Shown here: piece by piece, positions 1-64,000 of the stretch
How positions within the stretch are numbered: the first letter of the stretch is position 1
Layout of the letters: every line of letters begins with the position of its first letter
NCBI GenBank assembly: GCA_046329535.1
Contig: JAXLUN010000004.1
Location: 76,443-140,442 of the forward strand
Direction: 5' to 3'
DNA length: 64,000 nucleotides
Source of the DNA: Chitinophagales bacterium
GTDB lineage: Bacteria; Bacteroidota; Bacteroidia; Chitinophagales; LD1
Translations under genes and position numbers: made by a program
The notes under the pieces: model-generated
Told to the model about the DNA's origin: nothing
Databases searched by the model: none
What the model saw: the letters and a program-made list of their open reading frames with translations, nothing else

Positions 1-2
1 TT

Positions 3-3000
3 TTGTGGAGTAATGGAGCAACTACAGAGGACATTACCGGATTATCAGCAGGCACTTATAATGTTGCTGTTACCGACTCTAAAGGATGTGCCGCTTCAGC
101 AGGAGCTACTATAGCTCAGCCGCTACCTCTGTTTGTTAACGTGGCTTCGTATCAAAATCTGCTATGCAACAATGATTCTTCCGGGTATGTAGATATTACA
201 GCCAACGGAGGTGTACCTCCGTATAGTTTTGTATGGAACAACGCAGAGACCACAGAGGATATTACTAATCTTCCCATTGGAACCTATGATGTTACTGTTA
301 CAGACGCATATGGTTGTCTTGGAAATCAAAGTCAGGTAATTACGCAGCCTGCTGTTTTAACAAGTACAATTACACCTACAGATATTCCATGTGCTGGTGG
401 TGTTGGTGGAAGTGTTGATTTGACGGTTTCAGGTGGCACTCCTTCCTATTCTTATTTGTGGAATAATGGAGCTACTACTCAGGATTTATCTAATGTTAGC
501 GGTGGAAACTATTCAGTAGTTGTTTATGATGCTAATGGATGTAGTATTACAAATTCTACAACGGTTGCTGAACCATTGCCAATTAACCTGACTTCTACAG
601 TAACCAACGTATTATGTAACGGATTAGCTACCGGGGCCATTGATATAAGTGTAACGGGTGGAGCTGGTAATTATGTTTACTCATGGTCCAATGGTTCTGC
701 CAATCAGGATTTAAGTGGTTTAGTTGCCGGTTCATATTCTGTAACTGTTACAGATGGAAATAATTGCACCGCTTCTATCTCAGTAATCATTACCCAACCC
801 GCTGGAATAGTATTGAATGCAACTCCAACTAATGTTGGATGTGCCGGTGGAAATAACGGAGCCGTTGATATTACTGTTCAGGGAGGTATTTTCCCTTATT
901 CTTATTTATGGAGTAACGGTGCTACTACAGAGGATATCAGTGGACTCAGTGGAGGTACCTATGATGTAACTATTACAGATAACAACCTATGCACGGTTAC
1001 CAACTCATATACTATCACAGAACCCACAGCTATTACTTCATCCGTCACTCATACTGATGTAAGTTGTAATGGATCTTCGGACGGAACAGCAGATCTTTCT
1101 GTTTCAGGAGGAACCTCGCCATACACCTATTTATGGTCAAACTTCCTGGGGTCACAAGATGTTACTGGCCTGCATGGTGGTTTGTATTATGTAATTATTA
1201 CCGATGCTAACGGATGTGAAAGAAGAGACTCGGTTCTTATCTCTGAACCGGCAGTTCTTTCTTTATCGACTACAGTTACCAGTATTTCATGTTACAATTC
1301 CAATGATGGTGCAGTTGATGTTTCTGTAAATGGCGGTACCCCTGGTTATACGTACTTTTGGAGTAACGGTGCGCAAACAGAAGATTTGAGCGGTCTTCAA
1401 AATGGTGTTTACGCTGTTACTGTAACGGATACAAACGGATGCACCGCCACTACATCGATAACTATTGTCAATCCTTCTATAATTACGGCTAATTTCATTG
1501 TTCACGATCCACTTTGTTTTGGAAGTAATGATGGTGTTGTTGATTTGATTCCATCAGGCGGAACGCCAGGATATACTTATTCGTGGAGCACCGGAGATAA
1601 TACCGAAGACATTTCAGGTATCGGTGGAGGTTTGTTTATTGTTACCATAACGGATTCTAAAGGTTGTACAAGAGTTGATTCGGCCAGTGCTGTTGAGCCT
1701 CAGCCACTTGTTACATCGGGAGTAATTAAGAATGTTACCTGTGCCGGCAATAGCGATGGATTTATTGATATCACAGCCTATGGCGGAACATTACCATACA
1801 GTTATACATGGTCAACTCAGCAGTCTACAGAAGATGTGTTCAACCTGCCCGGTGGAAACTATTTTGTATCGGTAACTGATGCAAATGCATGCCAGGTAGC
1901 ATCGTTGTATATTATTCGCGAACCACTTCCCCTCACAACTAGCATAGTAAGTAACAATGTAAATTGCTTCGGCCAAAAAACTGGTTCAGTGGCTGTTATC
2001 CCAGCCGGTGGAACTACTCCTTATTACTACTTGTGGAATAATTTCGCCACTGATTCTGCTTTAACCGGCTTGAATGCCGGAAAGTATACCGTTCAATTAA
2101 TCGACTCTAACGGATGTTTGACGTATGATACTGCATTCATAACAGAACCTGCTCAAATTGCTATTACCGGTACTGTAACGGATGTTGTTTGTTTTGGCGC
2201 TAGTACAGGAAGTGTGACTCTTACGGTGACAGGTGGTACACCAACATATACTTTCGCCTGGACAGGTGGTTCATCAACTCAGGATTTATTATATGCGACT
2301 GCAGGAACATACACCGTTACTGTAACCGATGCGAATACTTGTACCCTTAGCAGTACGTTTAATATTATGCAAGGAGCCAAGATTATTACCAATCTGGCAG
2401 GATACAACCCTATTTGCAATGGTGGTACTACGGGCGCAGCCTCTGCAATTGTAACCGGAGGCGCTGCTCCATATACTTATTTGTGGAGTACTACGCCTGT
2501 ACAAACGGGTGTTGCCATTAGCGGAATCAAGGCTGGTGATTATTATCTTACAGTTACAGATGCCTTGAACTGTACGACTATAGACTCCATTACATTGATA
2601 GAACCACAGCCGATTGTTGTGTTGACTAACGCAACGGGAGCTAAATGCTATAACACAGCAACCGGTAATGTGATTACCACAGTAACCGGTGGTAATAGCC
2701 CTTATACATACCTGCTCAATGGCGTTGCTCGGGATACTGGTGTGTTTTCTAACCTAGCTCCGGGCAACTATCTCATTCTTGTGACGGATGTAAACGGCTG
2801 TCAGGGAAATGCATCTTTCATAGTTTCATCGCCAAGTGAGTTGTCTGTAGACCTAGGGGTAACTCAGCAAGTTATTTTGACAGGAATGAATACGCAGCTA
2901 GTGGCTAATGCAACTTCTACTTCACCTATCATTCATTATTTCTGGAGTCCGGATTCAGTAGTTGATTATAGCATTTGTTCGGATCCATCTAACTGTTCTA

Positions 3001-3395
3001 ATCCGTTGGTGGCACCTAGAACAACAACAACATTTACAGTTTTGGTTATGAATTCAGATTCATGCTATGCTTCCGATACAGTGACTGTTATTGTATTGAA
3101 TCAACCTTCAGCGTTCATACCTACCGCATTTACACCGAATGATGATTTATTGAATGATCGTTTCGAGTTTGATATTTTGGGTGCTACCAACATTGAGGTG
3201 ACTGTGTTTAACCGCTGGGGACAAAAAGTGTATTTCAATGCAGCACAACCAAACGGTATTAATAATCAAAACGGATGGGATGGAAAGGTAGATGGTAAAC
3301 TGGCACCTTTTGATACGTACGTTTATCAATTGACAGTTACCTATTGGGATAATGCCACCAAAGACTTTACAGGAACTGTAACACTAATGAAATAG
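3..3395 (+). CDS. Partial (5'-truncated at window edge) cell-surface adhesin with at least 12 tandem SprB-type repeats and a T9SS type-B (gliding-motility-associated) C-terminal domain
   Basis: The frame is open from the window edge, and the track start is an in-frame TTG rather than a real start. A ~76-aa repeat with signature GGxxPYxYxWSNGATTEDxxGLxxGxYxVxVTDxNGC occurs 12 times. The C-terminus FIPTAFTPNDDLLNDRF..VFNRWGQKVY..WDGK..YVYQLTV..GTVTLMK fits the type-B CTD pattern. Confidence 0.85.
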   Translation: MWSNGATTEDITGLSAGTYNVAVTDSKGCAASAGATIAQPLPLFVNVASYQNLLCNNDSSGYVDITANGGVPPYSFVWNNAETTEDITNLPIGTYDVTVTDAYGCLGNQSQVITQPAVLTSTITPTDIPCAGGVGGSVDLTVSGGTPSYSYLWNNGATTQDLSNVSGGNYSVVVYDANGCSITNSTTVAEPLPINLTSTVTNVLCNGLATGAIDISVTGGAGNYVYSWSNGSANQDLSGLVAGSYSVTVTDGNNCTASISVIITQPAGIVLNATPTNVGCAGGNNGAVDITVQGGIFPYSYLWSNGATTEDISGLSGGTYDVTITDNNLCTVTNSYTITEPTAITSSVTHTDVSCNGSSDGTADLSVSGGTSPYTYLWSNFLGSQDVTGLHGGLYYVIITDANGCERRDSVLISEPAVLSLSTTVTSISCYNSNDGAVDVSVNGGTPGYTYFWSNGAQTEDLSGLQNGVYAVTVTDTNGCTATTSITIVNPSIITANFIVHDPLCFGSNDGVVDLIPSGGTPGYTYSWSTGDNTEDISGIGGGLFIVTITDSKGCTRVDSASAVEPQPLVTSGVIKNVTCAGNSDGFIDITAYGGTLPYSYTWSTQQSTEDVFNLPGGNYFVSVTDANACQVASLYIIREPLPLTTSIVSNNVNCFGQKTGSVAVIPAGGTTPYYYLWNNFATDSALTGLNAGKYTVQLIDSNGCLTYDTAFITEPAQIAITGTVTDVVCFGASTGSVTLTVTGGTPTYTFAWTGGSSTQDLLYATAGTYTVTVTDANTCTLSSTFNIMQGAKIITNLAGYNPICNGGTTGAASAIVTGGAAPYTYLWSTTPVQTGVAISGIKAGDYYLTVTDALNCTTIDSITLIEPQPIVVLTNATGAKCYNTATGNVITTVTGGNSPYTYLLNGVARDTGVFSNLAPGNYLILVTDVNGCQGNASFIVSSPSELSVDLGVTQQVILTGMNTQLVANATSTSPIIHYFWSPDSVVDYSICSDPSNCSNPLVAPRTTTTFTVLVMNSDSCYASDTVTVIVLNQPSAFIPTAFTPNDDLLNDRFEFDILGATNIEVTVFNRWGQKVYFNAAQPNGINNQNGWDGKVDGKLAPFDTYVYQLTVTYWDNATKDFTGTVTLMK

Positions 3396-3418
3396 AAATA
3401 TAAACGGATTATTTTTTA

Positions 3419-3452
3419 ATGCCCCGCATTTTTTGCGGGGCATTTTTATTTT
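3419..3452 (+). terminator. Rho-independent terminator after the adhesin gene
   Basis: ATGCCCCGC (3419-3427) pairs with GCGGGGCAT (3435-3443) around a 7-nt loop and is followed by TTTTATTTT. Confidence 0.75.
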
Positions 3453-3458
3453 CATGTA

Positions 3459-3965
3459 ATGAATTACCCAGCAAGCTACTTTGTTCAGAAATTTAGTATG
3501 ACTGAACACCCCGAAGGAGGATGGTACAAAGAAACTTATCGAAGCCAGGAGCATATTCATGCAGATGCACTACCGGATAGATTTAACGGGAAGAGAAACT
3601 TTTCTACGGCTATTTACTTTCTTCTCGAAGGCCATCAGTTTTCTTCCTTTCATCGAATTAAGAGTGACGAGTTATGGCATTTTTATGCAGGTGGCACACT
3701 CAATATTTACGTAATAGACTTCCATGGGGAATTAGAGGTCATTCGGTTAGGAAGCAACTTAGAGAATGGGGAAGTTTTTCAATCTGTTGTAAAAGCCGGT
3801 TGCTGGTTCGCTTCTAAACCAGCTACCGAGAATTCATTCTCTCTGGTTGGGTGCACTGTTTCACCGGGTTTTGATTTTTCTGACTTTGAGCTGGCTACAA
3901 GAGACCAACTTTCAAAACTTTATCCCCAACAAAGTGAGATTATCAATAGTCTTTGCCGTTCCTGA
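3459..3965 (+). CDS. Cupin-fold protein (DUF985/YML079w-like)
   Basis: 168 aa. The N-terminal MTEHPEGGWYKETYRS motif is typical of the DUF985 cupin family, and the rest looks beta-rich. Confidence 0.65.
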   Translation: MNYPASYFVQKFSMTEHPEGGWYKETYRSQEHIHADALPDRFNGKRNFSTAIYFLLEGHQFSSFHRIKSDELWHFYAGGTLNIYVIDFHGELEVIRLGSNLENGEVFQSVVKAGCWFASKPATENSFSLVGCTVSPGFDFSDFELATRDQLSKLYPQQSEIINSLCRS

Positions 3966-3988
3966 AATACAACCAGCTCAAACAAGTT

Positions 3989-4480
3989 TTAAAAAAGAAG
4001 GTTAGCTTTTTTATTGCTGAAATTTCTTTCATGTTCCAGTAACCATTGTTTTCGGTTTAATCCACCGGCATAGCCTGTAAGCTTACCATTTTCACCAATT
4101 ACCCGATGACAAGGAATAATGATAGCGATATTATTTTTTCCGTTAGCTGCACCTACTGCCCTTACCGCTTTTTCATTATTCAGCTGTTTGGCAATATTGA
4201 TGTAGGTGGTTGTTTCTCCATAGGGGATTTTAATCAGTTCATTCCAGACATCTTTTTGAAAATCTGTTCCTTCAGTAAATAGCTTGACAGAAAAGGATTT
4301 TAATTGTCCTGTGAAGTACTGATCTAATTCATTTTTGCAAACACATAAAACCTCAGGAATTGTTTCAGAATCGGGAATAGGCTCCGATACAAACTCTATA
4401 GCAAGAACTGCATTTTCGTTACTGGTAATTTGAATTAAGCCAATAGGGGAATCGATGCCGATATTAAATACAGGGCTCAT
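3989..4480 (-). CDS. ogt: Methylated-DNA--protein-cysteine methyltransferase
   Basis: Active-site IPCHRVIG (PCHR motif) with a preceding NxxAIIIPCHRV context; 163 aa. Confidence 0.85.
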   Translation of the reverse strand: MSPVFNIGIDSPIGLIQITSNENAVLAIEFVSEPIPDSETIPEVLCVCKNELDQYFTGQLKSFSVKLFTEGTDFQKDVWNELIKIPYGETTTYINIAKQLNNEKAVRAVGAANGKNNIAIIIPCHRVIGENGKLTGYAGGLNRKQWLLEHERNFSNKKANLLF

Positions 4481-4486
4481 CAGTAT

Positions 4487-5275
4487 TTAGTTGGCTTTTA
4501 AATCCTCTACATCTTTTTTTAGTTCCTGCATCAATTGCATGATATTCTGAAATGACATATCACTACCTTTGTTAAGATAGCTGATATTAAGTACTGCCTT
4601 CCAAACTTCAAGAACTTCGTCAATTTTGATTGGATAAGCCGGGTAAGATGTATTATCGCTGCGTAATATTAAAGTGCCGTTTTCTTCCACCTGATTAAAT
4701 ACCCGTTTAAATACTATCCCATCATGTTTGGAAAGGATGATATAAGTATGTCCGTCTTTAATCTGCTTCCAGTTATCTATATATTCTCCAACAATTACAG
4801 ACCCCGGTAATATAGGCAGCATAGAATCCCCCTTGATTTCAAATGCCCGATAAGTACCTGCCGGTAAAAATGGCAAGCGAAACTTATTTAGTTCCTTAAT
4901 GAAAGTTGGGTCAGTATAACCGTTCAGGTAGCCTGCTGCAGCTTTTACGGGTATCATCTCAATATTCTCATTCTCCTTCTTATCTACCGTAATAGCCAAT
5001 ATTCGAAGATTCTTGCCAGTTACATCACTTTTAAGTTGGTCTTCGCTGAAGATTGGAACCTTTTCAGTTTGGCGAAGGTCTTTAGTAATTAACTGATCAA
5101 TAGAGTATTTAAAAACTTTAGATAAGTCATACAGCACCTCGTAGGTAGGTCTGGCTCTGCCTTCTTCATATGCACCAATTAATGAGCGTTTAATGTTTAA
5201 TTCTTCCGCTAAATCATTCTGAGTCCATGATTTTAGTTTTCGTAAAAACTTCATGTTAGTAGCAATAAAGTCCAT
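4487..5275 (-). CDS. XRE-family HTH / S24 peptidase (LexA- or CI-like autocleavable repressor)
   Basis: The N-terminus has an HTH (WTQNDLAEELNIKRSLIGAYEEGRARP). A cleavage-site-like PVKAAAGY is present, along with the Ser motif GDSMLP and the Lys motif VFKRV. The gene is divergent from dinB. The start may instead be the second Met at 5254. Confidence 0.8.
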   Translation of the reverse strand: MDFIATNMKFLRKLKSWTQNDLAEELNIKRSLIGAYEEGRARPTYEVLYDLSKVFKYSIDQLITKDLRQTEKVPIFSEDQLKSDVTGKNLRILAITVDKKENENIEMIPVKAAAGYLNGYTDPTFIKELNKFRLPFLPAGTYRAFEIKGDSMLPILPGSVIVGEYIDNWKQIKDGHTYIILSKHDGIVFKRVFNQVEENGTLILRSDNTSYPAYPIKIDEVLEVWKAVLNISYLNKGSDMSFQNIMQLMQELKKDVEDLKAN

Positions 5276-5289
5276 TGGGTTTCTATTTA

Positions 5290-5333
5290 TTGATCAAACA
5301 TAAGCAAAAATATTTAGTATTTTTATTAGTATT
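5290..5333. promoter_or_regulatory. Candidate operator elements in the 64-bp divergent S24-repressor/dinB intergenic region
   Basis: There is an 8-bp palindrome TTGATCAA (5290-5297) and a direct repeat TTAGTATT at 5314-5321 and 5326-5333. No known LexA box was recognised. Confidence 0.25.
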
Positions 5334-5339
5334 GTTGTT

Positions 5340-6569
5340 ATGCAGACCCAAATACTTCATCTGGATCTTGATTCTTTCTTCGTTTCGGTTGAAAGATTGT
5401 TTGATAAGAGTCTTCTAGGTAAACCGGTTATTGTAGGAGGTTCCAGTAATAGAGGAGTAGTTTCTTCGTGCAGTTACGAGGCCAGAAAATTCGGAGTACA
5501 TAGTGCTATGTCAATAATTAAAGCCAGAAAGTTATGTCCGCACGGTATTTTTCTTAATGGACGAATGAGTGATTATGGAAAATATTCAGGAATAGTAACC
5601 GACATTATTGCCCAAAGGGCACCACTTTTTGAAAAGGCATCAATCGATGAATTTTATGTTGACTTAACCGGTATGGATAAATATTTTGGTACTTATAAAT
5701 GGGCGACAGAACTGCGTGGTACGATTATTAAAGAGACTAACCTTCCTATTTCCTGGGGGCTTTCCACTAATAAGATGCTGGCTAAAATGGCTACCAACGA
5801 AGCAAAACCTAATGGACAATTTATGATTGAACCCGGGCGGGAGCAGGAGTTTCTGGATGCCAAACCCATTGGTAAAATTCCCTTCTGTGGAGAGAAAACA
5901 GAAAAATTTCTAAATCAAAAGGGGATAAAAACCATCTATGATTTAAGGCAATTTTCGAAGGATGCACTTTTTGAGTGGATGGGTAAAAGCGGAATTGATT
6001 TATGGCAACGAGCTCATGGAAAAGCTAACGCTATCCTGCAACCCTACCATGATCCAAAGAGTATTAGCAGCGAAAGAACTTTTGCAGATGACACTAACGA
6101 TATGGATTGGCTTCAAAAAGTGATTATCGGATTGTCAGAAAAGCTGGCCTTCGAATTACGCAGCGAAAAGAAACTTGCCGGATGTGTGGCGGTAAAAATC
6201 AGATATCATGACTTTTCTACCCATACCAGGCAATTAGCCTGCATGCCAACTTCTAATTCTAAAAAGCTTATGGAACTGGCCATAAATATTTTTCAAAATT
6301 CAGTTGAACCCAACAGAAAAGTAAGGCTAGTGGGAGTTAGATTTTCGGAGCTCGAAGAAGGAGCATATCAGATTAATTTATTTGACGATAGAGAAAAGGA
6401 TGTGCTGTTATATAAAGCCATTGATGAAATGAAAGCCAAGCACGGAAAAACCAAAATTGTGCTGGCTCAAAACCTGAATCCTGAAAATGTTACGCAAAAC
6501 GACCCTAAAGCAATACTAAATAGAGCAGTGAAGAGAATTGTGTTTACAAAAGGAAACCCATCTGATTAA
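5340..6569 (+). CDS. dinB: DNA polymerase IV (Y-family translesion polymerase)
   Basis: N-terminus ILHLDLDSFFVSVE, plus SIDEFYVDLTG, matching the Y-family palm motifs; 409 aa. Confidence 0.9.
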   Translation: MQTQILHLDLDSFFVSVERLFDKSLLGKPVIVGGSSNRGVVSSCSYEARKFGVHSAMSIIKARKLCPHGIFLNGRMSDYGKYSGIVTDIIAQRAPLFEKASIDEFYVDLTGMDKYFGTYKWATELRGTIIKETNLPISWGLSTNKMLAKMATNEAKPNGQFMIEPGREQEFLDAKPIGKIPFCGEKTEKFLNQKGIKTIYDLRQFSKDALFEWMGKSGIDLWQRAHGKANAILQPYHDPKSISSERTFADDTNDMDWLQKVIIGLSEKLAFELRSEKKLAGCVAVKIRYHDFSTHTRQLACMPTSNSKKLMELAINIFQNSVEPNRKVRLVGVRFSELEEGAYQINLFDDREKDVLLYKAIDEMKAKHGKTKIVLAQNLNPENVTQNDPKAILNRAVKRIVFTKGNPSD

Positions 6570-6603
6570 TCCATAACGCTGAAAAAAATATTTTCGGCAT
6601 TAT

Positions 6604-7662
6604 ATGATTCGATTTGTTTCTTGTTTTTTACTCTGTATAATATTTGGTCAAAATGTTTTAGCTGATACAGAATATGTAGGTGACAATCTTCTTTCAATAA
6701 TAGGAATGAGTACGACTTCTGAAAACTTTCTTCCAATCAAGGAGTTTTGGCTGCTCGATAAAAATTTTGAGAATAAATACGGTGGGGTAAAGTTTGGAGT
6801 CAATTCTTCAACAGGCAGAGTAGAGAGTATTTTAATAGCCGGAGAAAATTATAAATCAAAAAGTGAATTGTTTTATAAATACTCCTCAGCTACTCCTTTC
6901 GGTATTTCATTAGCAGACCAAGCATCTCAGTTTCAGATAAAATTTAGCGATGGTATTATTGTAAAAGGGCAGAATATTATCCGCTATTATTATCAGCACT
7001 TGGTTATGGATGTCACATTCTCAAAGTTACCTGATGGGAAAATAGTGAGTATCCGATTTTCGAAGGGAGAGAAGCCAGAACCTGTAAAGAAAGCTGCTAA
7101 CCCAATTGTACCCTCGGTCAAAGCTGACTCTTTGGTAGTAAAAGCAAAGGGGATTGTACAGGATAGCAAAGCCGATAAGTGCGACAAGCCTAAAGACGTA
7201 ACTAATGAAGAATCTTCATTTCGGGAAGCATTGTTAGAGGTGTTTACTTCTTATCGGGAATCAAGTTTTTATTCCATTAAACAAAAATCCAGGTCTGCCG
7301 GTAATTTTTGGAACTATAAGTATACCTATTCCACCAACATTAAAATTCCGGGCGAGAAGTATAATATGTTGTATAGTTACCCTTTTGTATCATCAGATTT
7401 AGACTTTGTTTCAGTGCTTAAAGAGACTGAAAGTGTAGATGGCGCGTTTATAAAAACATACAAAGAATTTGAAAAAAAACTGGCTGATTGTCTTTCCAGT
7501 AATGATGGATGGATCGCTTCATGTATTAAGAACAGCGAATCAAAAAATCTATCTGATTTGGAGTTTAGAAATGATAAATACGGATCAGTTATATTGGATT
7601 ATTCTAAAAATCCGAACGGGAAGCATATTCTGTATCTGCGTTATCTTCTGTTTGCAAATTGA
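6604..7662 (+). CDS. Hypothetical secreted protein
   Basis: 352-aa ORF with a signal-peptide-like N-terminus MIRFVSCFLLCIIFGQNVLA. No family motif was recognised. Confidence 0.5.
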   Translation: MIRFVSCFLLCIIFGQNVLADTEYVGDNLLSIIGMSTTSENFLPIKEFWLLDKNFENKYGGVKFGVNSSTGRVESILIAGENYKSKSELFYKYSSATPFGISLADQASQFQIKFSDGIIVKGQNIIRYYYQHLVMDVTFSKLPDGKIVSIRFSKGEKPEPVKKAANPIVPSVKADSLVVKAKGIVQDSKADKCDKPKDVTNEESSFREALLEVFTSYRESSFYSIKQKSRSAGNFWNYKYTYSTNIKIPGEKYNMLYSYPFVSSDLDFVSVLKETESVDGAFIKTYKEFEKKLADCLSSNDGWIASCIKNSESKNLSDLEFRNDKYGSVILDYSKNPNGKHILYLRYLLFAN

Positions 7663-7678
7663 TATGGGGCAAAAAGGA

Positions 7679-9085
7679 TTAAGACGCAGTTCTGAATTTT
7701 TCTACTCTTTCAAACAACCAACTTGAAGCTTTACTGGTAGAAACATAAAAAAGAGCAACTGGTATAAAGCAAAATAGTCCACGCTTGAAAGAGCTTTCCA
7801 TCAAAGATGCTATGGGAGCCCGTTGAACTGCTACATTGATAAAATAGAACAGCAAAAAATACATGCTGAAAGAAACAAAGAAGAATATCAGCACATTCAT
7901 TTTATCTTTTAACACCTCTTTTACTCCGTCTTTATAAATAAAGAGAAGATTGACCAACAAGGTGATAAAGAACAGGATAAATGCTATTCCATAAAGTTGA
8001 CCACCATCTATAGCCCCTTTTTGCCCACCAAACAAAAAAGCCTTGGTGTAACCGCCAACAACATCCATACGCTCCGCATTATAACCCATTCCCAGATCGA
8101 ATTTTCCAGCAGTACTTGGGGTAGCAATTTTAAGTTTCAGATAAAGAGCCCAAACAATGAATGGTGCAACAGCTATTGCTCCGTACACAAGAGTTTTTTT
8201 CCAGTCTTTAGTTTTTAGAAAATCAATTCCAATAATTAACAAAGCAGCCGCTGTAAAAACTACGGTATCGCTTCTTATCCAAATGACAAATGCCATCAGA
8301 ACAGCACCCAGCCAAAAGAATTTCTCATCACGTTTATCTATCCAGATAATAGTTGCTAATGCCCCTGCACCAACATAAGCCGTGGTAGGTAAGTTACCTA
8401 ATGATAGTGCTGCGTGGCTGAACAATTCAGGCGTAATCATCAGAATGAATGTAAAGAGCATGGATACCGTGGCATCTGTATAATATCTAACCAGGCTGTA
8501 GAAAGTAGTAAGTAAGGAGAGAAAGAAGAGTGTGGTAATAATCTTAGGCGTTTCTGCTCCAAAAATGTATACGTAGGCAAAACTACCGTGAAACAAAGGT
8601 GGATAAACCCCACCTGCGCCCTCCAGATTGTATTGAAACAAACTAATTTTAAGCTTGCCTTCCAATGCCATTAATCTTCCCAGTTTATCAAATGAGCCAA
8701 TGGTATCATGCTCGGTTGGCGGCCAGAAAAGATTCTTTACTGTAATTGCATAAAACAGGTAGGCTATAAAACAAAAGACAAACAAAGCTGCAAAGTTTAT
8801 CTGCTGTAGTTTTGTTTCAGGTAACTTGAATTCGCTTTTTAATTGCAATAGGTTTTTATAGTTAAGTCCATTCAATGCTGTAATAGATAGAATGTTTACA
8901 CCAATGATTAAGTCTTGTGAATAGGGGATGTTAAGCACATCCAGAAAAAACAAAAAAAATGTCTCAATACCAATGCCAATCAGGAATGAATAACCAATCA
9001 GTTCAGGCAAAGTATATTTTCTGCTGATGGTCAGTAGCACAGAAAGTCCAAGTAGGTAGCAAAGTAATATTCCAACTGTTAGCAT
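7679..9085 (-). CDS. Polytopic membrane protein (possible GT-C-like glycosyltransferase, family not recognised)
   Basis: 468 aa that is almost entirely hydrophobic helices. There is a 3-nt gap to the upstream gene, and it is the last gene of a four-gene minus-strand operon. Confidence 0.55.
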   Translation of the reverse strand: MLTVGILLCYLLGLSVLLTISRKYTLPELIGYSFLIGIGIETFFLFFLDVLNIPYSQDLIIGVNILSITALNGLNYKNLLQLKSEFKLPETKLQQINFAALFVFCFIAYLFYAITVKNLFWPPTEHDTIGSFDKLGRLMALEGKLKISLFQYNLEGAGGVYPPLFHGSFAYVYIFGAETPKIITTLFFLSLLTTFYSLVRYYTDATVSMLFTFILMITPELFSHAALSLGNLPTTAYVGAGALATIIWIDKRDEKFFWLGAVLMAFVIWIRSDTVVFTAAALLIIGIDFLKTKDWKKTLVYGAIAVAPFIVWALYLKLKIATPSTAGKFDLGMGYNAERMDVVGGYTKAFLFGGQKGAIDGGQLYGIAFILFFITLLVNLLFIYKDGVKEVLKDKMNVLIFFFVSFSMYFLLFYFINVAVQRAPIASLMESSFKRGLFCFIPVALFYVSTSKASSWLFERVEKFRTAS

Positions 9086-9088
9086 AAA

Positions 9089-9835
9089 TTATTTTGATTG
9101 AGTTGAAGCCGGTGGGCTGTTAATAGGTAAAACTGCCTCACTTGCACGCTGTTCAACAGGTACATCATATTTTAGTTTGTCATATCCCTTGCCTTCAATA
9201 ATTAATACATGAGTAATTCTTTTAGCCAAGTCCGGATGTTCGTCTTCATGCCCGGTAGTAAGGCATAGGCGTGGATAGATGAAATATTCGACCCATTCAG
9301 GGTTATAAATAAAGTTCCATTTTGAATTATTGGAAATAGCTGAATCTCCGGGTGGTAATAGTATTACTGCATCTTTAGGTGTATTGTCATTAACATATTT
9401 CAATAATGGATATACACCTACTTTGTAACCTAATTTGTCTTCGCGTGAAAGGGGTTTCATTTGACCGCTCTCAATTTTATCTTTCATTTCATTTATCTGC
9501 TCCAGATTTTTTATGGCTAAATCATGGATTGCCCAATAGTAACCACGGGTGATACTTTTGAAAAAAGAGGTGTCACTTTGAATAGTCATAATCTGGTTGT
9601 AAAGTTCCTGTTGCCTTTCCTGATTGACTCCGCTTTGACGCAGTTGTGAAAATTCCTGATAAAGCTCAGGAAGCTGACCTTGTTTCTCATTCATTTTATA
9701 AATGGTTAGAAAAAGAAAGCCAATAACTGCTGTAACAAGCAGGTTTCTAAGTACGTAACTGACAGCATTAAAATCCGTAGATCCGGATTTTTTTGTTGTT
9801 GTATTACCGGTTTGTTTATTAGTTTGTTTTGCCAC
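9089..9835 (-). CDS. Hypothetical single-pass membrane protein
   Basis: 248 aa with a GTG start. A K/T-rich N-terminus is followed by one TM segment (LLVTAVIGFLFLTIY). No motif was recognised. Confidence 0.45.
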   Translation of the reverse strand: MAKQTNKQTGNTTTKKSGSTDFNAVSYVLRNLLVTAVIGFLFLTIYKMNEKQGQLPELYQEFSQLRQSGVNQERQQELYNQIMTIQSDTSFFKSITRGYYWAIHDLAIKNLEQINEMKDKIESGQMKPLSREDKLGYKVGVYPLLKYVNDNTPKDAVILLPPGDSAISNNSKWNFIYNPEWVEYFIYPRLCLTTGHEDEHPDLAKRITHVLIIEGKGYDKLKYDVPVEQRASEAVLPINSPPASTQSK

Positions 9836-9900
9836 GGCAACAAAGCTAAGAAAAGTATATAATAATGAAGTTCTCTAAACGAGTGCTACAAAAAGTATGG

Positions 9901-12699
9901 TTAGTTACTTGATAGCTGATGTAAAACGGCTCGTATATTCGCATCATTCGGATTGATTTCAGCCGCTTTTTGAAAATATACCCGAGCACTGTCTTTTTGA
10001 TTAGTATTAAGATACGTTTTGGCAATGTTCACGGTAGGTTCAAATGCGGATGGAAACATAGCCAGTGCACGCTTGTTAACCTCAATGGACTTGTCGTATT
10101 GCTTTATACCAAAATAGGCAAAACTTAAATTGGCATATACTTCTTTCTGAGATTTATATTTAGTCAGAAACTTTTCGTAATACGGAATGGCGCGTTCTAT
10201 ATTGCCTTTATTATGTAGTATTAACGCCATGCTGAAACACGGTGCAACGAACGAGCTATCAATTTTCAGTGTATTCTCGAATGCTTCAAATGCTTCATCA
10301 GGTTTACCCAGGGCTTCATAGCACCTTCCCATGTCAAAAGATGCATTCAGATACTTAGGGTAAATTTCGAGGGCACGTTTGAAATGCGGGATGGCCTGTT
10401 CTCTTAATTCCTTTTGTTTTACAGGGTCTGCTTGTTTAGTAGCCTCCAGGTATAGGTGAAGAGCTAGGAGATTCTGTGCCTGGGCTGAGTTTTCTACTAC
10501 GGAAATATCTTTACTAAACAATGTAACCCTATCTTTCCAGTCAAAGTTTCGTGCGAAGGTCATTCCCGAGTATAGAAACAGAATTGAGAATACGGCTATC
10601 CTCAAACTTCTATTCATATCAAAGAAACTCAATTTTGTATGGGTGAAATCTTGCTTAAATAGTCGTAGAAGAATAAATGCTAACACTATGCTGAACCCTA
10701 TTGATGGAATCAGTAAAAAGCGATCTCCCATCATACCCGGAATAGGCACAAATAGAGTAGAGTAAATGGAAATTGCTGACAGATAAAAAACGATACTATA
10801 TGAGATTATGGCCCATCGGTTAATTAGAAAAAGTGCTATCAAAAACAACGAAAGATGTACGAGTAAGCTGAACAGGGGGATGATGTCAAGAATGTTTACT
10901 GGTGTAATGAATGCATAGCCGTAATAGTAGCTCATTGGATATCCGATCACTTCGCGTTGTAAATATTTAATTAGAATATCGAAAGCAGTGCCAATACGAA
11001 TAGATATCGGGTCTGTTTCGTTTACCGGAATTTCAATGAATTTCAAAGGTCGTTTAGCGTCTACCGGAGTTAAGTCAATGGATTTTGTAAAGCTTACTTC
11101 TTCAATGCGGTCAGAAATACGTAAGTCTATTTTCTTTACATGTATTTTAGGATAGTTAAGTGCAATGACAAGACCTAAAGAAATTAAAGTGAGTAAAGGA
11201 GTGGTTTTTTTGAATGCTTCTCGATTTTTCCACAAATAAAGCGATGAACCAATTGCCATCATCAACAAAGAAAGCCAGATGAAATTGGACTTAGTACCGT
11301 TGATTACCGGATAGAGATTTCTCAGTGCCCAAAGCACAGCAATAACCGGTAATATGATTTGCGCAGGTTTTAGTTTCAAGTTCCAGTATCCTGCAAATAC
11401 AACCATAGTTAAAGGGAAATACGAATGAACGAAAACAATGGATAGCAGAGCGTATATAGCATAACTGAATATAGAAACTGTTTTGAGTCGTTTATCAGTG
11501 GATAGAAAGTAATTATGTAGCAAGATCATCAGTGCTGCATCTAAGGTTGAGGCAGCAATATGATATCTAATCAGAAAGGTGGTTGAAATTGCAGTAATAG
11601 CCGGAATCAGAAGGATTCTGTATGTCGGATTCAGAAATGTATATGCTGCAATCAAAAGTACGGCAGGTACTATTATCAAAATAATGTTGGATACATAAAC
11701 TCCCACACCTGCGGATATGCAAATAAGAATGATTAATAAGGAGGTCAATCCCAAACGATAGCCTTTCAAAGGAGTGTATGAATGTTGTTCCTTACCAATA
11801 GAAATTTCTTCGTTAGTATTTGTTTTGGAGGAAGTAATTGGTTTAAGAATTGCCTTCATTTTTTTTAAATCAAATAGAGAGTTTCGAAGCGCATAGAAAA
11901 AAGTTAATGCGCTTATTATAGCCAGTAGTAGGAAAACTTGATGTTTTAAGTAATACAGGCGGGCAAAAACTATGGCAGGAATGAATAATGTCAACGTAAT
12001 AAGTAGTATAGTTCTATAAGATGCTTTGGTGAGCATGACCAGTGTAAATGGGACTATAAACGCGAATATGGATGCAGATGGTTTTGACAACATACCGAGT
12101 AACATGGCTAAAGAAGCCATAACCCAATTTCGCCAATTCTTATCTGCTGAGTATTTAAGCGCAAAAAGTAAAGATGACAGGCAAAACAGAAGCACTAAAA
12201 TTTCATCCCGATTTTTGATGCTGGCAACCACTTCGGTGTGAATAGGATGTGCCGCAAACAAAACTGTAATGAGTATTGGTATGAATCTGTTAACATCATT
12301 CAGTAGAAGGATTAATACATACAACAGGAGTGTGCAGGCTAAGGAGTATAGTAGAACGTTGACCAGATGACTCATAAATGGATTATCTCCCCAAATGGAA
12401 TGTTCAATGGCAAAGCTTACCAGTACAATGGGTCTGTATTCATATTTGTAGCCGGAATTATCGGAGTAGTATGGGCTATTGAAAATTTCAGGTATAGCAC
12501 TTATTCCTTGTGATGTTAACCGATGATTTTGTGTTACCAACTCATCATCCAGATTGTAGCCGTTAAAGATGGAGTTGAAATAGATTGCAAAACTGAAAAG
12601 GAAAATAACAGTATACGGATTCCTGAAAAATGTATTGAAATCAAACCCTGTCGATTCAACTTTAGGAAGGTTAGGTTTGGTATTTTTCTTAGTAGCCAT
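9901..12699 (-). CDS. TMTC/PMT-like polytopic membrane protein with C-terminal TPR repeats (putative protein O-mannosyl-/glycosyltransferase)
   Basis: 932 aa. The first ~700 aa form a multi-TM domain with a YRPIVLVSFAIEHSIWGDNPFMSHLVNVLLY segment (DUF1736/TMTC-like). The C-terminal ~220 aa carry several TPR units (AxxYFxKALxIxP-type). Confidence 0.65.
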   Translation of the reverse strand: MATKKNTKPNLPKVESTGFDFNTFFRNPYTVIFLFSFAIYFNSIFNGYNLDDELVTQNHRLTSQGISAIPEIFNSPYYSDNSGYKYEYRPIVLVSFAIEHSIWGDNPFMSHLVNVLLYSLACTLLLYVLILLLNDVNRFIPILITVLFAAHPIHTEVVASIKNRDEILVLLFCLSSLLFALKYSADKNWRNWVMASLAMLLGMLSKPSASIFAFIVPFTLVMLTKASYRTILLITLTLFIPAIVFARLYYLKHQVFLLLAIISALTFFYALRNSLFDLKKMKAILKPITSSKTNTNEEISIGKEQHSYTPLKGYRLGLTSLLIILICISAGVGVYVSNIILIIVPAVLLIAAYTFLNPTYRILLIPAITAISTTFLIRYHIAASTLDAALMILLHNYFLSTDKRLKTVSIFSYAIYALLSIVFVHSYFPLTMVVFAGYWNLKLKPAQIILPVIAVLWALRNLYPVINGTKSNFIWLSLLMMAIGSSLYLWKNREAFKKTTPLLTLISLGLVIALNYPKIHVKKIDLRISDRIEEVSFTKSIDLTPVDAKRPLKFIEIPVNETDPISIRIGTAFDILIKYLQREVIGYPMSYYYGYAFITPVNILDIIPLFSLLVHLSLFLIALFLINRWAIISYSIVFYLSAISIYSTLFVPIPGMMGDRFLLIPSIGFSIVLAFILLRLFKQDFTHTKLSFFDMNRSLRIAVFSILFLYSGMTFARNFDWKDRVTLFSKDISVVENSAQAQNLLALHLYLEATKQADPVKQKELREQAIPHFKRALEIYPKYLNASFDMGRCYEALGKPDEAFEAFENTLKIDSSFVAPCFSMALILHNKGNIERAIPYYEKFLTKYKSQKEVYANLSFAYFGIKQYDKSIEVNKRALAMFPSAFEPTVNIAKTYLNTNQKDSARVYFQKAAEINPNDANIRAVLHQLSSN

Positions 12700-12711
12700 G
12701 AATGGGTGTTT

Positions 12712-13620
12712 TTAAAATCCTGCATTGGTTATCATCTCCCAAATGCTGAGTTTGATGTTGTCTATCAGAGATTCCTCTGCAAACAAGTCGGTATTCTTTA
12801 GTTCAGGCTTATGTTTTTTTAATACACTAAAGTATTTTTCATAAAAAGGGAAAAGCAGATTGTCATTACCTTTTACTATTTCGCGAATAGTCATACTGTT
12901 ATAATGAATAAACACAATTGGGAATACGCCATTAATGGTGGTAATTCCATTGTGTTGTTCCCTTCTGCATATTTCCATATTCCAGCCGGCAACGTTACAT
13001 CCTTTGTGTTTAATTATATGTGCCCCATCCTGTATAACCGGAATTAGGTCTAAGTATTTTTGGTCATCAAAAGTTCCACGCAATGAATTTTTTTCGCAGC
13101 GGTAAGCACAACAATCAGCCCACCAGTTTAAACTATCTGTTGCATCTTTATTTACTCCGATAAAGCCAGCATTATACAGGCCGACCCGAAAGTTGGCTTC
13201 TAACCAATTCTGATTTTTTTGGGGGTCGTGTTTGTAATGATGAGGCGTTAGTAGAAATGAATGCTTATCTAATAGATTGAAAAGAAATGTATAGTCTGAA
13301 TGAAAAGATAAATCATTATCCAGGTAAATTACTTTCACCGTATCTGGCTTTTCGAGCAGTTGGAGCAGAAAAACTGGTTTTAAACTCCAGCGTAGTTTGT
13401 TACTGTTTTTCCTGTATTTGCTAAGAATGATCTTTGTAGTTGTATTGGTGCTTAAATCCTGTAAACTGTAAAAAATACAATTAGGGTAAACGAAACTCTG
13501 ATTCGTATCTACTACTAAGACATGAAGCGAAAAATCGTGTTTTTGTTCTTTTAATGAATCTGCAAGTGCGTGTACCTTGTAAAGGTGACTTTGAGTAGTA
13601 ATGGTACAGAAGTGATTCAC
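12712..13620 (-). CDS. Putative GT-A-fold glycosyltransferase (nucleotide-diphospho-sugar transferase)
   Basis: 302 aa with the DxD motif YLDNDL after a beta-strand-like VIYLDND. It sits 12 nt upstream of the TMTC-like gene. Confidence 0.5.
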   Translation of the reverse strand: MNHFCTITTQSHLYKVHALADSLKEQKHDFSLHVLVVDTNQSFVYPNCIFYSLQDLSTNTTTKIILSKYRKNSNKLRWSLKPVFLLQLLEKPDTVKVIYLDNDLSFHSDYTFLFNLLDKHSFLLTPHHYKHDPQKNQNWLEANFRVGLYNAGFIGVNKDATDSLNWWADCCAYRCEKNSLRGTFDDQKYLDLIPVIQDGAHIIKHKGCNVAGWNMEICRREQHNGITTINGVFPIVFIHYNSMTIREIVKGNDNLLFPFYEKYFSVLKKHKPELKNTDLFAEESLIDNIKLSIWEMITNAGF

Positions 13621-13729
13621 AATGTGACCAAATTAAAAACTTATTTGTGTTCGGGTAATAATTTTGCGAAGTTCATATTTGGAAATATTATTTTAAGTAT
13701 CCTTTACATTAGTTCAACTATTATTGGGG

Positions 13730-15340
13730 ATGATTCCGGAAGATATACTGCAACAATATAACAAGGTAAGAGGACGCACGGATAAGACTATCTTATGTCA
13801 TGCCCCATTTACAAATATGAATTTTGAGCAGAATGGTAATATAACCGCTTGTTGCTACAATAGAACTCACGTTTTGGGCACTTACCCTAAACAGTCTATT
13901 CTTCAGGCCTGGACAGGTGAAAATGCGGAAGAATTGCGACAGTATATATTTGAAGGGAGTTTAGACGGAGGATGTGAATATTGCAAGGAACTTATTTTAA
14001 GTAAGAATTTCAGGGGGGCTAAGTCGTTATATTACGACTCCTATGCAAAGGTTCCTTTGTTTACCAACAAAATAGCTCATCTTTTTACTTCTAAAAAGGA
14101 GCAGAAACTTCCTTCAGTGTTAGAGTTTGAAATTTCGAACGTATGTAATCTGGAGTGTGAAATGTGTAATGGTTACTATTCTTCTTCAATCAGAAAAAAC
14201 AGAGAGCATAAACCCCCATTGGCAAATCCTTACGATGATGATTTTATAGAACAGGTTACCGAGTTAATGCCCTATGTGAAGGAAATGAAGTTTTTGGGTG
14301 GCGAACCTTTTCTGGTTGATTCATATCTGAAAATTTGGGAGCGTATCATAAATGTTAATCCCGAGATAACTGTTCATATTACAACTAACGGAACTGTCTT
14401 TAATAACAGAATTAAGGAGTTGCTACTTCGTTTAAACTGTTGCATTACAGTTTCATTGGACTCTTTAACTCCTTCGAATTACGAAAGAATCAGGACAGGA
14501 GCTAAGTTCTCAAGAGTAATGGATAATGTTCAGCAGTTTATAGAAATTTGCCGGCTAAAAGGTACTCCTTTTTCCATTGCTATTTGCCCCATGTCCATAA
14601 ACTGGCAGGAGTTGCCTGCTCTTGTGAAATTCGCTAATGAGCGCGATATAAATACTCACTATAATACAGTGTGGTACCCTGAGGAACTCTCAATAAAATC
14701 TTTACACCCTAAAGAATTGAGAAGGGTTGTTGACTTTCTGGTAAAAGAGAAGCTTGCTCTTGGTAAGTTAACCCGAATAGAAAAATTGAATCTGTCAAAA
14801 TACTCTGATGTAGTACAGAATATTAACCACTGGCTTAATGAGGCGGTGTCTAAGGCGAAGGCTGTTTACCCGATCAAAGTAGATGAGAAAACAATCATTG
14901 ACCTGCTACCCGTAGATAGTGCTTCTATGAAAATTGTTCTGCTGGTTTTGAAATATCAATTTGATATTATTGGCTCTAAGAATTATCCAGCTATTGATAA
15001 ACTTATTACTGATGAATTACCTCAGTTTGAAGATTATTCTTTGACTACCAATATACCTATAGACAAGTTAATGAGTCAGTTTGATAGCTTGCTATTTGCG
15101 CAATCATATCAGGATGCTTTGGCTGTGTTACAAAAAATATTTTTTCCTGAGTCGATAAATGTAAGTGATTTTGAGGCTAAAGTTACAGAATTCAAAAAAC
15201 TACTCCAGATGAACAGTAAAGTAGCTCCATTTATTGTTGAAAAAATATTGAATGGGCACCCTTTAGAGCAGATTCCTACTATAGCGAATCTATCCATCGA
15301 AAACCTGACGCAGGTAATTGCAACTTCTTATAATAAGTAG
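13730..15340 (+). CDS. Radical SAM protein with an N-terminal Cys-rich (SPASM/twitch-like) region and a long C-terminal helical extension
   Basis: CX3CX2C core NVCNLECEMCNG. Upstream cysteines are CHAPF..GNITACCYN and GGCEYCKE. The track start at 13724 is TTG; ATG at 13730 is preferred. Confidence 0.8.
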   Translation: MIPEDILQQYNKVRGRTDKTILCHAPFTNMNFEQNGNITACCYNRTHVLGTYPKQSILQAWTGENAEELRQYIFEGSLDGGCEYCKELILSKNFRGAKSLYYDSYAKVPLFTNKIAHLFTSKKEQKLPSVLEFEISNVCNLECEMCNGYYSSSIRKNREHKPPLANPYDDDFIEQVTELMPYVKEMKFLGGEPFLVDSYLKIWERIINVNPEITVHITTNGTVFNNRIKELLLRLNCCITVSLDSLTPSNYERIRTGAKFSRVMDNVQQFIEICRLKGTPFSIAICPMSINWQELPALVKFANERDINTHYNTVWYPEELSIKSLHPKELRRVVDFLVKEKLALGKLTRIEKLNLSKYSDVVQNINHWLNEAVSKAKAVYPIKVDEKTIIDLLPVDSASMKIVLLVLKYQFDIIGSKNYPAIDKLITDELPQFEDYSLTTNIPIDKLMSQFDSLLFAQSYQDALAVLQKIFFPESINVSDFEAKVTEFKKLLQMNSKVAPFIVEKILNGHPLEQIPTIANLSIENLTQVIATSYNK

Positions 15341-15343
15341 GTT

Positions 15344-16660
15344 TTATTTTGAATCAAATTTTACGATCAGTTTTTTGCAGGCTTCATTTAGCGGCACTAT
15401 TTGGAAAGAATTTTCAGGGTTGTTGATCATCCCCTTATCAGAAAAGATGAAGTGGTTAAAGATTTTTACATTTTTCCTTTTCCCGACTTTTTCCGGCACT
15501 AATTTTAAAAAGTAATAAAATACGTACGGGTCATTTATTGAGTTACGAGGAGTGAATGTGATGGATGAATGCCTCTTCCCGGATTGCCCTTTATAATGCC
15601 AGTTTTGATTATCGCAGGAGTAGTATATTCTATAAGATTCTTTACATTCAATAGTCATTTTAGTAATAGGATAGGGAAGGGTGTCGGATGCATAATAATA
15701 GTCTCTGCTACCACTGATTGGTTTAGATAGTTCAACTCTTTGGCTCAACAATCCCTCATTGTTATACAATGGTCCATTCTTTCTGACTACATCTATCCAG
15801 AACCATTTTTTTAGAAAATTAACCTGCTCGCAACTCATTTCAAGTATGTCGCCAGAGCGCAAAAGGATACCAGAATTGTAATTTTCTGTGGGATTGAGAT
15901 GTGAAGTCGAGATAAAGTTATCTGAGGTAGTAAGCAAAGCCTCTTTTGTTTTCCTGTTTCGGTAGCGGTCAAAAAAGAATTCAAGCTCATTATTCTTTTG
16001 GTCAATCACCTCTGTGTGTGTTGTTAGATACTCAATATCAGCAACCTCTTTATCCGCGTTAAGATAAATGAGTTTCTTATCTGAGTCGAACATGTGCCAA
16101 TTGTTATTGTAAAACATTTCTGCTACTACATGTCCATTCAGATTATAAATACGAGACTTAATACCAGCGATAGTGGCCAGTTTTGCTAGTGCAGTATTTC
16201 TATCATCACAATAGCCATATTCAAATGCATTGAGTAAAATAGCTGGTTCACTCTGCTGATTATTTGATTCAGACAAGGGTCGTTGATGATAGGTCCAATC
16301 AGCTACAAATTTCCAGAGCGCAAAACACTTTTGTTTTTCTGAAAGTGTATCATTCATTATTCCACGAACAATCGAGGAGTCATTATATAAGTCAAGCTTT
16401 GTGGGGGTGATGTAAAGCTCAGCGTTCTCATTAGAGGCGTTTTGTATGGTTAAAGTACCCTTTGAACAGCCAGGCACACGAATAGTATAGGCCCCATCAG
16501 AGTATGGAATAGTCTTGGTATATGTGTTTGACTCATCCTTACAGGAAGTAAAATTCATTGAAAGAATACAAACTATGCTTATAGCAGCAAAGTAAGACTG
16601 TCTTAAAGTTACTGGAGCACGAGATTTGTTCTTTATCTCCAAGGTAGCAGCTATATCCAT
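15344..16660 (-). CDS. Transglutaminase-fold (Cys-His-Asp) lipoprotein
   Basis: The core YGYCDDRN...GHVVAEMFY..WHMFD gives a C/H/D triad arrangement. There is a lipoprotein-like signal ISIVCILSMNFTSC. The track start at 16696 overlaps asnB by 46 nt, so Met at 16660 or 16672 is more plausible. Confidence 0.6.
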   Translation of the reverse strand: MDIAATLEIKNKSRAPVTLRQSYFAAISIVCILSMNFTSCKDESNTYTKTIPYSDGAYTIRVPGCSKGTLTIQNASNENAELYITPTKLDLYNDSSIVRGIMNDTLSEKQKCFALWKFVADWTYHQRPLSESNNQQSEPAILLNAFEYGYCDDRNTALAKLATIAGIKSRIYNLNGHVVAEMFYNNNWHMFDSDKKLIYLNADKEVADIEYLTTHTEVIDQKNNELEFFFDRYRNRKTKEALLTTSDNFISTSHLNPTENYNSGILLRSGDILEMSCEQVNFLKKWFWIDVVRKNGPLYNNEGLLSQRVELSKPISGSRDYYYASDTLPYPITKMTIECKESYRIYYSCDNQNWHYKGQSGKRHSSITFTPRNSINDPYVFYYFLKLVPEKVGKRKNVKIFNHFIFSDKGMINNPENSFQIVPLNEACKKLIVKFDSK

Positions 16661-18420
16661 TTTCTGTACCATGTTTCCATAACCGCTAACTTCCATAACC
16701 GCCAGTGATCCTTTGCGTTGAAAAGAACCTGGATGTATTGCTCATTCACAATTTTAGCTTCAACCAGTTTACTATTATTCAGTTGGTCTTTATACCAATC
16801 CATGTTCATATAATAAGTGTCCGGACCAACAAAGCCTTGTTTTTTACGATTTAATATTTCTTGAGGTAAATGATGTTTAATGTTTTGATAGAGCAGGTGT
16901 TTGGTCTCCTGTGGTTTATAATAAACGCGGGTATCTAATTGAAAAACAAATTCTGCAATTTCATGGTCTAGAAAAGGAACTCTTACTTCCAGCGAGTTGG
17001 CCATACTTGCCCGATCAATTTTTGTCAACACTTGTTCCCCCATGAAGTGTTTTACATCCAATAGCTGCATGGCTTTTAAGTCGGGTATTGAAAAATTATA
17101 TAAAGAACTATAAAACCACTCTGGGTCAGACTGAATATGCTGATGCAAATCGGGATGAAGCATTTTCCTCAATTCGGAATCATTGAAGCGTCCCATTGAC
17201 ATGCATTCTGCGTAATATTCCAGCACATAGGCCTTTTGTTTTGGCGAAAGGAGAGCCTTTATTCTGTCAAAAAGCGTTTGGTGTGGCTTGGTATAATCTT
17301 TTTGCCACTGATAGCCAACCAATATCTCATCACTGCCTTCACCACTCATTACTGCTTTTGTTTTTTTTGATGCTTCCTGACTAACGAGATAGGTGGGTAT
17401 AATAGAAATATCGCCAATAGGCTCATCGTATACCCATGCCAGATGATCTAAAATGTCCAGCGATTGAGATGAAAGAATAAGTGAAGTATGCTTGGTGTTG
17501 AATTTTTGGGAAACCATTTCGGCATAGAGATGTTCGCTCACATCCCAACCCTCAAACCCGATGGAGAAAGTATCAGGAGTATATCCGAATCTACTCAGAT
17601 AATATACGATGGCAGAACTGTCATAGCCACCACTTAAAAAAGCACCAATAGGAACGTCACTGCGGGCATGATTTTTTACAGATTGATACATCAGTTCATC
17701 AAACCGGACAATGGCCTCTTTGTCTGAAATTATTTTTTCGCTCAATGGGATTTCCCAGTATCTATGAATAGAAACATCACCGGTATTTTTTAAGAGCAAG
17801 TAATGAGCGGGTGGCAGTTTCTTTACTTCGTTCCAGATGGTTTTCGGACTGGGAACATATCGGTAAACAAAAAAATCGACAAAAGATGAATAGTCTAATG
17901 TAGTAGATACAGAGCGATTACTCTTTATTGCCTTTATTTCTGAAGCGAACACAAAATCTCCGTTCTGATTGTAGTAGTATACCGGTTTAATCCCAAACCT
18001 ATCTCTAGCTAGGAATAGTTGTTGGTTGCTTTCGTCCCAAATTGCAAACGCAAACATTCCTTTCAATCTGGATAAAACAGCAACTCCCCATTTATGATAC
18101 CCATGAAGAATAACTTCTGTATCTGTGTGAGAATGGAAAGTATACCCTAATTGTTTCAGTTCGTTTCGTAGTTCAATATAATTGTAAATTTCACCATTGT
18201 ATGAGATAAAGTTTTTGGCAGAAGATTCCATAGGTTGTTTCCCTGCAACACTTAAATCCAAAAAGGAAAGTCTCCGATGCCCCAAACCCACAGATGAAGA
18301 TGAGTTTAAGAAGATGCCTTCACCATCCGGGCCGCGGTGCTTAATAGCATCGTTCATTGCCTGTAAATCATCTACTGCTACAGGTTTTTGGAAGTTAATA
18401 TGACCGGTAATACCACACAT
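16651..18420 (-). CDS. asnB: Asparagine synthase (glutamine-hydrolysing)-type amidotransferase
   Basis: N-terminal nucleophile MCGI, a GATase-II domain, and the PP-loop SGGYDSS; 589 aa. Confidence 0.9.
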   Translation of the reverse strand: MCGITGHINFQKPVAVDDLQAMNDAIKHRGPDGEGIFLNSSSSVGLGHRRLSFLDLSVAGKQPMESSAKNFISYNGEIYNYIELRNELKQLGYTFHSHTDTEVILHGYHKWGVAVLSRLKGMFAFAIWDESNQQLFLARDRFGIKPVYYYNQNGDFVFASEIKAIKSNRSVSTTLDYSSFVDFFVYRYVPSPKTIWNEVKKLPPAHYLLLKNTGDVSIHRYWEIPLSEKIISDKEAIVRFDELMYQSVKNHARSDVPIGAFLSGGYDSSAIVYYLSRFGYTPDTFSIGFEGWDVSEHLYAEMVSQKFNTKHTSLILSSQSLDILDHLAWVYDEPIGDISIIPTYLVSQEASKKTKAVMSGEGSDEILVGYQWQKDYTKPHQTLFDRIKALLSPKQKAYVLEYYAECMSMGRFNDSELRKMLHPDLHQHIQSDPEWFYSSLYNFSIPDLKAMQLLDVKHFMGEQVLTKIDRASMANSLEVRVPFLDHEIAEFVFQLDTRVYYKPQETKHLLYQNIKHHLPQEILNRKKQGFVGPDTYYMNMDWYKDQLNNSKLVEAKIVNEQYIQVLFNAKDHWRLWKLAVMETWYRKWI

Positions 18421-18501
18421 GGCAACTTGTTTCTAAGCAATTATGACGCAAGATAAAAAATGCCATAAGTATGGAGTTTAACGCTAGTCATGCTGTAATT
18501 G

Positions 18502-19533
18502 TTAATACTGCTCCTTGTAGGTATCTTCATTAATTTGGAGATATTTCTTGTTCAATTTACTAGCAGCCTCAACAAACAAACCTGCTGTAAATTCTGGTGC
18601 ACCTGCCATAAAATTTCTGTTCTCACTGGAAAAATAAGCAAGACAAGGCCAGTTACATTTGTACTCTGGATGGTCAGCTATGTGCCGAACCAACAGCTCG
18701 GCTAACTCGGAATTTGTTTTAAAGTCAAGTAGCACATTAGCAGCCATTAATTGGAGCAGTATGTTTTCTGAATCATTTATCGTTCTAAAACGATTAGTTA
18801 ATCTTTCTGTAATAACTTTACCTACATCTCTAAAGTTCTTTATACCGTTAGCATATGCACGTGAAACATGGTAATATACCATCAGTTCATCGTAGTAGTA
18901 TTGAAGGCGCATATTGTTTGATGCAATCTGATAGTTAATGGCTTCAATGCATAAACTATTGCCATTCTCACCAAGATATAACAAAGCATTGGCGGCTACT
19001 GCAGGCTCACAGTCGCTGAATGTGAGAAATTGCACTAAGCGGGTTGGCAGAGAGTAAATGCAATCTTTTGCAAACTTCATACTCAGAACCGGGTTAAGTA
19101 CAAAGTTTGAAATTTTAGGTGTTAGCCATGTTTCAAAATAACCGTCTTTGTTTTTATTGTTCATTAATATTCTTCGATTGTCAATGTTGTAACCGAGTTT
19201 TGATAATACAAAAGATACCAAGCAGGTGTCATCCATATCAGTAGGAATGTGATGCTGAGCACTTTTTGCAGGCCAAAATCTCCAGTAGGCGTTCCTCTCT
19301 CTCTGAAGCCAGAGATAATCGGCTGCTCTCTTTATAGTAGGGCCTACTAAACTGTTCTCGGTTTGTAACAACGAGTACATCACATTTGCTGTAATAAAAG
19401 GAGAGTTATCGGGTAGCTTTGACCAGCCATCATTCGGGCGCACAACAGGATATGACTCGTATGTGGAAAAACTTCCGTCAGTATTCTGTTGTGAGAGAAT
19501 AAACTCTAACACTGGTGTTATGTCAATTCTCAT
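18502..19533 (-). CDS. Class II terpene-cyclase / prenyltransferase-repeat-like alpha/alpha-toroid protein
   Basis: 343 aa with a QW-like QQNTDGSF near the N-terminus. DMDDT is encoded at 19225-19239 (gat atg gat gac acc on the minus strand). This resembles the DxDDTA motif of squalene-hopene-type cyclases. Confidence 0.55.
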   Translation of the reverse strand: MRIDITPVLEFILSQQNTDGSFSTYESYPVVRPNDGWSKLPDNSPFITANVMYSLLQTENSLVGPTIKRAADYLWLQRERNAYWRFWPAKSAQHHIPTDMDDTCLVSFVLSKLGYNIDNRRILMNNKNKDGYFETWLTPKISNFVLNPVLSMKFAKDCIYSLPTRLVQFLTFSDCEPAVAANALLYLGENGNSLCIEAINYQIASNNMRLQYYYDELMVYYHVSRAYANGIKNFRDVGKVITERLTNRFRTINDSENILLQLMAANVLLDFKTNSELAELLVRHIADHPEYKCNWPCLAYFSSENRNFMAGAPEFTAGLFVEAASKLNKKYLQINEDTYKEQY

Positions 19534-19547
19534 AAATGCTTACAGAG

Positions 19548-20402
19548 TTATGTAGCTTTATATTCTTCAAATGAAGAGTGATATAAAAAAATACGATTGA
19601 AGAGCATTTGCAGAATGCCATAAACCCTGGTTTTGTTCGTGTCGGATATCTCAGTATATTTTACAGCATCCTCCGCTACTTTAGAAGAGGCGCTGCCTAC
19701 GCTGAGATTTCGGTAAAAACTGTCATCGGCATTATATTCATCTATCATGCCGGTTTCCCAATTCTTATGGTAAAATTTAGCCTGCGCATTTTTAGGTACC
19801 ACCACAAGTTGGACCGCATCGCGGTTAGAATTAGATTGATTGGCAGAAGTATAATGCAGCAGGGCATCATCAAAAACCACAAATTCACCAACTTTTAATT
19901 TTATTTCTACATGCAGCTTGTACAGAATATTTTGCGGTATGCCGCGAAATAGATAATCGTTACTGTTCAAGCCTCTTGGTTTTTTAAACAGAAGATGACT
20001 GTATGGGATAACATGCATAGTGCCATTTTCATGGTCGCAATTTTGAAGAGGGATCCAGATAGTGTAAGAACGGTTTTTTGATTCGTCAATATGTGACCAG
20101 TTTTGGTGTATCTCAACCTCTCCGTTTCCTGGTTTTTTGGTCCAGTAGTTAATCATTAATGGCTTGAAATCAGGAAGAATAAGTTGGAGTTCTTCTGTAA
20201 ATATAGATTTTACCTGTGTAAAAAGACTTTGCTTTTTCTGTAAATCTGTTTCAAATAAACTGGTGTCGTAATTGCAAAGTTCACGATTTAGGTTGTTTGA
20301 AAAATTAAACTCAATACTCTTTACGCACTGTTTGAGTTGCGATACAATATCTGTATTGCTCAATTTAAAAATTTGGTAGCCTCTTTTTTCAAGTGTAGTC
20401 AC
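19548..20402 (-). CDS. PhyH-family Fe(II)/2-oxoglutarate dioxygenase
   Basis: HxD in WSHIDE, GTMHVIPYSH (GxLxVIPGSH-like), and a distal His/Arg segment GEFVVFDDALLHYTSANQSNSNR. Confidence 0.7.
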   Translation of the reverse strand: MTTLEKRGYQIFKLSNTDIVSQLKQCVKSIEFNFSNNLNRELCNYDTSLFETDLQKKQSLFTQVKSIFTEELQLILPDFKPLMINYWTKKPGNGEVEIHQNWSHIDESKNRSYTIWIPLQNCDHENGTMHVIPYSHLLFKKPRGLNSNDYLFRGIPQNILYKLHVEIKLKVGEFVVFDDALLHYTSANQSNSNRDAVQLVVVPKNAQAKFYHKNWETGMIDEYNADDSFYRNLSVGSASSKVAEDAVKYTEISDTNKTRVYGILQMLFNRIFLYHSSFEEYKAT

Positions 20403-20432
20403 GTCTGTTTCTGTATTTATTGATAAGTATAT

Positions 20433-21134
20433 TTATCGAAGGTAATAGGTGCCTATTTTAAAAATCAGTAAAAAGAAGAAGGTATAAAATACAAATCCTC
20501 CAACGTGAAGCCACCCTACTGAAAGTTTCGCTTTTTTATAGGCATAATAACAGAACGGTCCGCCCCATGTAAGCATTAGTATACCATAAACCGCAAGAAA
20601 TGTTTGGTTGCTGAAAGCCACTTGAAGGAAATACCCTAATTGTAAAAGCCACTGATAAAGTAATAAGTAGTCAGCCCAAAAAATTATCATTAAGAGGAGT
20701 AAAATTTTTATCGCAGAAAGATTAATGTATCTGTTAGCGTGCTGAATAAACGTTACAAACATTAATGGAATAATGAACAGCATACCTGAAGGTAAATAGT
20801 TCTTATGTACCATAAACGTGGGTATATAGTTGAATAAAGGGATTTCTATTTGGTAGTTTGATCCTGTCAAATAGGAAACTACCGGTACAGCCGGGAAGAG
20901 AAGAATCCAGTAGGGGGCATATCCGAAAAAAAATCCACGAGTGTCCTCTACTTCAGTTTTGAAGAGTTTACCTGAAAGAAAATGAACTGTACTCACAATC
21001 GAGAAGTAAAGAACGAATAGGTAAAAAAAATTGAAAAAATTACTCCAAAAACCCACATGCATCAAGGTATAGTCAAAAAAGACTCTGAGCGTAGCAGCAA
21101 TGCATAGTATGGAAACAAACTTTTTTTCGCTCAT
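20433..21134 (-). CDS. Polytopic membrane protein of unknown function
   Basis: 233 aa with ~7 hydrophobic helices. Its start overlaps the UbiA stop by 4 nt (ATGA), which implies translational coupling. Confidence 0.55.
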   Translation of the reverse strand: MSEKKFVSILCIAATLRVFFDYTLMHVGFWSNFFNFFYLFVLYFSIVSTVHFLSGKLFKTEVEDTRGFFFGYAPYWILLFPAVPVVSYLTGSNYQIEIPLFNYIPTFMVHKNYLPSGMLFIIPLMFVTFIQHANRYINLSAIKILLLLMIIFWADYLLLYQWLLQLGYFLQVAFSNQTFLAVYGILMLTWGGPFCYYAYKKAKLSVGWLHVGGFVFYTFFFLLIFKIGTYYLR

Positions 21135-21979
21135 GAAACAACCTTTTGAAAAAAGTAACCTATAAAACCTGTTAGCAATAAAACAAGATTAGTAAGAATA
21201 AGGGCTTTATACAACCTGGCTAATGAAATATTCCTACGCAGGAAATATAATTCTACTATAGCCGAACAAGCAAATACCCCGCTTAATAAAATGAATCCGT
21301 TTATATCTCGATAGACAAACGCAGTTGCTGAAAGAGTGATTAGTCCGATAAAGCTGAAATGGGTCAATTTTTTTTCGCCAACCTTATGCGCCCAGTTTTC
21401 GCTTTTGTATGCCAGATCGCCCTTTACATCTTCAATGTCTTTTAATGGAACCATGCAAAAGCAATAACCGAAGATGATGCCTACATAACTGAAGTATTTT
21501 TCAATTTGCTCGGTATAAATTATTGCTAAAGTAGCCGGCAATACAACAATAATAGTAGTGAGTAAGGTTGCCATCCATGCCTTTTTCTTTAACGGATAAA
21601 ATGGATTGGAGTATAAAATCCCTAGAACGGGGAATGAATAGAGAGCAATGAGCAGACTTGTATGGTGCCAAAAGACAAGGGGTAAGGTGATTGATAACAG
21701 CCCCAATACACCGATATATTTTTTAGCTAACGACTTGGTAATTTTGCCCGAAGGCAAAGGTCTATATGGTTTGTTGATGGCGTCAATGTCAGCATCGTAA
21801 TATGAGTTGATGGAGTATATGAAATTTACGAATACTACACCCAGAGATATGCCTAAAAATACTGCTGGGCCATCTATTTTTCCATAGTTAGTGATGATAA
21901 GGGTTACAAAGAAACTGAAGATAGTAATCAGGAAAGAGTCAATACGGTAAAGTTGAAGTAGACCTGAAATATTTTTCAT
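21131..21979 (-). CDS. UbiA-family prenyltransferase
   Basis: First Asp-rich motif NSYYDADID (NxxxDxxxD) followed by YRPLPSG, and second motif KDIEDVKGD. 282 aa with multiple TM helices. Confidence 0.85.
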   Translation of the reverse strand: MKNISGLLQLYRIDSFLITIFSFFVTLIITNYGKIDGPAVFLGISLGVVFVNFIYSINSYYDADIDAINKPYRPLPSGKITKSLAKKYIGVLGLLSITLPLVFWHHTSLLIALYSFPVLGILYSNPFYPLKKKAWMATLLTTIIVVLPATLAIIYTEQIEKYFSYVGIIFGYCFCMVPLKDIEDVKGDLAYKSENWAHKVGEKKLTHFSFIGLITLSATAFVYRDINGFILLSGVFACSAIVELYFLRRNISLARLYKALILTNLVLLLTGFIGYFFQKVVS

Positions 21980-22006
21980 TATAAAAGCGGATGCTATTGT
22001 TTTTTC

Positions 22007-22906
22007 TTAGGATAATGAATATTCATTCAGGTATGGTGCATATAACTTCTCTGTTTTCAGAACTTCTGCTTTATCCGTCATAAAATCAGCCATTGGTTTT
22101 ATTTGGCTCATATCTAGCGGCCGTTTTACAAATTTTGCCAGAAATAGTAAAAATGCATGAGGTTCATCCTTGCGAACTATACTGGCATATTTTTTATATG
22201 CCAACTCTTGAAATGATCGCGGAAAGTATTTAAGAAGTTGATAAACCAGATTAGAAAGCTGCTGATATGCTGTAAGCACTTGAATATTGTAAGCCGCATT
22301 TATTTTTTTGTCCGTAAAATGAAACTTCTCCTTAATGTCCAGTTCCTTCTCAATAAGGGAAATAAACTCCTGAAGATTATCTCTCATTAACTCGTAGGGC
22401 ATCACCACTACCTTATCGCGGCCGAATTTCTCTCTATAGGAATTTATGACGTATGAATAATCGAGCATGGAGGCAAAAAGTGAATGATTGGCTTTGATAA
22501 AGTCATCCGGTTTCAAAGAGCCTGCCATCGCCAGATATTGAGAGTAGATGGATTGAAATATTGTTTTGTAGCTTCTGGTAACAATCAAAATTTTGGCTGA
22601 TGGAAAAAACTGATGTAACATTTCACATACATTCTCCTGATATCTGCGGTGATTAAAATCGTAAGTTTCTCTTAATCCAACCAAATCTCTCTCGCTTTGA
22701 AATAAGGTCAGATCTTCGCAGCTTAAAACATAGCTTTGGGGAGTAGTGGGACTGAATTGAGCATACTTGGCCAACTCCCACGCATTTAAAAAACCCTGTG
22801 CTATATACTTTGGTTGATAATATACATGAGGGTTTTGTTCAAACCACTTTTGTAGATAAGTGGAACCTGATTTCGGAAAGCCTATATGAAGTAGCAATTG
22901 AGGCAT
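22007..22906 (-). CDS. Sulfotransferase (PAPS-dependent family)
   Basis: 5'-PSB loop HIGFPKSGSTYLQ. The track start at 22945 overlaps the upstream ABC gene by 25 nt, and Met at 22906 (MPQLLLHIGFPKSGS) avoids the overlap. Confidence 0.7.
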   Translation of the reverse strand: MPQLLLHIGFPKSGSTYLQKWFEQNPHVYYQPKYIAQGFLNAWELAKYAQFSPTTPQSYVLSCEDLTLFQSERDLVGLRETYDFNHRRYQENVCEMLHQFFPSAKILIVTRSYKTIFQSIYSQYLAMAGSLKPDDFIKANHSLFASMLDYSYVINSYREKFGRDKVVVMPYELMRDNLQEFISLIEKELDIKEKFHFTDKKINAAYNIQVLTAYQQLSNLVYQLLKYFPRSFQELAYKKYASIVRKDEPHAFLLFLAKFVKRPLDMSQIKPMADFMTDKAEVLKTEKLYAPYLNEYSLS

Positions 22907-22920
22907 AGATTCTACTGCTG

Positions 22921-24165
22921 TTATTCCTGTTTTGATACCGAGCAATGAATCAAAGGTCTGATAATTCCCGGTGAATTTATTTTTAAATCTATATCTGCAT
23001 CGCTTGTTTTATCCGCTATTTTGAAGGTGAGAAACTTATCTGATGTCATTAGTATTGATTGCAGTTTTAAGTCGATAAGAACCAGGTCGGCAGAATACAT
23101 TCTGTCATTAAACAAATTGGCAGGCATTTTAAAAACAATACGATATGTTCCGGATTTAGTAATAGCGTTAACCGATTCAATACTGGAGCATACAAAAACT
23201 AATATACCGGTACTATCGTAAATCTTTAGCCTTAATACCAGTTCCAAATCAACTAACAGAGTAAGCTGTATAAATACTGAAAAGGAAGATGTTCTGCTGA
23301 TTCCCATACGGGAGGTCTCGTAGTCAATTATACCTGTATCATCTATTGTTAATACACCCTTCATTGTATTGGTAGAGTCTATTTTTTTAAGGTGATAAAA
23401 GGACTCTCCCTCAAATGAGAAAAACTGGGGTAAGGTACGAGACATATATTTTTGAATTACATCGCTTCCTCCTGAATCGATTATCTGACCTTGTTCCATC
23501 AAAATAAATCGATTACAGAGTATCACCATTTCATTCATGTTATGGCTGGCAATTAGCAGTGTTTTTCCAGCAGCGATGAGCTCCTCCATTCTACTCTTAC
23601 ACTTATTCTGAAAATTAGCATCACCTACGTTAATCACCTCATCTATCAGATATATATCTGCATCCAGACAGCTTACAATAGAAAAAGCCAAGCGCAAATA
23701 CATTCCGGAACTATAGTTTTTTACCGGCTCATCTATAAATCGCTCAATACCGCTAAAAGAAATTATCTCTTCCAGGCGATGCTCTATTTCGTGTTGAGTG
23801 AACTTATAAAGCGCAGCTGATAAATAAATATTCTCCCGGCCGCTAAGTTCCGGGTGAAAGCCTGCTCCTATATCCAATATGGAAACGGCTCTTCCGTAAA
23901 AATTTACTTCTCCTTCATCCGGCTGACTCACTCCGCTAAGTATTCTAAGCAGTGTTGATTTGCCGGCCCCGTTTTCTCCAATGATGCCTAGTGCTTCACC
24001 TTCTGATAGATTGAAGGATATGTTACGGAGCGCTTTAAATTTTTCTGTTTTTTCCTGTTTGAGATTCAGGCCTGCGGCAACAGTATTTTTTAAACTGTCG
24101 CTGATGTTTTCACGCAGATGGAAACTTTTCGAAACATTCTTTACCTCTAAAACAATCGTACTCAT
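22921..24165 (-). CDS. ABC transporter ATP-binding protein, Wzt/TagH/KpsT type, with a ~170-aa C-terminal extension
   Basis: Walker A GENGAGKST, signature SSGMYLRLAF, Walker B IYLIDE; 414 aa. Confidence 0.9.
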   Translation of the reverse strand: MSTIVLEVKNVSKSFHLRENISDSLKNTVAAGLNLKQEKTEKFKALRNISFNLSEGEALGIIGENGAGKSTLLRILSGVSQPDEGEVNFYGRAVSILDIGAGFHPELSGRENIYLSAALYKFTQHEIEHRLEEIISFSGIERFIDEPVKNYSSGMYLRLAFSIVSCLDADIYLIDEVINVGDANFQNKCKSRMEELIAAGKTLLIASHNMNEMVILCNRFILMEQGQIIDSGGSDVIQKYMSRTLPQFFSFEGESFYHLKKIDSTNTMKGVLTIDDTGIIDYETSRMGISRTSSFSVFIQLTLLVDLELVLRLKIYDSTGILVFVCSSIESVNAITKSGTYRIVFKMPANLFNDRMYSADLVLIDLKLQSILMTSDKFLTFKIADKTSDADIDLKINSPGIIRPLIHCSVSKQE

Positions 24166-24173
24166 ATATGGCT

Positions 24174-24995
24174 TTAAAGATAGTCAGCAATAAATTTTTC
24201 GTTTCGTATAAAATAAAGCAGACCCGAAATAGCGATAAATGATGCAAGCACCATAGAACATGCCAATTGAGAAAAATCAACAGGAATCCCGATGAAAATC
24301 CAGCGGTAAAGAGCAATAACATTGGCGGCCGGATGCAAATAATAAATCCAATTCAAACTATCCGGAACTATAGTGGTTGGATAAAAAACGGGAGTCAGCC
24401 AAATGCCAAAACCAATCAGGTAGGGGATTATATGATGCAAATCACGAAACCTGATGGTCAGCGCACTCAGCCATATGGCAATAGATAAACCAGCCAGTAT
24501 GTTGCACAAAATAGCAAAAGGAAGGAGCAAAATTCGGGATGTGAAATCGCAGCCGCTAAAGAGTATTAATACCACTAATAAGCAGAAGGAAATACTAAAC
24601 TCAATTAACCCTACAAATGCTTTCGATAAAAGAAGAATTAAACGAGGGAAATGTATTTTTTTTATCAGCAATTGGTTGGTAAGCAAAACAGTTCCGCCCT
24701 GACCAACAAGTGAAGTAAAGAAGAACCACCCCATAATACCCGTGAATACAAATACCGGATATGGAGCAGACATTTCTAATGGCAGTATCCTGTTAAAGAA
24801 GAACGTGAAAATTAAGAGTCCGGTAAGAGGTTGTATCAACGACCATAAAACTCCCAGATAAGTTTGTGCGTATTGAACTTTTAAATCACGAATGGCAAAA
24901 GTAGCTATCAGATTCCGCGACTGCCAAACCTGATTCAGGTAAACAGTTATAGATGGACTGCCGCCTTTTATTGTTTTAAGAATCTTACGCTCCAC
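24174..24995 (-). CDS. ABC-2 type transporter permease (Wzm/TagG/KpsM type)
   Basis: 273 aa with a GTG start. The N-terminal region LIATFAIRDLKVQYAQTYLGVLWSLIQP is typical of ABC-2 permeases. There are 6 TM helices, and the gene lies 8 nt upstream of the ATPase. Confidence 0.8.
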   Translation of the reverse strand: MERKILKTIKGGSPSITVYLNQVWQSRNLIATFAIRDLKVQYAQTYLGVLWSLIQPLTGLLIFTFFFNRILPLEMSAPYPVFVFTGIMGWFFFTSLVGQGGTVLLTNQLLIKKIHFPRLILLLSKAFVGLIEFSISFCLLVVLILFSGCDFTSRILLLPFAILCNILAGLSIAIWLSALTIRFRDLHHIIPYLIGFGIWLTPVFYPTTIVPDSLNWIYYLHPAANVIALYRWIFIGIPVDFSQLACSMVLASFIAISGLLYFIRNEKFIADYL

Positions 24996-25072
24996 AGGCT
25001 CAAAGTAAATATTCTTTCAGAATATCTGAGCTGACAAGTATTGGTAATAAACAATTAGTTAATAGTGTAGAG

Positions 25073-26203
25073 TTACAAGTAGAAATCCCGAATAGCATTG
25101 GATACTTCAATCACCTCATTGGCAGAAAGTCCGTAAAAGAGGGGAAGCCGAAGTAGACGCTTACTTTCAGATGTAGTATATTCATCCATTCCATGGAATC
25201 TGCCGGACTTTAACCCAAATTCACTGCTGTGTAACGGGCTGTAGTGAAACTGGGCATGAATCCCCTTTTCTTTCAGGGCCTCTACTAGTTGGTTTCTCTC
25301 TGCTTCAGTCTTTGTTTTGATAAAAAAGCAATGAGCGTTGTGCTTGATGGAGGAATCTACCCGCGGCAATAATATATGATGGTTGGTCTCCAGGGGTTTT
25401 AGCTGCTCATAATAAAGATTCCATAATTGGATGAACTGCCCGTTTATTTTCTCACAATTTTCTAACTGTGCATAAAGCATGGCGGCATTAAGTTCTGATA
25501 GCGGGTAATTAGAGCCTGTGCTTTTCCATTCATAACGGTTCGCTTCACCTTTAAAGAAAGAGCGCCTGTTAGTACCGAATTCGTATGGAACATAAAAATG
25601 CTCCAGTAGCTTAAGATTATTAATAGCTATACCGCCACCTTGGCCACAACTGATATTTTTTAAATGGTCAAAGCTGAAAGTCGATATATCGCCAAAGGTT
25701 CCTAGAGCATTGTTACCAATCTTAGCTCCGGTACCGTGGGCGTTGTCTTCTATAACAGTGATGTTATACCTCTGTGCAATTTCTTTTATTACCGGATAGT
25801 TACAGGAGACTCCAGCATAATTGATAGTGAGAATTGCTTTGGTACGGGCTGTGATAGCGGCCTCTAACTTAGTTTCGTCTAAGTTCATGGTGTCCGGATG
25901 AATGTCAATAAACACACATGTTCCGCCACGAAGAGCTACCGCATTTGAGCAGGCTACAAAGGCATAGGAGGGCATAATCACTTCATCTCCTGATTGAATG
26001 TTCAGCAGTAGAGTTGCCAATTCCAGTGCATCGGAACATGATTTGGTAAGAAAGAAGTGCTCTAATTGGTGGTGCTCGGTAAACCAGTTTTCACATTTCG
26101 CAACAAAACATTTATTCGCGAATGAATCTCCGCTACTTAACACTTCCTGAACATAGACCTGCTCCTTTCCGGTGATGGCTGTTTTAAAAAACGGGATTCT
26201 CAT
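25073..26203 (-). CDS. wecE: DegT/DnrJ/EryC1-family aminotransferase, WecE-like (TDP-4-keto-6-deoxy-sugar transaminase type)
   Basis: The arrangement LTKSCSDALELATLLLNIQSGDEVIMPSYAFVACSNAVALRGG..VFIDIHPDTMNLDE is close to WecE. The PLP-lysine context is FSFDHLKNISCGQGG. Confidence 0.8.
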   Translation of the reverse strand: MRIPFFKTAITGKEQVYVQEVLSSGDSFANKCFVAKCENWFTEHHQLEHFFLTKSCSDALELATLLLNIQSGDEVIMPSYAFVACSNAVALRGGTCVFIDIHPDTMNLDETKLEAAITARTKAILTINYAGVSCNYPVIKEIAQRYNITVIEDNAHGTGAKIGNNALGTFGDISTFSFDHLKNISCGQGGGIAINNLKLLEHFYVPYEFGTNRRSFFKGEANRYEWKSTGSNYPLSELNAAMLYAQLENCEKINGQFIQLWNLYYEQLKPLETNHHILLPRVDSSIKHNAHCFFIKTKTEAERNQLVEALKEKGIHAQFHYSPLHSSEFGLKSGRFHGMDEYTTSESKRLLRLPLFYGLSANEVIEVSNAIRDFYL

Positions 26204-26263
26204 CGGCTAATAGTTCGGGATGAAATTATAAACTTGGCAAAAATATGAAAGCCTGATTATACA

Positions 26264-27202
26264 TTACCTGTTCGAAGTTATTTGGGCAGGACTAATTGAG
26301 AAGGTTTTTCCTTCTTCAGCCAGATATGTAGACGGGAAAACCTCGCGGCTTTCAGTAAGTAACAAGTTTAAATCGTCATAGCGGGCCGAGAAATGTCCAA
26401 TTAAAAGTTTTTCAGCTTGGGCACGTTGTGCAATATCTGCTGCCTGTTTAGTAGTAGAATGAAAAGTTTCCTCTGCACGCAGAGCATGTTCATGAATAAA
26501 AGTGGCTTCGTGATATAAGGTGGTTACATTCCTTAGCTGCTCAATAATCTCTTCATGATATGCTGTGTCACTACAATAGGCATAGCTGCGTGGTGCAGGA
26601 GGTTCCGTTGTTAATTCCGTATGCGGTATTATGCGACCGTCTTCGGTAATAAAATCACTGCCATGCTTAATGTCTGATAAACGATGATAGGGAATGTTGT
26701 ATTCTGTAATCTTGTCAGAAATTATTCGTCTCAAATGTTTCTTCTCTTTAAATAGAAATCCTGTTGTAGGTAGTCGGTGCTTCAGAACTATGGTTTCAAC
26801 AGAAACAGAGTTATCATCATATATCACCCGTGTTTTGTCTGCAATAATGGGATGAAAATGGATGTCGTACTTAAGGTGAGTTTGAGAATGTTTGAAATGT
26901 ACGCTGATGATTTCTTCCAGGCCCGGAGGTCCGAATATATTTAATGGATGCTCTCTCCAATTCAAATTGAAAGAGGTAAGCAGTCCAATCAACCCAAAGT
27001 AATGGTCGCCATGAAGGTGTGAGATAAAGATATTATCCAACCGGCCTCTCTTAATGCTGTATTGGTTTATCTTAAACTGGGTTCCTTCGCCACAGTCTAT
27101 GAGAAACATACTGCCGTTGTAGTTCAATATCTGAGCTGAAGGGTAACGGTTATGTGCCGGAATAGCAGCGTTGCTTCCTAAAATAGTAACTTCAAATAAC
27201 AT
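26264..27202 (-). CDS. rnz: Ribonuclease Z
   Basis: Metallo-beta-lactamase motif SHLHGDH, an N-terminal ILGSNAAIP..YPSAQIL segment, and GHFSARY near the C-terminus; 312 aa. Confidence 0.85.
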   Translation of the reverse strand: MLFEVTILGSNAAIPAHNRYPSAQILNYNGSMFLIDCGEGTQFKINQYSIKRGRLDNIFISHLHGDHYFGLIGLLTSFNLNWREHPLNIFGPPGLEEIISVHFKHSQTHLKYDIHFHPIIADKTRVIYDDNSVSVETIVLKHRLPTTGFLFKEKKHLRRIISDKITEYNIPYHRLSDIKHGSDFITEDGRIIPHTELTTEPPAPRSYAYCSDTAYHEEIIEQLRNVTTLYHEATFIHEHALRAEETFHSTTKQAADIAQRAQAEKLLIGHFSARYDDLNLLLTESREVFPSTYLAEEGKTFSISPAQITSNR

Positions 27203-27211
27203 GCAGTAGGT

Positions 27212-27580
27212 TTAACTGCGCAGGTCGCGATCCAATTCCTCCATCATAATGTAGTCAACTGATTCGCTGGCTGAAGGAACAATATTCAGGATAGGTTCCA
27301 GCTGAGAAATCTTGATGAGTTTTTGTATATGGCTATTCAAGCCTGTTAGTACAAAAGTGCCTCCGGTTTCTTTGCAAAGACGGTTACCTACCAGTAGGGC
27401 GCTTAAGCCAGATGAGTCAACATATTGTACATCGGCTAAATCAAGTACTATATTCTTAAACCCTTCGTTATTCAGAATCACTAATTCAGATTTTAACTGG
27501 GGAGCTAAATTGCTAAGTAGTTTGTCTTCGTTTAATTTAACGATAACAAGTCTTTCTCTTTTGTCAACTTGAAATTTCAT
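27212..27580 (-). CDS. STAS-domain protein (anti-sigma-factor antagonist type)
   Basis: 122 aa with YVDSSGLSALL (DSSG phospho-serine context). Confidence 0.75.
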   Translation of the reverse strand: MKFQVDKRERLVIVKLNEDKLLSNLAPQLKSELVILNNEGFKNIVLDLADVQYVDSSGLSALLVGNRLCKETGGTFVLTGLNSHIQKLIKISQLEPILNIVPSASESVDYIMMEELDRDLRS

Positions 27581-27838
27581 AAGGAGTCCCGTTTAGTGTG
27601 CGCTAATATGGTTCTAATGTATAAACTTTTTGATAAAAAAATAGAATTGAGCAAAAATGTATGCAAAAGGATTCTATTGTCGAAACATTGTTAGCATTGT
27701 ATTGTTATTTCCAGCAACCTCACTTTGTTGATTCCGCAGAATTGACTTAGGTTTGATATATCATCAATATAAAAACAACAATTTTCCGACATAATGACCG
27801 TATTGTAAGTTGGATTGATATTTGAAACAGCTAAAACT

Positions 27839-30400
27839 ATGGAAGCAAAATTTTCACCAAAAGTTAAGGAAGTCATTTCGTATAGCCGTGAAGAAGCGTT
27901 GCGGTTACAACATGATTATATTGGTATAGAGCACTTATTACTGGGGTTGATACGGGAAGGAGAAGGATTAGCCATAAAAACATTAAAGAGTTTGGAGGTT
28001 GATGCAGTTATGTTAAGGAAAACAATCGAAGATTCTATTAAGGATAAGACGGTGAGAACGAATTACAACCCCGTTAATTTGCCACTAACCAAGCAAGCAG
28101 AAAAAGTGCTGAAGATTACTGTTTTGGAAGCTAAGGTTTTGAAGAGTGATGTAATTGGAACTGAGCATCTGTTACTTTCTATCTTGAAAAATAAGGATAA
28201 TCTGGCTACCCAGATATTAACACAAATGGATGTCGATTACGATGTATTCAGAAACGAATTGGAAAATGTGCAAAATGAAATGAAAGGCAATATGGAAACT
28301 AAAGCTGAACTGCCGAATGAACCCGAAGATGATCCATTTGAGGATGATAAGTCGAAAGGTGGAGGAACTGGTGGTTTCAGTCAGCAGCAGTCAAAGAAAC
28401 CTGGGGCTACGAAGTCTAAAACCCCTGTACTTGATAATTTTGGGAGAGATGTAACTCATCTAGCCGAGGAAGGCACGCTGGATCCAATTGTAGGCCGCGA
28501 AAATGAAATTGAGCGTGTATCGCAGATTTTATCGCGCAGAAAAAAGAATAACCCGATTCTGATTGGTGAGCCGGGTGTAGGAAAAACAGCTATTGTAGAG
28601 GGATTAGCACTTCGAATCATTCAAAAGAAAGTATCACGGGTTCTTTTTAATAAACGTATCGTCATGCTTGACTTAGCTGCCTTAGTGGCTGGTACAAAAT
28701 ACCGCGGTCAGTTTGAGGAGCGCATGAAAGCCATTATGAATGAGCTGGAGAAAAATAGAGATGTTATTCTTTTTATAGACGAGATACATACTATTGTGGG
28801 GGCTGGAGGAGCAACCGGTTCGCTTGATGCTTCTAATATTTTTAAGCCGGCTCTGGCTCGTGGCGAACTGCAATGCATAGGGGCTTCTACATTGGACGAG
28901 TATCGCCAATACATTGAAAAAGATGGCGCCTTGGCCCGCAGATTTCAGCAAGTTATTGTTGATCCGCCATCACCTGATGAAACGGTACAGATACTCACCA
29001 ACATAAAAGCAAAATACGAAGAGTATCACAGTGTAGATTATTCGCCAGAAGCCATTAAGGCCTGCGTTAAACTATCTACCCGATATATTACCGATCGTTT
29101 TTTACCAGACAAAGCCATTGATGTGATGGATGAGGTAGGCGCACGCGTTCACCTCAAAAATATTCACGTGCCTAAAAACATACTGGAGCTGGAAAAACAG
29201 GTAGAAGAAATTAAGAATCAGAAAAACCAGGTAGTGAAGAGTCAAAAGTATGAAGAAGCTGCCCGTTTACGTGATTCAGAAAAACGCCTCTTGGAAGATT
29301 TAGATAAAGCTAAAACCCAGTGGGATGAAGAGTCCAGAGTTAAACACTTTCCGGTAACCGAGGAAGATATTGCGGAGGTGGTGGCTATGATGACCGGCAT
29401 ACCAGTTAACAAGGTTGCTCAAAGCGAAAACAACAAACTGGTGAACATGAGCGCTGAAATTACCGGAGCGGTAGTGGGTCAAAACGAAGCGGTGAAGAAG
29501 GTGACAAAGGCTATTCAACGTAACCGCGTTGGGTTGAAAGATCCAAATAAACCTATCGGAACCTTTATTTTTCTGGGCCCTACCGGAGTTGGTAAAACAG
29601 AATTAGCCAAAGCTATTGCCCGCTACTTATTTGATAGTGAAGATGCCTTGATTCGTATTGATATGAGTGAGTATATGGAAAAGTTCTCTATCTCTCGTTT
29701 GGTTGGTGCGCCTCCGGGTTATGTAGGTTACGAAGAAGGAGGCATGCTGACCGAAAAGGTAAGGAGGAAACCTTATAGTGTTGTACTGCTTGATGAAATT
29801 GAAAAAGCTCACCCAGACGTTTTCAATATACTCTTGCAGGTGTTAGATGACGGTATATTAACCGATAGCTTAGGCCGCAGGGTTGATTTTAAGAACACGC
29901 TTATTATCATGACCTCTAATATTGGTGCTCGTGATCTGAAAGACTTTGGGCAGGGGGTAGGCTTTGCCACCAAATCTAAAACTGAACAGAACGATGATTA
30001 TTCAAACAATGTAATATCGAAGGCGCTGAAGAGAACATTCTCGCCCGAGTTTTTAAATCGTATTGATGATGTAATTATCTTCAACTCGCTCAACAAGGAG
30101 TCTATTCACAGTATTATTGATATAGCTCTGCGTGACGTTACCAAACGAATTGTTGAACTGGGCTTTGAAATTAAGCTGACCACAGAAGCGAAGGATTTCT
30201 TGGCTGATAAAGGTTACGACCCTCAGTTCGGTGCCCGTCCGTTGCACCGAGCCATACAAAAATATGTAGAAGACCCGCTGGCTGAAGAAATTCTCAGAGC
30301 CAATGCCAAAGCAGGCGATAGCTTTACGATTGAACTGAATAAAGGTGCCGAAGAGTTAACCATCACTCACGTAGCGGCACTAAACAAAACAGAGGCGTAG
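27839..30400 (+). CDS. clpC: ATP-dependent Clp protease ATP-binding subunit ClpC
   Basis: Two Clp_N repeats, Walker A motifs GEPGVGKT and GPTGVGKT, and a UVR-like [15 protein letters not shown]. The track start at 27815 is TTG; ATG at 27839 ([12 protein letters not shown]) is preferred. Confidence 0.9.
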
Positions 30401-30410
30401 GTATAACTTT

Positions 30411-30462
30411 GCCCACCAAACAAACAGCCGGTAATTTTTGACCGGCTGTTTGTTTGGTGGGC
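30411..30462 (+). terminator. Very long perfect hairpin immediately after clpC (terminator-like)
   Basis: GCCCACCAAACAAACAGCCGGT (30411-30432) is the exact reverse complement of 30441-30462, with an 8-nt loop AATTTTTG. There is no clean U-tract downstream. Confidence 0.5.
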
Positions 30463-30809
30463 AATAACTTTTAAAGATTCTACTGATTGAATAGCGGAAT
30501 GATGTTTCATGCCATGCTTCCTTGAGAGATGACTATCCCGGTAAATTGTTTTCGATATAGAACCTGTTTTAATGCTTTTTAAGATGTAGCCAGACTATAT
30601 ATATATATCGAACATCTAAGGGTTGTTTTGCCAAAATATTCTAGAAATACCAGACTTGCAGTATTAAACTCTTGAACTACTGAGCATTATTCTTTTTGAA
30701 CGATGCTTATACGCCCCAAACTCGCATATTCTTACTAAAACAAAATTCGCAACTCAAGTGGGCTGCATCATTGCACTATTATTTTATAACAACGAAAAAA
30801 TCATTAGCA

Positions 30810-31274
30810 ATGAAAAAAGTTTTGTTTATGGCCTTGGTGGCGGCCCTTATAGCTACTTCATGCAGTAAAGAGTTTACCAAAAAAGAGAACGCCAGCTTTA
30901 AAGTAAACGGCATACAATACAACATAGGCGAAGATGGAATGGGTGGCGGCTATTGGAATGGCGCATCCACACTTCTTGAAGTTGATATTTTTGGCGGACA
31001 GAACCAAACTATTAGACCTACCATAATAGTGGATTTGACTAAGTTGAATCAGGTAGTTCAAATAGATTCTTTAGAAGAAGGGTTTAACTACACGCATACC
31101 AATTCTACTTTATATCGTCCGAAGCGTGGCACTTGGGAAATAACCAGCCACAAAGAAGGCAACCCTGCCAGCCGTCATACGGAGGGCAAGTTTGAAATGG
31201 TAGTGTTTGATCCTTTCAATCCTACCGATACACTTACCATTACCGATGGGTACTTTTATATGAACAACTATTAA
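30810..31274 (+). CDS. Hypothetical lipoprotein
   Basis: Signal plus lipobox MKKVLFMALVAALIATSC at the ATG at 30810. The track start at 30696 adds an implausible 38-aa extension. Confidence 0.55.
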   Translation: MKKVLFMALVAALIATSCSKEFTKKENASFKVNGIQYNIGEDGMGGGYWNGASTLLEVDIFGGQNQTIRPTIIVDLTKLNQVVQIDSLEEGFNYTHTNSTLYRPKRGTWEITSHKEGNPASRHTEGKFEMVVFDPFNPTDTLTITDGYFYMNNY

Positions 31275-31285
31275 AAATAGTACCC

Positions 31286-32566
31286 ATGAAAACGATTGTT
31301 ACGGGAGCTATCATTTTTTGTGTAACCATGTTGTTACTTTTTTCATCGTGTAAAAAAGATTTGGTGAACCCGCCTGCCAATAATAACCCTATAGACACAT
31401 TGCCGGTTAGTGTGTTGAACCCCAATTCGGGCTACTCACAATTTTATGATGATGTGATTCCGTTATCGGAAGTATCAGGTTCATATAATAGCGCCTCGGT
31501 GGGGGTGTGCGATTATACGATTGATGCCGATGGCAACTTTAATTTGGTGTATTATGGCGAGCAGCCAACTCAGCAAGATGCTTTTAAAACCTATTACCGC
31601 ATCAGCAAAAATGTAGCAAGCAATGCGCTGGTGAGTTTGCCCTCTGGGGCAGATAACCTAAGCACCAATACGCAGATAGTAGGCAACAAGAGTTATGCGC
31701 TGATGCAGTTTAGGCCTTATACCAACTTCTTTACGTATGTTAAGCAAGAGCAATCAACTTCGTGGCCTTACAATAGCTCTGCTTTGTTTGACGGTGATAT
31801 ATATTGCAGCATTGCCTCTTCTAACCCAATAGGCAGTGTAGATATGGGTTTCAAATATCCTTGTATGAACCTGGGTGGGGTGGCCGGCAATAATGTGTTC
31901 GGTTATTTTACATCGGGGGTACCTAATCCTACTTATCTGCTCTCTTCTTCAAACCCTTATTTATTTACTTTTTTAAACAACAGCGGAAATCCAATTGGTC
32001 TTTCGTTTCTTGAATCGAAGTTGGCCGGAACTAACAGCAGCATTGCCGTTATTGTGCGGCCCGATTCGGTCATTGTATACTCGGTTGATAACAACTACCA
32101 GCGGTCGGGTATATTATCAAGCGTGCAGTTAACCGGGTTTAACGGGGTTGATTTATATAACACCGCCCGTCACTACAGCACCGATGGCAGCATCATGGGT
32201 ATGCTTATACAAAGCAAAACTACGGGTGAGGTATGGACCTTTAGCTATAACTTTAATATGCAGCAGCTAAGCCTTGGGTTAAATGGGGTAACGCTCAATT
32301 ACAGTGGTGCCGGCTCAGATGTAGATATAGATGAAGCCGGCAATGCGTATTACACCGGCTATGCCAATAGTGGCACCAATACCAACGCAGTTTCTATTTA
32401 CAAAAAAGAAACAGGTGGAGCCGTAGCCTTAGTGGGGCAGGATAATATTTTAAAATACGGCACGGTGGTAAAACTGAAAGTGCTCAACGGAAAAGTGTAT
32501 GCGGCTGTTACCGGCAAAAAAACAGGCACCAGTCAGTATCAGGTATCTATTATTAAGCAGAACTAA
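31286..32566 (+). CDS. Hypothetical lipoprotein (beta-rich)
   Basis: 426 aa with the signal MKTIVTGAIIFCVTMLLLFSSC. It lies 11 nt after the preceding lipoprotein gene. Confidence 0.6.
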   Translation: MKTIVTGAIIFCVTMLLLFSSCKKDLVNPPANNNPIDTLPVSVLNPNSGYSQFYDDVIPLSEVSGSYNSASVGVCDYTIDADGNFNLVYYGEQPTQQDAFKTYYRISKNVASNALVSLPSGADNLSTNTQIVGNKSYALMQFRPYTNFFTYVKQEQSTSWPYNSSALFDGDIYCSIASSNPIGSVDMGFKYPCMNLGGVAGNNVFGYFTSGVPNPTYLLSSSNPYLFTFLNNSGNPIGLSFLESKLAGTNSSIAVIVRPDSVIVYSVDNNYQRSGILSSVQLTGFNGVDLYNTARHYSTDGSIMGMLIQSKTTGEVWTFSYNFNMQQLSLGLNGVTLNYSGAGSDVDIDEAGNAYYTGYANSGTNTNAVSIYKKETGGAVALVGQDNILKYGTVVKLKVLNGKVYAAVTGKKTGTSQYQVSIIKQN

Positions 32567-32591
32567 GGCAATTCTTTTTTTATTGCTAAAC

Positions 32592-32625
32592 GGAGGCTTG
32601 CGCAAGCGGCCTCTGTTTTTAGTTT
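32592..32625 (+). terminator. Probable rho-independent terminator
   Basis: GAGGC...GCCTC stem around the palindromic CTTGCGCAAG, followed by TGTTTTTAGTTTT. Confidence 0.5.
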
Positions 32626-32786
32626 TGGTTATATGCAAACCTCTTGTGATTTTACTTTATATAGTAAGCATACCTGCCTAGCAAAGTTTGATACCGGTAA
32701 ACGACTTAAGCTGCGGTATTTGCTTTTTTAATATGCCACCAGCAACAGGCAGGCCCAAACCATACGGTTTATAAAGCAGTAGGGGT

Positions 32787-34853
32787 TTATACCTGCCGTT
32801 TTGTTTCAACTAACAGGCGCAACGATTTAGCACAGGCTACGGTGTAGTGGTGTTTGGGGCCTATGGTTTTTGTAAAAACGGCTAAAGCTTTTGTATAGTA
32901 CTCTTTAGCTTTTGCCGCATTGCCTTTACCTTGCCAGGCGCTGCCTAAACCAAGATAGGCATGGGCTACATTTACATGCTTTTCGCGATATGCTTTTACA
33001 AAAATGCTTAACGCCTTTTTAAATTCAGGCAATGCTAAATTGAACTTACCTTGTAATATGTGTATATGCCCAATGTTAGCCAGGGGAATGCCTGTTTCCA
33101 GATGCCCCAATCCATAATAGGTTTCGTAGATGGTTTTTGCGAGGGTTAAATAGTGTATGGCTTTTTCATATTGCTTTTTAGAAGCACACACACCGGCCAG
33201 GTTACTATATACCATAGCTAAATTGGGGTGGGCACCGGTATGTAGCTTTTGATATATTTTCATAGCCTGACCGTAATGAAACAAGGCTTTATCGTTGTTG
33301 CCTGTAGAGTGGTAGGCTAAACCCAGATTAATATGATTACTACCTAGTTTAAGGTTGTAGTTACCCAAAAATTTCTGGTTGATAATCAGCGCTTGTTCAT
33401 AGAACGAAATAGCTTTCCGGTATAGACCTTTATCTTTCCATACCAAGCCCATGTTGTTCAAGAATATGGCTATTTGCGGATGCCCGCCAGGGTATATATT
33501 ACTGTATATGGAAACAGCTTTTTTGTAATAAGGTAATGCTTCTTCGTAGTGGCCTTGCTGGCGCAATACTTCGGCTATGTTGTTAAAGCAATTGGCTATG
33601 CGCGGATGACGTTGGCCATATTGTTTTTCATCAATAGCAATAACTTTTTCGTACTGGGCTATGGCATTTTTATAGAGCCCCAAATGCTCGTATGTAAGGC
33701 CTATGTGACTATAAGAAGTGCCTACCAAATGATGGTTTTTGCCCCAAAAGTTAATTTGTATGTCTTTCGAATTTTTGAAATACTCCAGCGCTTTATGATA
33801 CTCTCCTTTTTCTTTATACACTTTGCCTAAGCCATTGTAGTTGTTGGCTACTTCTGTGCTTTTATGCCCTTGTAGTTTTTGGTTGATGGCCAGCGATTGT
33901 TCGAAATAAGTAATGGCTTTATCAAACCGGTGTAAATCATAGTGTACCTCGCCTAAACTATGCAGTACACGCGCATAAAGCGGTTGATATTCTTTTTGCT
34001 TTTTAAGTAGTAACAAAGCCTGATGATAAATTTCGGTGGCTGCTTCATAGTCGGCTATTAAATACAGGAAGTGCCCCAGTGCGTTTAAGTATTCGGGCTT
34101 GTGGGGTTGTAGGCGTTGCGCCATTTCATAGGCTTGCAGGGCTTTTTTGTATTGCAGGTCGGCCTCATAGCCTTTGGCTTTTAAATAATAGGTTTGGGCT
34201 ACGGTTTCAATATTGTTTTGTATGCCTTTGTCCAGTGCTTTTTGGTAGGCTGCAAAGTTGCCTTGCTCGAAATATTTTTCGGCTAGCTGCCAGTTGTTTT
34301 TGGCGGCATCATTTTGTTGAATAAACCGAACAATTTCTTCTTCCAGTTTTTGTATTCGCTCCTGGTTTGCCAGGTCGCGTTGTAATTGCTGGGCTTCGCG
34401 CTGGCGGGCTTCCAGGTTGGTAATTGATACCAGGCTTTGCGTTTGTTTTAGTGCCTGATGTACTTGTTCAATCTGGCTGCTTAGTTGTTCCAGTTTATGG
34501 TCGGTATGGTTGGGGGCGGGCTGCTCTTTATCGTTTTCGAAATAATACTTTATAAAATTTCGGATGGCTTCCACTTTGGCAATGCTCTTTCTTACTGCGG
34601 TGGGATAGTTGTTGTACAGGTCGCATACAAAGCGTGGGGTTAGTATTTCTTTTTGGTAGTGTTCGTGTATACTATCTGCCAGCAGCTCGTAGTTGCCTTC
34701 GTTTGTATTGAGTGGTATGTGCGGGTGTTTTACCGCATAGTAATTCTGTATCAACACTTTCAGGTCTTCTATTTCCTGCGGGGTATAGGCTTTGGTTTTA
34801 AGTTGTTTGGCAGTTAGCCGTTGCCTGTATTGCTTGCTGTAATTTGTTTTCAT
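32787..34853 (-). CDS. TPR-repeat protein with an N-terminal coiled-coil region
   Basis: 688 aa. About 10-12 KLC/TPR_12-like units (YxxALxxxxxxLGxxHPxxAxxxxNLGxxY) follow a Q/E-rich coiled coil. Confidence 0.8.
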   Translation of the reverse strand: MKTNYSKQYRQRLTAKQLKTKAYTPQEIEDLKVLIQNYYAVKHPHIPLNTNEGNYELLADSIHEHYQKEILTPRFVCDLYNNYPTAVRKSIAKVEAIRNFIKYYFENDKEQPAPNHTDHKLEQLSSQIEQVHQALKQTQSLVSITNLEARQREAQQLQRDLANQERIQKLEEEIVRFIQQNDAAKNNWQLAEKYFEQGNFAAYQKALDKGIQNNIETVAQTYYLKAKGYEADLQYKKALQAYEMAQRLQPHKPEYLNALGHFLYLIADYEAATEIYHQALLLLKKQKEYQPLYARVLHSLGEVHYDLHRFDKAITYFEQSLAINQKLQGHKSTEVANNYNGLGKVYKEKGEYHKALEYFKNSKDIQINFWGKNHHLVGTSYSHIGLTYEHLGLYKNAIAQYEKVIAIDEKQYGQRHPRIANCFNNIAEVLRQQGHYEEALPYYKKAVSIYSNIYPGGHPQIAIFLNNMGLVWKDKGLYRKAISFYEQALIINQKFLGNYNLKLGSNHINLGLAYHSTGNNDKALFHYGQAMKIYQKLHTGAHPNLAMVYSNLAGVCASKKQYEKAIHYLTLAKTIYETYYGLGHLETGIPLANIGHIHILQGKFNLALPEFKKALSIFVKAYREKHVNVAHAYLGLGSAWQGKGNAAKAKEYYTKALAVFTKTIGPKHHYTVACAKSLRLLVETKRQV

Positions 34854-34863
34854 AGGCTTTTTG

Positions 34864-34899
34864 AAATTGGAAACATTCTTCTGAAAATTGGAAACATTC
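34864..34899. promoter_or_regulatory. Two perfect 15-bp direct repeats at 21-bp spacing between divergent genes
   Basis: AAATTGGAAACATTC occurs at 34864-34878 and again at 34885-34899. The repeats lie in the 169-bp region between the TPR gene start (34853, minus) and the 35023 gene (plus). Confidence 0.4.
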
Positions 34900-35022
34900 C
34901 TGTAAGATTTTTTTGCCCCCGTTACTACATGTTTGTGTTACCAAAGCGCGTAGCCGTCCGGACTTTAAGGTGATCACCGCTTGGCGCTAAGGAACTTTTA
35001 ATAACCATTAAAATTTCTTAGC

Positions 35023-35340
35023 ATGAAAAAGTTAGTATTTGCTGCTTTAGTAGCAGGCTTACTTCTGCCTTTAAACGAAGCAACCGGTGCTGTTACTAAC
35101 CCCATACACCGCGTGGTTGACATTGTTATTACCGGGTGGGACCTGCTGGTTACTTCCGAAACCGCTGATGGCACCATTACCCGGGTAGAGGTGCGTAAGC
35201 TTAGTTTGCGCAACCCTACTATTTCGCAGGATTGTGGCGGCTATAGTTGCTCGGTGGATATATCGAGCCTGAGCAGCGGCACCTACGAGGTAAAGGTGGT
35301 GTGTACCAACACGGTGTATTACGAGCAGTTTACCAAGTAA
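35023..35340 (+). CDS. Small secreted protein consisting essentially of a T9SS type-A CTD-like module
   Basis: 105 aa with the signal peptide MKKLVFAALVAGLLLPLNEA. The C-terminal VDISSLSSGTYEVKVVCTNTVYYEQFTK resembles the terminal strands of type-A Por sorting domains. Confidence 0.45.
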   Translation: MKKLVFAALVAGLLLPLNEATGAVTNPIHRVVDIVITGWDLLVTSETADGTITRVEVRKLSLRNPTISQDCGGYSCSVDISSLSSGTYEVKVVCTNTVYYEQFTK

Positions 35341-35358
35341 CGTTTATCAAAGAACGGT

Positions 35359-36822
35359 TTACTGGCGGGTGGCAGAGGTGGTTAATCTCGGCTGCCCGCT
35401 TTTTTGTTTATACTGTATCTGCAACCAGTCTTTACCCGCAAAAAAAGGTTCCCGGTTCAGAGCTTCCATGTTTTGTTGTATGCCTGCAGGCGTGTTGCTT
35501 GTCAGTAACTTTTTACAGGATGCCACAAAAAGCTGAAACACGGGCAGGTGCCGGTGCAGGTTATCGGCATTTCTTTGCATGTATTTATCAAAAGCAGATA
35601 GGTAGGCGCTGAGGGTATCTATATTTTCGGGGTTTTGTTCATACAGGCACATAAACTGCCAGCGCCTTACAATTACATTAAACATGGGCTCGTCTTTTAC
35701 CTGTGCCTGCTGAAACAGCGGCATGGCGGCTGGGTAGTTTTTAAGATAGTATTGATACACCGCTTGGGTAAAGGCCACATTGGTGGGTTGGTGTTCATGG
35801 GGCAAAAAGGCGGTGTAGGTATCTATAAACCATTTTATATGGTTCGCTTCGCGCTGGGCTTTTACCGAGGTGGTAACCACATTGCGAAAAACTGCGGGTT
35901 GTATTTTTCCATCCTGCAGCAATAGCCCCTGGTTTATTTTAAGGTCAAACAGCCAGGTAAGCGCCTGTGTGGCTTGCAGTATGCCGCGGTTGCTCCAGTA
36001 TAACAGGTAACCTTCTATATATTCTACGGTTTCGGCCATGCCGGGTGGCAGGCTGGCAGCGGTATGTAATTCAATATCCTGTTTTAGCCGTTGGTAGTAA
36101 GGCAGGCCCGCCTCGTAATCTTCGGCTTTAAGCAGCTGATAAATGTTGATGAAATGATAAACATACCGGTATTGGGGCTGGTTATAAGGTTGCAGTACTT
36201 GCAGTAAATAGGGTAGGTTATCTTCACTATATGCGGTGCCCAGCACAATATGCCGGTTCAGCTGCTCAACCATATAGCGCAGTTTTTTGAGGGCATACCA
36301 GGCATCTAAAGTTTGCAACACGGGGCTGATGTTGTTTTGCAGGTTGCGCACCTGCTTGGCCTCATAGCCGTTAAAAGCCAGCTCGGTTAATAAATGCCGA
36401 TACATAAACGTGTCAATATTTTGTTCGGGGCAAGTATCTAACTGGTGGTTTGCTTCCTGTAGTTCGGCTTCAAAGGTATCGGTGAGGTGGAGCTGGCGCA
36501 GGGCTTTTAGGCGATACAGTGTTTGAGCCGGTTTATTGCACAGAAACTGCTCGGTAGCTAAAAACAGACCCACCGCCTTCATCAGTTCGGTAGCTGCATT
36601 GCTTTGTTTTTTGGCGGTAGGTAGTTGCTTGACATGCCTGGCAATGGTTAAAGGCTGCATTTTTTTTTCCGATAAATCGGGATGAATACGCGCCACATAG
36701 CTCATTAGCTGCCGGGCGGCTTCGGGTACCTGGTAGTAGGGCGATTGCACAAACAACTGCAACCGCTTGATATCGGTTTTGTGAAACGGCAAAAGGGTTT
36801 TAACTAATTTAGAAAGGTGCAT
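35359..36822 (-). CDS. Hypothetical all-alpha protein
   Basis: 487-aa ORF with helical/TPR-like composition. No catalytic motif was recognised. Confidence 0.5.
   Translation of the reverse strand: MHLSKLVKTLLPFHKTDIKRLQLFVQSPYYQVPEAARQLMSYVARIHPDLSEKKMQPLTIARHVKQLPTAKKQSNAATELMKAVGLFLATEQFLCNKPAQTLYRLKALRQLHLTDTFEAELQEANHQLDTCPEQNIDTFMYRHLLTELAFNGYEAKQVRNLQNNISPVLQTLDAWYALKKLRYMVEQLNRHIVLGTAYSEDNLPYLLQVLQPYNQPQYRYVYHFINIYQLLKAEDYEAGLPYYQRLKQDIELHTAASLPPGMAETVEYIEGYLLYWSNRGILQATQALTWLFDLKINQGLLLQDGKIQPAVFRNVVTTSVKAQREANHIKWFIDTYTAFLPHEHQPTNVAFTQAVYQYYLKNYPAAMPLFQQAQVKDEPMFNVIVRRWQFMCLYEQNPENIDTLSAYLSAFDKYMQRNADNLHRHLPVFQLFVASCKKLLTSNTPAGIQQNMEALNREPFFAGKDWLQIQYKQKSGQPRLTTSATRQ
35365..35406 (+). 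terminator. Probable terminator of the 35023 gene, embedded in the 3' end of the convergent 487-aa ORF
   Basis: GCGGGTGGC (35365-35373) pairs with GCTGCCCGC (35391-35399), including two G-U pairs, and is followed by TTTTTTGTTT. Confidence 0.45.
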
Positions 36823-37263
36823 AGTGTGTGTGTAATATGCCTGCTACCAAAAGTATTTGAAAGCCACATAACCAAAAAATATTTCACGTATTATTTTTTG
36901 CTAAAACCCTTGCTGCATCAGGGTTTTAGCGTATGGTTAATGCATAATTTGGCAATATACATACCCAATATGGGGTAAAAAATACCTAATAGGGTGTAGT
37001 ATAAGCTTGGGTGCAAAATGAAAACCGACAGCAGCCTGCTGCCTGCCTCCACGGCTGGTATTTTAACTTTAACCCCTAACAAGCGGAAAAGAAAACCTGC
37101 ACCACTTATTTACAAAAGCCTTATGCAACCACGGTTTGGGTGCATTTTGAAACCCGAATAGCCCCCCAAAAGCACCTGATAAACCCTGAAAAACGCCAAA
37201 ATTTGTCTTTGCGTGCCGCCACCGCAGCCCCTAACCTTGTGTTGCCAAAAGCAAGAAAGGTTT

Positions 37264-37698
37264 ATGAACTTAACTATCCATACCCCAACCCTTCAGCCAC
37301 CGCACACCCTGCTGCTAAGCAACAGCGATGGTTGGTTTAACATACCGCTTGGTAACATTTTGGTATGCAGCAGTTGTAACTCGTACACCGTGGTTAAGCT
37401 AACCGGTGGGCAGCAAATAGTGGTGTCGCAAAATATGCCGTATTACGAAAAAGCCCTCAGCCCCCTGGGTTTTGCACGTATACACCAAAGCCACCTCATC
37501 AATTTGCAGCACCTAACCCACCTGAGCAAAGCCACAGGCGGGGTAGATGCCACCCTCAGCAACGGTTTAATACTGCCCGTATCGCGACAGTTTAAAACCT
37601 CTTTAATAGAAACCCTTAAACAGCGCAGTGTAGATGCCCTACTGCGCCAGGGTATGCAAATACCCGATACGCCTAAAACACAACCCGATTCAAATTAA
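37264..37698 (+). CDS. Stand-alone LytTR-domain DNA-binding protein (no receiver domain)
   Basis: 144 aa. The segment IPLGNILVCSSCNSYTVVKLTGGQQIVVSQNMPYYEKALSPLGFARIHQSHLINLQHL matches the LytTR pattern (xxSxxNYxxxxxxxG....R...HRSxxVN). The track start at 37213 is GTG, and ATG at 37264 is preferred. Confidence 0.75.
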   Translation: MNLTIHTPTLQPPHTLLLSNSDGWFNIPLGNILVCSSCNSYTVVKLTGGQQIVVSQNMPYYEKALSPLGFARIHQSHLINLQHLTHLSKATGGVDATLSNGLILPVSRQFKTSLIETLKQRSVDALLRQGMQIPDTPKTQPDSN

Positions 37699-37812
37699 GT
37701 ATTACCCTATTCACATTTACCCGAAACATCAACTAAAACCACAACACTTTTAAACGGCCAAACAAGGCCACACACTAACAAAGTTCTTTAATAAAACTAT
37801 TCATCCATACAG

Positions 37813-38165
37813 CTTCCAAAAACATGGAAGTGGATTTCGGACATCGGAAATCGACTTCCAAAAACATGGAAGTGGACTTCAGACACGGGAAGTCGACTTC
37901 CAAAAACATGGAAGTGGACTTCGGACACGGGAAGTCGACTTCCAAAAACATGGAAGTGGACTTCAGACACGGGAAGTCGACTTCCAAAAACATGGAAGTG
38001 GACTTCAGACACGGGAAATCGACTTCCAAAAACATGGAAGTGGATTTCGGACATCGGAAATCGACTTCCGAAAACATGGAAGTGGACTTCGGACACGGGA
38101 AATCGACTTCCAAAAACACGGAAGTGGATTTCGGACATCGGAAATTGACCTCCCAAAACAGGGAA
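37813..38165. repeat. Tandem array of 8 complete 42-bp units plus a degenerate ninth, equal to 16 palindromic GGAAGT-SG-ACTTC(C) sites at ~21-bp spacing
   Basis: Unit boundaries fall at 37813, 37855, 37897, 37939, 37981, 38023, 38065 and 38107. The consensus is CTTCCAAAAACATGGAAGTGGACTTCrGACAyGGGAArTCGA. The unit junction forms the perfect 14-bp palindrome GGAAGTCGACTTCC. Confidence 0.95.
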
Positions 38166-38291
38166 CCTATTTAGTGGTGTTAGAAATGAAATGAACTGAA
38201 AAGAACAAGCAACCGGTAACAGAAAAAAAGCAGAGCAATTAAAAATAGAAGTTGAAAACGAAAAGATTCATAACCACTAAACCACAAAGCT

Positions 38292-39266
38292 ATGATTAAT
38301 CCAATTCGTCTTTGTAACAATTTATTTAATGAGAAGAGCCTATCAGATGCCAACCTTCGTAGTTTTTGCGAAGATCATCTGATACGCCTGTCAAACAACA
38401 ATCCGGGAGCTATATACAGTACGCTTATTTCAGAAACTACCAATAAGTATACGGCTTACTATGGTAAAATGACCAGCCAGGCGGTTCAACTCTCTATACA
38501 GGAAAGTATGACGGCCAGTATGAAAGACGCAAAAGTTTTAGTAGAAGAGAAGATACGCTCTTTCTATGGTTTGGCACTTTTCAAGTTTGGCGAAGGCAAT
38601 CCTTCTTTTCAAATGCTTTATCCACTTGGCCTGGGCGAGTATATGAACGCCAAAATAGGCGATGTAAATAAACTATACGAACGTTTGGTAATCAATGCCA
38701 CCACTTTGCTTAATGCCGATTTTCCGGCCGAGGTTACAGCTCTTGATAACGCGGTGGCGGCTTATTTATCAGCCCGTACCGCCCAGGAAAATGCCTTTAG
38801 TTTGGTAGATAATTTAATTACCGGCAAAAACAGCGACCGCCTGGCGCTGACCGTTCAGCTAACCAAAAACTTTTTAATAGTAGCCTCTAACAACATTAGC
38901 AACCCCGACCAGTTTAATGACTTTTACGATGCGGCCTATCTGCCTATTTCCGAGAGTAGCCAAAGCATAACCGAAGAAGGAATAATTACCGGCAAACAGA
39001 TTATTAATATACAGCCCGATGGGGTGGTTTATACCAACCAAACCATGATAGAACTTTACAACCCCGGCCTGACCACCCTGCGCTACTACTTTGCCCCGGT
39101 ACCCGGTGTAGACCCTAACGAATCGGAACCATTTGTAGAGGTAGCGGCCAATGAGCAAATAACAAAATCTGCAACCGCCCTGGGCCTTAGCCCCGACCGG
39201 CAGTTTTTTACCGTTCAAAATCAACAGGAATTAACCGGCAGTTATAAAGTAATTATAAAGCCCTAA
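38292..39266 (+). CDS. Hypothetical protein (helical N-terminal ~220 aa, beta-rich C-terminal ~100 aa)
   Basis: 324-aa ORF starting ~130 bp downstream of the 42-bp array. It has no signal peptide and no recognised motif. Confidence 0.5.
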   Translation: MINPIRLCNNLFNEKSLSDANLRSFCEDHLIRLSNNNPGAIYSTLISETTNKYTAYYGKMTSQAVQLSIQESMTASMKDAKVLVEEKIRSFYGLALFKFGEGNPSFQMLYPLGLGEYMNAKIGDVNKLYERLVINATTLLNADFPAEVTALDNAVAAYLSARTAQENAFSLVDNLITGKNSDRLALTVQLTKNFLIVASNNISNPDQFNDFYDAAYLPISESSQSITEEGIITGKQIINIQPDGVVYTNQTMIELYNPGLTTLRYYFAPVPGVDPNESEPFVEVAANEQITKSATALGLSPDRQFFTVQNQQELTGSYKVIIKP

Positions 39267-39404
39267 CCATATGCACCAAGTAGATGGCCTTATTCTGTTA
39301 CTCTGTTTTATTCTGCTGGCAGCTTTATTACTGCTGGTGCGCCTCATGCTGTAAGGCATGGTAAAAAGTAGTTCATTAATTAATCACCATAAAAACCAAA
39401 TGTT

Positions 39405-39617
39405 ATGAAAAAAGTATTCTTCGCCCTCTTCGCCCTAACCCTTCTGGTATCTTTTAACAGCTGCACCAAGTGCTGGGTATGTAAAGATAAAACCAGCACT
39501 ACTTACGAACACGTTAAGTATTGCGATAAAGATTATGACAAAGGCGATGTAGACGCCATTATAGAAGATATGGAAGATAACGGCTACTCGTGCCACGCCT
39601 CTACTATGGCCTTGTAA
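39405..39617 (+). CDS. Small Cys-rich lipoprotein
   Basis: 70 aa with the signal and lipobox MKKVFFALFALTLLVSFNSC, followed by TKCWVCKDK..YCDKDYDKGD..YSCH. Confidence 0.45.
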   Translation: MKKVFFALFALTLLVSFNSCTKCWVCKDKTSTTYEHVKYCDKDYDKGDVDAIIEDMEDNGYSCHASTMAL

Positions 39618-39690
39618 ACAACTTACACCAGGTAGGCCGGTTAGCCGGCTTGCCTGGTATTTTTTACTTCTAAAAACAATTCTATAACGC

Positions 39691-40017
39691 ATGAAAAAAT
39701 ACACCGCCAAAATGACTCTGACCACCCTGCTGGTAGTCCTGTTTTGCCAAACAACTATTGCACAGGAAAGCGAGCAATTAACCCTTACCGGCAAGGTAAA
39801 CAGCATAGCTTTTTATCCACCCACTGCCGATGTGCCACCGGGCATAAGTGGCCACACTGTAAGCTTTACCGACCAAAATGGCAAAGCCCGCAACCAGGGC
39901 ATTGACAAAGCCACCTTTGATAAACTGCAAGAAGCCCTTGAAACCAAAACCCTTGATAAAATAACCGTGCACTACTACGCCAAACACGAAACCGTAGAAG
40001 TTGTATTAAAGAAATAA
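39691..40017 (+). CDS. Small secreted protein
   Basis: 108 aa with the signal peptide ...LLVVLFCQTTIAQE. Confidence 0.45.
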   Translation: MKKYTAKMTLTTLLVVLFCQTTIAQESEQLTLTGKVNSIAFYPPTADVPPGISGHTVSFTDQNGKARNQGIDKATFDKLQEALETKTLDKITVHYYAKHETVEVVLKK

Positions 40018-40052
40018 AAAATACTCTGCCCTACATAAACCACACTATTACT

Positions 40053-40568
40053 ATGAAACAACTATTCACTATCGCCTTTGTAATACTTACAGCCCTTGGT
40101 TATGCGCAAAACTACCCGGTGCCCGATTACAACAACACCCCATTTTATTACAACGGCACCGAACTGGTTGAACTCGATGCTGTGCAATATGTAGTAGGCG
40201 CACGACCTAAAGGTTTAACCGGTGCCGAAGCCGCGCTATATTTAAACGGCACAACCTCTTCGGTAAAAATTGAAAAAGATGCCGCCAAATTCATTGTAAA
40301 ACTCGAACCCGGAGTTGACCCCCGCACCCTCATTGATTTAAACAAGGCTACCGTAAACCAACACAGCGGTAAACGCGAATTTGTAGTATACAAAAAAGGC
40401 GCGTTTACTGCCGAAGGCACTAATCCCACAGTAGATATCTCATTCAAAAAAGTTGGCGAAGGATTATATCTGGTTACCACTAAAGCACCCATAGAAAGCG
40501 GAGAGTATTTTTTCTCAGCAGCTGCCAACGCCTCTTCCAAAGTAGTTTACTGTTTTACTATTAAGTAA
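40053..40568 (+). CDS. Secreted beta-rich protein
   Basis: 171 aa with the signal peptide MKQLFTIAFVILTALGYAQ. Confidence 0.5.
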   Translation: MKQLFTIAFVILTALGYAQNYPVPDYNNTPFYYNGTELVELDAVQYVVGARPKGLTGAEAALYLNGTTSSVKIEKDAAKFIVKLEPGVDPRTLIDLNKATVNQHSGKREFVVYKKGAFTAEGTNPTVDISFKKVGEGLYLVTTKAPIESGEYFFSAAANASSKVVYCFTIK

Positions 40569-40664
40569 TAAGCTACGATTAGATTATTTCTTATTAGCAC
40601 AAGGACCATCAGTTATATACACTAAATACAATACACAAAAGCAGAAGTTGCTGAATAAATAGAA

Positions 40665-43600
40665 ATGGGGGCCAACAATACATACACTTTGTTAAGGCGG
40701 GTAAAACACGGCATTGTCATCTGGTTATGCAGCATGACAGGGCTGGTTCATGGCCAACTAAACCCGCCCTGGTTTGTTACCCAAAATCCTCCGCCCTCCA
40801 GTGCCTGTGGTATTGTTAATCCTATTATTTCAGTAGTAACCCCAAGCCCAATATGCTATAACCGCACGGTAACCATTCGCCTAAACTATGATATAGCCCT
40901 CGATACCATATATCTTGACTTTGGCGATAACAAAGACATTACCATTGTAGGGGCCTCCATTTTGCCAAATACTATGGATGTAACCCATGTGTACACTTTT
41001 ACCCCGGCCGATAGTTGCCCCTCTATTGCTTTCGGCCCACCGGCTATATCCTGTATAGTAAAAGCCTATTTTTTTAAGCGATGCGGCCCATCGGCTTATA
41101 GTTATGTATCTACTACCAATAACTCCATGGCCTTTAGGTTTAAACCCCGGGTAAGGTTTCAAACCACCAACTACTTAACTAATTACGTGCCGGGGCAAAA
41201 CCTGCTGGTGGCCTGCAACACTAATTGTGTGCAGTTAGATATGAGTAACTGCTGCACCAATACCTACATAGGAACCGACTCAACTGACTATTGGTGGAGC
41301 TTTGGTGATGGAACCCCCAACGATACCTTTAGCAACACCCCCGATGGAAACTTTATAAGCCCGGTGCATTGCTATGCGCATCCTTCGGTAAGCCCGGCAT
41401 ACTACACCATTAAGCTGCATGCAGAAAACGAATGTGGGGTAAGCGAAGATTGGGGTAAATTATACGTACAGGAAATTGCCGATGTGCAGGTTGACCCGGG
41501 GCCCTATTGCACCGGCAGTGCAGTAGGGGTGCATATTACCGCCAGCGGAGGCCTGGGTAACCCTGTTTATTCAACTACGGTAACCCCACCGGGGTGTTCA
41601 ACTATTGCCGGAGACTCTACCGCCAACCCCCAAATAACCTTTACCTGTGCCGGCACCTTTACCATTAACAGCGCCTATGGTTTTTGTTCCGAAACACGAA
41701 CTATAACCGTAGACCAAGGGGTAGATATGCAGCAGAGCCCGGTGCCCGATGATTGTTATACCGGCAGCAACAGTATTAATCTGGCGGCTTATTTTTTCAG
41801 CTCCGCCACTACCCAATCCAACCATTTTAGCATAACCGATACCGCAGGTGCAATATTGTTTTCGGCTACCGGTTCATCGGTTCCCTCTTCATCTATTACA
41901 CTACCCCATGCCGGGCGGTATTTTGTGTATGATAGTTCAATAACTACTTGCAACACGGTTGTGTTTACCGATACATTTTATTTGCAACCGCCTTTATCTA
42001 TAGCCTTGCCTGCCGATACGATAGTTTGTCTTCAAACCCTATTTGTATTACCCAATGTGCCGGGTGCTGTTCGCACCTTAAACGGTACCCCCACCACCGA
42101 TACTTTTTATGTGTACCCTGCGGGCGTGTATACCGTAACCTATACCCCAATTTCGTGCGGCAGCAGTGTATCGTTTACTATTACCACTAAAGGCACCGAG
42201 TCATTGGTAAGCGACTATACCTATTGCTCATCACCGGGGGCCATTGTGCTATCGGGTACGCAGCCCAACACTTTATTTAGCGGGCCTCATATCAGCAACG
42301 ACACCCTATACGGAAATGCAGCCGGCCCCGGCAGTCATGTATTTTACTCCTCCTATACAGCTGCCGATGGTTGTATATTCTTAGATACGGCTCAGGTTCA
42401 AATTCTATCTTCCATAAATGCCGGAGTAACATTGCCCGATACAGTTTGTGCCGGCTCACCGGTTACATTAAGTAATATTCCGGCAGGTCTATCAACCACT
42501 ACCAACTGGGGCGATGGCACAACAGATAATAATGTGACCCACACCTACAATATAAGTGGCACTATGTTTTTATCCATACGTTTTTCCGATGGCACTTGCG
42601 ATACTACTATGACCGATACGCTGTTGGTTATTGATGCTCCGGCATCCACCTTTTTATTATTGCCCGATACCGCCTGTAGCGGAGACACTGTAACTATACA
42701 GTTTACACCCAATACCCTGTATCAACAGCAATGGGAATATAACGGAAACACTTCCTTAACGCCCCCTGTAATGGTTGCCAATAACAGCAGCAGTGCCGTT
42801 ATATGCCAAACCGTTACTTTATCTGTATCGTACCCGCAATGCCCAACTGCCGTTAGCAGCCAACCGGTATGTTTCTATCCGGCCACACAGGCCATTGCCG
42901 ATATTGATTTCGACTCGGTATGCAGCCCCTTGCCGGTTACTATTATTAACAATTCAATAGTGGGACCGGGTGCAACTTATCAGTGGTTTAAAAACGGGGT
43001 TCTGTTTAGCACAACCAATGCACCCCTGCAACAAGATACCTTAAATGCCTATACAACCGACACCACCTATACATATATGTTGGTCGTTAACTCGTGTGGA
43101 GCAAACGATACCGTATACCAGGCAGTAACAGTTCACCCGGTCAACTTTACTCCGGTGTTATATGTTTCTTCGCTTTCACCGTGCCGGTATGATACCATAC
43201 TTTATTGGACCTCTCCCATAACGGGGTGCACGGCCAATTATAATTTTGGAGATGGTTCCGCTATACAGGCAGGCTCTGCCGATACTATAAGCCATATATA
43301 CACTACCGAAGGAAACTATGCAGCTACTGTAACCATGTATTGCGCTTGCAAAACAAAGTCCGATAATCTTACTATTCAGGTTCAGCCCGGGCCGCAGTTA
43401 TCTGTATCCGATCCGGTAGATACTTGCAAAAATCAGCTGGTAACAATCAATAGCTCGGTAACCGGCACCATAGCCCCGGGTAGCTACACAACCTGGTTTG
43501 GCGATGGCGCTACTAATATCGGCTCTGCCAATCCTACCCATACCTATACACAAGATGGAACTTACCAGGGTCAAATGTTGGTGTATGGCATTAATGGTTG

Positions 43601-44438
43601 CCGATCAGATACTGCTACATTTAGTATTGATATTTTTAACGTCCCCAACATTAATACAAACCCTGCCGATACTTTTGCCTGCAGCGCAATACTTACACAA
43701 CTTTCGGTTGATACCGGCACAGTAAATTCAACCTATGTATGGAATATAGCGTGTCATAGTCAGCATACGCAGGTTACTACTTACAATGGGGCCTTGCCTT
43801 TTTACGCAGAAGAGGCGGGGGAGTATGAAATTTTACTGTATGCCTACAATAACAATCATCCGGCCTGTTTAGCTAAAGCGGATAGTTTTAGTGTAACGGT
43901 ATACGAATCACCAATGGCATTCTTTACCGTAGACTTTCCCTATATCTCTCAATCTGAGTATGTGTTCCCTATTCATAATATGAGCACACCTAATACCAAT
44001 ACCTATATATGGAACTTTGGAGATAATACCTACAGTAATGAGGTTAATCCGGAAGCACATGCTTATACGGCATTTGGATATTACGATATCGTATTAACCG
44101 CCCGAAATGGCCCTTGTGAAGATACTGCATTGTCACAGGTTTTTGCAGATCCCTACCTGCAGTTATTTATACCGAATGTATTTACTCCCAACTCGGATGG
44201 GATAAATGATGTGTTTGAGATATACGGCAATAAGCAGGATATAGATTATTTACATGTGCGAGTTTACAATCGTATAGGCGAGAAAGTGTTTGATTCATAC
44301 AACCTGGAATTTAAGTGGGACGGAACCTATAAAAGTGAGCCTTTGGTTCAGGCAGTGTATGTATATACTGTTGAAATATCGGCTATTCATGATGCAGATA
44401 AACGGTTAGTAAAGGGAAGTATAACACTACTGCGGTAA
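40665..44438 (+). CDS. Large PKD-repeat surface protein with a T9SS type-B C-terminal domain
   Basis: 1257 aa with at least 5 PKD-like WxFGDG signatures (WWSFGDGT, NWGDGTT, YNFGDGS, TWFGDGAT, IWNFGDNT). The C-terminus is FIPNVFTPNSDGINDVFEIYG..VYNRIGEKVF..WDGTY..YVYTVEI..GSITLLR. Confidence 0.85.
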   Translation: MGANNTYTLLRRVKHGIVIWLCSMTGLVHGQLNPPWFVTQNPPPSSACGIVNPIISVVTPSPICYNRTVTIRLNYDIALDTIYLDFGDNKDITIVGASILPNTMDVTHVYTFTPADSCPSIAFGPPAISCIVKAYFFKRCGPSAYSYVSTTNNSMAFRFKPRVRFQTTNYLTNYVPGQNLLVACNTNCVQLDMSNCCTNTYIGTDSTDYWWSFGDGTPNDTFSNTPDGNFISPVHCYAHPSVSPAYYTIKLHAENECGVSEDWGKLYVQEIADVQVDPGPYCTGSAVGVHITASGGLGNPVYSTTVTPPGCSTIAGDSTANPQITFTCAGTFTINSAYGFCSETRTITVDQGVDMQQSPVPDDCYTGSNSINLAAYFFSSATTQSNHFSITDTAGAILFSATGSSVPSSSITLPHAGRYFVYDSSITTCNTVVFTDTFYLQPPLSIALPADTIVCLQTLFVLPNVPGAVRTLNGTPTTDTFYVYPAGVYTVTYTPISCGSSVSFTITTKGTESLVSDYTYCSSPGAIVLSGTQPNTLFSGPHISNDTLYGNAAGPGSHVFYSSYTAADGCIFLDTAQVQILSSINAGVTLPDTVCAGSPVTLSNIPAGLSTTTNWGDGTTDNNVTHTYNISGTMFLSIRFSDGTCDTTMTDTLLVIDAPASTFLLLPDTACSGDTVTIQFTPNTLYQQQWEYNGNTSLTPPVMVANNSSSAVICQTVTLSVSYPQCPTAVSSQPVCFYPATQAIADIDFDSVCSPLPVTIINNSIVGPGATYQWFKNGVLFSTTNAPLQQDTLNAYTTDTTYTYMLVVNSCGANDTVYQAVTVHPVNFTPVLYVSSLSPCRYDTILYWTSPITGCTANYNFGDGSAIQAGSADTISHIYTTEGNYAATVTMYCACKTKSDNLTIQVQPGPQLSVSDPVDTCKNQLVTINSSVTGTIAPGSYTTWFGDGATNIGSANPTHTYTQDGTYQGQMLVYGINGCRSDTATFSIDIFNVPNINTNPADTFACSAILTQLSVDTGTVNSTYVWNIACHSQHTQVTTYNGALPFYAEEAGEYEILLYAYNNNHPACLAKADSFSVTVYESPMAFFTVDFPYISQSEYVFPIHNMSTPNTNTYIWNFGDNTYSNEVNPEAHAYTAFGYYDIVLTARNGPCEDTALSQVFADPYLQLFIPNVFTPNSDGINDVFEIYGNKQDIDYLHVRVYNRIGEKVFDSYNLEFKWDGTYKSEPLVQAVYVYTVEISAIHDADKRLVKGSITLLR

Positions 44439-44546
44439 GTTTTATTCGTCTTTAACAAAAACAGTTGACTGAATCCATAAAATATAAATCACCCGTCAAG
44501 TTATTTGCCAGAAAGTATAATCATAAACTCAACAAATACTAACCCC

Positions 44547-45659
44547 ATGAAACAAAGTATCCTCCTGCTGCTCGCAATCAGTATGATGCAATCGGCATTT
44601 GCACAAGATTATCTCAAAACCAAAAAAGGCGATGAGGTTCCGGTAAAGATTATATCCGTAACCGATACCAAAGTAGAATATAAACCCTTCTACTATCAGG
44701 AAGGCGGTTCGCTGTTTTTCGATAAAAAAGACATACAGTCTATTAAGTATGCCGATGGCCGCCTGCTTAATTTCGATGCCCCTGTAGTTCCTGTTTCATC
44801 GGGTATAAATACATATAGCAGTAGTGCCCCCAGCACCTCATCGGCCGATGCGCTGAAAGGTTTAGAGAAGTTAACCGGCCAGATAACCGAACTAAACAAA
44901 GGCCAAACAGACCAAACAAAAGCACTAACGGAAACCTTAAATGCATTGAATGCTAATATTACATCGCTTAAAACGGCCATAGAGCAAGGCAACACCGAAA
45001 CTAAAAAGCAGAACGAAGAGGTGTCGTCTAAACTGAATTCCTTAAACAGTTCGGTCAAAGAGCTGAATGAAACCACACAAACCAAAAGTGGAGCAGAGGC
45101 CAATGCCATAGTGCCGCGCAAATTTGGTATGGGGGTAAGCTTTATTACCAACTATCTGTTAAATGCATTTAGTGATGATGAAGGGGCGCCTATCATCAAT
45201 CAATACAACGGTTTATTTATGGGTGCCGGGTTTAACCTGATAGTTTCCACACGGATGGATAAAAAGGTCGGTTTCAGATATGAACCGGAATTCAGTGTGG
45301 CATCATCATTCAGCCGAAGTAAAGATGGAAATGATATATCGGCTAATCGAATAAGTATATTCAGTTTTGGCTCCCGCTTTTTGGGTGTTGCCCGCAGAAA
45401 CCGTGTAAACATATACGCAGGTCCGTCCATAACTATTTTCGGAGTAGTGGCCTCTTTACGTGAAAATGAGTTGACAACAACCAGTGCTATGGTGGGTGCC
45501 GGTTTTGGTTTGCATTTTGGTGGTGAGTATCTGGTGCATCCCAATTTTGGTATTAACATGGAATCGGGTATGCAGTTGTATGGTTTGTTTCCCAAAGGGG
45601 GATATGCCGAGGGGGTATTTTCAACCTATGGTCGTTTAGGCGGCCGGTTCTACTTCTAA
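44547..45659 (+). CDS. Outer-membrane protein with an N-terminal domain, a coiled coil and a C-terminal beta-barrel
   Basis: Signal peptide MKQSILLLLAISMMQSAFAQ at the ATG at 44547. The middle has coiled-coil heptads (LTGQITELNKGQTDQTKALTETLNALNANITSLK). The C-terminal ~180 aa have an alternating beta pattern ending GRLGGRFYF. Confidence 0.6.
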   Translation: MKQSILLLLAISMMQSAFAQDYLKTKKGDEVPVKIISVTDTKVEYKPFYYQEGGSLFFDKKDIQSIKYADGRLLNFDAPVVPVSSGINTYSSSAPSTSSADALKGLEKLTGQITELNKGQTDQTKALTETLNALNANITSLKTAIEQGNTETKKQNEEVSSKLNSLNSSVKELNETTQTKSGAEANAIVPRKFGMGVSFITNYLLNAFSDDEGAPIINQYNGLFMGAGFNLIVSTRMDKKVGFRYEPEFSVASSFSRSKDGNDISANRISIFSFGSRFLGVARRNRVNIYAGPSITIFGVVASLRENELTTTSAMVGAGFGLHFGGEYLVHPNFGINMESGMQLYGLFPKGGYAEGVFSTYGRLGGRFYF

Positions 45660-45676
45660 AATCATTGTCAAACTTC

Positions 45677-47065
45677 ATGAGAATTTTTCATTTGGTAAGT
45701 GTTTGTTTAGCCAGCGTATGCTTCGCATGGGCTCAAACTCCTGCTGTTTGTATGTTTACTTTTCAGGAGTCTGGTACGGTAAAGAAGTATTCCTATACAA
45801 GAACTACCAATGCCCCCGATGCTAATCTGTTTATTACCGGTTATGTTGTAACCGATAACAGTTCTATACCATACAGAATATTTAAAATAACCAACAACAC
45901 CGCTAAAAGAGAATTATCTCTGCTCATTATTCAAGCCAAAACCGGCTTGGTAGAAGATGAATACAATTATACCTATTCCCCCTTCTCGGGCTTATTAATT
46001 AAAGACGGAGACGATTCGGTATCAAATATCAAGAAACCTGATTTATATCTTCTTTCTTTTGAGAACGAGCGGAAAGAGTATGTCTTTCTTCACTCCCTAA
46101 CACATATCGCTGATTACAGTGTTTTCTTTTCGCCTGTTTCCGATACTTTACAGAAAAGAAATAACGAGTTGCTGAAACAGAATGCATTTTTCAGGCAGGA
46201 GATGCAAAAGCAGGAAACTATTAGGGCCGAAGAAGAGAAACAGAAAAAAATAAAAGAGGAAGAAGAGAATAGGATAAATGCACTGGCAGAAGCCCGGGTA
46301 AAAAAAATTGTTGATTCATTAAGTACTCTAAACGCCCGGAATGAAACTGTTAAATCGCATACCCAGGATGATTCATTGCAAATGCACATTGAATTGTTTT
46401 ATCAGCAGTACTATAAGGATTCAATAGCTATTACGGAGATTAATCAATCTATCAATACAGAAATCCACGATAGATTCTATAACGTTAATGATGAAGATGT
46501 ACTAATTATCAGCAACGGTAGATTTATAGGCGATACCAAATCGGCCAATATGGAGGGGCATGGTATTTTGATTGTAGATAATAGAAGGGTTTATGTAGGT
46601 ACTTTTATCAAAAATCAATTTTTGGCCGGCAAGGTAAATCTGAAGTACGAACTTCCTTTAAAAGAGCAATACATTGGAGGTTGGGAAAGCGCCCGGCCAG
46701 AGGGTTTAGGTTGCTGGTTTTTTGCTAATGGAGATATAGAATTGGGCCATTTCGGTAATGGAGTTTTAATGCATGGTATTATACGTAAAACAGAGAGTAA
46801 TGGTAATTCCTATTTCGGTCATACAGACATATTAAAAAAGAATGGTTTTGGCTCCTATCAAACGGCCAACACTAGCAAGTATATAGGTATTTTCGCGAAT
46901 GATATTTTGCAAAATGGGTACATTATTCAGGTAGATGATGTAGGTTTAAGAACGTATTATAGAGTAAAGGGGGCAGTTAAATACGAAACGGATAAATCAA
47001 CGGTTTTGCAGTTCATTAAACTAGCAGAAAATATTGCAAGTAAGGCCGGTGGCCGAATAGATTAA
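45677..47065 (+). CDS. Secreted protein with an E/K-rich coiled coil and MORN-like repeats
   Basis: Signal peptide MRIFHLVSVCLASVCFAWAQ (ATG at 45677; the track start at 45665 is TTG). The MORN-like segment is YIGGWESARPEGLGCWFFANGDIELGHFGNGVLMHG. Confidence 0.55.
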   Translation: MRIFHLVSVCLASVCFAWAQTPAVCMFTFQESGTVKKYSYTRTTNAPDANLFITGYVVTDNSSIPYRIFKITNNTAKRELSLLIIQAKTGLVEDEYNYTYSPFSGLLIKDGDDSVSNIKKPDLYLLSFENERKEYVFLHSLTHIADYSVFFSPVSDTLQKRNNELLKQNAFFRQEMQKQETIRAEEEKQKKIKEEEENRINALAEARVKKIVDSLSTLNARNETVKSHTQDDSLQMHIELFYQQYYKDSIAITEINQSINTEIHDRFYNVNDEDVLIISNGRFIGDTKSANMEGHGILIVDNRRVYVGTFIKNQFLAGKVNLKYELPLKEQYIGGWESARPEGLGCWFFANGDIELGHFGNGVLMHGIIRKTESNGNSYFGHTDILKKNGFGSYQTANTSKYIGIFANDILQNGYIIQVDDVGLRTYYRVKGAVKYETDKSTVLQFIKLAENIASKAGGRID

Positions 47066-47106
47066 TGCCTTAGTGGATAGACACAAAAGTGTAACCCGAA
47101 ACTATC

Positions 47107-47697
47107 CTACAAAACCCTAAACTTTAGCTCCACTCTTTCATCTTGCCAAATACCCTCCGGGGTAATTATGTCATTTGTATATGGAAACGAGATGCCAGCC
47201 TTTTGAAAACAAGCCTGCACATATTCTGAGCATACATATTTCCGGTCATGAGTTCTTTTCCCTTTCCTAAACACCATGCGCAGTAAAATCCGGAAAATCT
47301 CCCAGTTGTCGTAGGGTCGAGTGAGTTCGTCCATACCAAATCTTATACAGTCTGCTAAACGCTCCTTTTCCTCCAAATGTACCGAAGCAATTACCACTAC
47401 TCCTTGATAAGGCTTCCGTTTTCCGTTATTATCTCTTATATATTTCGAAAGCGGTGCCATTCGAACCCCATACATCAATTCACTTTCTAAAAATAGAACC
47501 CGGTCAATGTTCTCCTCTTTGTATATGATGCCCACATGACTCCAAGCGCTTTTGCTGAAATATCGGATAGCCTTGGAGAAGAAATAGTCACCTGAACAGA
47601 AAAAAAGGTCGCCAGTCTTAATTTGAGGGCGGGCATTTGTGGTATATGGAACAACATCCAACTTGTTCAGGTACTCTCTATTGACTTGCAGTGCCAT
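47107..47697 (-). CDS. YiiX/YaeF-like permuted papain-fold (NlpC/P60 superfamily) protein
   Basis: 196 aa. GDLFFCSG..SKAIRYFSKSAWSHVGIIY provides the His, and YVCSEYVQACFQKAG provides the Cys. Confidence 0.55.
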   Translation of the reverse strand: MALQVNREYLNKLDVVPYTTNARPQIKTGDLFFCSGDYFFSKAIRYFSKSAWSHVGIIYKEENIDRVLFLESELMYGVRMAPLSKYIRDNNGKRKPYQGVVVIASVHLEEKERLADCIRFGMDELTRPYDNWEIFRILLRMVFRKGKRTHDRKYVCSEYVQACFQKAGISFPYTNDIITPEGIWQDERVELKFRVL

Positions 47698-47771
47698 AGG
47701 TGTATTTTTAGGCAGTATAATTATAGTAAATAGAGGTGAAACTGCCCTCTCAAAAAATATTCAGTCAAACA

Positions 47772-47802
47772 TTTGCAACTCTGTTGATAAAATCTATTTT
47801 TG
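47772..47802 (+). promoter_or_regulatory. Bacteroidota sigma-A type promoter upstream of rpsC
   Basis: TTTG (47772-47775), a 19-nt spacer, then TATTTTTG (47795-47802) matching TAnnTTTG. It lies ~42 nt upstream of the rpsC ATG. Confidence 0.55.
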
Positions 47803-47843
47803 CGTTCCCTTTTTGGAAAATAGGGTCAAAAACTAACAAATAA

Positions 47844-48569
47844 ATGGGTCAGAAAACAAGTCCAATATCTAATCGCCTCGGCATCGTTCGTGGATGGGAA
47901 AGTAACTGGTATGGCGGCAAAGATGCAGCTATGAAACTGGTGGAAGACGAAAAAATTCGTAAGTATTTAACTGCGCGCATCAACAAAGGAGGTATCTCTC
48001 ATATCATTATTGAGCGTACCATGAAACGTGTTACTGTAACAATACATACAAGCCGTCCGGGTATTATTATTGGCAGAGGAGGCACGGAGGTTGATCGTTT
48101 GAAAGAAGAGTTGAAAAAACTGACTGGAAAAGAGGTTCAGATAAACATAGTTGAAATTCGCAGACCGGAATTAGAGGCTGCTATTGTTGGTGAAACTGTT
48201 GCCAAACAGTTGGAGGCACGTATCAACTACCGCAGAGCGTTAAAGATGGCTATTGCATCAGCTATGCGTATGGGTGCTGAAGGAATAAAGATTCGTGTGA
48301 GCGGTCGTATTGGTGGAGCTGAAATGGCAAGAACTGAAGAATATAAGCAAGGAAGAACACCTCTTCATACTTGGAGAGCTGATATCGACTACGCTATATC
48401 TGAAGCACATACCGTTTATGGCAAAATTGGTATCAAGGTATGGGTTTGTAAGGGCGAGGTTTACGGTAAGAAAGACTTAACCGGAGCATTTGCTACTGAG
48501 CAAAAAGAGGAAAAACGTCAACCGAAAGGAAGAGTTACCGGTGGCACCAGACCAAGAAAAGAGAACTAA
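47844..48569 (+). CDS. rpsC: 30S ribosomal protein S3
   Basis: [25 protein letters not shown]..., with KH and S3-C domains; 241 aa. Confidence 0.95.
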
Positions 48570-48613
48570 GAGTAGAAAGTAATTTTAGATAAAGAGAGAA
48601 AACAAATTCAGTC

Positions 48614-49036
48614 ATGTTATTACCTAAGCGGACGAAATTCAGAAAAACCCAGAAAGGGAGAGTTGCTGAAACAACACAAAGAGGTCACGAGATCGCTTTC
48701 GGAACTTATGCTCTTAAATCATTAGAGAGCGGAAAGATAAGCAACAAACAAATTGAGGCAGCACGTGTGGCTTTTACCCGTTTCATGAAACGTGAAGGGA
48801 AAGTTTGGATTCGCATATTTCCGGATAAGCCAATTACCAAAAAGCCACTAGAGGTTCGTATGGGTAAAGGAAAGGGTAACCCGGAAGGTTGGGAAGCTCC
48901 TATTCAGGCTGGTAGAATTATTTTTGAAGTAGATGGCGTTTCACGCGAAGTAGCAGCAGAAGCCATGTTACTGGCAGCTCATAAAATGGGCGTAAAAACC
49001 AAATTTATCACCCGCAGAGATGCAGTGGAGGGATAG
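48614..49036 (+). CDS. rplP: 50S ribosomal protein L16
   Basis: [16 protein letters not shown]...; 140 aa. Confidence 0.95.
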
Positions 49037-49070
49037 GATAGTATTTTAACAAACAAGCTATAACCATATT

Positions 49071-49289
49071 ATGGGAGCAAATAAAAAATTGAATCAGGAA
49101 GACATTAAGCAGTTTGTAACGGAGGACTTAATTGCCAAAGTATCTGCAGATACTGCTGAATTGAAACGTCTGGAATTTAATCACGCGGTTACACCGCTTG
49201 ACAATCCGCTTAGCATTCGTGCCAAGAGAAGAGATGTGGCCAGATTGCGCACCGAATTGACAAAACGTAATAACGAGAAAAAAGCTTAA
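49071..49289 (+). CDS. rpmC: 50S ribosomal protein L29
   Basis: 72 aa with conserved operon position, and the motifs ELKRLEFNHA and IRAKRRDVARLRTEL. Confidence 0.9.
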   Translation: MGANKKLNQEDIKQFVTEDLIAKVSADTAELKRLEFNHAVTPLDNPLSIRAKRRDVARLRTELTKRNNEKKA

Positions 49290-49295
49290 TCAGCC

Positions 49296-49550
49296 ATGGA
49301 AAGAAATCTCAGAAAAGAAAGAATTGGTTTAGTAACCAGTGACAAAATGGATAAAACCATTACCGTTTCAATTGAAAGAAAGGTAAAGCACCCTATTTAT
49401 GGCAAGTTCGTGAAGACTACCAAAAGTTTCAAAGCACATGATGAAAAGAATGATGCTAAAGCCGGTGATACAGTAAAAATCAGTGAGACTCGTCCGCTTA
49501 GTAAGACTAAACGTTGGAGACTGGTAGAAGTGGTTGAGCGTGCTAAGTAA
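49296..49550 (+). CDS. rpsQ: 30S ribosomal protein S17
   Basis: [45 protein letters not shown]; 84 aa. Confidence 0.95.
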
Positions 49551-49597
49551 TCCTAATCGGGTCGCAGTTAATTTATATAAAACAGTAATTAAGTAAT

Positions 49598-49966
49598 ATG
49601 TTACAGCAAGAATCAAGAGCCAATGTGGCTGACAACAGCGGAGCAAAAGAAGTTTTGGTTATCCGTGTGTTAGGAGGAACCAGAAGAAGATATGCCAGCA
49701 TTGGTGACAAGGTAATTGTTGCTATTAAAAAGGCAATACCTACCGGAGGTGCTAAGAAAGGAACTGTTTCTACAGCTGTGGTGGTTAGAACCGCTAAGGC
49801 AATCAGAAGAAAGGATGGTTCATACATTCGTTTTGACGACAATGCAGTTGTGTTGTTAAATGCCCAGGATGAACCTAAAGGAACACGTATCTTCGGACCA
49901 GTTGCCCGTGAACTTCGTGATAAGCAGTTTATGAAAATTATTTCACTGGCTCCGGAAGTACTTTAA
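49598..49966 (+). CDS. rplN: 50S ribosomal protein L14
   Basis: [30 protein letters not shown]; 122 aa. Confidence 0.95.
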
Positions 49967-49998
49967 TTGATAACAGGATTTTAAGAAAATAAAGAATT

Positions 49999-50307
49999 AT
50001 GAAGTTTCATGTAAAAAAGAATGACGAAGTAATTATTATAGCAGGCGATGATAAAGGAAAGAAAGGCCGTATCATTGATGTAGATCGTCAGAAAGGGCGT
50101 GTGTTTGTAGATGGTGTTAATCTGAACAGTAAGCACACTAAGCCTAACGCAAAGAATCCTAATGGTGGTATTGTAAAAACGCCCGGCTCAATCAATATTT
50201 CCAATGTTCAGTTACTGTCAGATGGAAAACCAACCAGAATAGGACGTAAAGAGGAGAAGGGCAAAACGGTTCGTTTTTCTAAAAAGACCGGTAAGTCGTT
50301 AGACTAA
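49999..50307 (+). CDS. rplX: 50S ribosomal protein L24
   Basis: KOW motif VKKNDEVIIIAGDDKGKKGRI; 102 aa, in the conserved position after rplN. Confidence 0.9.
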   Translation: MKFHVKKNDEVIIIAGDDKGKKGRIIDVDRQKGRVFVDGVNLNSKHTKPNAKNPNGGIVKTPGSINISNVQLLSDGKPTRIGRKEEKGKTVRFSKKTGKSLD

Positions 50308-50331
50308 TTATAAACCGACAGCAAATTCAAA

Positions 50332-50357
50332 GGCGAAACATTGTTTCGCCTTTTTTA
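50332..50357 (+). terminator. Rho-independent terminator directly after rplX
   Basis: GGCGAAAC (50332-50339) pairs with GTTTCGCC (50343-50350) around a 3-nt loop and is followed by TTTTTTATTTT. Confidence 0.8.
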
Positions 50358-50388
50358 TTTTCATACCCTTAACTGCTGTGATCCCTCT

Positions 50389-50829
50389 ATGGAATGGAAA
50401 CTAAAGTTGTTTAACAAGTTAACGAATGAAGAGCTTTATGCTATTCTTCAGTTGCGGCAGCGAGTATTTATTGTAGAGCAGAACTGCCCTTACTTAGATA
50501 ATGACGGCAAGGACTTTTATGCGCACCATTTGTGGGTACTCGGGCAGGGGCAAATAGCGGCCTATTGCCGTTTGTTGCCGGCAGGAATAAGTTATGAGGA
50601 GGTATCGATTGGACGTGTAGTTACTGCGCCCGAAATGAGAGGAAAAGGCTATGGACAAAAACTGATGGCCAAGGCTCTTGAAACAATTGAAGAGTTATAT
50701 GGTCCTGTACCGGTGCGCATTGGAGCACAAGCCTATTTGAGAAAGTTTTATGAGGATTTTGGTTTTGTAGATGTAGGCGAACCTTATTTAGAAGATGGTA
50801 TACCGCATCTGATCATGCTACGGACATGA
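50389..50829 (+). CDS. GNAT-family N-acetyltransferase, ElaA-like
   Basis: ELYAILQLRQRVFIVEQNCPYLDNDGKD..HH is an ElaA signature, and the acetyl-CoA loop is RGKGYGQKLM. The track TTG start at 50341 lies inside the rplX terminator, so ATG at 50389 is preferred. Confidence 0.75.
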   Translation: MEWKLKLFNKLTNEELYAILQLRQRVFIVEQNCPYLDNDGKDFYAHHLWVLGQGQIAAYCRLLPAGISYEEVSIGRVVTAPEMRGKGYGQKLMAKALETIEELYGPVPVRIGAQAYLRKFYEDFGFVDVGEPYLEDGIPHLIMLRT

Positions 50830-50859
50830 AAAAAGCCCCATGCGAAATGGAGCTTTTTG
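50829..50859. terminator. Bidirectional terminator between the convergent GNAT and lectin genes
   Basis: An A-run, then AGCCCCAT / ATGGAGCT (7 of 8 bp paired, 5-nt loop), then a T-run. It sits between the stop codons at 50827-50829 (+) and 50863-50865 (-). Confidence 0.55.
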
Positions 50860-50862
50860 TGT

Positions 50863-53800
50863 TTACTTGAGCAAGGTTACAGTGCCTTTGTATTTTCGGT
50901 TTTCACCATCTAAAAATGTAATGTTAGCTACATAGCTATAAACCCCGGGGTAGGCATCTTTGCCCTGATAGGTACCATCCCAGCCGATGGTGGTATTGTT
51001 AGAGTCGAACACCTTTTCGCCCCAGCGGTTAAATACCGTAAGCTTAAAGTAAACGGTATTGAGCGCGTAAACGGTAAACACATCGTTTTGCCCGTTGCCA
51101 TCGGGGGTAAACACGTTAGGAATAAACACTTGCTTATCGGCCAATACATTTACCTGTATTTCGCCAGAGGCTGAGCAGCCATTAGGGTCGGTTACCACTA
51201 CTTGATACTCCATGCTGTGAATAGCTGAGAAAGCCGGCATGGCACAGTCTGTACAGCTTAGATAAACAGCCGGGCTCCAGCTATAGGTATAGCTATTGTT
51301 GGCCGGAGTAATATTTACGTTTAAGCCTATTTCAGTGCCAAAGGGTATAGAGTCGAAACTGAGGCTGTTAAGGGTAATCTGGTCGGGTTCGGTCACTACT
51401 ACGGAATCGCTGGACTGGCAGTTGTTGGCATCGTTTACGGTGATGTTGTAGGTAGCCGCACCAACGTTTTGCAATGGTGCACCTGCACTGCCATTGCTCC
51501 AGTTAAAATTATAAGGTGGAACGCCCCCGGTAGCGGATACCTGTGCGCCTCCATCGGTATAACCAAAGCAGGTAGCGTTGGTTACGTTATCTACACTTAA
51601 AAGGAGCGGGGCTGGCGATTGCACGGTATAGGTAGCGCTGTCTAAGCATTGATTGGCATCGTATACCACCACACCATAGCTGCCGGCCGAAAGGGCAGAA
51701 GCGGTAGCTGTGTTTTGAACCGGTGTGGTGTTCCACACATACGAGTAGGATGGAGTGCCGCTGTTGGCAGTAACTGTAATGGCAGCATCGGCTGCGGCAA
51801 AACAGCTTTCATCGGTAGCATTAACCAGCGACAGCACCGGATTGGGGTTAACCGTAACCGTTAAGGTATTGCTGGTGTATTGGCAGCCGTTGGCATCTTG
51901 GCCGCTAAGGGTAAAGCTGCCCGACTGGGTAACGTTTATGTTATTGCCGGTAGCATTGTTGCTCCACAGGTAGCTAACGTAGGTAGAGTCGGAAGTTAAA
52001 TCGACATTGCCGCCTTGGCAGAACGCAAGCGGCCCTGCGGCACTGATAGTGGTAGGGGCAGGCGGGTTGTAAGTAACATTGATAGTGTTGCTGATATACT
52101 GACAGCCGGCTGCATCTACTGCGCCCATAAACCAGGCCCCCGGTTGCGATACGGTAACCGAGTTGGCCGTTGAATTATCGCTCCATAAATACGTAGCATA
52201 CACCGAGTCGGAGGTAAGGGTAACGCTGCCGCCCGCACATACAGGTATAGCACCCCCTGCGCTAATGGTAGTAGCAGCCGGAGGGTTTACGGTAACATTT
52301 ACCGTATCGGTAGCAAAGCAAGCACCGTTTATACCTACTAAAACATAAGGAGTGGTAACCGGTGCTGCAGTAGTATTGGTGTTGGTGTAAGTTGGGTTAG
52401 AAACGGTAGAGTCGGACAGGTGAAGCGAAGGCTGCCACAAGTAGGTAAAGCCCGCAGCGGGTGCGCTGCCTATTTGCACGGTGCCGCCCGAACAAACCGC
52501 TACATCGGGGCCGGCATTTGAAACCGGAGCAGCCGTAATGGTAAGGGTTTGGCTAACCTGAGGCGATACACAGCCTCCATCGGTTACATCGAGGGTAATG
52601 GTTTTATTGCCAAAGCCGCTCCACAGCACCTGATAAGGGCCCTGGCCGCTGCCGCTTTGAATAGTGCCGCCATTAAAGTTCCAGGTGTAGTTGGCGCTGG
52701 TAGGCGAGGTGCCGGTGTAGTTAACGGTTACCGGATTGTTTTCGCACACGGTATCGGGTAAAATAACAAACGACTGAGCGCCTCCGCCCAAGATAGTTAC
52801 ATCAATATTATCTACATCGGCACAGCCCCAGCGGTCGGTTACCACTACATTGTAGGTAGTGTTTACCACCGGATTAACCACATACGGGTTGGCGGTTGAG
52901 TTGCCGGGGTTCCAGGTATACACATAAGGGGCCGAACCCAGCAGGGTAGAAGCCGAAAAGCTGAGCGTGCTGCCGCCACAAACGGCCGTATCGTTAGGTA
53001 TAGTTAATTGCGGACAAAGGTTTACTTCAATTACCGATACACTTTGGGTATTGCAGGGGTAGTCGTTCCATTGGCCCGAAGAGTAGATTTGCGGACAATC
53101 TTCGCCATTGGCGCAGCGGTAGGCCTCGCTGCTTTGGCAGCCGCCCAACCAATCGGGAAAACTGCAACACGAAGAGTTCTGCCCGTTATTATTCGGCTCG
53201 CCCGGTGCCCAGTTCAGGTAGGTCATAGGGGTGCCATCCAGGGTTACCCAGGTGCCTTCATTGGCCTGGTCGGTGTAGCCCACCCACACAGCCTGATTGC
53301 CCGATATAATGCCCGCAGCATTGAGTGCCGCCACCACGGCTGCGTTTTCGGCAGCATCGTTAAACACTACCAGGTGCGCGCCCAATTGGCGGGCGGCAGT
53401 TTCGGCAGCATTGGCATCTTGCGAGGTAGGGTTTATAAAATATAAGCTGCATTGCTGGCCTTGCACCCCGCTCAGCTCGTTGTAACCCGCAGCGGCAAAG
53501 GCAGCGCGCAGGGCAAACAAATCGCAGCCCGGAGGGCCGGTGCACACCTGTGTGGTTACAGTGGCCGTAGCCGTAGCCTGGCAACTGTAGCGGTCGGTTA
53601 CTTGTACCTGATACGAGGTAGTAGCGCTGGGGGTAATATCAAGAATAGACGAGTTGCCTACGGTAGCGCCACCGGGCAGTTCGCTCCAGGTATAGCTGTA
53701 AGGTTGCGAGCCCAAAATAGTAGTAGCCGAAGCCTGTGTGTGGTAGCCCGAGCAAACCGGCAGGGCCGGAACCGTAGTGGTTATTTGCGGACAAAGGTTT

Positions 53801-54375
53801 ACTTCAATTACCGATACACTTTGCCTATCGCAAGGCAGGTCGTTCCAGTTTCCACCGCCATATATCTGCACACAATCCTCCCCGTATTGACAGCGCCATG
53901 CCTGGCTGCTTTGGCAACCGCCCAAGGCATCGGGAAAATTGCAACACGATGACCCCTGCCCGTTGTTGTTAGGCTCGCCCGATGACCAGTTAAGGTAGGT
54001 CATAGGCGTGCCGTCAAGCGTTACCCAGGTGCCTTCGCTGGCAGCATCGGTGTAGCCTATCCACACAGCCTGGTTGGCCGATATAATGCCCGCTGCATTA
54101 AGGGCCGCTACCACAGCCGTGTTTTCGGCTGCATCGTTAAACACCACCAGGTGGCCGCCCAGTTGCTGAGCCGCTACCTCGGCTACGTTGGCATCTTGCG
54201 AAGTAGGGTTAATAAAATACATACTGCACGGCTGACCCTGCACGCCCGTAAGCTCTATATAGCCCGCATTGGTATAGGCGGTTCTGATTGCCTGAATATT
54301 GCAACCCACGGGTTGTGCTACCCCTATAAAACCAGTAAAGACCAACAAACTCAGTAACAATAAGAGGTTTTTCAT
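50863..54375 (-). CDS. Secreted protein with two tandem C-type lectin-like domains, Ig-like/SprB repeats and a T9SS type-B C-terminal domain
   Basis: Signal peptide MKNLLLLLSLLVFTGFIGVAQ. The CTLD signature occurs twice: WIGYTD..EGTWVTLDGTPMTYLNW..GEPNNNGQ..GEDCVQIY..GNWNDLPC. SprB-type repeats are present (GTPSYSYVWN, GGVPPYNFNWSNG). The C-terminus is FIPNVFTPDGNGQNDVF..VFNRWGEKVF..WDGTYQGK..GVYSYV..GTVTLLK. Confidence 0.85.
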   Translation of the reverse strand: MKNLLLLLSLLVFTGFIGVAQPVGCNIQAIRTAYTNAGYIELTGVQGQPCSMYFINPTSQDANVAEVAAQQLGGHLVVFNDAAENTAVVAALNAAGIISANQAVWIGYTDAASEGTWVTLDGTPMTYLNWSSGEPNNNGQGSSCCNFPDALGGCQSSQAWRCQYGEDCVQIYGGGNWNDLPCDRQSVSVIEVNLCPQITTTVPALPVCSGYHTQASATTILGSQPYSYTWSELPGGATVGNSSILDITPSATTSYQVQVTDRYSCQATATATVTTQVCTGPPGCDLFALRAAFAAAGYNELSGVQGQQCSLYFINPTSQDANAAETAARQLGAHLVVFNDAAENAAVVAALNAAGIISGNQAVWVGYTDQANEGTWVTLDGTPMTYLNWAPGEPNNNGQNSSCCSFPDWLGGCQSSEAYRCANGEDCPQIYSSGQWNDYPCNTQSVSVIEVNLCPQLTIPNDTAVCGGSTLSFSASTLLGSAPYVYTWNPGNSTANPYVVNPVVNTTYNVVVTDRWGCADVDNIDVTILGGGAQSFVILPDTVCENNPVTVNYTGTSPTSANYTWNFNGGTIQSGSGQGPYQVLWSGFGNKTITLDVTDGGCVSPQVSQTLTITAAPVSNAGPDVAVCSGGTVQIGSAPAAGFTYLWQPSLHLSDSTVSNPTYTNTNTTAAPVTTPYVLVGINGACFATDTVNVTVNPPAATTISAGGAIPVCAGGSVTLTSDSVYATYLWSDNSTANSVTVSQPGAWFMGAVDAAGCQYISNTINVTYNPPAPTTISAAGPLAFCQGGNVDLTSDSTYVSYLWSNNATGNNINVTQSGSFTLSGQDANGCQYTSNTLTVTVNPNPVLSLVNATDESCFAAADAAITVTANSGTPSYSYVWNTTPVQNTATASALSAGSYGVVVYDANQCLDSATYTVQSPAPLLLSVDNVTNATCFGYTDGGAQVSATGGVPPYNFNWSNGSAGAPLQNVGAATYNITVNDANNCQSSDSVVVTEPDQITLNSLSFDSIPFGTEIGLNVNITPANNSYTYSWSPAVYLSCTDCAMPAFSAIHSMEYQVVVTDPNGCSASGEIQVNVLADKQVFIPNVFTPDGNGQNDVFTVYALNTVYFKLTVFNRWGEKVFDSNNTTIGWDGTYQGKDAYPGVYSYVANITFLDGENRKYKGTVTLLK
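53008..54303 (-). repeat. Intragenic tandem duplication (~780-bp period) of the CTLD-plus-linker module
   Basis: Residues ~25-196 and ~284-456 are near-identical. At DNA level, for example, GCGGACAAAGGTTTACTTCAATTACCGATACACTTTG occurs at both ~53010 and ~53790. Confidence 0.85.
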
Positions 54376-54486
54376 ATTACACTCATTTTATTTGCGTGCC
54401 AAAAGTATATTTTACAGGGGAAGAAAAAAGAACGAAAGGGTTAAAATATTAGCCGCTATGGTGCCGGATGGGGCGGGGTGTAAACA

Positions 54487-54516
54487 CATCGGGCGGCCCA
54501 TGCGGGCCGCCCGATG
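54487..54516 (-). terminator. GC-rich hairpin between two minus-strand genes (terminator/attenuator-like)
   Basis: CATCGGGCGGCCC (54487-54499) is the exact reverse complement of 54504-54516, with a 4-nt loop. There is no clear U-tract on the minus strand. Confidence 0.35.
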
Positions 54517-54535
54517 CTTTGGCAGGCGGTGGCTG

Positions 54536-55471
54536 CTAAAAAGTCAGCGAAAAATCGAGTTGGCTGATAGTGCCTTTGGGTATAGAGAAAGGTACCGCAG
54601 CCGTAATAAACCCGCTGGCAGTGCATTGCACCGTGTAGCTACCATAAGGCACACCCGTAATGCGGTAGATGCCTTCGCGATCGGTAAGGCCGGTGTCGCC
54701 TGTTTCTACCACGGTTATTGTTGCCCCGGCTATGGCTGTGGCATCGGCCTGGTTGGTTACGCTGCCGCGCAGCCCCGCAATGCCGGCCCCGCGAATGATG
54801 TAGAGGACTTTTTCCCACACAAATTGTTCGCGGAGTGCTTCATCGTTTCGAAAGGCGCGTTTCCCGTCTTTACAAAGCTGTATTATCTTATCGTATAAAG
54901 TATTGTTGGCTGTAATTTTAGCCTGTGTTTCCTGCTCACGCAGTTCTTCCTGATCTTGAAAATAGGAGAGAGCCAACTGAAAAGCGGCAGCTACATTGGT
55001 AAAGGTGGCGATAAAGACAGGCGGCATGTTGCCATTGGCTGTTAGCTGAGCGGTGTTATCGGTAAAAAACTGGATACCGCTTGCCATGAGGCCGGTGACG
55101 CTTTCCCAATCGAAGCCGGAAGCGGCCTGGTACTTTTTAGAGCCTGCTGCTTCGAGGGCAATTTTTTGCATGGCTCCTTTAAAGTCTTCGGCATCTTCAA
55201 TATAGCCTTTTAGCAGCTGCCAGGTATTGAGACATTTGGTTGCAGCGGTTTCGCATTCCAGCTTTATGGCTTTTACTACGGCTGCGCGGAAGTCTTCATC
55301 GGGCAGGGCTTCGGCTGCTGCCAGTTCGGTGAGGAGCGAGTTAAAATAGGGCAGGTCGTATTTAGGTTTAACGAGAGCGAGTTCGGGCTGTTTTCGAATG
55401 GCTGCCCGGATAACCATGCGGCCTGCCGAATAGAAGTCGGGCTGGCTGCAGTGATATTTTGCATCAGACAT
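54536..55471 (-). CDS. Hypothetical protein with a helical N-terminal ~225 aa and a C-terminal carboxypeptidase-regulatory-like beta-sandwich
   Basis: 311 aa. The C-terminal GSVTNQADATAIAGATITVVETGDTGLTDREGIYRITGVPYGSYTVQCTASGF fits the CarboxypepD_reg pattern. There is no signal peptide. Confidence 0.55.
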   Translation of the reverse strand: MSDAKYHCSQPDFYSAGRMVIRAAIRKQPELALVKPKYDLPYFNSLLTELAAAEALPDEDFRAAVVKAIKLECETAATKCLNTWQLLKGYIEDAEDFKGAMQKIALEAAGSKKYQAASGFDWESVTGLMASGIQFFTDNTAQLTANGNMPPVFIATFTNVAAAFQLALSYFQDQEELREQETQAKITANNTLYDKIIQLCKDGKRAFRNDEALREQFVWEKVLYIIRGAGIAGLRGSVTNQADATAIAGATITVVETGDTGLTDREGIYRITGVPYGSYTVQCTASGFITAAVPFSIPKGTISQLDFSLTF

Positions 55472-55639
55472 AGTTGTTTGTTTTAGAGATTAAGAAATAG
55501 AGAACCATGACAATAAGCGTTCGAACTGCTTGTGTTAGAAACGCATGGAGGAGTTTTAATATTGTGATTGGACTGTCATGGTATTGTCATAAATACAGCG
55601 GCAGACAGAAGTTAGTAAGATGGATGCTGAAAGGGTAGA

Positions 55640-55930
55640 GAGAAAAACAGCAGTACGCAAGAGTAAAGCCTGTATGGGTAGGAGAAAAGGCGGTGCCGGT
55701 AAGAGAAAAACCCGTATGAGGAGGAGAAAAGGGGGTACCGGATAGTGCCCGGGCGGTATGGGAAAGAGAAAAGGCGGGATTAGGCGGAGAAACGCCTGTG
55801 TTAGAAAGTGCAGAGGCTGAGTTGGGAAGAGAAAAGGCGGTACCGGTAAGAGAAAAACGCGCGGGTAGTAAGAGAAAAGCCTGTATAGGCAGGAGAAAGG
55901 GGGAGGCCGGATTTAGAAGGAGAAGACACC
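55640..55930. repeat. Degenerate 21-bp-phased repeat array with a conserved GAGAAAA core
   Basis: Cores fall at 55640, 55661, 55682, 55703, 55724, 55766, 55787, 55829, 55850, 55872 and 55893, on a 21-bp lattice with degenerate units at ~55745, ~55808 and ~55914. The array lies in the 710-bp divergent intergenic region. Confidence 0.8.
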
Positions 55931-56181
55931 GGGGGAGTAACCTTAAGCCCTCAACGCATAACAACTTTACCTTGGCTTTATTAACTTGCAGTAATGAAGT
56001 GTAAAACAGTGGAGGCATGAAAAGAAAGGGCGCAAGTGGTATTTTGTCTTGTTGCGGGAAGGAAACGGGTTTACCATTTGAGTATTTAATATGGTTTGAT
56101 GAGTAGACAATAAGCTTTGATTAGTAGTTAATAATTGTTTTATTTTACAAAAGAGATTAAGCACACTAAAAACCACCTACT

Positions 56182-59100
56182 ATGAAACACAAAATTTACA
56201 TCCTGCTTTTGTTTTGTATTTACGTTTGTTTAGCAGTAACAACGAGGGCACAAAGTATTGCGCTTACCGGTGGTAACGTAATACAATATTGCGGAGCAAA
56301 TCGCGTAGTGTCATTTACTGTGGACGGTATGACGAGTAATAATATTAGCGGGAGTTTTTCTATGCTAGGAGGAACAAGTTCTCCGTTTTTGAACATTGTA
56401 AATATTACCAGTAGTAACCCCTCCGTAAATATAATAACGGGAACGTTAAACGCAACTACTGTAAGTTATACTTTGACTGTTGGAACCGGCAATACAGAAG
56501 TGATAGATTTGAATGTAGAAATAGAACCCGACTGCGAGATATTTGATTTGTATGTTTCGGGACAATATCATGGCTTTAACGGGGCGTATCCTATACAGCG
56601 AGGCATCTCTGCCCAGTTAGGAACCAACCCAACTACCGATTTTCCGGTTACTATCAATTTTCCGCTGTTGGCTGTATCAAGTACACCGGTTAGTGGTAGC
56701 CAATCAACCAGTTGCAATTTGGTTTGGGATAATACTAACCAAGCGTATAGGCGGACAATACGAATTGTAAATAATGGGGAGCCGATGAGTCTTACCGGAG
56801 CAGAAGTAAGGTTTGTAGAAAATTTTAGTTCCGGGCTGCTAAATATAACCAGTGTAACAAATCAATCAAACAGTGTTCTAACGGGAGCGTTGCCCGCCAT
56901 ACCGGCAAATCCTTTTTATGTAACGATTAGCGGCAATAATCTTTCATTGGCCATTGATAATACTGACGGAGACGCCAATGTTTGGGGGCAGGGTGAAGTT
57001 TTAACGATGATTGAGGTGATTGATGACTGCCCGGAATTTAACTCCCAAATACATGTTGAGTACAGATGCGGGGAAATGCCGAGCGGAAATTATTGCTACG
57101 GCTCAGTGCCGTTTACCTGCCAAGGAACAGGAAGTAATACACCAGTTATTAGCGCTACTCTCTCAGGATTTGACCCCGCCTTTACACCAGATTACTGCTA
57201 TGGTACGGGCAATTTGAATCATTTTATTTTACAGTTAACGAATACATCTGCCACTGCAACTGATGCGGCTTTGGTAAAAGTATTTTTTGCAAATACTGTT
57301 GGTTCTATGACGACATTTAATTTCAATACACTTGCAGTTACTTCAAGTTTGGGCGGTGCGATTGCACACAGTATTGTTACGAGTAGCGCGGGCGTTAGTG
57401 TTGAGTTTGCTGCAAATACATATTTGCACCAATACGAAGTCTATACTTTGACATGGGATGGTAGTATTGGTTGCCCGGTTGGTGCGAGTTGTACGGATAT
57501 ATCGAGCATGTACAGAAGATATGAGTATGAGTATGAAGGAGGTTGTGAATTGGATAATCAGTATAATAAAGGGCCTTACGCTTTCTTTGACCCGAATACA
57601 GTGAGTGTGTATATGGGTGGGTTGAGCGTGCCACCAGCTATTGGGCCTACCAGTTTAGTGCATACAGGAACACCAGGAACAGATGCCAATGAAGCTGTAT
57701 CTACCTATGAAGTAAATATACCTGCAAATGTACCTTATGCGTTATGGCCAGGCAATGGGAATAACCGAGCGTATATTTTGAACTTTACCCTTTGTGAAGA
57801 TATGGTGTTTGAAAACAACGTAGATTGGGGAGGCGGATTAGTTACGAGTTCTGCGGCTATCATTCCTGATGTTTCAGTAATGATACCAGGAGTAACAGGA
57901 TGGACAAGTTTAAATAATCTGCCCTCGGGAATTTCGGCCATGTTTCAATCTTATAGCGGGGGTAGCGGTATTACACTGACCCTGCCATTTGGTACTAGTA
58001 TAGGCGGAGTGACTGTAGATGAAGATTTTTTGAACGGATTGAGTTTTCAAATTCGAGTAAGGCCGCACTGCGGTTCGGGCAATCCTCAATGTGCATTAAG
58101 TGTTACAGCTTCTTATGTACCTGACCGGACATGCGCTACACCTTGTACTATACCGATAGGTTGTAGTATTAAAAGGGTAAACATACAGTGCCCAGGTTGT
58201 ATTATAAGTGGAATTTACAGCAACGTTATGTATGGAGAGCGATACAGTGGAGATTATGGATTGATTGATGACGATGATAATGGGCTGGCAGATTCTCAGG
58301 TTTCTGCTTTTACGTCTACCAACAACCAAGTACGAAGAAAGACGCTGATGTATGGCGACCGAGTAGAGCTTAATTATAACGGGGAGGTTAACCTGGGTTC
58401 AGGTTATTTTCCTTCTGTATCTGCAACTGCAAACACGTTAACTGCTTTTGGAAATTTGATGGCAGGGAGCCCAACCGAGCAAACTTACTACGCAGCAAAT
58501 CAGGCAAAGTTGGGCTTCAATTATGCGTATCTCAGGGTTTCTTTTTCGGACGGAGACCCTATACCGGGTGTTGGTAACCATTTTGCAGATTTGATGACTG
58601 CAAGTGACGGAGACGGGACGGACCCACATCTTCTACTTACCATACATGACGGCACGAATGATTATAATTTCAACCTAAGCACCACCAACTCCGGTATTAA
58701 CAACTTTATGTATCGGAATACAATTGCTGCCGGTTCTACTGGAGGGGAGGATGAATACTTGTATGATATTTCGGTGGCAACTCTAAATTCCATAGGTCCC
58801 GATGTTTTACCGACCGGTAATGGTGGTTTCAGATACCATGACGGTGTAACCATAGATGCTAAACTTATTTACAAGTTAGACAGGAATGTAGGGGTTAACA
58901 ACAACTTTCCTTACGGATTGGACGAAGGTATTTCTGTTGGCTGCTATGGTTCACTGCGGGCAGTTGATATTGACAACCCTACAGATTGGCCTGTAGACCG
59001 AAGATATATACAATGCTCAACACCTTTTACAAGCCAAACAGTTTTGACGGGAGCTTGTAATAATCCAAATACATTAAGCACATGTAACAACCCTGTAAAC

Positions 59101-62100
59101 ACCCCTTCGGGGCAGGTAATGTGGAACAATGATTGCGCGAATGTGCAATGGGGCTGTGTAGAGGGCGTAGAAAGGATAAATATTACCGGGTTCGATTTTG
59201 ATTTTGCAGATTTTGACCCGCCCGTAATGAGAACCTGCGGGGTGTATTTTAATGCGTTTACAAACCATAACAATGAAACGGAAGGAAAAGGAGATGTGTT
59301 AGAAATAGGTTTAGAAAACACCGCTTCATTGGCAAGAAATTTTTTTCCATTCGAGTATAGAAACTGGATGAGGAAGAGGGATTTTGATGTTACTACCATT
59401 GCTAATTCCTGCTCGTTGCAAACTTCTCCGATTTTTCTTTGGATGAAACTTGTAATGACTACCGGTATTCCGGTTAATAACTCACTGTATCAATACAATC
59501 TTCTTCAAAATTTTACAACTGTAGCGCAAAATTGCAACAGTAATAACAATACATTATTTGGCTTTACATACGCCAATGCGGATTTACAGGGTTCTAATAC
59601 CGGAGTCGGTATGCGTTCGCCAGATGATATGCAGTTGTGGCGAGACCAGTCTTTTTTTGTAACCACACCTTGTACTACTCAATGCACTACCGGCATTGAG
59701 TTTTGTGTACGACAGGAGAATGATTTTAATCCTGATGTAACTATCAGCGGCAATACAAGTACTTTCAGCACCACACCCAATATTGCAGAAGGATTGGAGC
59801 CCAATATTCAATTAGTGCCGGACGGTCCTGATACCGAGAACGGAGAATTGACGGCAGTTGGCAGCAATACCCGATTTCTGCTTTCTAATTTTTCTACACC
59901 CGCCACAGTTCATCCGGAGTTAGTATGGAGTCAGTATCTTACACCGACCAACCCAATCGGAGTTAATGGGACCATAGTGTATGAGCTTCAGGTTGAAAAC
60001 CAATCTCTACTTGGCGATGCTCCCAACCCGTGGGTGTCTATTCATTTGCCTTTGCTTTCAGGTAGTTCTTTTTGGACAGGGGGTAGTGTAGAAATAATTG
60101 AGCCGGTTGCTTCAAATACTACATTGACCCCTCCCGGTTGTGGAAGTAACGGAACTACTACGGTAAATGGTGTAGGAGGGTTTCCTGATTATGCAGTACA
60201 ACCGGTTAATAGTTTTACGGAGATTGCCAACCTGCAAATGGTTCAGGTACCTATACCCACTTCGACAAACAACGCAGATTTAATTTTTCAGATTCCGCCT
60301 CAGGCAGGGCATCCGTATGATGTATTGCGCAGAACTGCTTTAGGTGATGGAAACAACAACTGCCCTTACCGTAAAAGCAATATGCGTGTGCGTATTACTT
60401 TAAACTACGATTGTGACAGAGTAGCCGAAGTGTTAGCTCTTTCTGCGCCACAGCACGATGCATTACAACCCTCTGTTTTTGCAGGTTATGCCTGTGATAA
60501 CGATATGGTACCTACCACCAATCCGATTTTTGATAATTTCTATACGAGTAATGCACCGGCAATAAATAACCAGACGAACGTAGCTCAACTTTTTGCGCAG
60601 CAAAGCTGCGATTATATAACGAGAGATCCTTTGCCTTTTGCTTTGGTAGGTACGGTGGTAACGCATGCGCAGTCGCCAGTAACGGGAAGCCAAATAGAAA
60701 TTTGTAACACCGATTTAAGTTTTAGCTGGAGCAATACAGGTGTGGGCGGATTAACCGGTGTTTCATTAGATGTAAGTAATTTGCCTATGGGTGTTACTTT
60801 GCCAGATCCCGTTTATTTTACGGTTGGCGGGCAAACGTATCCTGTTTCAGATACACTTAATACTAACACATATGATTTAAGTGCACACCTTGCCTCTCTG
60901 CCTACTCCTATTTCCTTTGTGCCGCAGGGAGAAACAGTAACTGCCACTATACACTTAGCTGCCGGATGCCATGCAGCGTTAGATGGAGAGTCATTAATTT
61001 TTACACAATACAGTCAGCCGTATTGTTATCCTTTAAACCCTTTGAATTCTACGGCATTTCAGCAGGTAACTAGTTATACCATTAATAGTGAGCCGTTAAA
61101 TCTTACGGCCAATATGTTAACCGATTGCAGTAACCAAGTTGAGTTTACGGCCAGTGGAGGATGTGGTAGTATTTATGAATGGAGGGAAGGCGGTGTGTTG
61201 CTGGGAACCGGTAATCCATTTACTTTTATGTTTAGTAGTGCCGGATTGCATACCGTAACGTGTAATTCGGGTGATTGCTCAGCCACTGTTGATGTGGATG
61301 TTGTACCGACTTTAGATGTAACCGTTACTGTGCAGCATGAGGTATGCGGATTAGCGAATGGGGAAGTTGAAGTTAGCGTAGGTAACGGCACAGCGGATTA
61401 TACTTATGATTTAGGCGGAACCGGACTTACCACTAACCAGGCGAACCACACCTTTGCAAATTTAGGAGCACATTTGTACACGTTAACTGTGAATGATGTG
61501 AACGGTTGCAGTTTTACAACACAGGTAGATATTAAGAGCATTACTGATCCGGTTGTTACTATTACTAAAGAAGCATTTACCTGTAAAGGACTTATTGAGT
61601 TAACTGCCACACCCGGCTTTGACAGTTATGAATGGAGTACACATGAAACCGGTAGCAGTATAGGAGTAGGTGTTGATGGTAACTATGGTGTAACTGCTAA
61701 TATAGGCGGCTGTAGTGCAAGTGCAGATATAAATGTAAGTGTTATGCCTACTGCATTTACTTTTCAAGGGCAAACTTATAATCCTGTAATAATTGGAGCT
61801 AATATGGCTAGTGTAACGAGTTTGACTAATGATTTGATTGTTCCCGGAATATTACCAAGTATCTCTACCTCAAAAAATTTGGTTGTCTATGGTAAACTTG
61901 TAATAGACCAGAATTATTGGTTTGAGATGGACCACGTTTGGATGGGAGAGGGTGCAGTGATAGAAATAGCACCAAGCACTTTGTTTGACATAACACAAAC
62001 AGGAAGCCTTGCGGTAGATATAAGGTCTGTTGGAAGTTGTATGTGGAGAGGGATAAAAACAGGAAAACTTGATGCCATAAGAATTAGAAATTTACACATA

Positions 62101-64000
62101 GAGGATGCTGAATATGCTGTTGAGTTAGCCGATTTGATAAAAGCACGAATAGTTAACTCAACGTTTAACAGAAACTTTACAGGTATTTACACAGCTACAC
62201 ACCCTACTGGCGGCACATACAATCTACAATCAACCATTATTAACAGCAATACGTTTGATTGCACGGCTCCGCTTTACGAACCTTATACTGGTATGTTGAC
62301 TGATTATCCTAATCAACCAAACACAGGCGAAATAACCACTACCCGCTGGAGTTGGGCAGGTGTAAATTTAAATGATGTTGGTTATATAGGCATAGGCGGT
62401 AAAAATCTTGCAACTGCCAACACTTTTAGAAATATATCCAACGGTATTTGGCTAAACCGCAGCAACGTAACCTTAACCTACAATAACTACATAGATTTAC
62501 CAGAAAGCAATCATGGAACAGCTTATCAGTTATTCACTAACCCTAACGCACCCATAACACCTAACACCCCCATACGAAACGGGTATGCGGTTTATGCCAG
62601 CGGAAATAATTTGGATTATGTATTAGAACTAACAAAAGATAATAATATGCAGGCATGCCATTACGGAGTGTATGCCAAGTTAGGAATGAATGTTTCTGTA
62701 AAAGGCGGTAACATGCAAAACATGATGTGCGGTATTTTGATACAAAATTGCAGAAACCGAAATATTGACATTGGCTCGTGCCATATCGGTATTAATAATA
62801 CTACACAATCTTATGGTAGTGGCAATTTTAAAGGTGTGGGTATAAAAATAGATAACAGTCGCTCGCCTTCTAATATAGGATACATATCGCTACACAACAA
62901 TCGCCTAAATATTACAGGAGGTAGTTTCTTTGCAAACAACACGTCAGCATCTAAAGGAGTTGGCATCAGCATTAACGATAACACAGCGAATAACGGAAGC
63001 CCTGTGGATGTAATTGACAATGGAATTGTATTAAAAGATGCTGAAACAGGTATGCGTTTTTTAGGCATTAGCGGACAAAATACGGCTGTGAATATTACCC
63101 ACAACCGGGTTTGGTTAGAGGGTATAAGCGCTAACAACACCAACAACAATAAAAATGGAGTAGAATTGAGCAACTGCGACCATGTTAGCATAGAAGAAAA
63201 CACTGTAAGCGGAATAGACGCCAATACTACTAATGGCAGTGCCAACGCTTTTTACCCGCGCGGTTTCCGCTTGCAGTATTCATCTAAAAATACAGTGCGA
63301 TGCAACCGAGCGTTTAATTTACGGAGCGGCTACCGGTTTGAAAGTGTTTGCGACAATACTGATTTTGCCAGTAACGATATTGGCGTAGATGCCACTACAC
63401 CTATAGAGGATGTGAATGGAAATATACTAAACACACACCCCGAGTATTACAATTACGTGGGTTTATATATTACTCCCAACGGCCAAGGCATTATAGGCCC
63501 ACAAACACCTAATAAGGGCAACCGGTGGTATGGTGGCAGTAACTACAGCACAAACCTTTTTAGCTCTAACAAGGCGGCTAAAAATTTGAATATAAATACT
63601 GTGCAATTTTACCCCATAGAGATAACGCCTTACGGTTCCTTTACAGATAATCAAAGCCCGGATAACCAAGATTTCGTAGCGCCACCTAATTTAAACTGGT
63701 TTCAAATAAATGCTACACCCGGCCAAGAATGCAGCCCAAGCGTCCCTGCCGCATTGGTAAATGGAGGCGGAGGAACTTTGCGGTTTACCGAGTTTGAAAA
63801 AAGTATAATAGCCGATGAATATGACCCGGTGCTTTACCCTGAAACCGGCAACTGGTTGGCTGACCGCTATGTTTACAAGAAATTGAGAGAGAATGAAACT
63901 GAATTAGCAATGGGAACAATAGAAAAGCAGTTTTATGACAGCTTATCAAACACGGCCATAAAAGATTTTGAGCAGATAGAAACCGAAAAAACTTTAGCCA
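56182..64000 (+). CDS. Giant secreted Cys-rich surface protein (3'-truncated by the window; at least 2606 codons) with an SprB/Ig-like segment and right-handed beta-helix (PbH1-like) repeats
   Basis: This ORF is not in the supplied track because it has no stop in the window. I read frame 1 line by line from the ATG at 56182 (preceded by an in-frame TAA at 56167) to 64000 and found no stop codon. The signal peptide is MKHKIYILLLFCIYVCLAVTTRAQS. An SprB-like unit is VCGLANGEVEVSVGNGTADYTYDL..YTLTVNDVNGC. The beta-helix rungs at ~62.1-63.4 kb include NSTFNRNFTGIY, HNNRLNITGGSF, THNRVWLEGIS and EENTVSGID. Confidence 0.9.
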   Translation, partial: MKHKIYILLLFCIYVCLAVTTRAQSIALTGGNVIQYCGANRVVSFTVDGMTSNNISGSFSMLGGTSSPFLNIVNITSSNPSVNIITGTLNATTVSYTLTVGTGNTEVIDLNVEIEPDCEIFDLYVSGQYHGFNGAYPIQRGISAQLGTNPTTDFPVTINFPLLAVSSTPVSGSQSTSCNLVWDNTNQAYRRTIRIVNNGEPMSLTGAEVRFVENFSSGLLNITSVTNQSNSVLTGALPAIPANPFYVTISGNNLSLAIDNTDGDANVWGQGEVLTMIEVIDDCPEFNSQIHVEYRCGEMPSGNYCYGSVPFTCQGTGSNTPVISATLSGFDPAFTPDYCYGTGNLNHFILQLTNTSATATDAALVKVFFANTVGSMTTFNFNTLAVTSSLGGAIAHSIVTSSAGVSVEFAANTYLHQYEVYTLTWDGSIGCPVGASCTDISSMYRRYEYEYEGGCELDNQYNKGPYAFFDPNTVSVYMGGLSVPPAIGPTSLVHTGTPGTDANEAVSTYEVNIPANVPYALWPGNGNNRAYILNFTLCEDMVFENNVDWGGGLVTSSAAIIPDVSVMIPGVTGWTSLNNLPSGISAMFQSYSGGSGITLTLPFGTSIGGVTVDEDFLNGLSFQIRVRPHCGSGNPQCALSVTASYVPDRTCATPCTIPIGCSIKRVNIQCPGCIISGIYSNVMYGERYSGDYGLIDDDDNGLADSQVSAFTSTNNQVRRKTLMYGDRVELNYNGEVNLGSGYFPSVSATANTLTAFGNLMAGSPTEQTYYAANQAKLGFNYAYLRVSFSDGDPIPGVGNHFADLMTASDGDGTDPHLLLTIHDGTNDYNFNLSTTNSGINNFMYRNTIAAGSTGGEDEYLYDISVATLNSIGPDVLPTGNGGFRYHDGVTIDAKLIYKLDRNVGVNNNFPYGLDEGISVGCYGSLRAVDIDNPTDWPVDRRYIQCSTPFTSQTVLTGACNNPNTLSTCNNPVNTPSGQVMWNNDCANVQWGCVEGVERINITGFDFDFADFDPPVMRTCGVYFNAFTNHNNETEGKGDVLEIGLENTASLARNFFPFEYRNWMRKRDFDVTTIANSCSLQTSPIFLWMKLVMTTGIPVNNSLYQYNLLQNFTTVAQNCNSNNNTLFGFTYANADLQGSNTGVGMRSPDDMQLWRDQSFFVTTPCTTQCTTGIEFCVRQENDFNPDVTISGNTSTFSTTPNIAEGLEPNIQLVPDGPDTENGELTAVGSNTRFLLSNFSTPATVHPELVWSQYLTPTNPIGVNGTIVYELQVENQSLLGDAPNPWVSIHLPLLSGSSFWTGGSVEIIEPVASNTTLTPPGCGSNGTTTVNGVGGFPDYAVQPVNSFTEIANLQMVQVPIPTSTNNADLIFQIPPQAGHPYDVLRRTALGDGNNNCPYRKSNMRVRITLNYDCDRVAEVLALSAPQHDALQPSVFAGYACDNDMVPTTNPIFDNFYTSNAPAINNQTNVAQLFAQQSCDYITRDPLPFALVGTVVTHAQSPVTGSQIEICNTDLSFSWSNTGVGGLTGVSLDVSNLPMGVTLPDPVYFTVGGQTYPVSDTLNTNTYDLSAHLASLPTPISFVPQGETVTATIHLAAGCHAALDGESLIFTQYSQPYCYPLNPLNSTAFQQVTSYTINSEPLNLTANMLTDCSNQVEFTASGGCGSIYEWREGGVLLGTGNPFTFMFSSAGLHTVTCNSGDCSATVDVDVVPTLDVTVTVQHEVCGLANGEVEVSVGNGTADYTYDLGGTGLTTNQANHTFANLGAHLYTLTVNDVNGCSFTTQVDIKSITDPVVTITKEAFTCKGLIELTATPGFDSYEWSTHETGSSIGVGVDGNYGVTANIGGCSASADINVSVMPTAFTFQGQTYNPVIIGANMASVTSLTNDLIVPGILPSISTSKNLVVYGKLVIDQNYWFEMDHVWMGEGAVIEIAPSTLFDITQTGSLAVDIRSVGSCMWRGIKTGKLDAIRIRNLHIEDAEYAVELADLIKARIVNSTFNRNFTGIYTATHPTGGTYNLQSTIINSNTFDCTAPLYEPYTGMLTDYPNQPNTGEITTTRWSWAGVNLNDVGYIGIGGKNLATANTFRNISNGIWLNRSNVTLTYNNYIDLPESNHGTAYQLFTNPNAPITPNTPIRNGYAVYASGNNLDYVLELTKDNNMQACHYGVYAKLGMNVSVKGGNMQNMMCGILIQNCRNRNIDIGSCHIGINNTTQSYGSGNFKGVGIKIDNSRSPSNIGYISLHNNRLNITGGSFFANNTSASKGVGISINDNTANNGSPVDVIDNGIVLKDAETGMRFLGISGQNTAVNITHNRVWLEGISANNTNNNKNGVELSNCDHVSIEENTVSGIDANTTNGSANAFYPRGFRLQYSSKNTVRCNRAFNLRSGYRFESVCDNTDFASNDIGVDATTPIEDVNGNILNTHPEYYNYVGLYITPNGQGIIGPQTPNKGNRWYGGSNYSTNLFSSNKAAKNLNINTVQFYPIEITPYGSFTDNQSPDNQDFVAPPNLNWFQINATPGQECSPSVPAALVNGGGGTLRFTEFEKSIIADEYDPVLYPETGNWLADRYVYKKLRENETELAMGTIEKQFYDSLSNTAIKDFEQIETEKTLA

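What the first reader, a model, noticed from the sequence alone, without database searches (positions are those of the whole stretch)
56182..64000. Giant ORF of more than 2600 codons that is invisible in the supplied ORF track
Seen in sequence: frame 1 is free of stop codons from the ATG at 56182 to the window end, checked codon by codon, while only short ORFs are listed there. The product starts with a signal peptide, is Cys-rich, and contains ~1700 aa with no motif I recognise. It then has an SprB/Ig-like segment (~61.3-61.75 kb) and at least 12 beta-helix-like rungs (~62.1-63.4 kb). Inference: this is a very large, probably T9SS-secreted, adhesin or polysaccharide-active surface protein whose N-terminal two thirds may represent novel domains. 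Its promoter region contains the phased array described above.
Basis: seen in the sequence. Interest (0 to 1): 0.55.

Follow-up and report, generated by a model that had tools for sequence, protein, structure and literature searches.

The report
Giant type IX-secreted surface protein gene

Summary
Frame 1 is open from ATG 56182 to the window end: 2606 codons, no stops, against 94-233 stops in the other five frames. The ORF was "invisible" only because ORF lists omit ORFs that run off the end of the sequence.

The full protein is on record: NCBI MFN8322868.1, 2868 aa, 100% identical, from a Chitinophagales MAG. It ends in a type A T9SS sorting domain that scores above the curated cut-offs.

Domain order:
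- signal peptide;
- a ~1600-aa non-repetitive, Cys-rich module with no Pfam, NCBIfam or PDB match;
- SprB/PKD-like Ig domains (aa ~1600-1885);
- a right-handed beta-helix (aa ~1886-2400);
- a helical linker;
- the sorting domain.

The N-terminal module is a real family but very rare: 8 hits among 1.84 billion representative proteins. In relatives it is joined to other C-terminal ends, including a type B sorting domain.

The beta-helix-linker-sorting-domain cassette recurs in 24 Bacteroidota genomes behind unrelated N-terminal parts. It is often followed by a ~520-aa secreted partner gene.

Most likely this is a cell-surface fibre or adhesin assembled from shuffled modules. It is a new member of a known kind and of modest interest. 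The fold and ligand of the N-terminal module remain unknown.

The parts
56182..56253 (+). Start codon and Sec-type signal peptide (aa 1-24; predicted cleavage TRA|QS)
   Evidence: ATG 56182 is the first start after the in-frame stop TAA at 56167. The n-region, h-region and c-region are read directly from the translation. The homologues also begin with a hydrophobic N-terminus. No signal-peptide predictor was available.
56254..61071 (+). N-terminal module (aa ~25-1630): non-repetitive, Cys-rich, mostly beta, with no known domain. It defines a very rare family (P0001, P0002, P0107, P0108, P0113 and fragments).
   Evidence: There are no Pfam, NCBIfam or PDB matches. Only the protein itself and P0002 were found among 5.8 billion proteins, and only 8 hits among 1.84 billion representatives. 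P0107 aligns collinearly over aa 106-1789 at 25% identity, E 4e-82. The four-way alignment conserves mainly Cys, Gly, Pro and aromatic residues. No internal repeats were found by BLAST or hhalign. The AlphaFold2 model is unreliable (mean pLDDT 41).
58045..58413 (+). Most conserved sub-module of the N-terminal module (aa ~622-744). It holds the invariant C-P-G-C motif (aa 670-673) within V-Q-C-P-G-C-x-x-x-G-x-Y, followed by an acidic D-x-D-x-N-G-x-A-D loop that looks like a calcium-binding site (aa 696-704).
   Evidence: This is the only part shared by all eight family sequences. C112, C122, C131, P132, G133 and C134 are invariant in the 7-sequence alignment A7. The calcium-binding and disulfide roles are inferred from sequence only.
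61072..61836 (+). Three or so Ig-like domains of SprB/PKD type (aa ~1631-1885), acting as a spacer
   Evidence: 102 of 104 database hits align only here. Pfam PKD_4 matches aa 1735-1782 at E 4e-4 and 20.8 bits, below the cut-off of 27. SprB-like motifs C-x-G-x-N-G-x-V-x-V-x-V are at aa 1722 and 1801. The region aligns to the SprB-repeat region of P0113.
61837..63381 (+). Right-handed parallel beta-helix (aa ~1886-2400, about 15 rungs). It is the first part of a conserved C-terminal cassette.
   Evidence: The AlphaFold2 model has pLDDT mostly 70-90 and about 47 short strands. All top Foldseek PDB hits are beta-helix proteins: AlgG, RbmB, PL6 lyase, DFA-IIIase, phage tailspikes and pertactin. 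Homologue P0105 matches Pfam NosD at 23.8 bits against a cut-off of 23.6. The most conserved motifs are I-E-D-A-E-Y-A and N-x-T-F-N-R-N.
63382..63801 (+). Conserved region after the beta-helix (aa ~2401-2540), structure unresolved
   Evidence: It is conserved in the four-sequence alignment, for example G-N-R-W-x-G, D-W-F and one Cys. The AlphaFold2 pLDDT is below 40 here.
63802..64000 (+). Start of the alpha-helical, Glu/Lys-rich linker (aa 2541-~2790). The window ends at codon 2606. The remaining 262 residues, including the type A sorting domain at aa 2791-2865, lie outside the window.
   Evidence: Helices are predicted at model residues 638-702. The composition is E 12%, K 9%.

Best explanation

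Shown here: it has a Sec-type signal peptide, a type A C-terminal sorting domain and an intact reading frame.

Inferred from established T9SS biology (review PMC10202324): the Sec system exports the protein to the periplasm, where it folds and forms disulfides from its 60 Cys. The T9SS recognises the C-terminal domain and moves the protein across the outer membrane. The PorU sortase then cleaves that domain, and the protein is either linked by its new C-terminus to anionic LPS or released.

Inferred from the anatomy: because attachment is at the C-terminus, the helical linker and the rigid beta-helix would form the part nearest the cell. The Ig-like domains would act as a spacer. The ~1600-residue disulfide-rich N-terminal module would be the outermost head that contacts a ligand such as a surface, a polysaccharide or another cell. 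On this reading it is a fibrillar adhesin.

The protein is a mosaic of two separately shuffled units. The N-terminal module also occurs in front of SprB/PKD plus a type B sorting domain, and in front of HYR/SprB/C-type lectin plus a type A sorting domain. The beta-helix-linker-sorting-domain cassette occurs behind unrelated N-terminal parts.
For: Intact gene.

Type A sorting domain above curated cut-offs in the 100%-identical full-length record.

T9SS setting: three further T9SS cargo genes lie in the same window.

Beta-helix fold: with a NosD match in homologue P0105.

Ig-like region.

The cassette as a reusable base:
- 24 loci in GTDB species genomes share only aa ~1630-2868.
- Their N-terminal parts differ: M43 peptidase + SprBx7 + DUF11, PKDx6, or Ig_7.

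The N-terminal module as a reusable head:
- P0107 has it with SprBx6 + PKD + CHU_C/TIGR04131.
- P0113 has it with HYR + SprB + Lectin_C + PKD + Por_Secre_tail.

Conservation pattern: residues conserved across the four long N-terminal modules are mainly Cys, Gly, Pro, Trp, Tyr and Phe. That is what a structural or binding scaffold shows, not an enzyme active site.

Comparators: SprB and GhpA are giant T9SS substrates that carry their functional ends far from the cell (bioRxiv 10.1101/2024.01.29.577165).
Against: No binding activity, ligand or surface location has been shown.

The fold of the N-terminal module could not be predicted: mean pLDDT was 41 with a 7-sequence alignment. Its Foldseek hits to tandem beta-sandwich adhesins have TM-scores near 0.1 and come from a low-confidence model.

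The beta-helix resembles polysaccharide lyases and epimerases as much as it resembles scaffolds. Its most conserved motif, IEDAEYA, is acidic and could be catalytic.

Type A cargo can be released instead of anchored (PMC10202324).

No T9SS core genes were seen in the window, and the gene's downstream neighbours in this genome could not be retrieved.
Confidence: 0.6

Rival explanations
1. It is mainly a polysaccharide-active enzyme (lyase, epimerase or hydrolase). The beta-helix is the catalytic domain, and the N-terminal module and Ig domains bind or position the substrate.
For: The best Foldseek matches of the beta-helix model are AlgG alginate epimerase, RbmB polysaccharide lyase, PL6 alginate lyases, DFA-IIIase and phage tailspike depolymerases. 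The cassette's most conserved motif is acidic, [HRI]-I-[EQ]-D-A-[EQ]-Y-A. Many T9SS cargoes are glycan-degrading enzymes (PMC10202324, PMC11205867).
Against: TM-scores are only 0.2-0.4 with rmsd above 11 A, so only the generic fold is matched. P0001 itself matches no Pfam or NCBIfam beta-helix or carbohydrate-enzyme family even at E 5. The same cassette sits next to the sorting domain behind unrelated parts, including an M43 peptidase. That fits a scaffold better than a shared enzyme. Pertactin, a non-enzymatic beta-helix, is also among the hits.
Confidence: 0.2
2. The protein is one part of a multi-protein surface assembly. The beta-helix-linker cassette docks or co-assembles with the ~500-590-aa T9SS-secreted protein or proteins encoded just downstream in related loci. 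The N-terminal module is the exchangeable tip of that structure.
For: In 10 of about 18 cassette loci that include downstream sequence, one to four paralogous genes follow on the same strand. Each has a signal peptide, a ~420-aa unknown domain, sometimes a PKD domain, and a type A sorting domain. In at least 8 of the 10 the first of them overlaps the stop codon or starts within 90 bp of it. The orthologue P0002 has a 4-bp overlap.
Against: The downstream region of this gene lies outside the window and could not be retrieved. The linkage is not universal. No interaction has been shown, and the partner's fold is unknown: Pfam gives only weak WD40-like hints and PDB gives nothing. This reading is compatible with the best explanation and adds to it.
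Confidence: 0.15
3. The long open frame is an assembly or sequencing artefact, a fusion of separate genes, or a dead pseudogene.
For: The source is a metagenome-assembled genome, and no expression data exist.
Against: There are no stops in 2606 codons, with a chance probability near 1e-74. The protein aligns end to end with an independent 40%-identical orthologue from another assembly, with 55 of 62 Cys conserved. P0107 is collinear over aa 106-1789. The signal peptide and sorting domain are at the correct ends.
Confidence: 0.02

Closest known systems
RemA-type and other large type A CTD cargo proteins of the T9SS (Flavobacterium johnsoniae RemA; Pfam PF18962 / TIGR04183 cargo in general)
   Same: It has an N-terminal Sec signal peptide, a large multidomain passenger and a type A C-terminal sorting domain above the curated thresholds. 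It occurs in Bacteroidota. The expected route is PorV-dependent export followed by PorU cleavage (PMC10202324).
   Different: The passenger has no lectin or other recognised binding domain. Its first ~1600 residues form an undescribed, non-repetitive module. The sorting domain is preceded by a conserved beta-helix plus helical-linker cassette.
SprB gliding-motility adhesin (F. johnsoniae, 6497 aa)
   Same: It is a giant T9SS-secreted surface protein of Bacteroidota. P0001 has a short stretch of SprB-like Ig repeats, and its 102 partial homologues are SprB/PKD-repeat proteins.
   Different: SprB consists of dozens of SprB repeats and has a type B sorting domain that needs SprF. P0001 has only 2-3 SprB-like units, none reaching the Pfam threshold. 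It has a type A sorting domain and is mostly non-repetitive.
GhpA grappling-hook protein of Aureispira (5898 aa; bioRxiv 10.1101/2024.01.29.577165)
   Same: It is a giant T9SS substrate from the same broad lineage (Saprospiria/Chitinophagia). The C-terminus is next to the cell and a specialised end points outward. It is stabilised by disulfides.
   Different: No sequence similarity to any PDB chain was detected. GhpA is an Ig-repeat stem that forms heptamers and is encoded next to PorP/PorE homologues. Neither oligomerisation nor such neighbours could be tested here.
Right-handed parallel beta-helix proteins (pectate-lyase-like fold: AlgG, RbmB, PL6 lyases, phage tailspikes, pertactin, NosD)
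   Same: The predicted fold of aa ~1886-2400 matches. There is a marginal NosD sequence match in homologue P0105 and a NosD hit at E 0.06 with the cassette profile against PDB.
   Different: P0001 has no significant sequence match to any of these families. Structural superpositions are loose (TM 0.2-0.4). Catalytic residues could not be assigned.

Membership tests
T9SS type A cargo protein | C-terminal type A sorting domain (Pfam PF18962 Por_Secre_tail / TIGR04183) above the curated threshold | tested here: met
   In P0001, which is 100% identical to the window ORF, aa 2791-2865 score 33.8 bits for PF18962 (cut-off 27) and 25.6 bits for TIGR04183 (cut-off 23). The domain lies 185 codons beyond the window end.
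T9SS type A cargo protein | [quoted passage not shown] | tested here: met
   The sequence MKHKIYILLLFCIYVCLAVTTRA|QS has a basic n-region, a hydrophobic core and small residues at -3 and -1. There is no lipobox. This was judged by inspection only, because no predictor was available.
T9SS type A cargo protein | Host encodes the T9SS machinery (SprA/Sov, PorV, PorU, GldK-N) | tested here: inconclusive
   No core T9SS genes were identified among the window ORFs scanned. Three other cargo genes with CHU_C sorting domains are present, at 3-3395, 40665-44438 and 50863-54375. The record is from Chitinophagales in Bacteroidota.
T9SS type A cargo protein | Secretion that depends on the T9SS, with cleavage of the sorting domain by PorU | not testable with these tools
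   This needs proteomics or genetics, and the organism is known only as a MAG.
SprB-family gliding adhesin | Long array of SprB repeats (PF13573) | tested here: not met
   P0001 has no SprB Pfam hit even at E 5, and P0002 has one at E 2. Only two SprB-like motifs were found by pattern.
SprB-family gliding adhesin | Type B sorting domain (PF13585 / TIGR04131) with a cognate PorP/SprF gene | tested here: not met
   The sorting domain is type A. The distant relative P0107 does carry type B.
Right-handed parallel beta-helix (pectate-lyase-like / NosD / CASH) | Beta-helix fold | tested here: met
   The AlphaFold2 model of aa 1900-2400 has pLDDT mostly 70-90 and pTM 0.65. All of the top 50 Foldseek PDB hits are beta-helix proteins, the best at E 1e-4. 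The model rests on only four sequences.
Right-handed parallel beta-helix (pectate-lyase-like / NosD / CASH) | Significant sequence match to a beta-helix family model | tested here: inconclusive
   P0001 has none. Homologue P0105 matches NosD at 23.8 bits against a cut-off of 23.6. The cassette profile hits NosD chain 7o0y at E 0.06.
Polysaccharide lyase / glycoside hydrolase with a beta-helix catalytic domain | Family-specific catalytic residues or a match to a carbohydrate-active enzyme family | not testable with these tools
   No carbohydrate-enzyme (CAZy) library was available. Structural alignments are too loose (TM 0.2-0.4) to transfer active-site residues.
PKD domain | Pfam PKD/PKD_4 above the gathering threshold | tested here: not met
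   PKD_4 scores 20.8 bits against 27, and PKD scores 13.6-14.6 against 23.5. The region is Ig-like by homology to SprB/PKD proteins but does not meet the PKD threshold.

The most novel reading that the evidence does not exclude
The ~1600-residue N-terminal module could be a new, non-repetitive, disulfide-stapled fold family. It has an invariant C-P-G-C motif and acidic loops that look like calcium-binding sites. It would serve as an exchangeable outer 'head' on T9SS surface fibres.

The beta-helix-linker-type A sorting-domain cassette, together with the ~520-aa T9SS partner genes that often follow it, could be an undescribed surface assembly or anchoring system. It would be restricted to Saprospiraceae, Chitinophagales and Flavobacteriales.
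Probability: 0.25. Interest if true: 0.6.

Novelty: new member of a known kind. Interest (0 to 1): 0.3.

Why it matters
Giant T9SS cargo proteins govern how environmental Bacteroidota stick to, glide on, prey on or digest their surroundings. Most of their sequence is unannotated.

This gene adds two concrete units to that picture. One is a very rare ~1600-aa head module. The other is a reusable beta-helix-linker-sorting-domain base that is often linked to a secreted partner gene. Both are defined well enough here to be turned into family models and tested. If the head proves to be a new fold or a new binding principle, it would be worth a structural study.

As it stands, the finding mainly corrects a gap in the ORF listing. 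It describes an already deposited but uncharacterised protein.

Tried and rejected
1. Retrieving the source contig to see the 3' end and downstream genes failed. P0001 and the neighbouring 311-aa protein are not in the contig index. The source MAG is not among the GTDB species representatives. The 3' end therefore comes only from the protein record.

2. Known domains in the N-terminal module: Pfam at E up to 5, NCBIfam, and PDB by sequence and by profile all gave nothing.

3. Cryptic internal repeats in the N-terminal module were not found. Self-BLAST gave none. An hhalign scan of 140-aa windows from the four-sequence alignment gave a best E of 0.015 at 3% probability.

4. Structure of the N-terminal module: AlphaFold2 on aa 540-1700 with 7 sequences gave mean pLDDT 41 and pTM 0.32. 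Its Foldseek hits to tandem beta-sandwich adhesins and pilins have TM near 0.1. I treat these as uninformative except for a hint of beta-sandwich domains at aa ~1490-1640.

5. Two scans of metagenome contigs for more N-terminal-module relatives, using the motifs FPFEY / APNPWV and VQCPGC, confirmed no relatives.

6. P0108 first looked like a stand-alone N-terminal module. This was rejected: its gene ends at a stop codon 75 bp before a transposase-like ORF, so it is truncated by a mobile element.

8. A sigma-70 promoter scan of the upstream region found no more than chance. Bacteroidota promoters are not covered by that scan.

9. The Bacteroidota O-glycosylation motif D-[ST]-[AILVMT] is not enriched: 7 sites against about 10 expected.

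10. The first exhaustive protein search failed because the profile exceeded 1200 positions. It was repeated with aa 560-1690, so aa 1-559 were searched only with the word-indexed tool.
Full report
**Observation**

Translating window 56182-64000 on the + strand gives 2606 codons without a stop. The nearest upstream in-frame stop is TAA at 56167, and ATG 56182 is the first start codon after it. This frame has no stops, while the other five frames of the same 7.8 kb have 94-233. From the region's base composition, the chance of an open frame this long is about 1e-74.

The ORF is missing from the ORF list only because the lister drops ORFs that run off an end of the source (and the tool description). 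The 'invisibility' is therefore a listing rule.

**Identity and intactness**

A search of 5.8 billion proteins returns P0001. It is 2868 aa, 100% identical over the whole query, and named by NCBI 'MAG: T9SS type A sorting domain-containing protein [Chitinophagales bacterium]'. Its accession is MFN8322868.1 and it sits on a 523-kb contig. The window therefore lacks the last 262 codons.

One full-length orthologue exists. P0002 is 2835 aa and 40% identical, from a MAG labelled uncultured Chitinophaga. The two align collinearly end to end, identity is 20-60% in every 100-residue block, and 55 of 62 cysteines are conserved. Two independent assemblies with the same uninterrupted architecture rule out frameshift, chimera and pseudogene explanations.

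**Secretion signals**

The N-terminus, MKHKIYILLLFCIYVCLAVTTRA|QS, has the shape of a Sec signal peptide. This is read from the sequence, with no predictor.

The C-terminus of P0001 (aa 2791-2865) matches the type A T9SS sorting domain above both curated cut-offs. Pfam PF18962 scores 33.8 bits against 27, and TIGR04183 scores 25.6 against 23.

The window also holds three cargo genes with type B sorting domains:
- 3-3395: SprBx11 + CHU_C.
- 40665-44438: PKD + CHU_C.
- 50863-54375: C-type lectin + SprB + CHU_C.

The genomic setting is therefore a T9SS-rich member of Bacteroidota. No T9SS core genes were seen in the parts of the window I scanned.

**Architecture**

(i) *aa 1-24:* signal peptide.

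(ii) *aa ~25-1630:* a Cys-rich region (2.0-2.9% Cys) with no Pfam, NCBIfam or PDB match, even with a profile and E up to 10.

(iii) *aa ~1631-1885:* Ig-like domains of SprB/PKD type.
- All 102 partial homologues align only within aa ~1500-1950.
- Pfam PKD_4 is below threshold at 20.8 bits against 27.
- SprB-like motifs occur at aa 1722 and 1801.

(iv) *aa ~1886-2400:* a right-handed parallel beta-helix.
- AlphaFold2 with a four-sequence alignment gives pLDDT mostly 70-90 and about 47 short strands.
- Every one of the top 50 Foldseek PDB matches is a beta-helix protein. They include AlgG epimerase (E 1e-4), RbmB lyase, PL6 alginate lyases, DFA-IIIase, HK620 and CBA120 tailspikes, and pertactin.
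- TM-scores are only 0.2-0.4, so only the fold class is established.
- Homologue P0105 marginally matches Pfam NosD, at 23.8 bits against 23.6.

(v) *aa ~2401-2540:* conserved, but not modelled with confidence.

(vi) *aa ~2541-2790:* a Glu/Lys-rich helical linker containing a conserved two-Cys motif, AEKCFLEAGDAVFEARAMLAIIE...YDIC.

(vii) *aa 2791-2865:* the sorting domain.

**The N-terminal module is a real but very rare family**

A profile of aa 1-1690 finds only P0001 and P0002 among 5.8 billion proteins. An exhaustive HMMER search with aa 560-1690 against 1.84 billion cluster representatives gives 8 hits at E <= 1e-3.
- P0107 (2616 aa) is collinear with P0001 over aa 106-1789 at 25% identity, E 4e-82.
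- P0108 (1644 aa) aligns over the core. Its gene ends at a stop codon 75 bp upstream of a transposase-like ORF, so it is a truncated copy and not a stand-alone form.
- P0109, P0110 and P0112 are fragments. P0110's cluster contains the full-length P0113 of 3432 aa.
- P0111 matches only short acidic repeats, and I regard it as noise.

Two metagenome scans with family motifs added nothing.

The four long sequences align throughout. The conserved residues are mainly Cys, Gly, Pro, Trp, Tyr and Phe.

The segment shared by all members is aa ~622-744. It has an invariant C-P-G-C inside V-Q-C-P-G-C-x-x-x-G-x-Y, followed by R..YG..D.D.NG.AD. I read C-P-G-C as a disulfide-stapled turn and the acidic loop as a possible calcium site. 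Both readings are inference from sequence.

The module has no internal repeats by BLAST or by profile-profile comparison. This sets it apart from the repetitive stalks of SprB or GhpA.

Its structure could not be predicted: mean pLDDT was 41. The Foldseek matches of that model, to tandem beta-sandwich adhesins and pilins at TM near 0.1, carry little weight.

**Modularity**

The N-terminal module is joined to different C-terminal ends:
- Ig domains, beta-helix and a type A sorting domain in P0001 and P0002.
- SprBx6, PKD and a type B sorting domain in P0107.
- PKD, SprB, HYRx2, a C-type lectin and a type A sorting domain in P0113.

Conversely, the beta-helix-linker-sorting-domain cassette is found in P0105 (1003 aa) and P0106 (1222 aa, with two PKD domains). 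It is also in 24 loci of GTDB species genomes, mostly Saprospiraceae, Chitinophagales and Flavobacteriales MAGs. These share only aa ~1630-2868 with P0001.

Their N-terminal parts are unrelated to one another. Examples are M43 peptidase + SprBx7 + DUF11, PKDx6, and Ig_7.

A cassette that always sits next to the sorting domain and carries varied parts in front of it looks like a base or stalk, not the shared active component.

**Linked gene**

In 10 of about 18 cassette loci that include downstream sequence, one to four paralogous genes follow on the same strand. In at least 8 of the 10 the first of them overlaps the stop codon or starts within 90 bp of it. In the P0002 locus the overlap is 4 bp.

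Each encodes a ~500-590-aa protein with a signal peptide, a ~420-aa unknown domain, sometimes a PKD domain, and a type A sorting domain. The unknown domain has no PDB match and only weak WD40-like hints.

Whether the gene in this window has such a neighbour cannot be seen. The region is beyond the window and the contig could not be retrieved.

**Mechanism**

*Shown:* an intact gene, a signal peptide, a type A sorting domain, Ig-like domains, a beta-helix fold, and the shuffling of two units.

*From established T9SS biology (PMC10202324):*
- The Sec system exports the protein, which folds in the periplasm.
- The T9SS recognises the C-terminal domain and moves the protein through SprA/Sov.
- PorV hands it to the PorQUZ complex.
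- PorU cleaves the C-terminal domain. The protein is then linked to anionic LPS or released.

*Inferred:* the even number of 60 Cys in the mature protein suggests full disulfide pairing. C-terminal attachment puts the linker and beta-helix near the cell and the N-terminal module at the far end. The conservation pattern suggests that this module is a binding or structural head.

I therefore favour a fibrillar adhesin or surface fibre, at 0.6 for the combined statement. The T9SS-cargo part alone is about 0.9.

The main rival is a polysaccharide-active enzyme that uses the beta-helix, at 0.2. It is supported by the fold matches and the conserved acidic IEDAEYA motif. It is weakened by the lack of any family-level match and by the cassette's promiscuous pairing.

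A multi-protein assembly with the downstream partner (0.15) would extend the favoured model rather than compete with it.

**Comparison with known systems**

The protein meets the tested defining features of a T9SS type A cargo protein.

It is not an SprB-family adhesin. It lacks a repeat array and has the wrong type of sorting domain.

It shares no detectable sequence with GhpA or any other solved structure. Functionally it most resembles those giant T9SS surface proteins.

**Novelty and score**

The sequence is already deposited and generically annotated. Giant T9SS cargo with unannotated regions is common in Bacteroidota MAGs. I file it as a new member of a known kind, with interest 0.3.

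The most novel reading that the evidence does not exclude has two parts: the N-terminal module is a new fold family acting as an exchangeable head, and the cassette plus partner gene form an undescribed surface assembly system. I give this probability about 0.25 and interest 0.6 if true.

**Upstream region**

The 710-bp gap between this gene and the divergent gene ending at 55471 contains GAGAAAA-anchored units spaced at multiples of 21 bp, from 55640 to 55925. A second 21-bp tandem repeat of 2.7 copies lies at 56079-56134.

The array is unique within the window. It is absent from the 166-bp upstream region of the orthologue. Nothing links it to regulation of this gene.

Noticed in passing
window 55640-55925: There is an array of GAGAAAA-anchored units with start-to-start spacings of 21, 42, 63 and 64 bp. 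Tandem Repeats Finder reports period 21, 9.4 copies and 58% matches. It lies 260-540 bp upstream of the giant gene and occurs nowhere else in the window. A 143-aa ORF on the minus strand (55587-56018) reads through it as seven-residue peptide repeats (FSLTGTA and similar) and has no Pfam match. The upstream region of the orthologue in L001 has no such array.
   Followed up: partly
window 56079-56134: A second 21-bp tandem repeat (TGAGTAGTTAATAAGCTTTGA, 2.7 copies, 77% matches) lies 48-103 bp upstream of the start codon. It contains TTTG-type elements that could be Bacteroidota promoter motifs. This was not tested.
   Followed up: no
L001 18505-20079; L003, L005, L006, L007, L009, L010, L014, L016, L020 just downstream of the cassette gene: A family of ~500-590-aa T9SS type A cargo proteins is encoded directly downstream of genes that carry the beta-helix-linker-sorting-domain cassette, often in 2-4 tandem paralogues. 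Each has a signal peptide, a ~420-aa unknown domain and sometimes a PKD domain. In the P0002 locus the gene overlaps the stop codon by 4 bp, and two more copies lie upstream.
   Followed up: partly
window 54536-55471 (-) and L001 8863-9336 / 9409-9834 (+): The divergent upstream neighbour is a 311-aa protein with a CarboxypepD_reg domain. It has a counterpart directly upstream of the orthologue P0002, but there it is split into two ORFs and lies in the opposite relative orientation. Identity is 34% for the N-terminal part and 25% for the C-terminal part.
   Followed up: partly
window 47844-50829: The ribosomal protein genes rpsC (47844-48569) and rplX (49999-50307) are followed directly by a GNAT acetyltransferase gene (50341-50829). 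After that comes a convergent T9SS lectin gene, not the rest of the usual ribosomal protein cluster. The cluster appears to be interrupted after L24.
   Followed up: no
window 3-3395, 40665-44438, 50863-54375: The same 64-kb window holds three further large T9SS cargo genes with type B (CHU_C) sorting domains: SprBx11; PKDx3; and two C-type lectin domains plus SprB repeats.
   Followed up: partly
L028 6319-12585: The distant family member P0108 (1644 aa) ends at a stop codon 75 bp before a transposase-like ORF. It is therefore an insertion-truncated copy of an N-terminal-module gene. The P0002 locus (L001) also carries two transposase genes nearby.
   Followed up: partly
L001 9960-10030: The recorded start of P0002 (TTG at 10001) gives a shortened signal peptide compared with P0001. 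The frame stays open upstream (…RRICTLILFCVCVC…), so the start may be called wrongly in the record.
   Followed up: no
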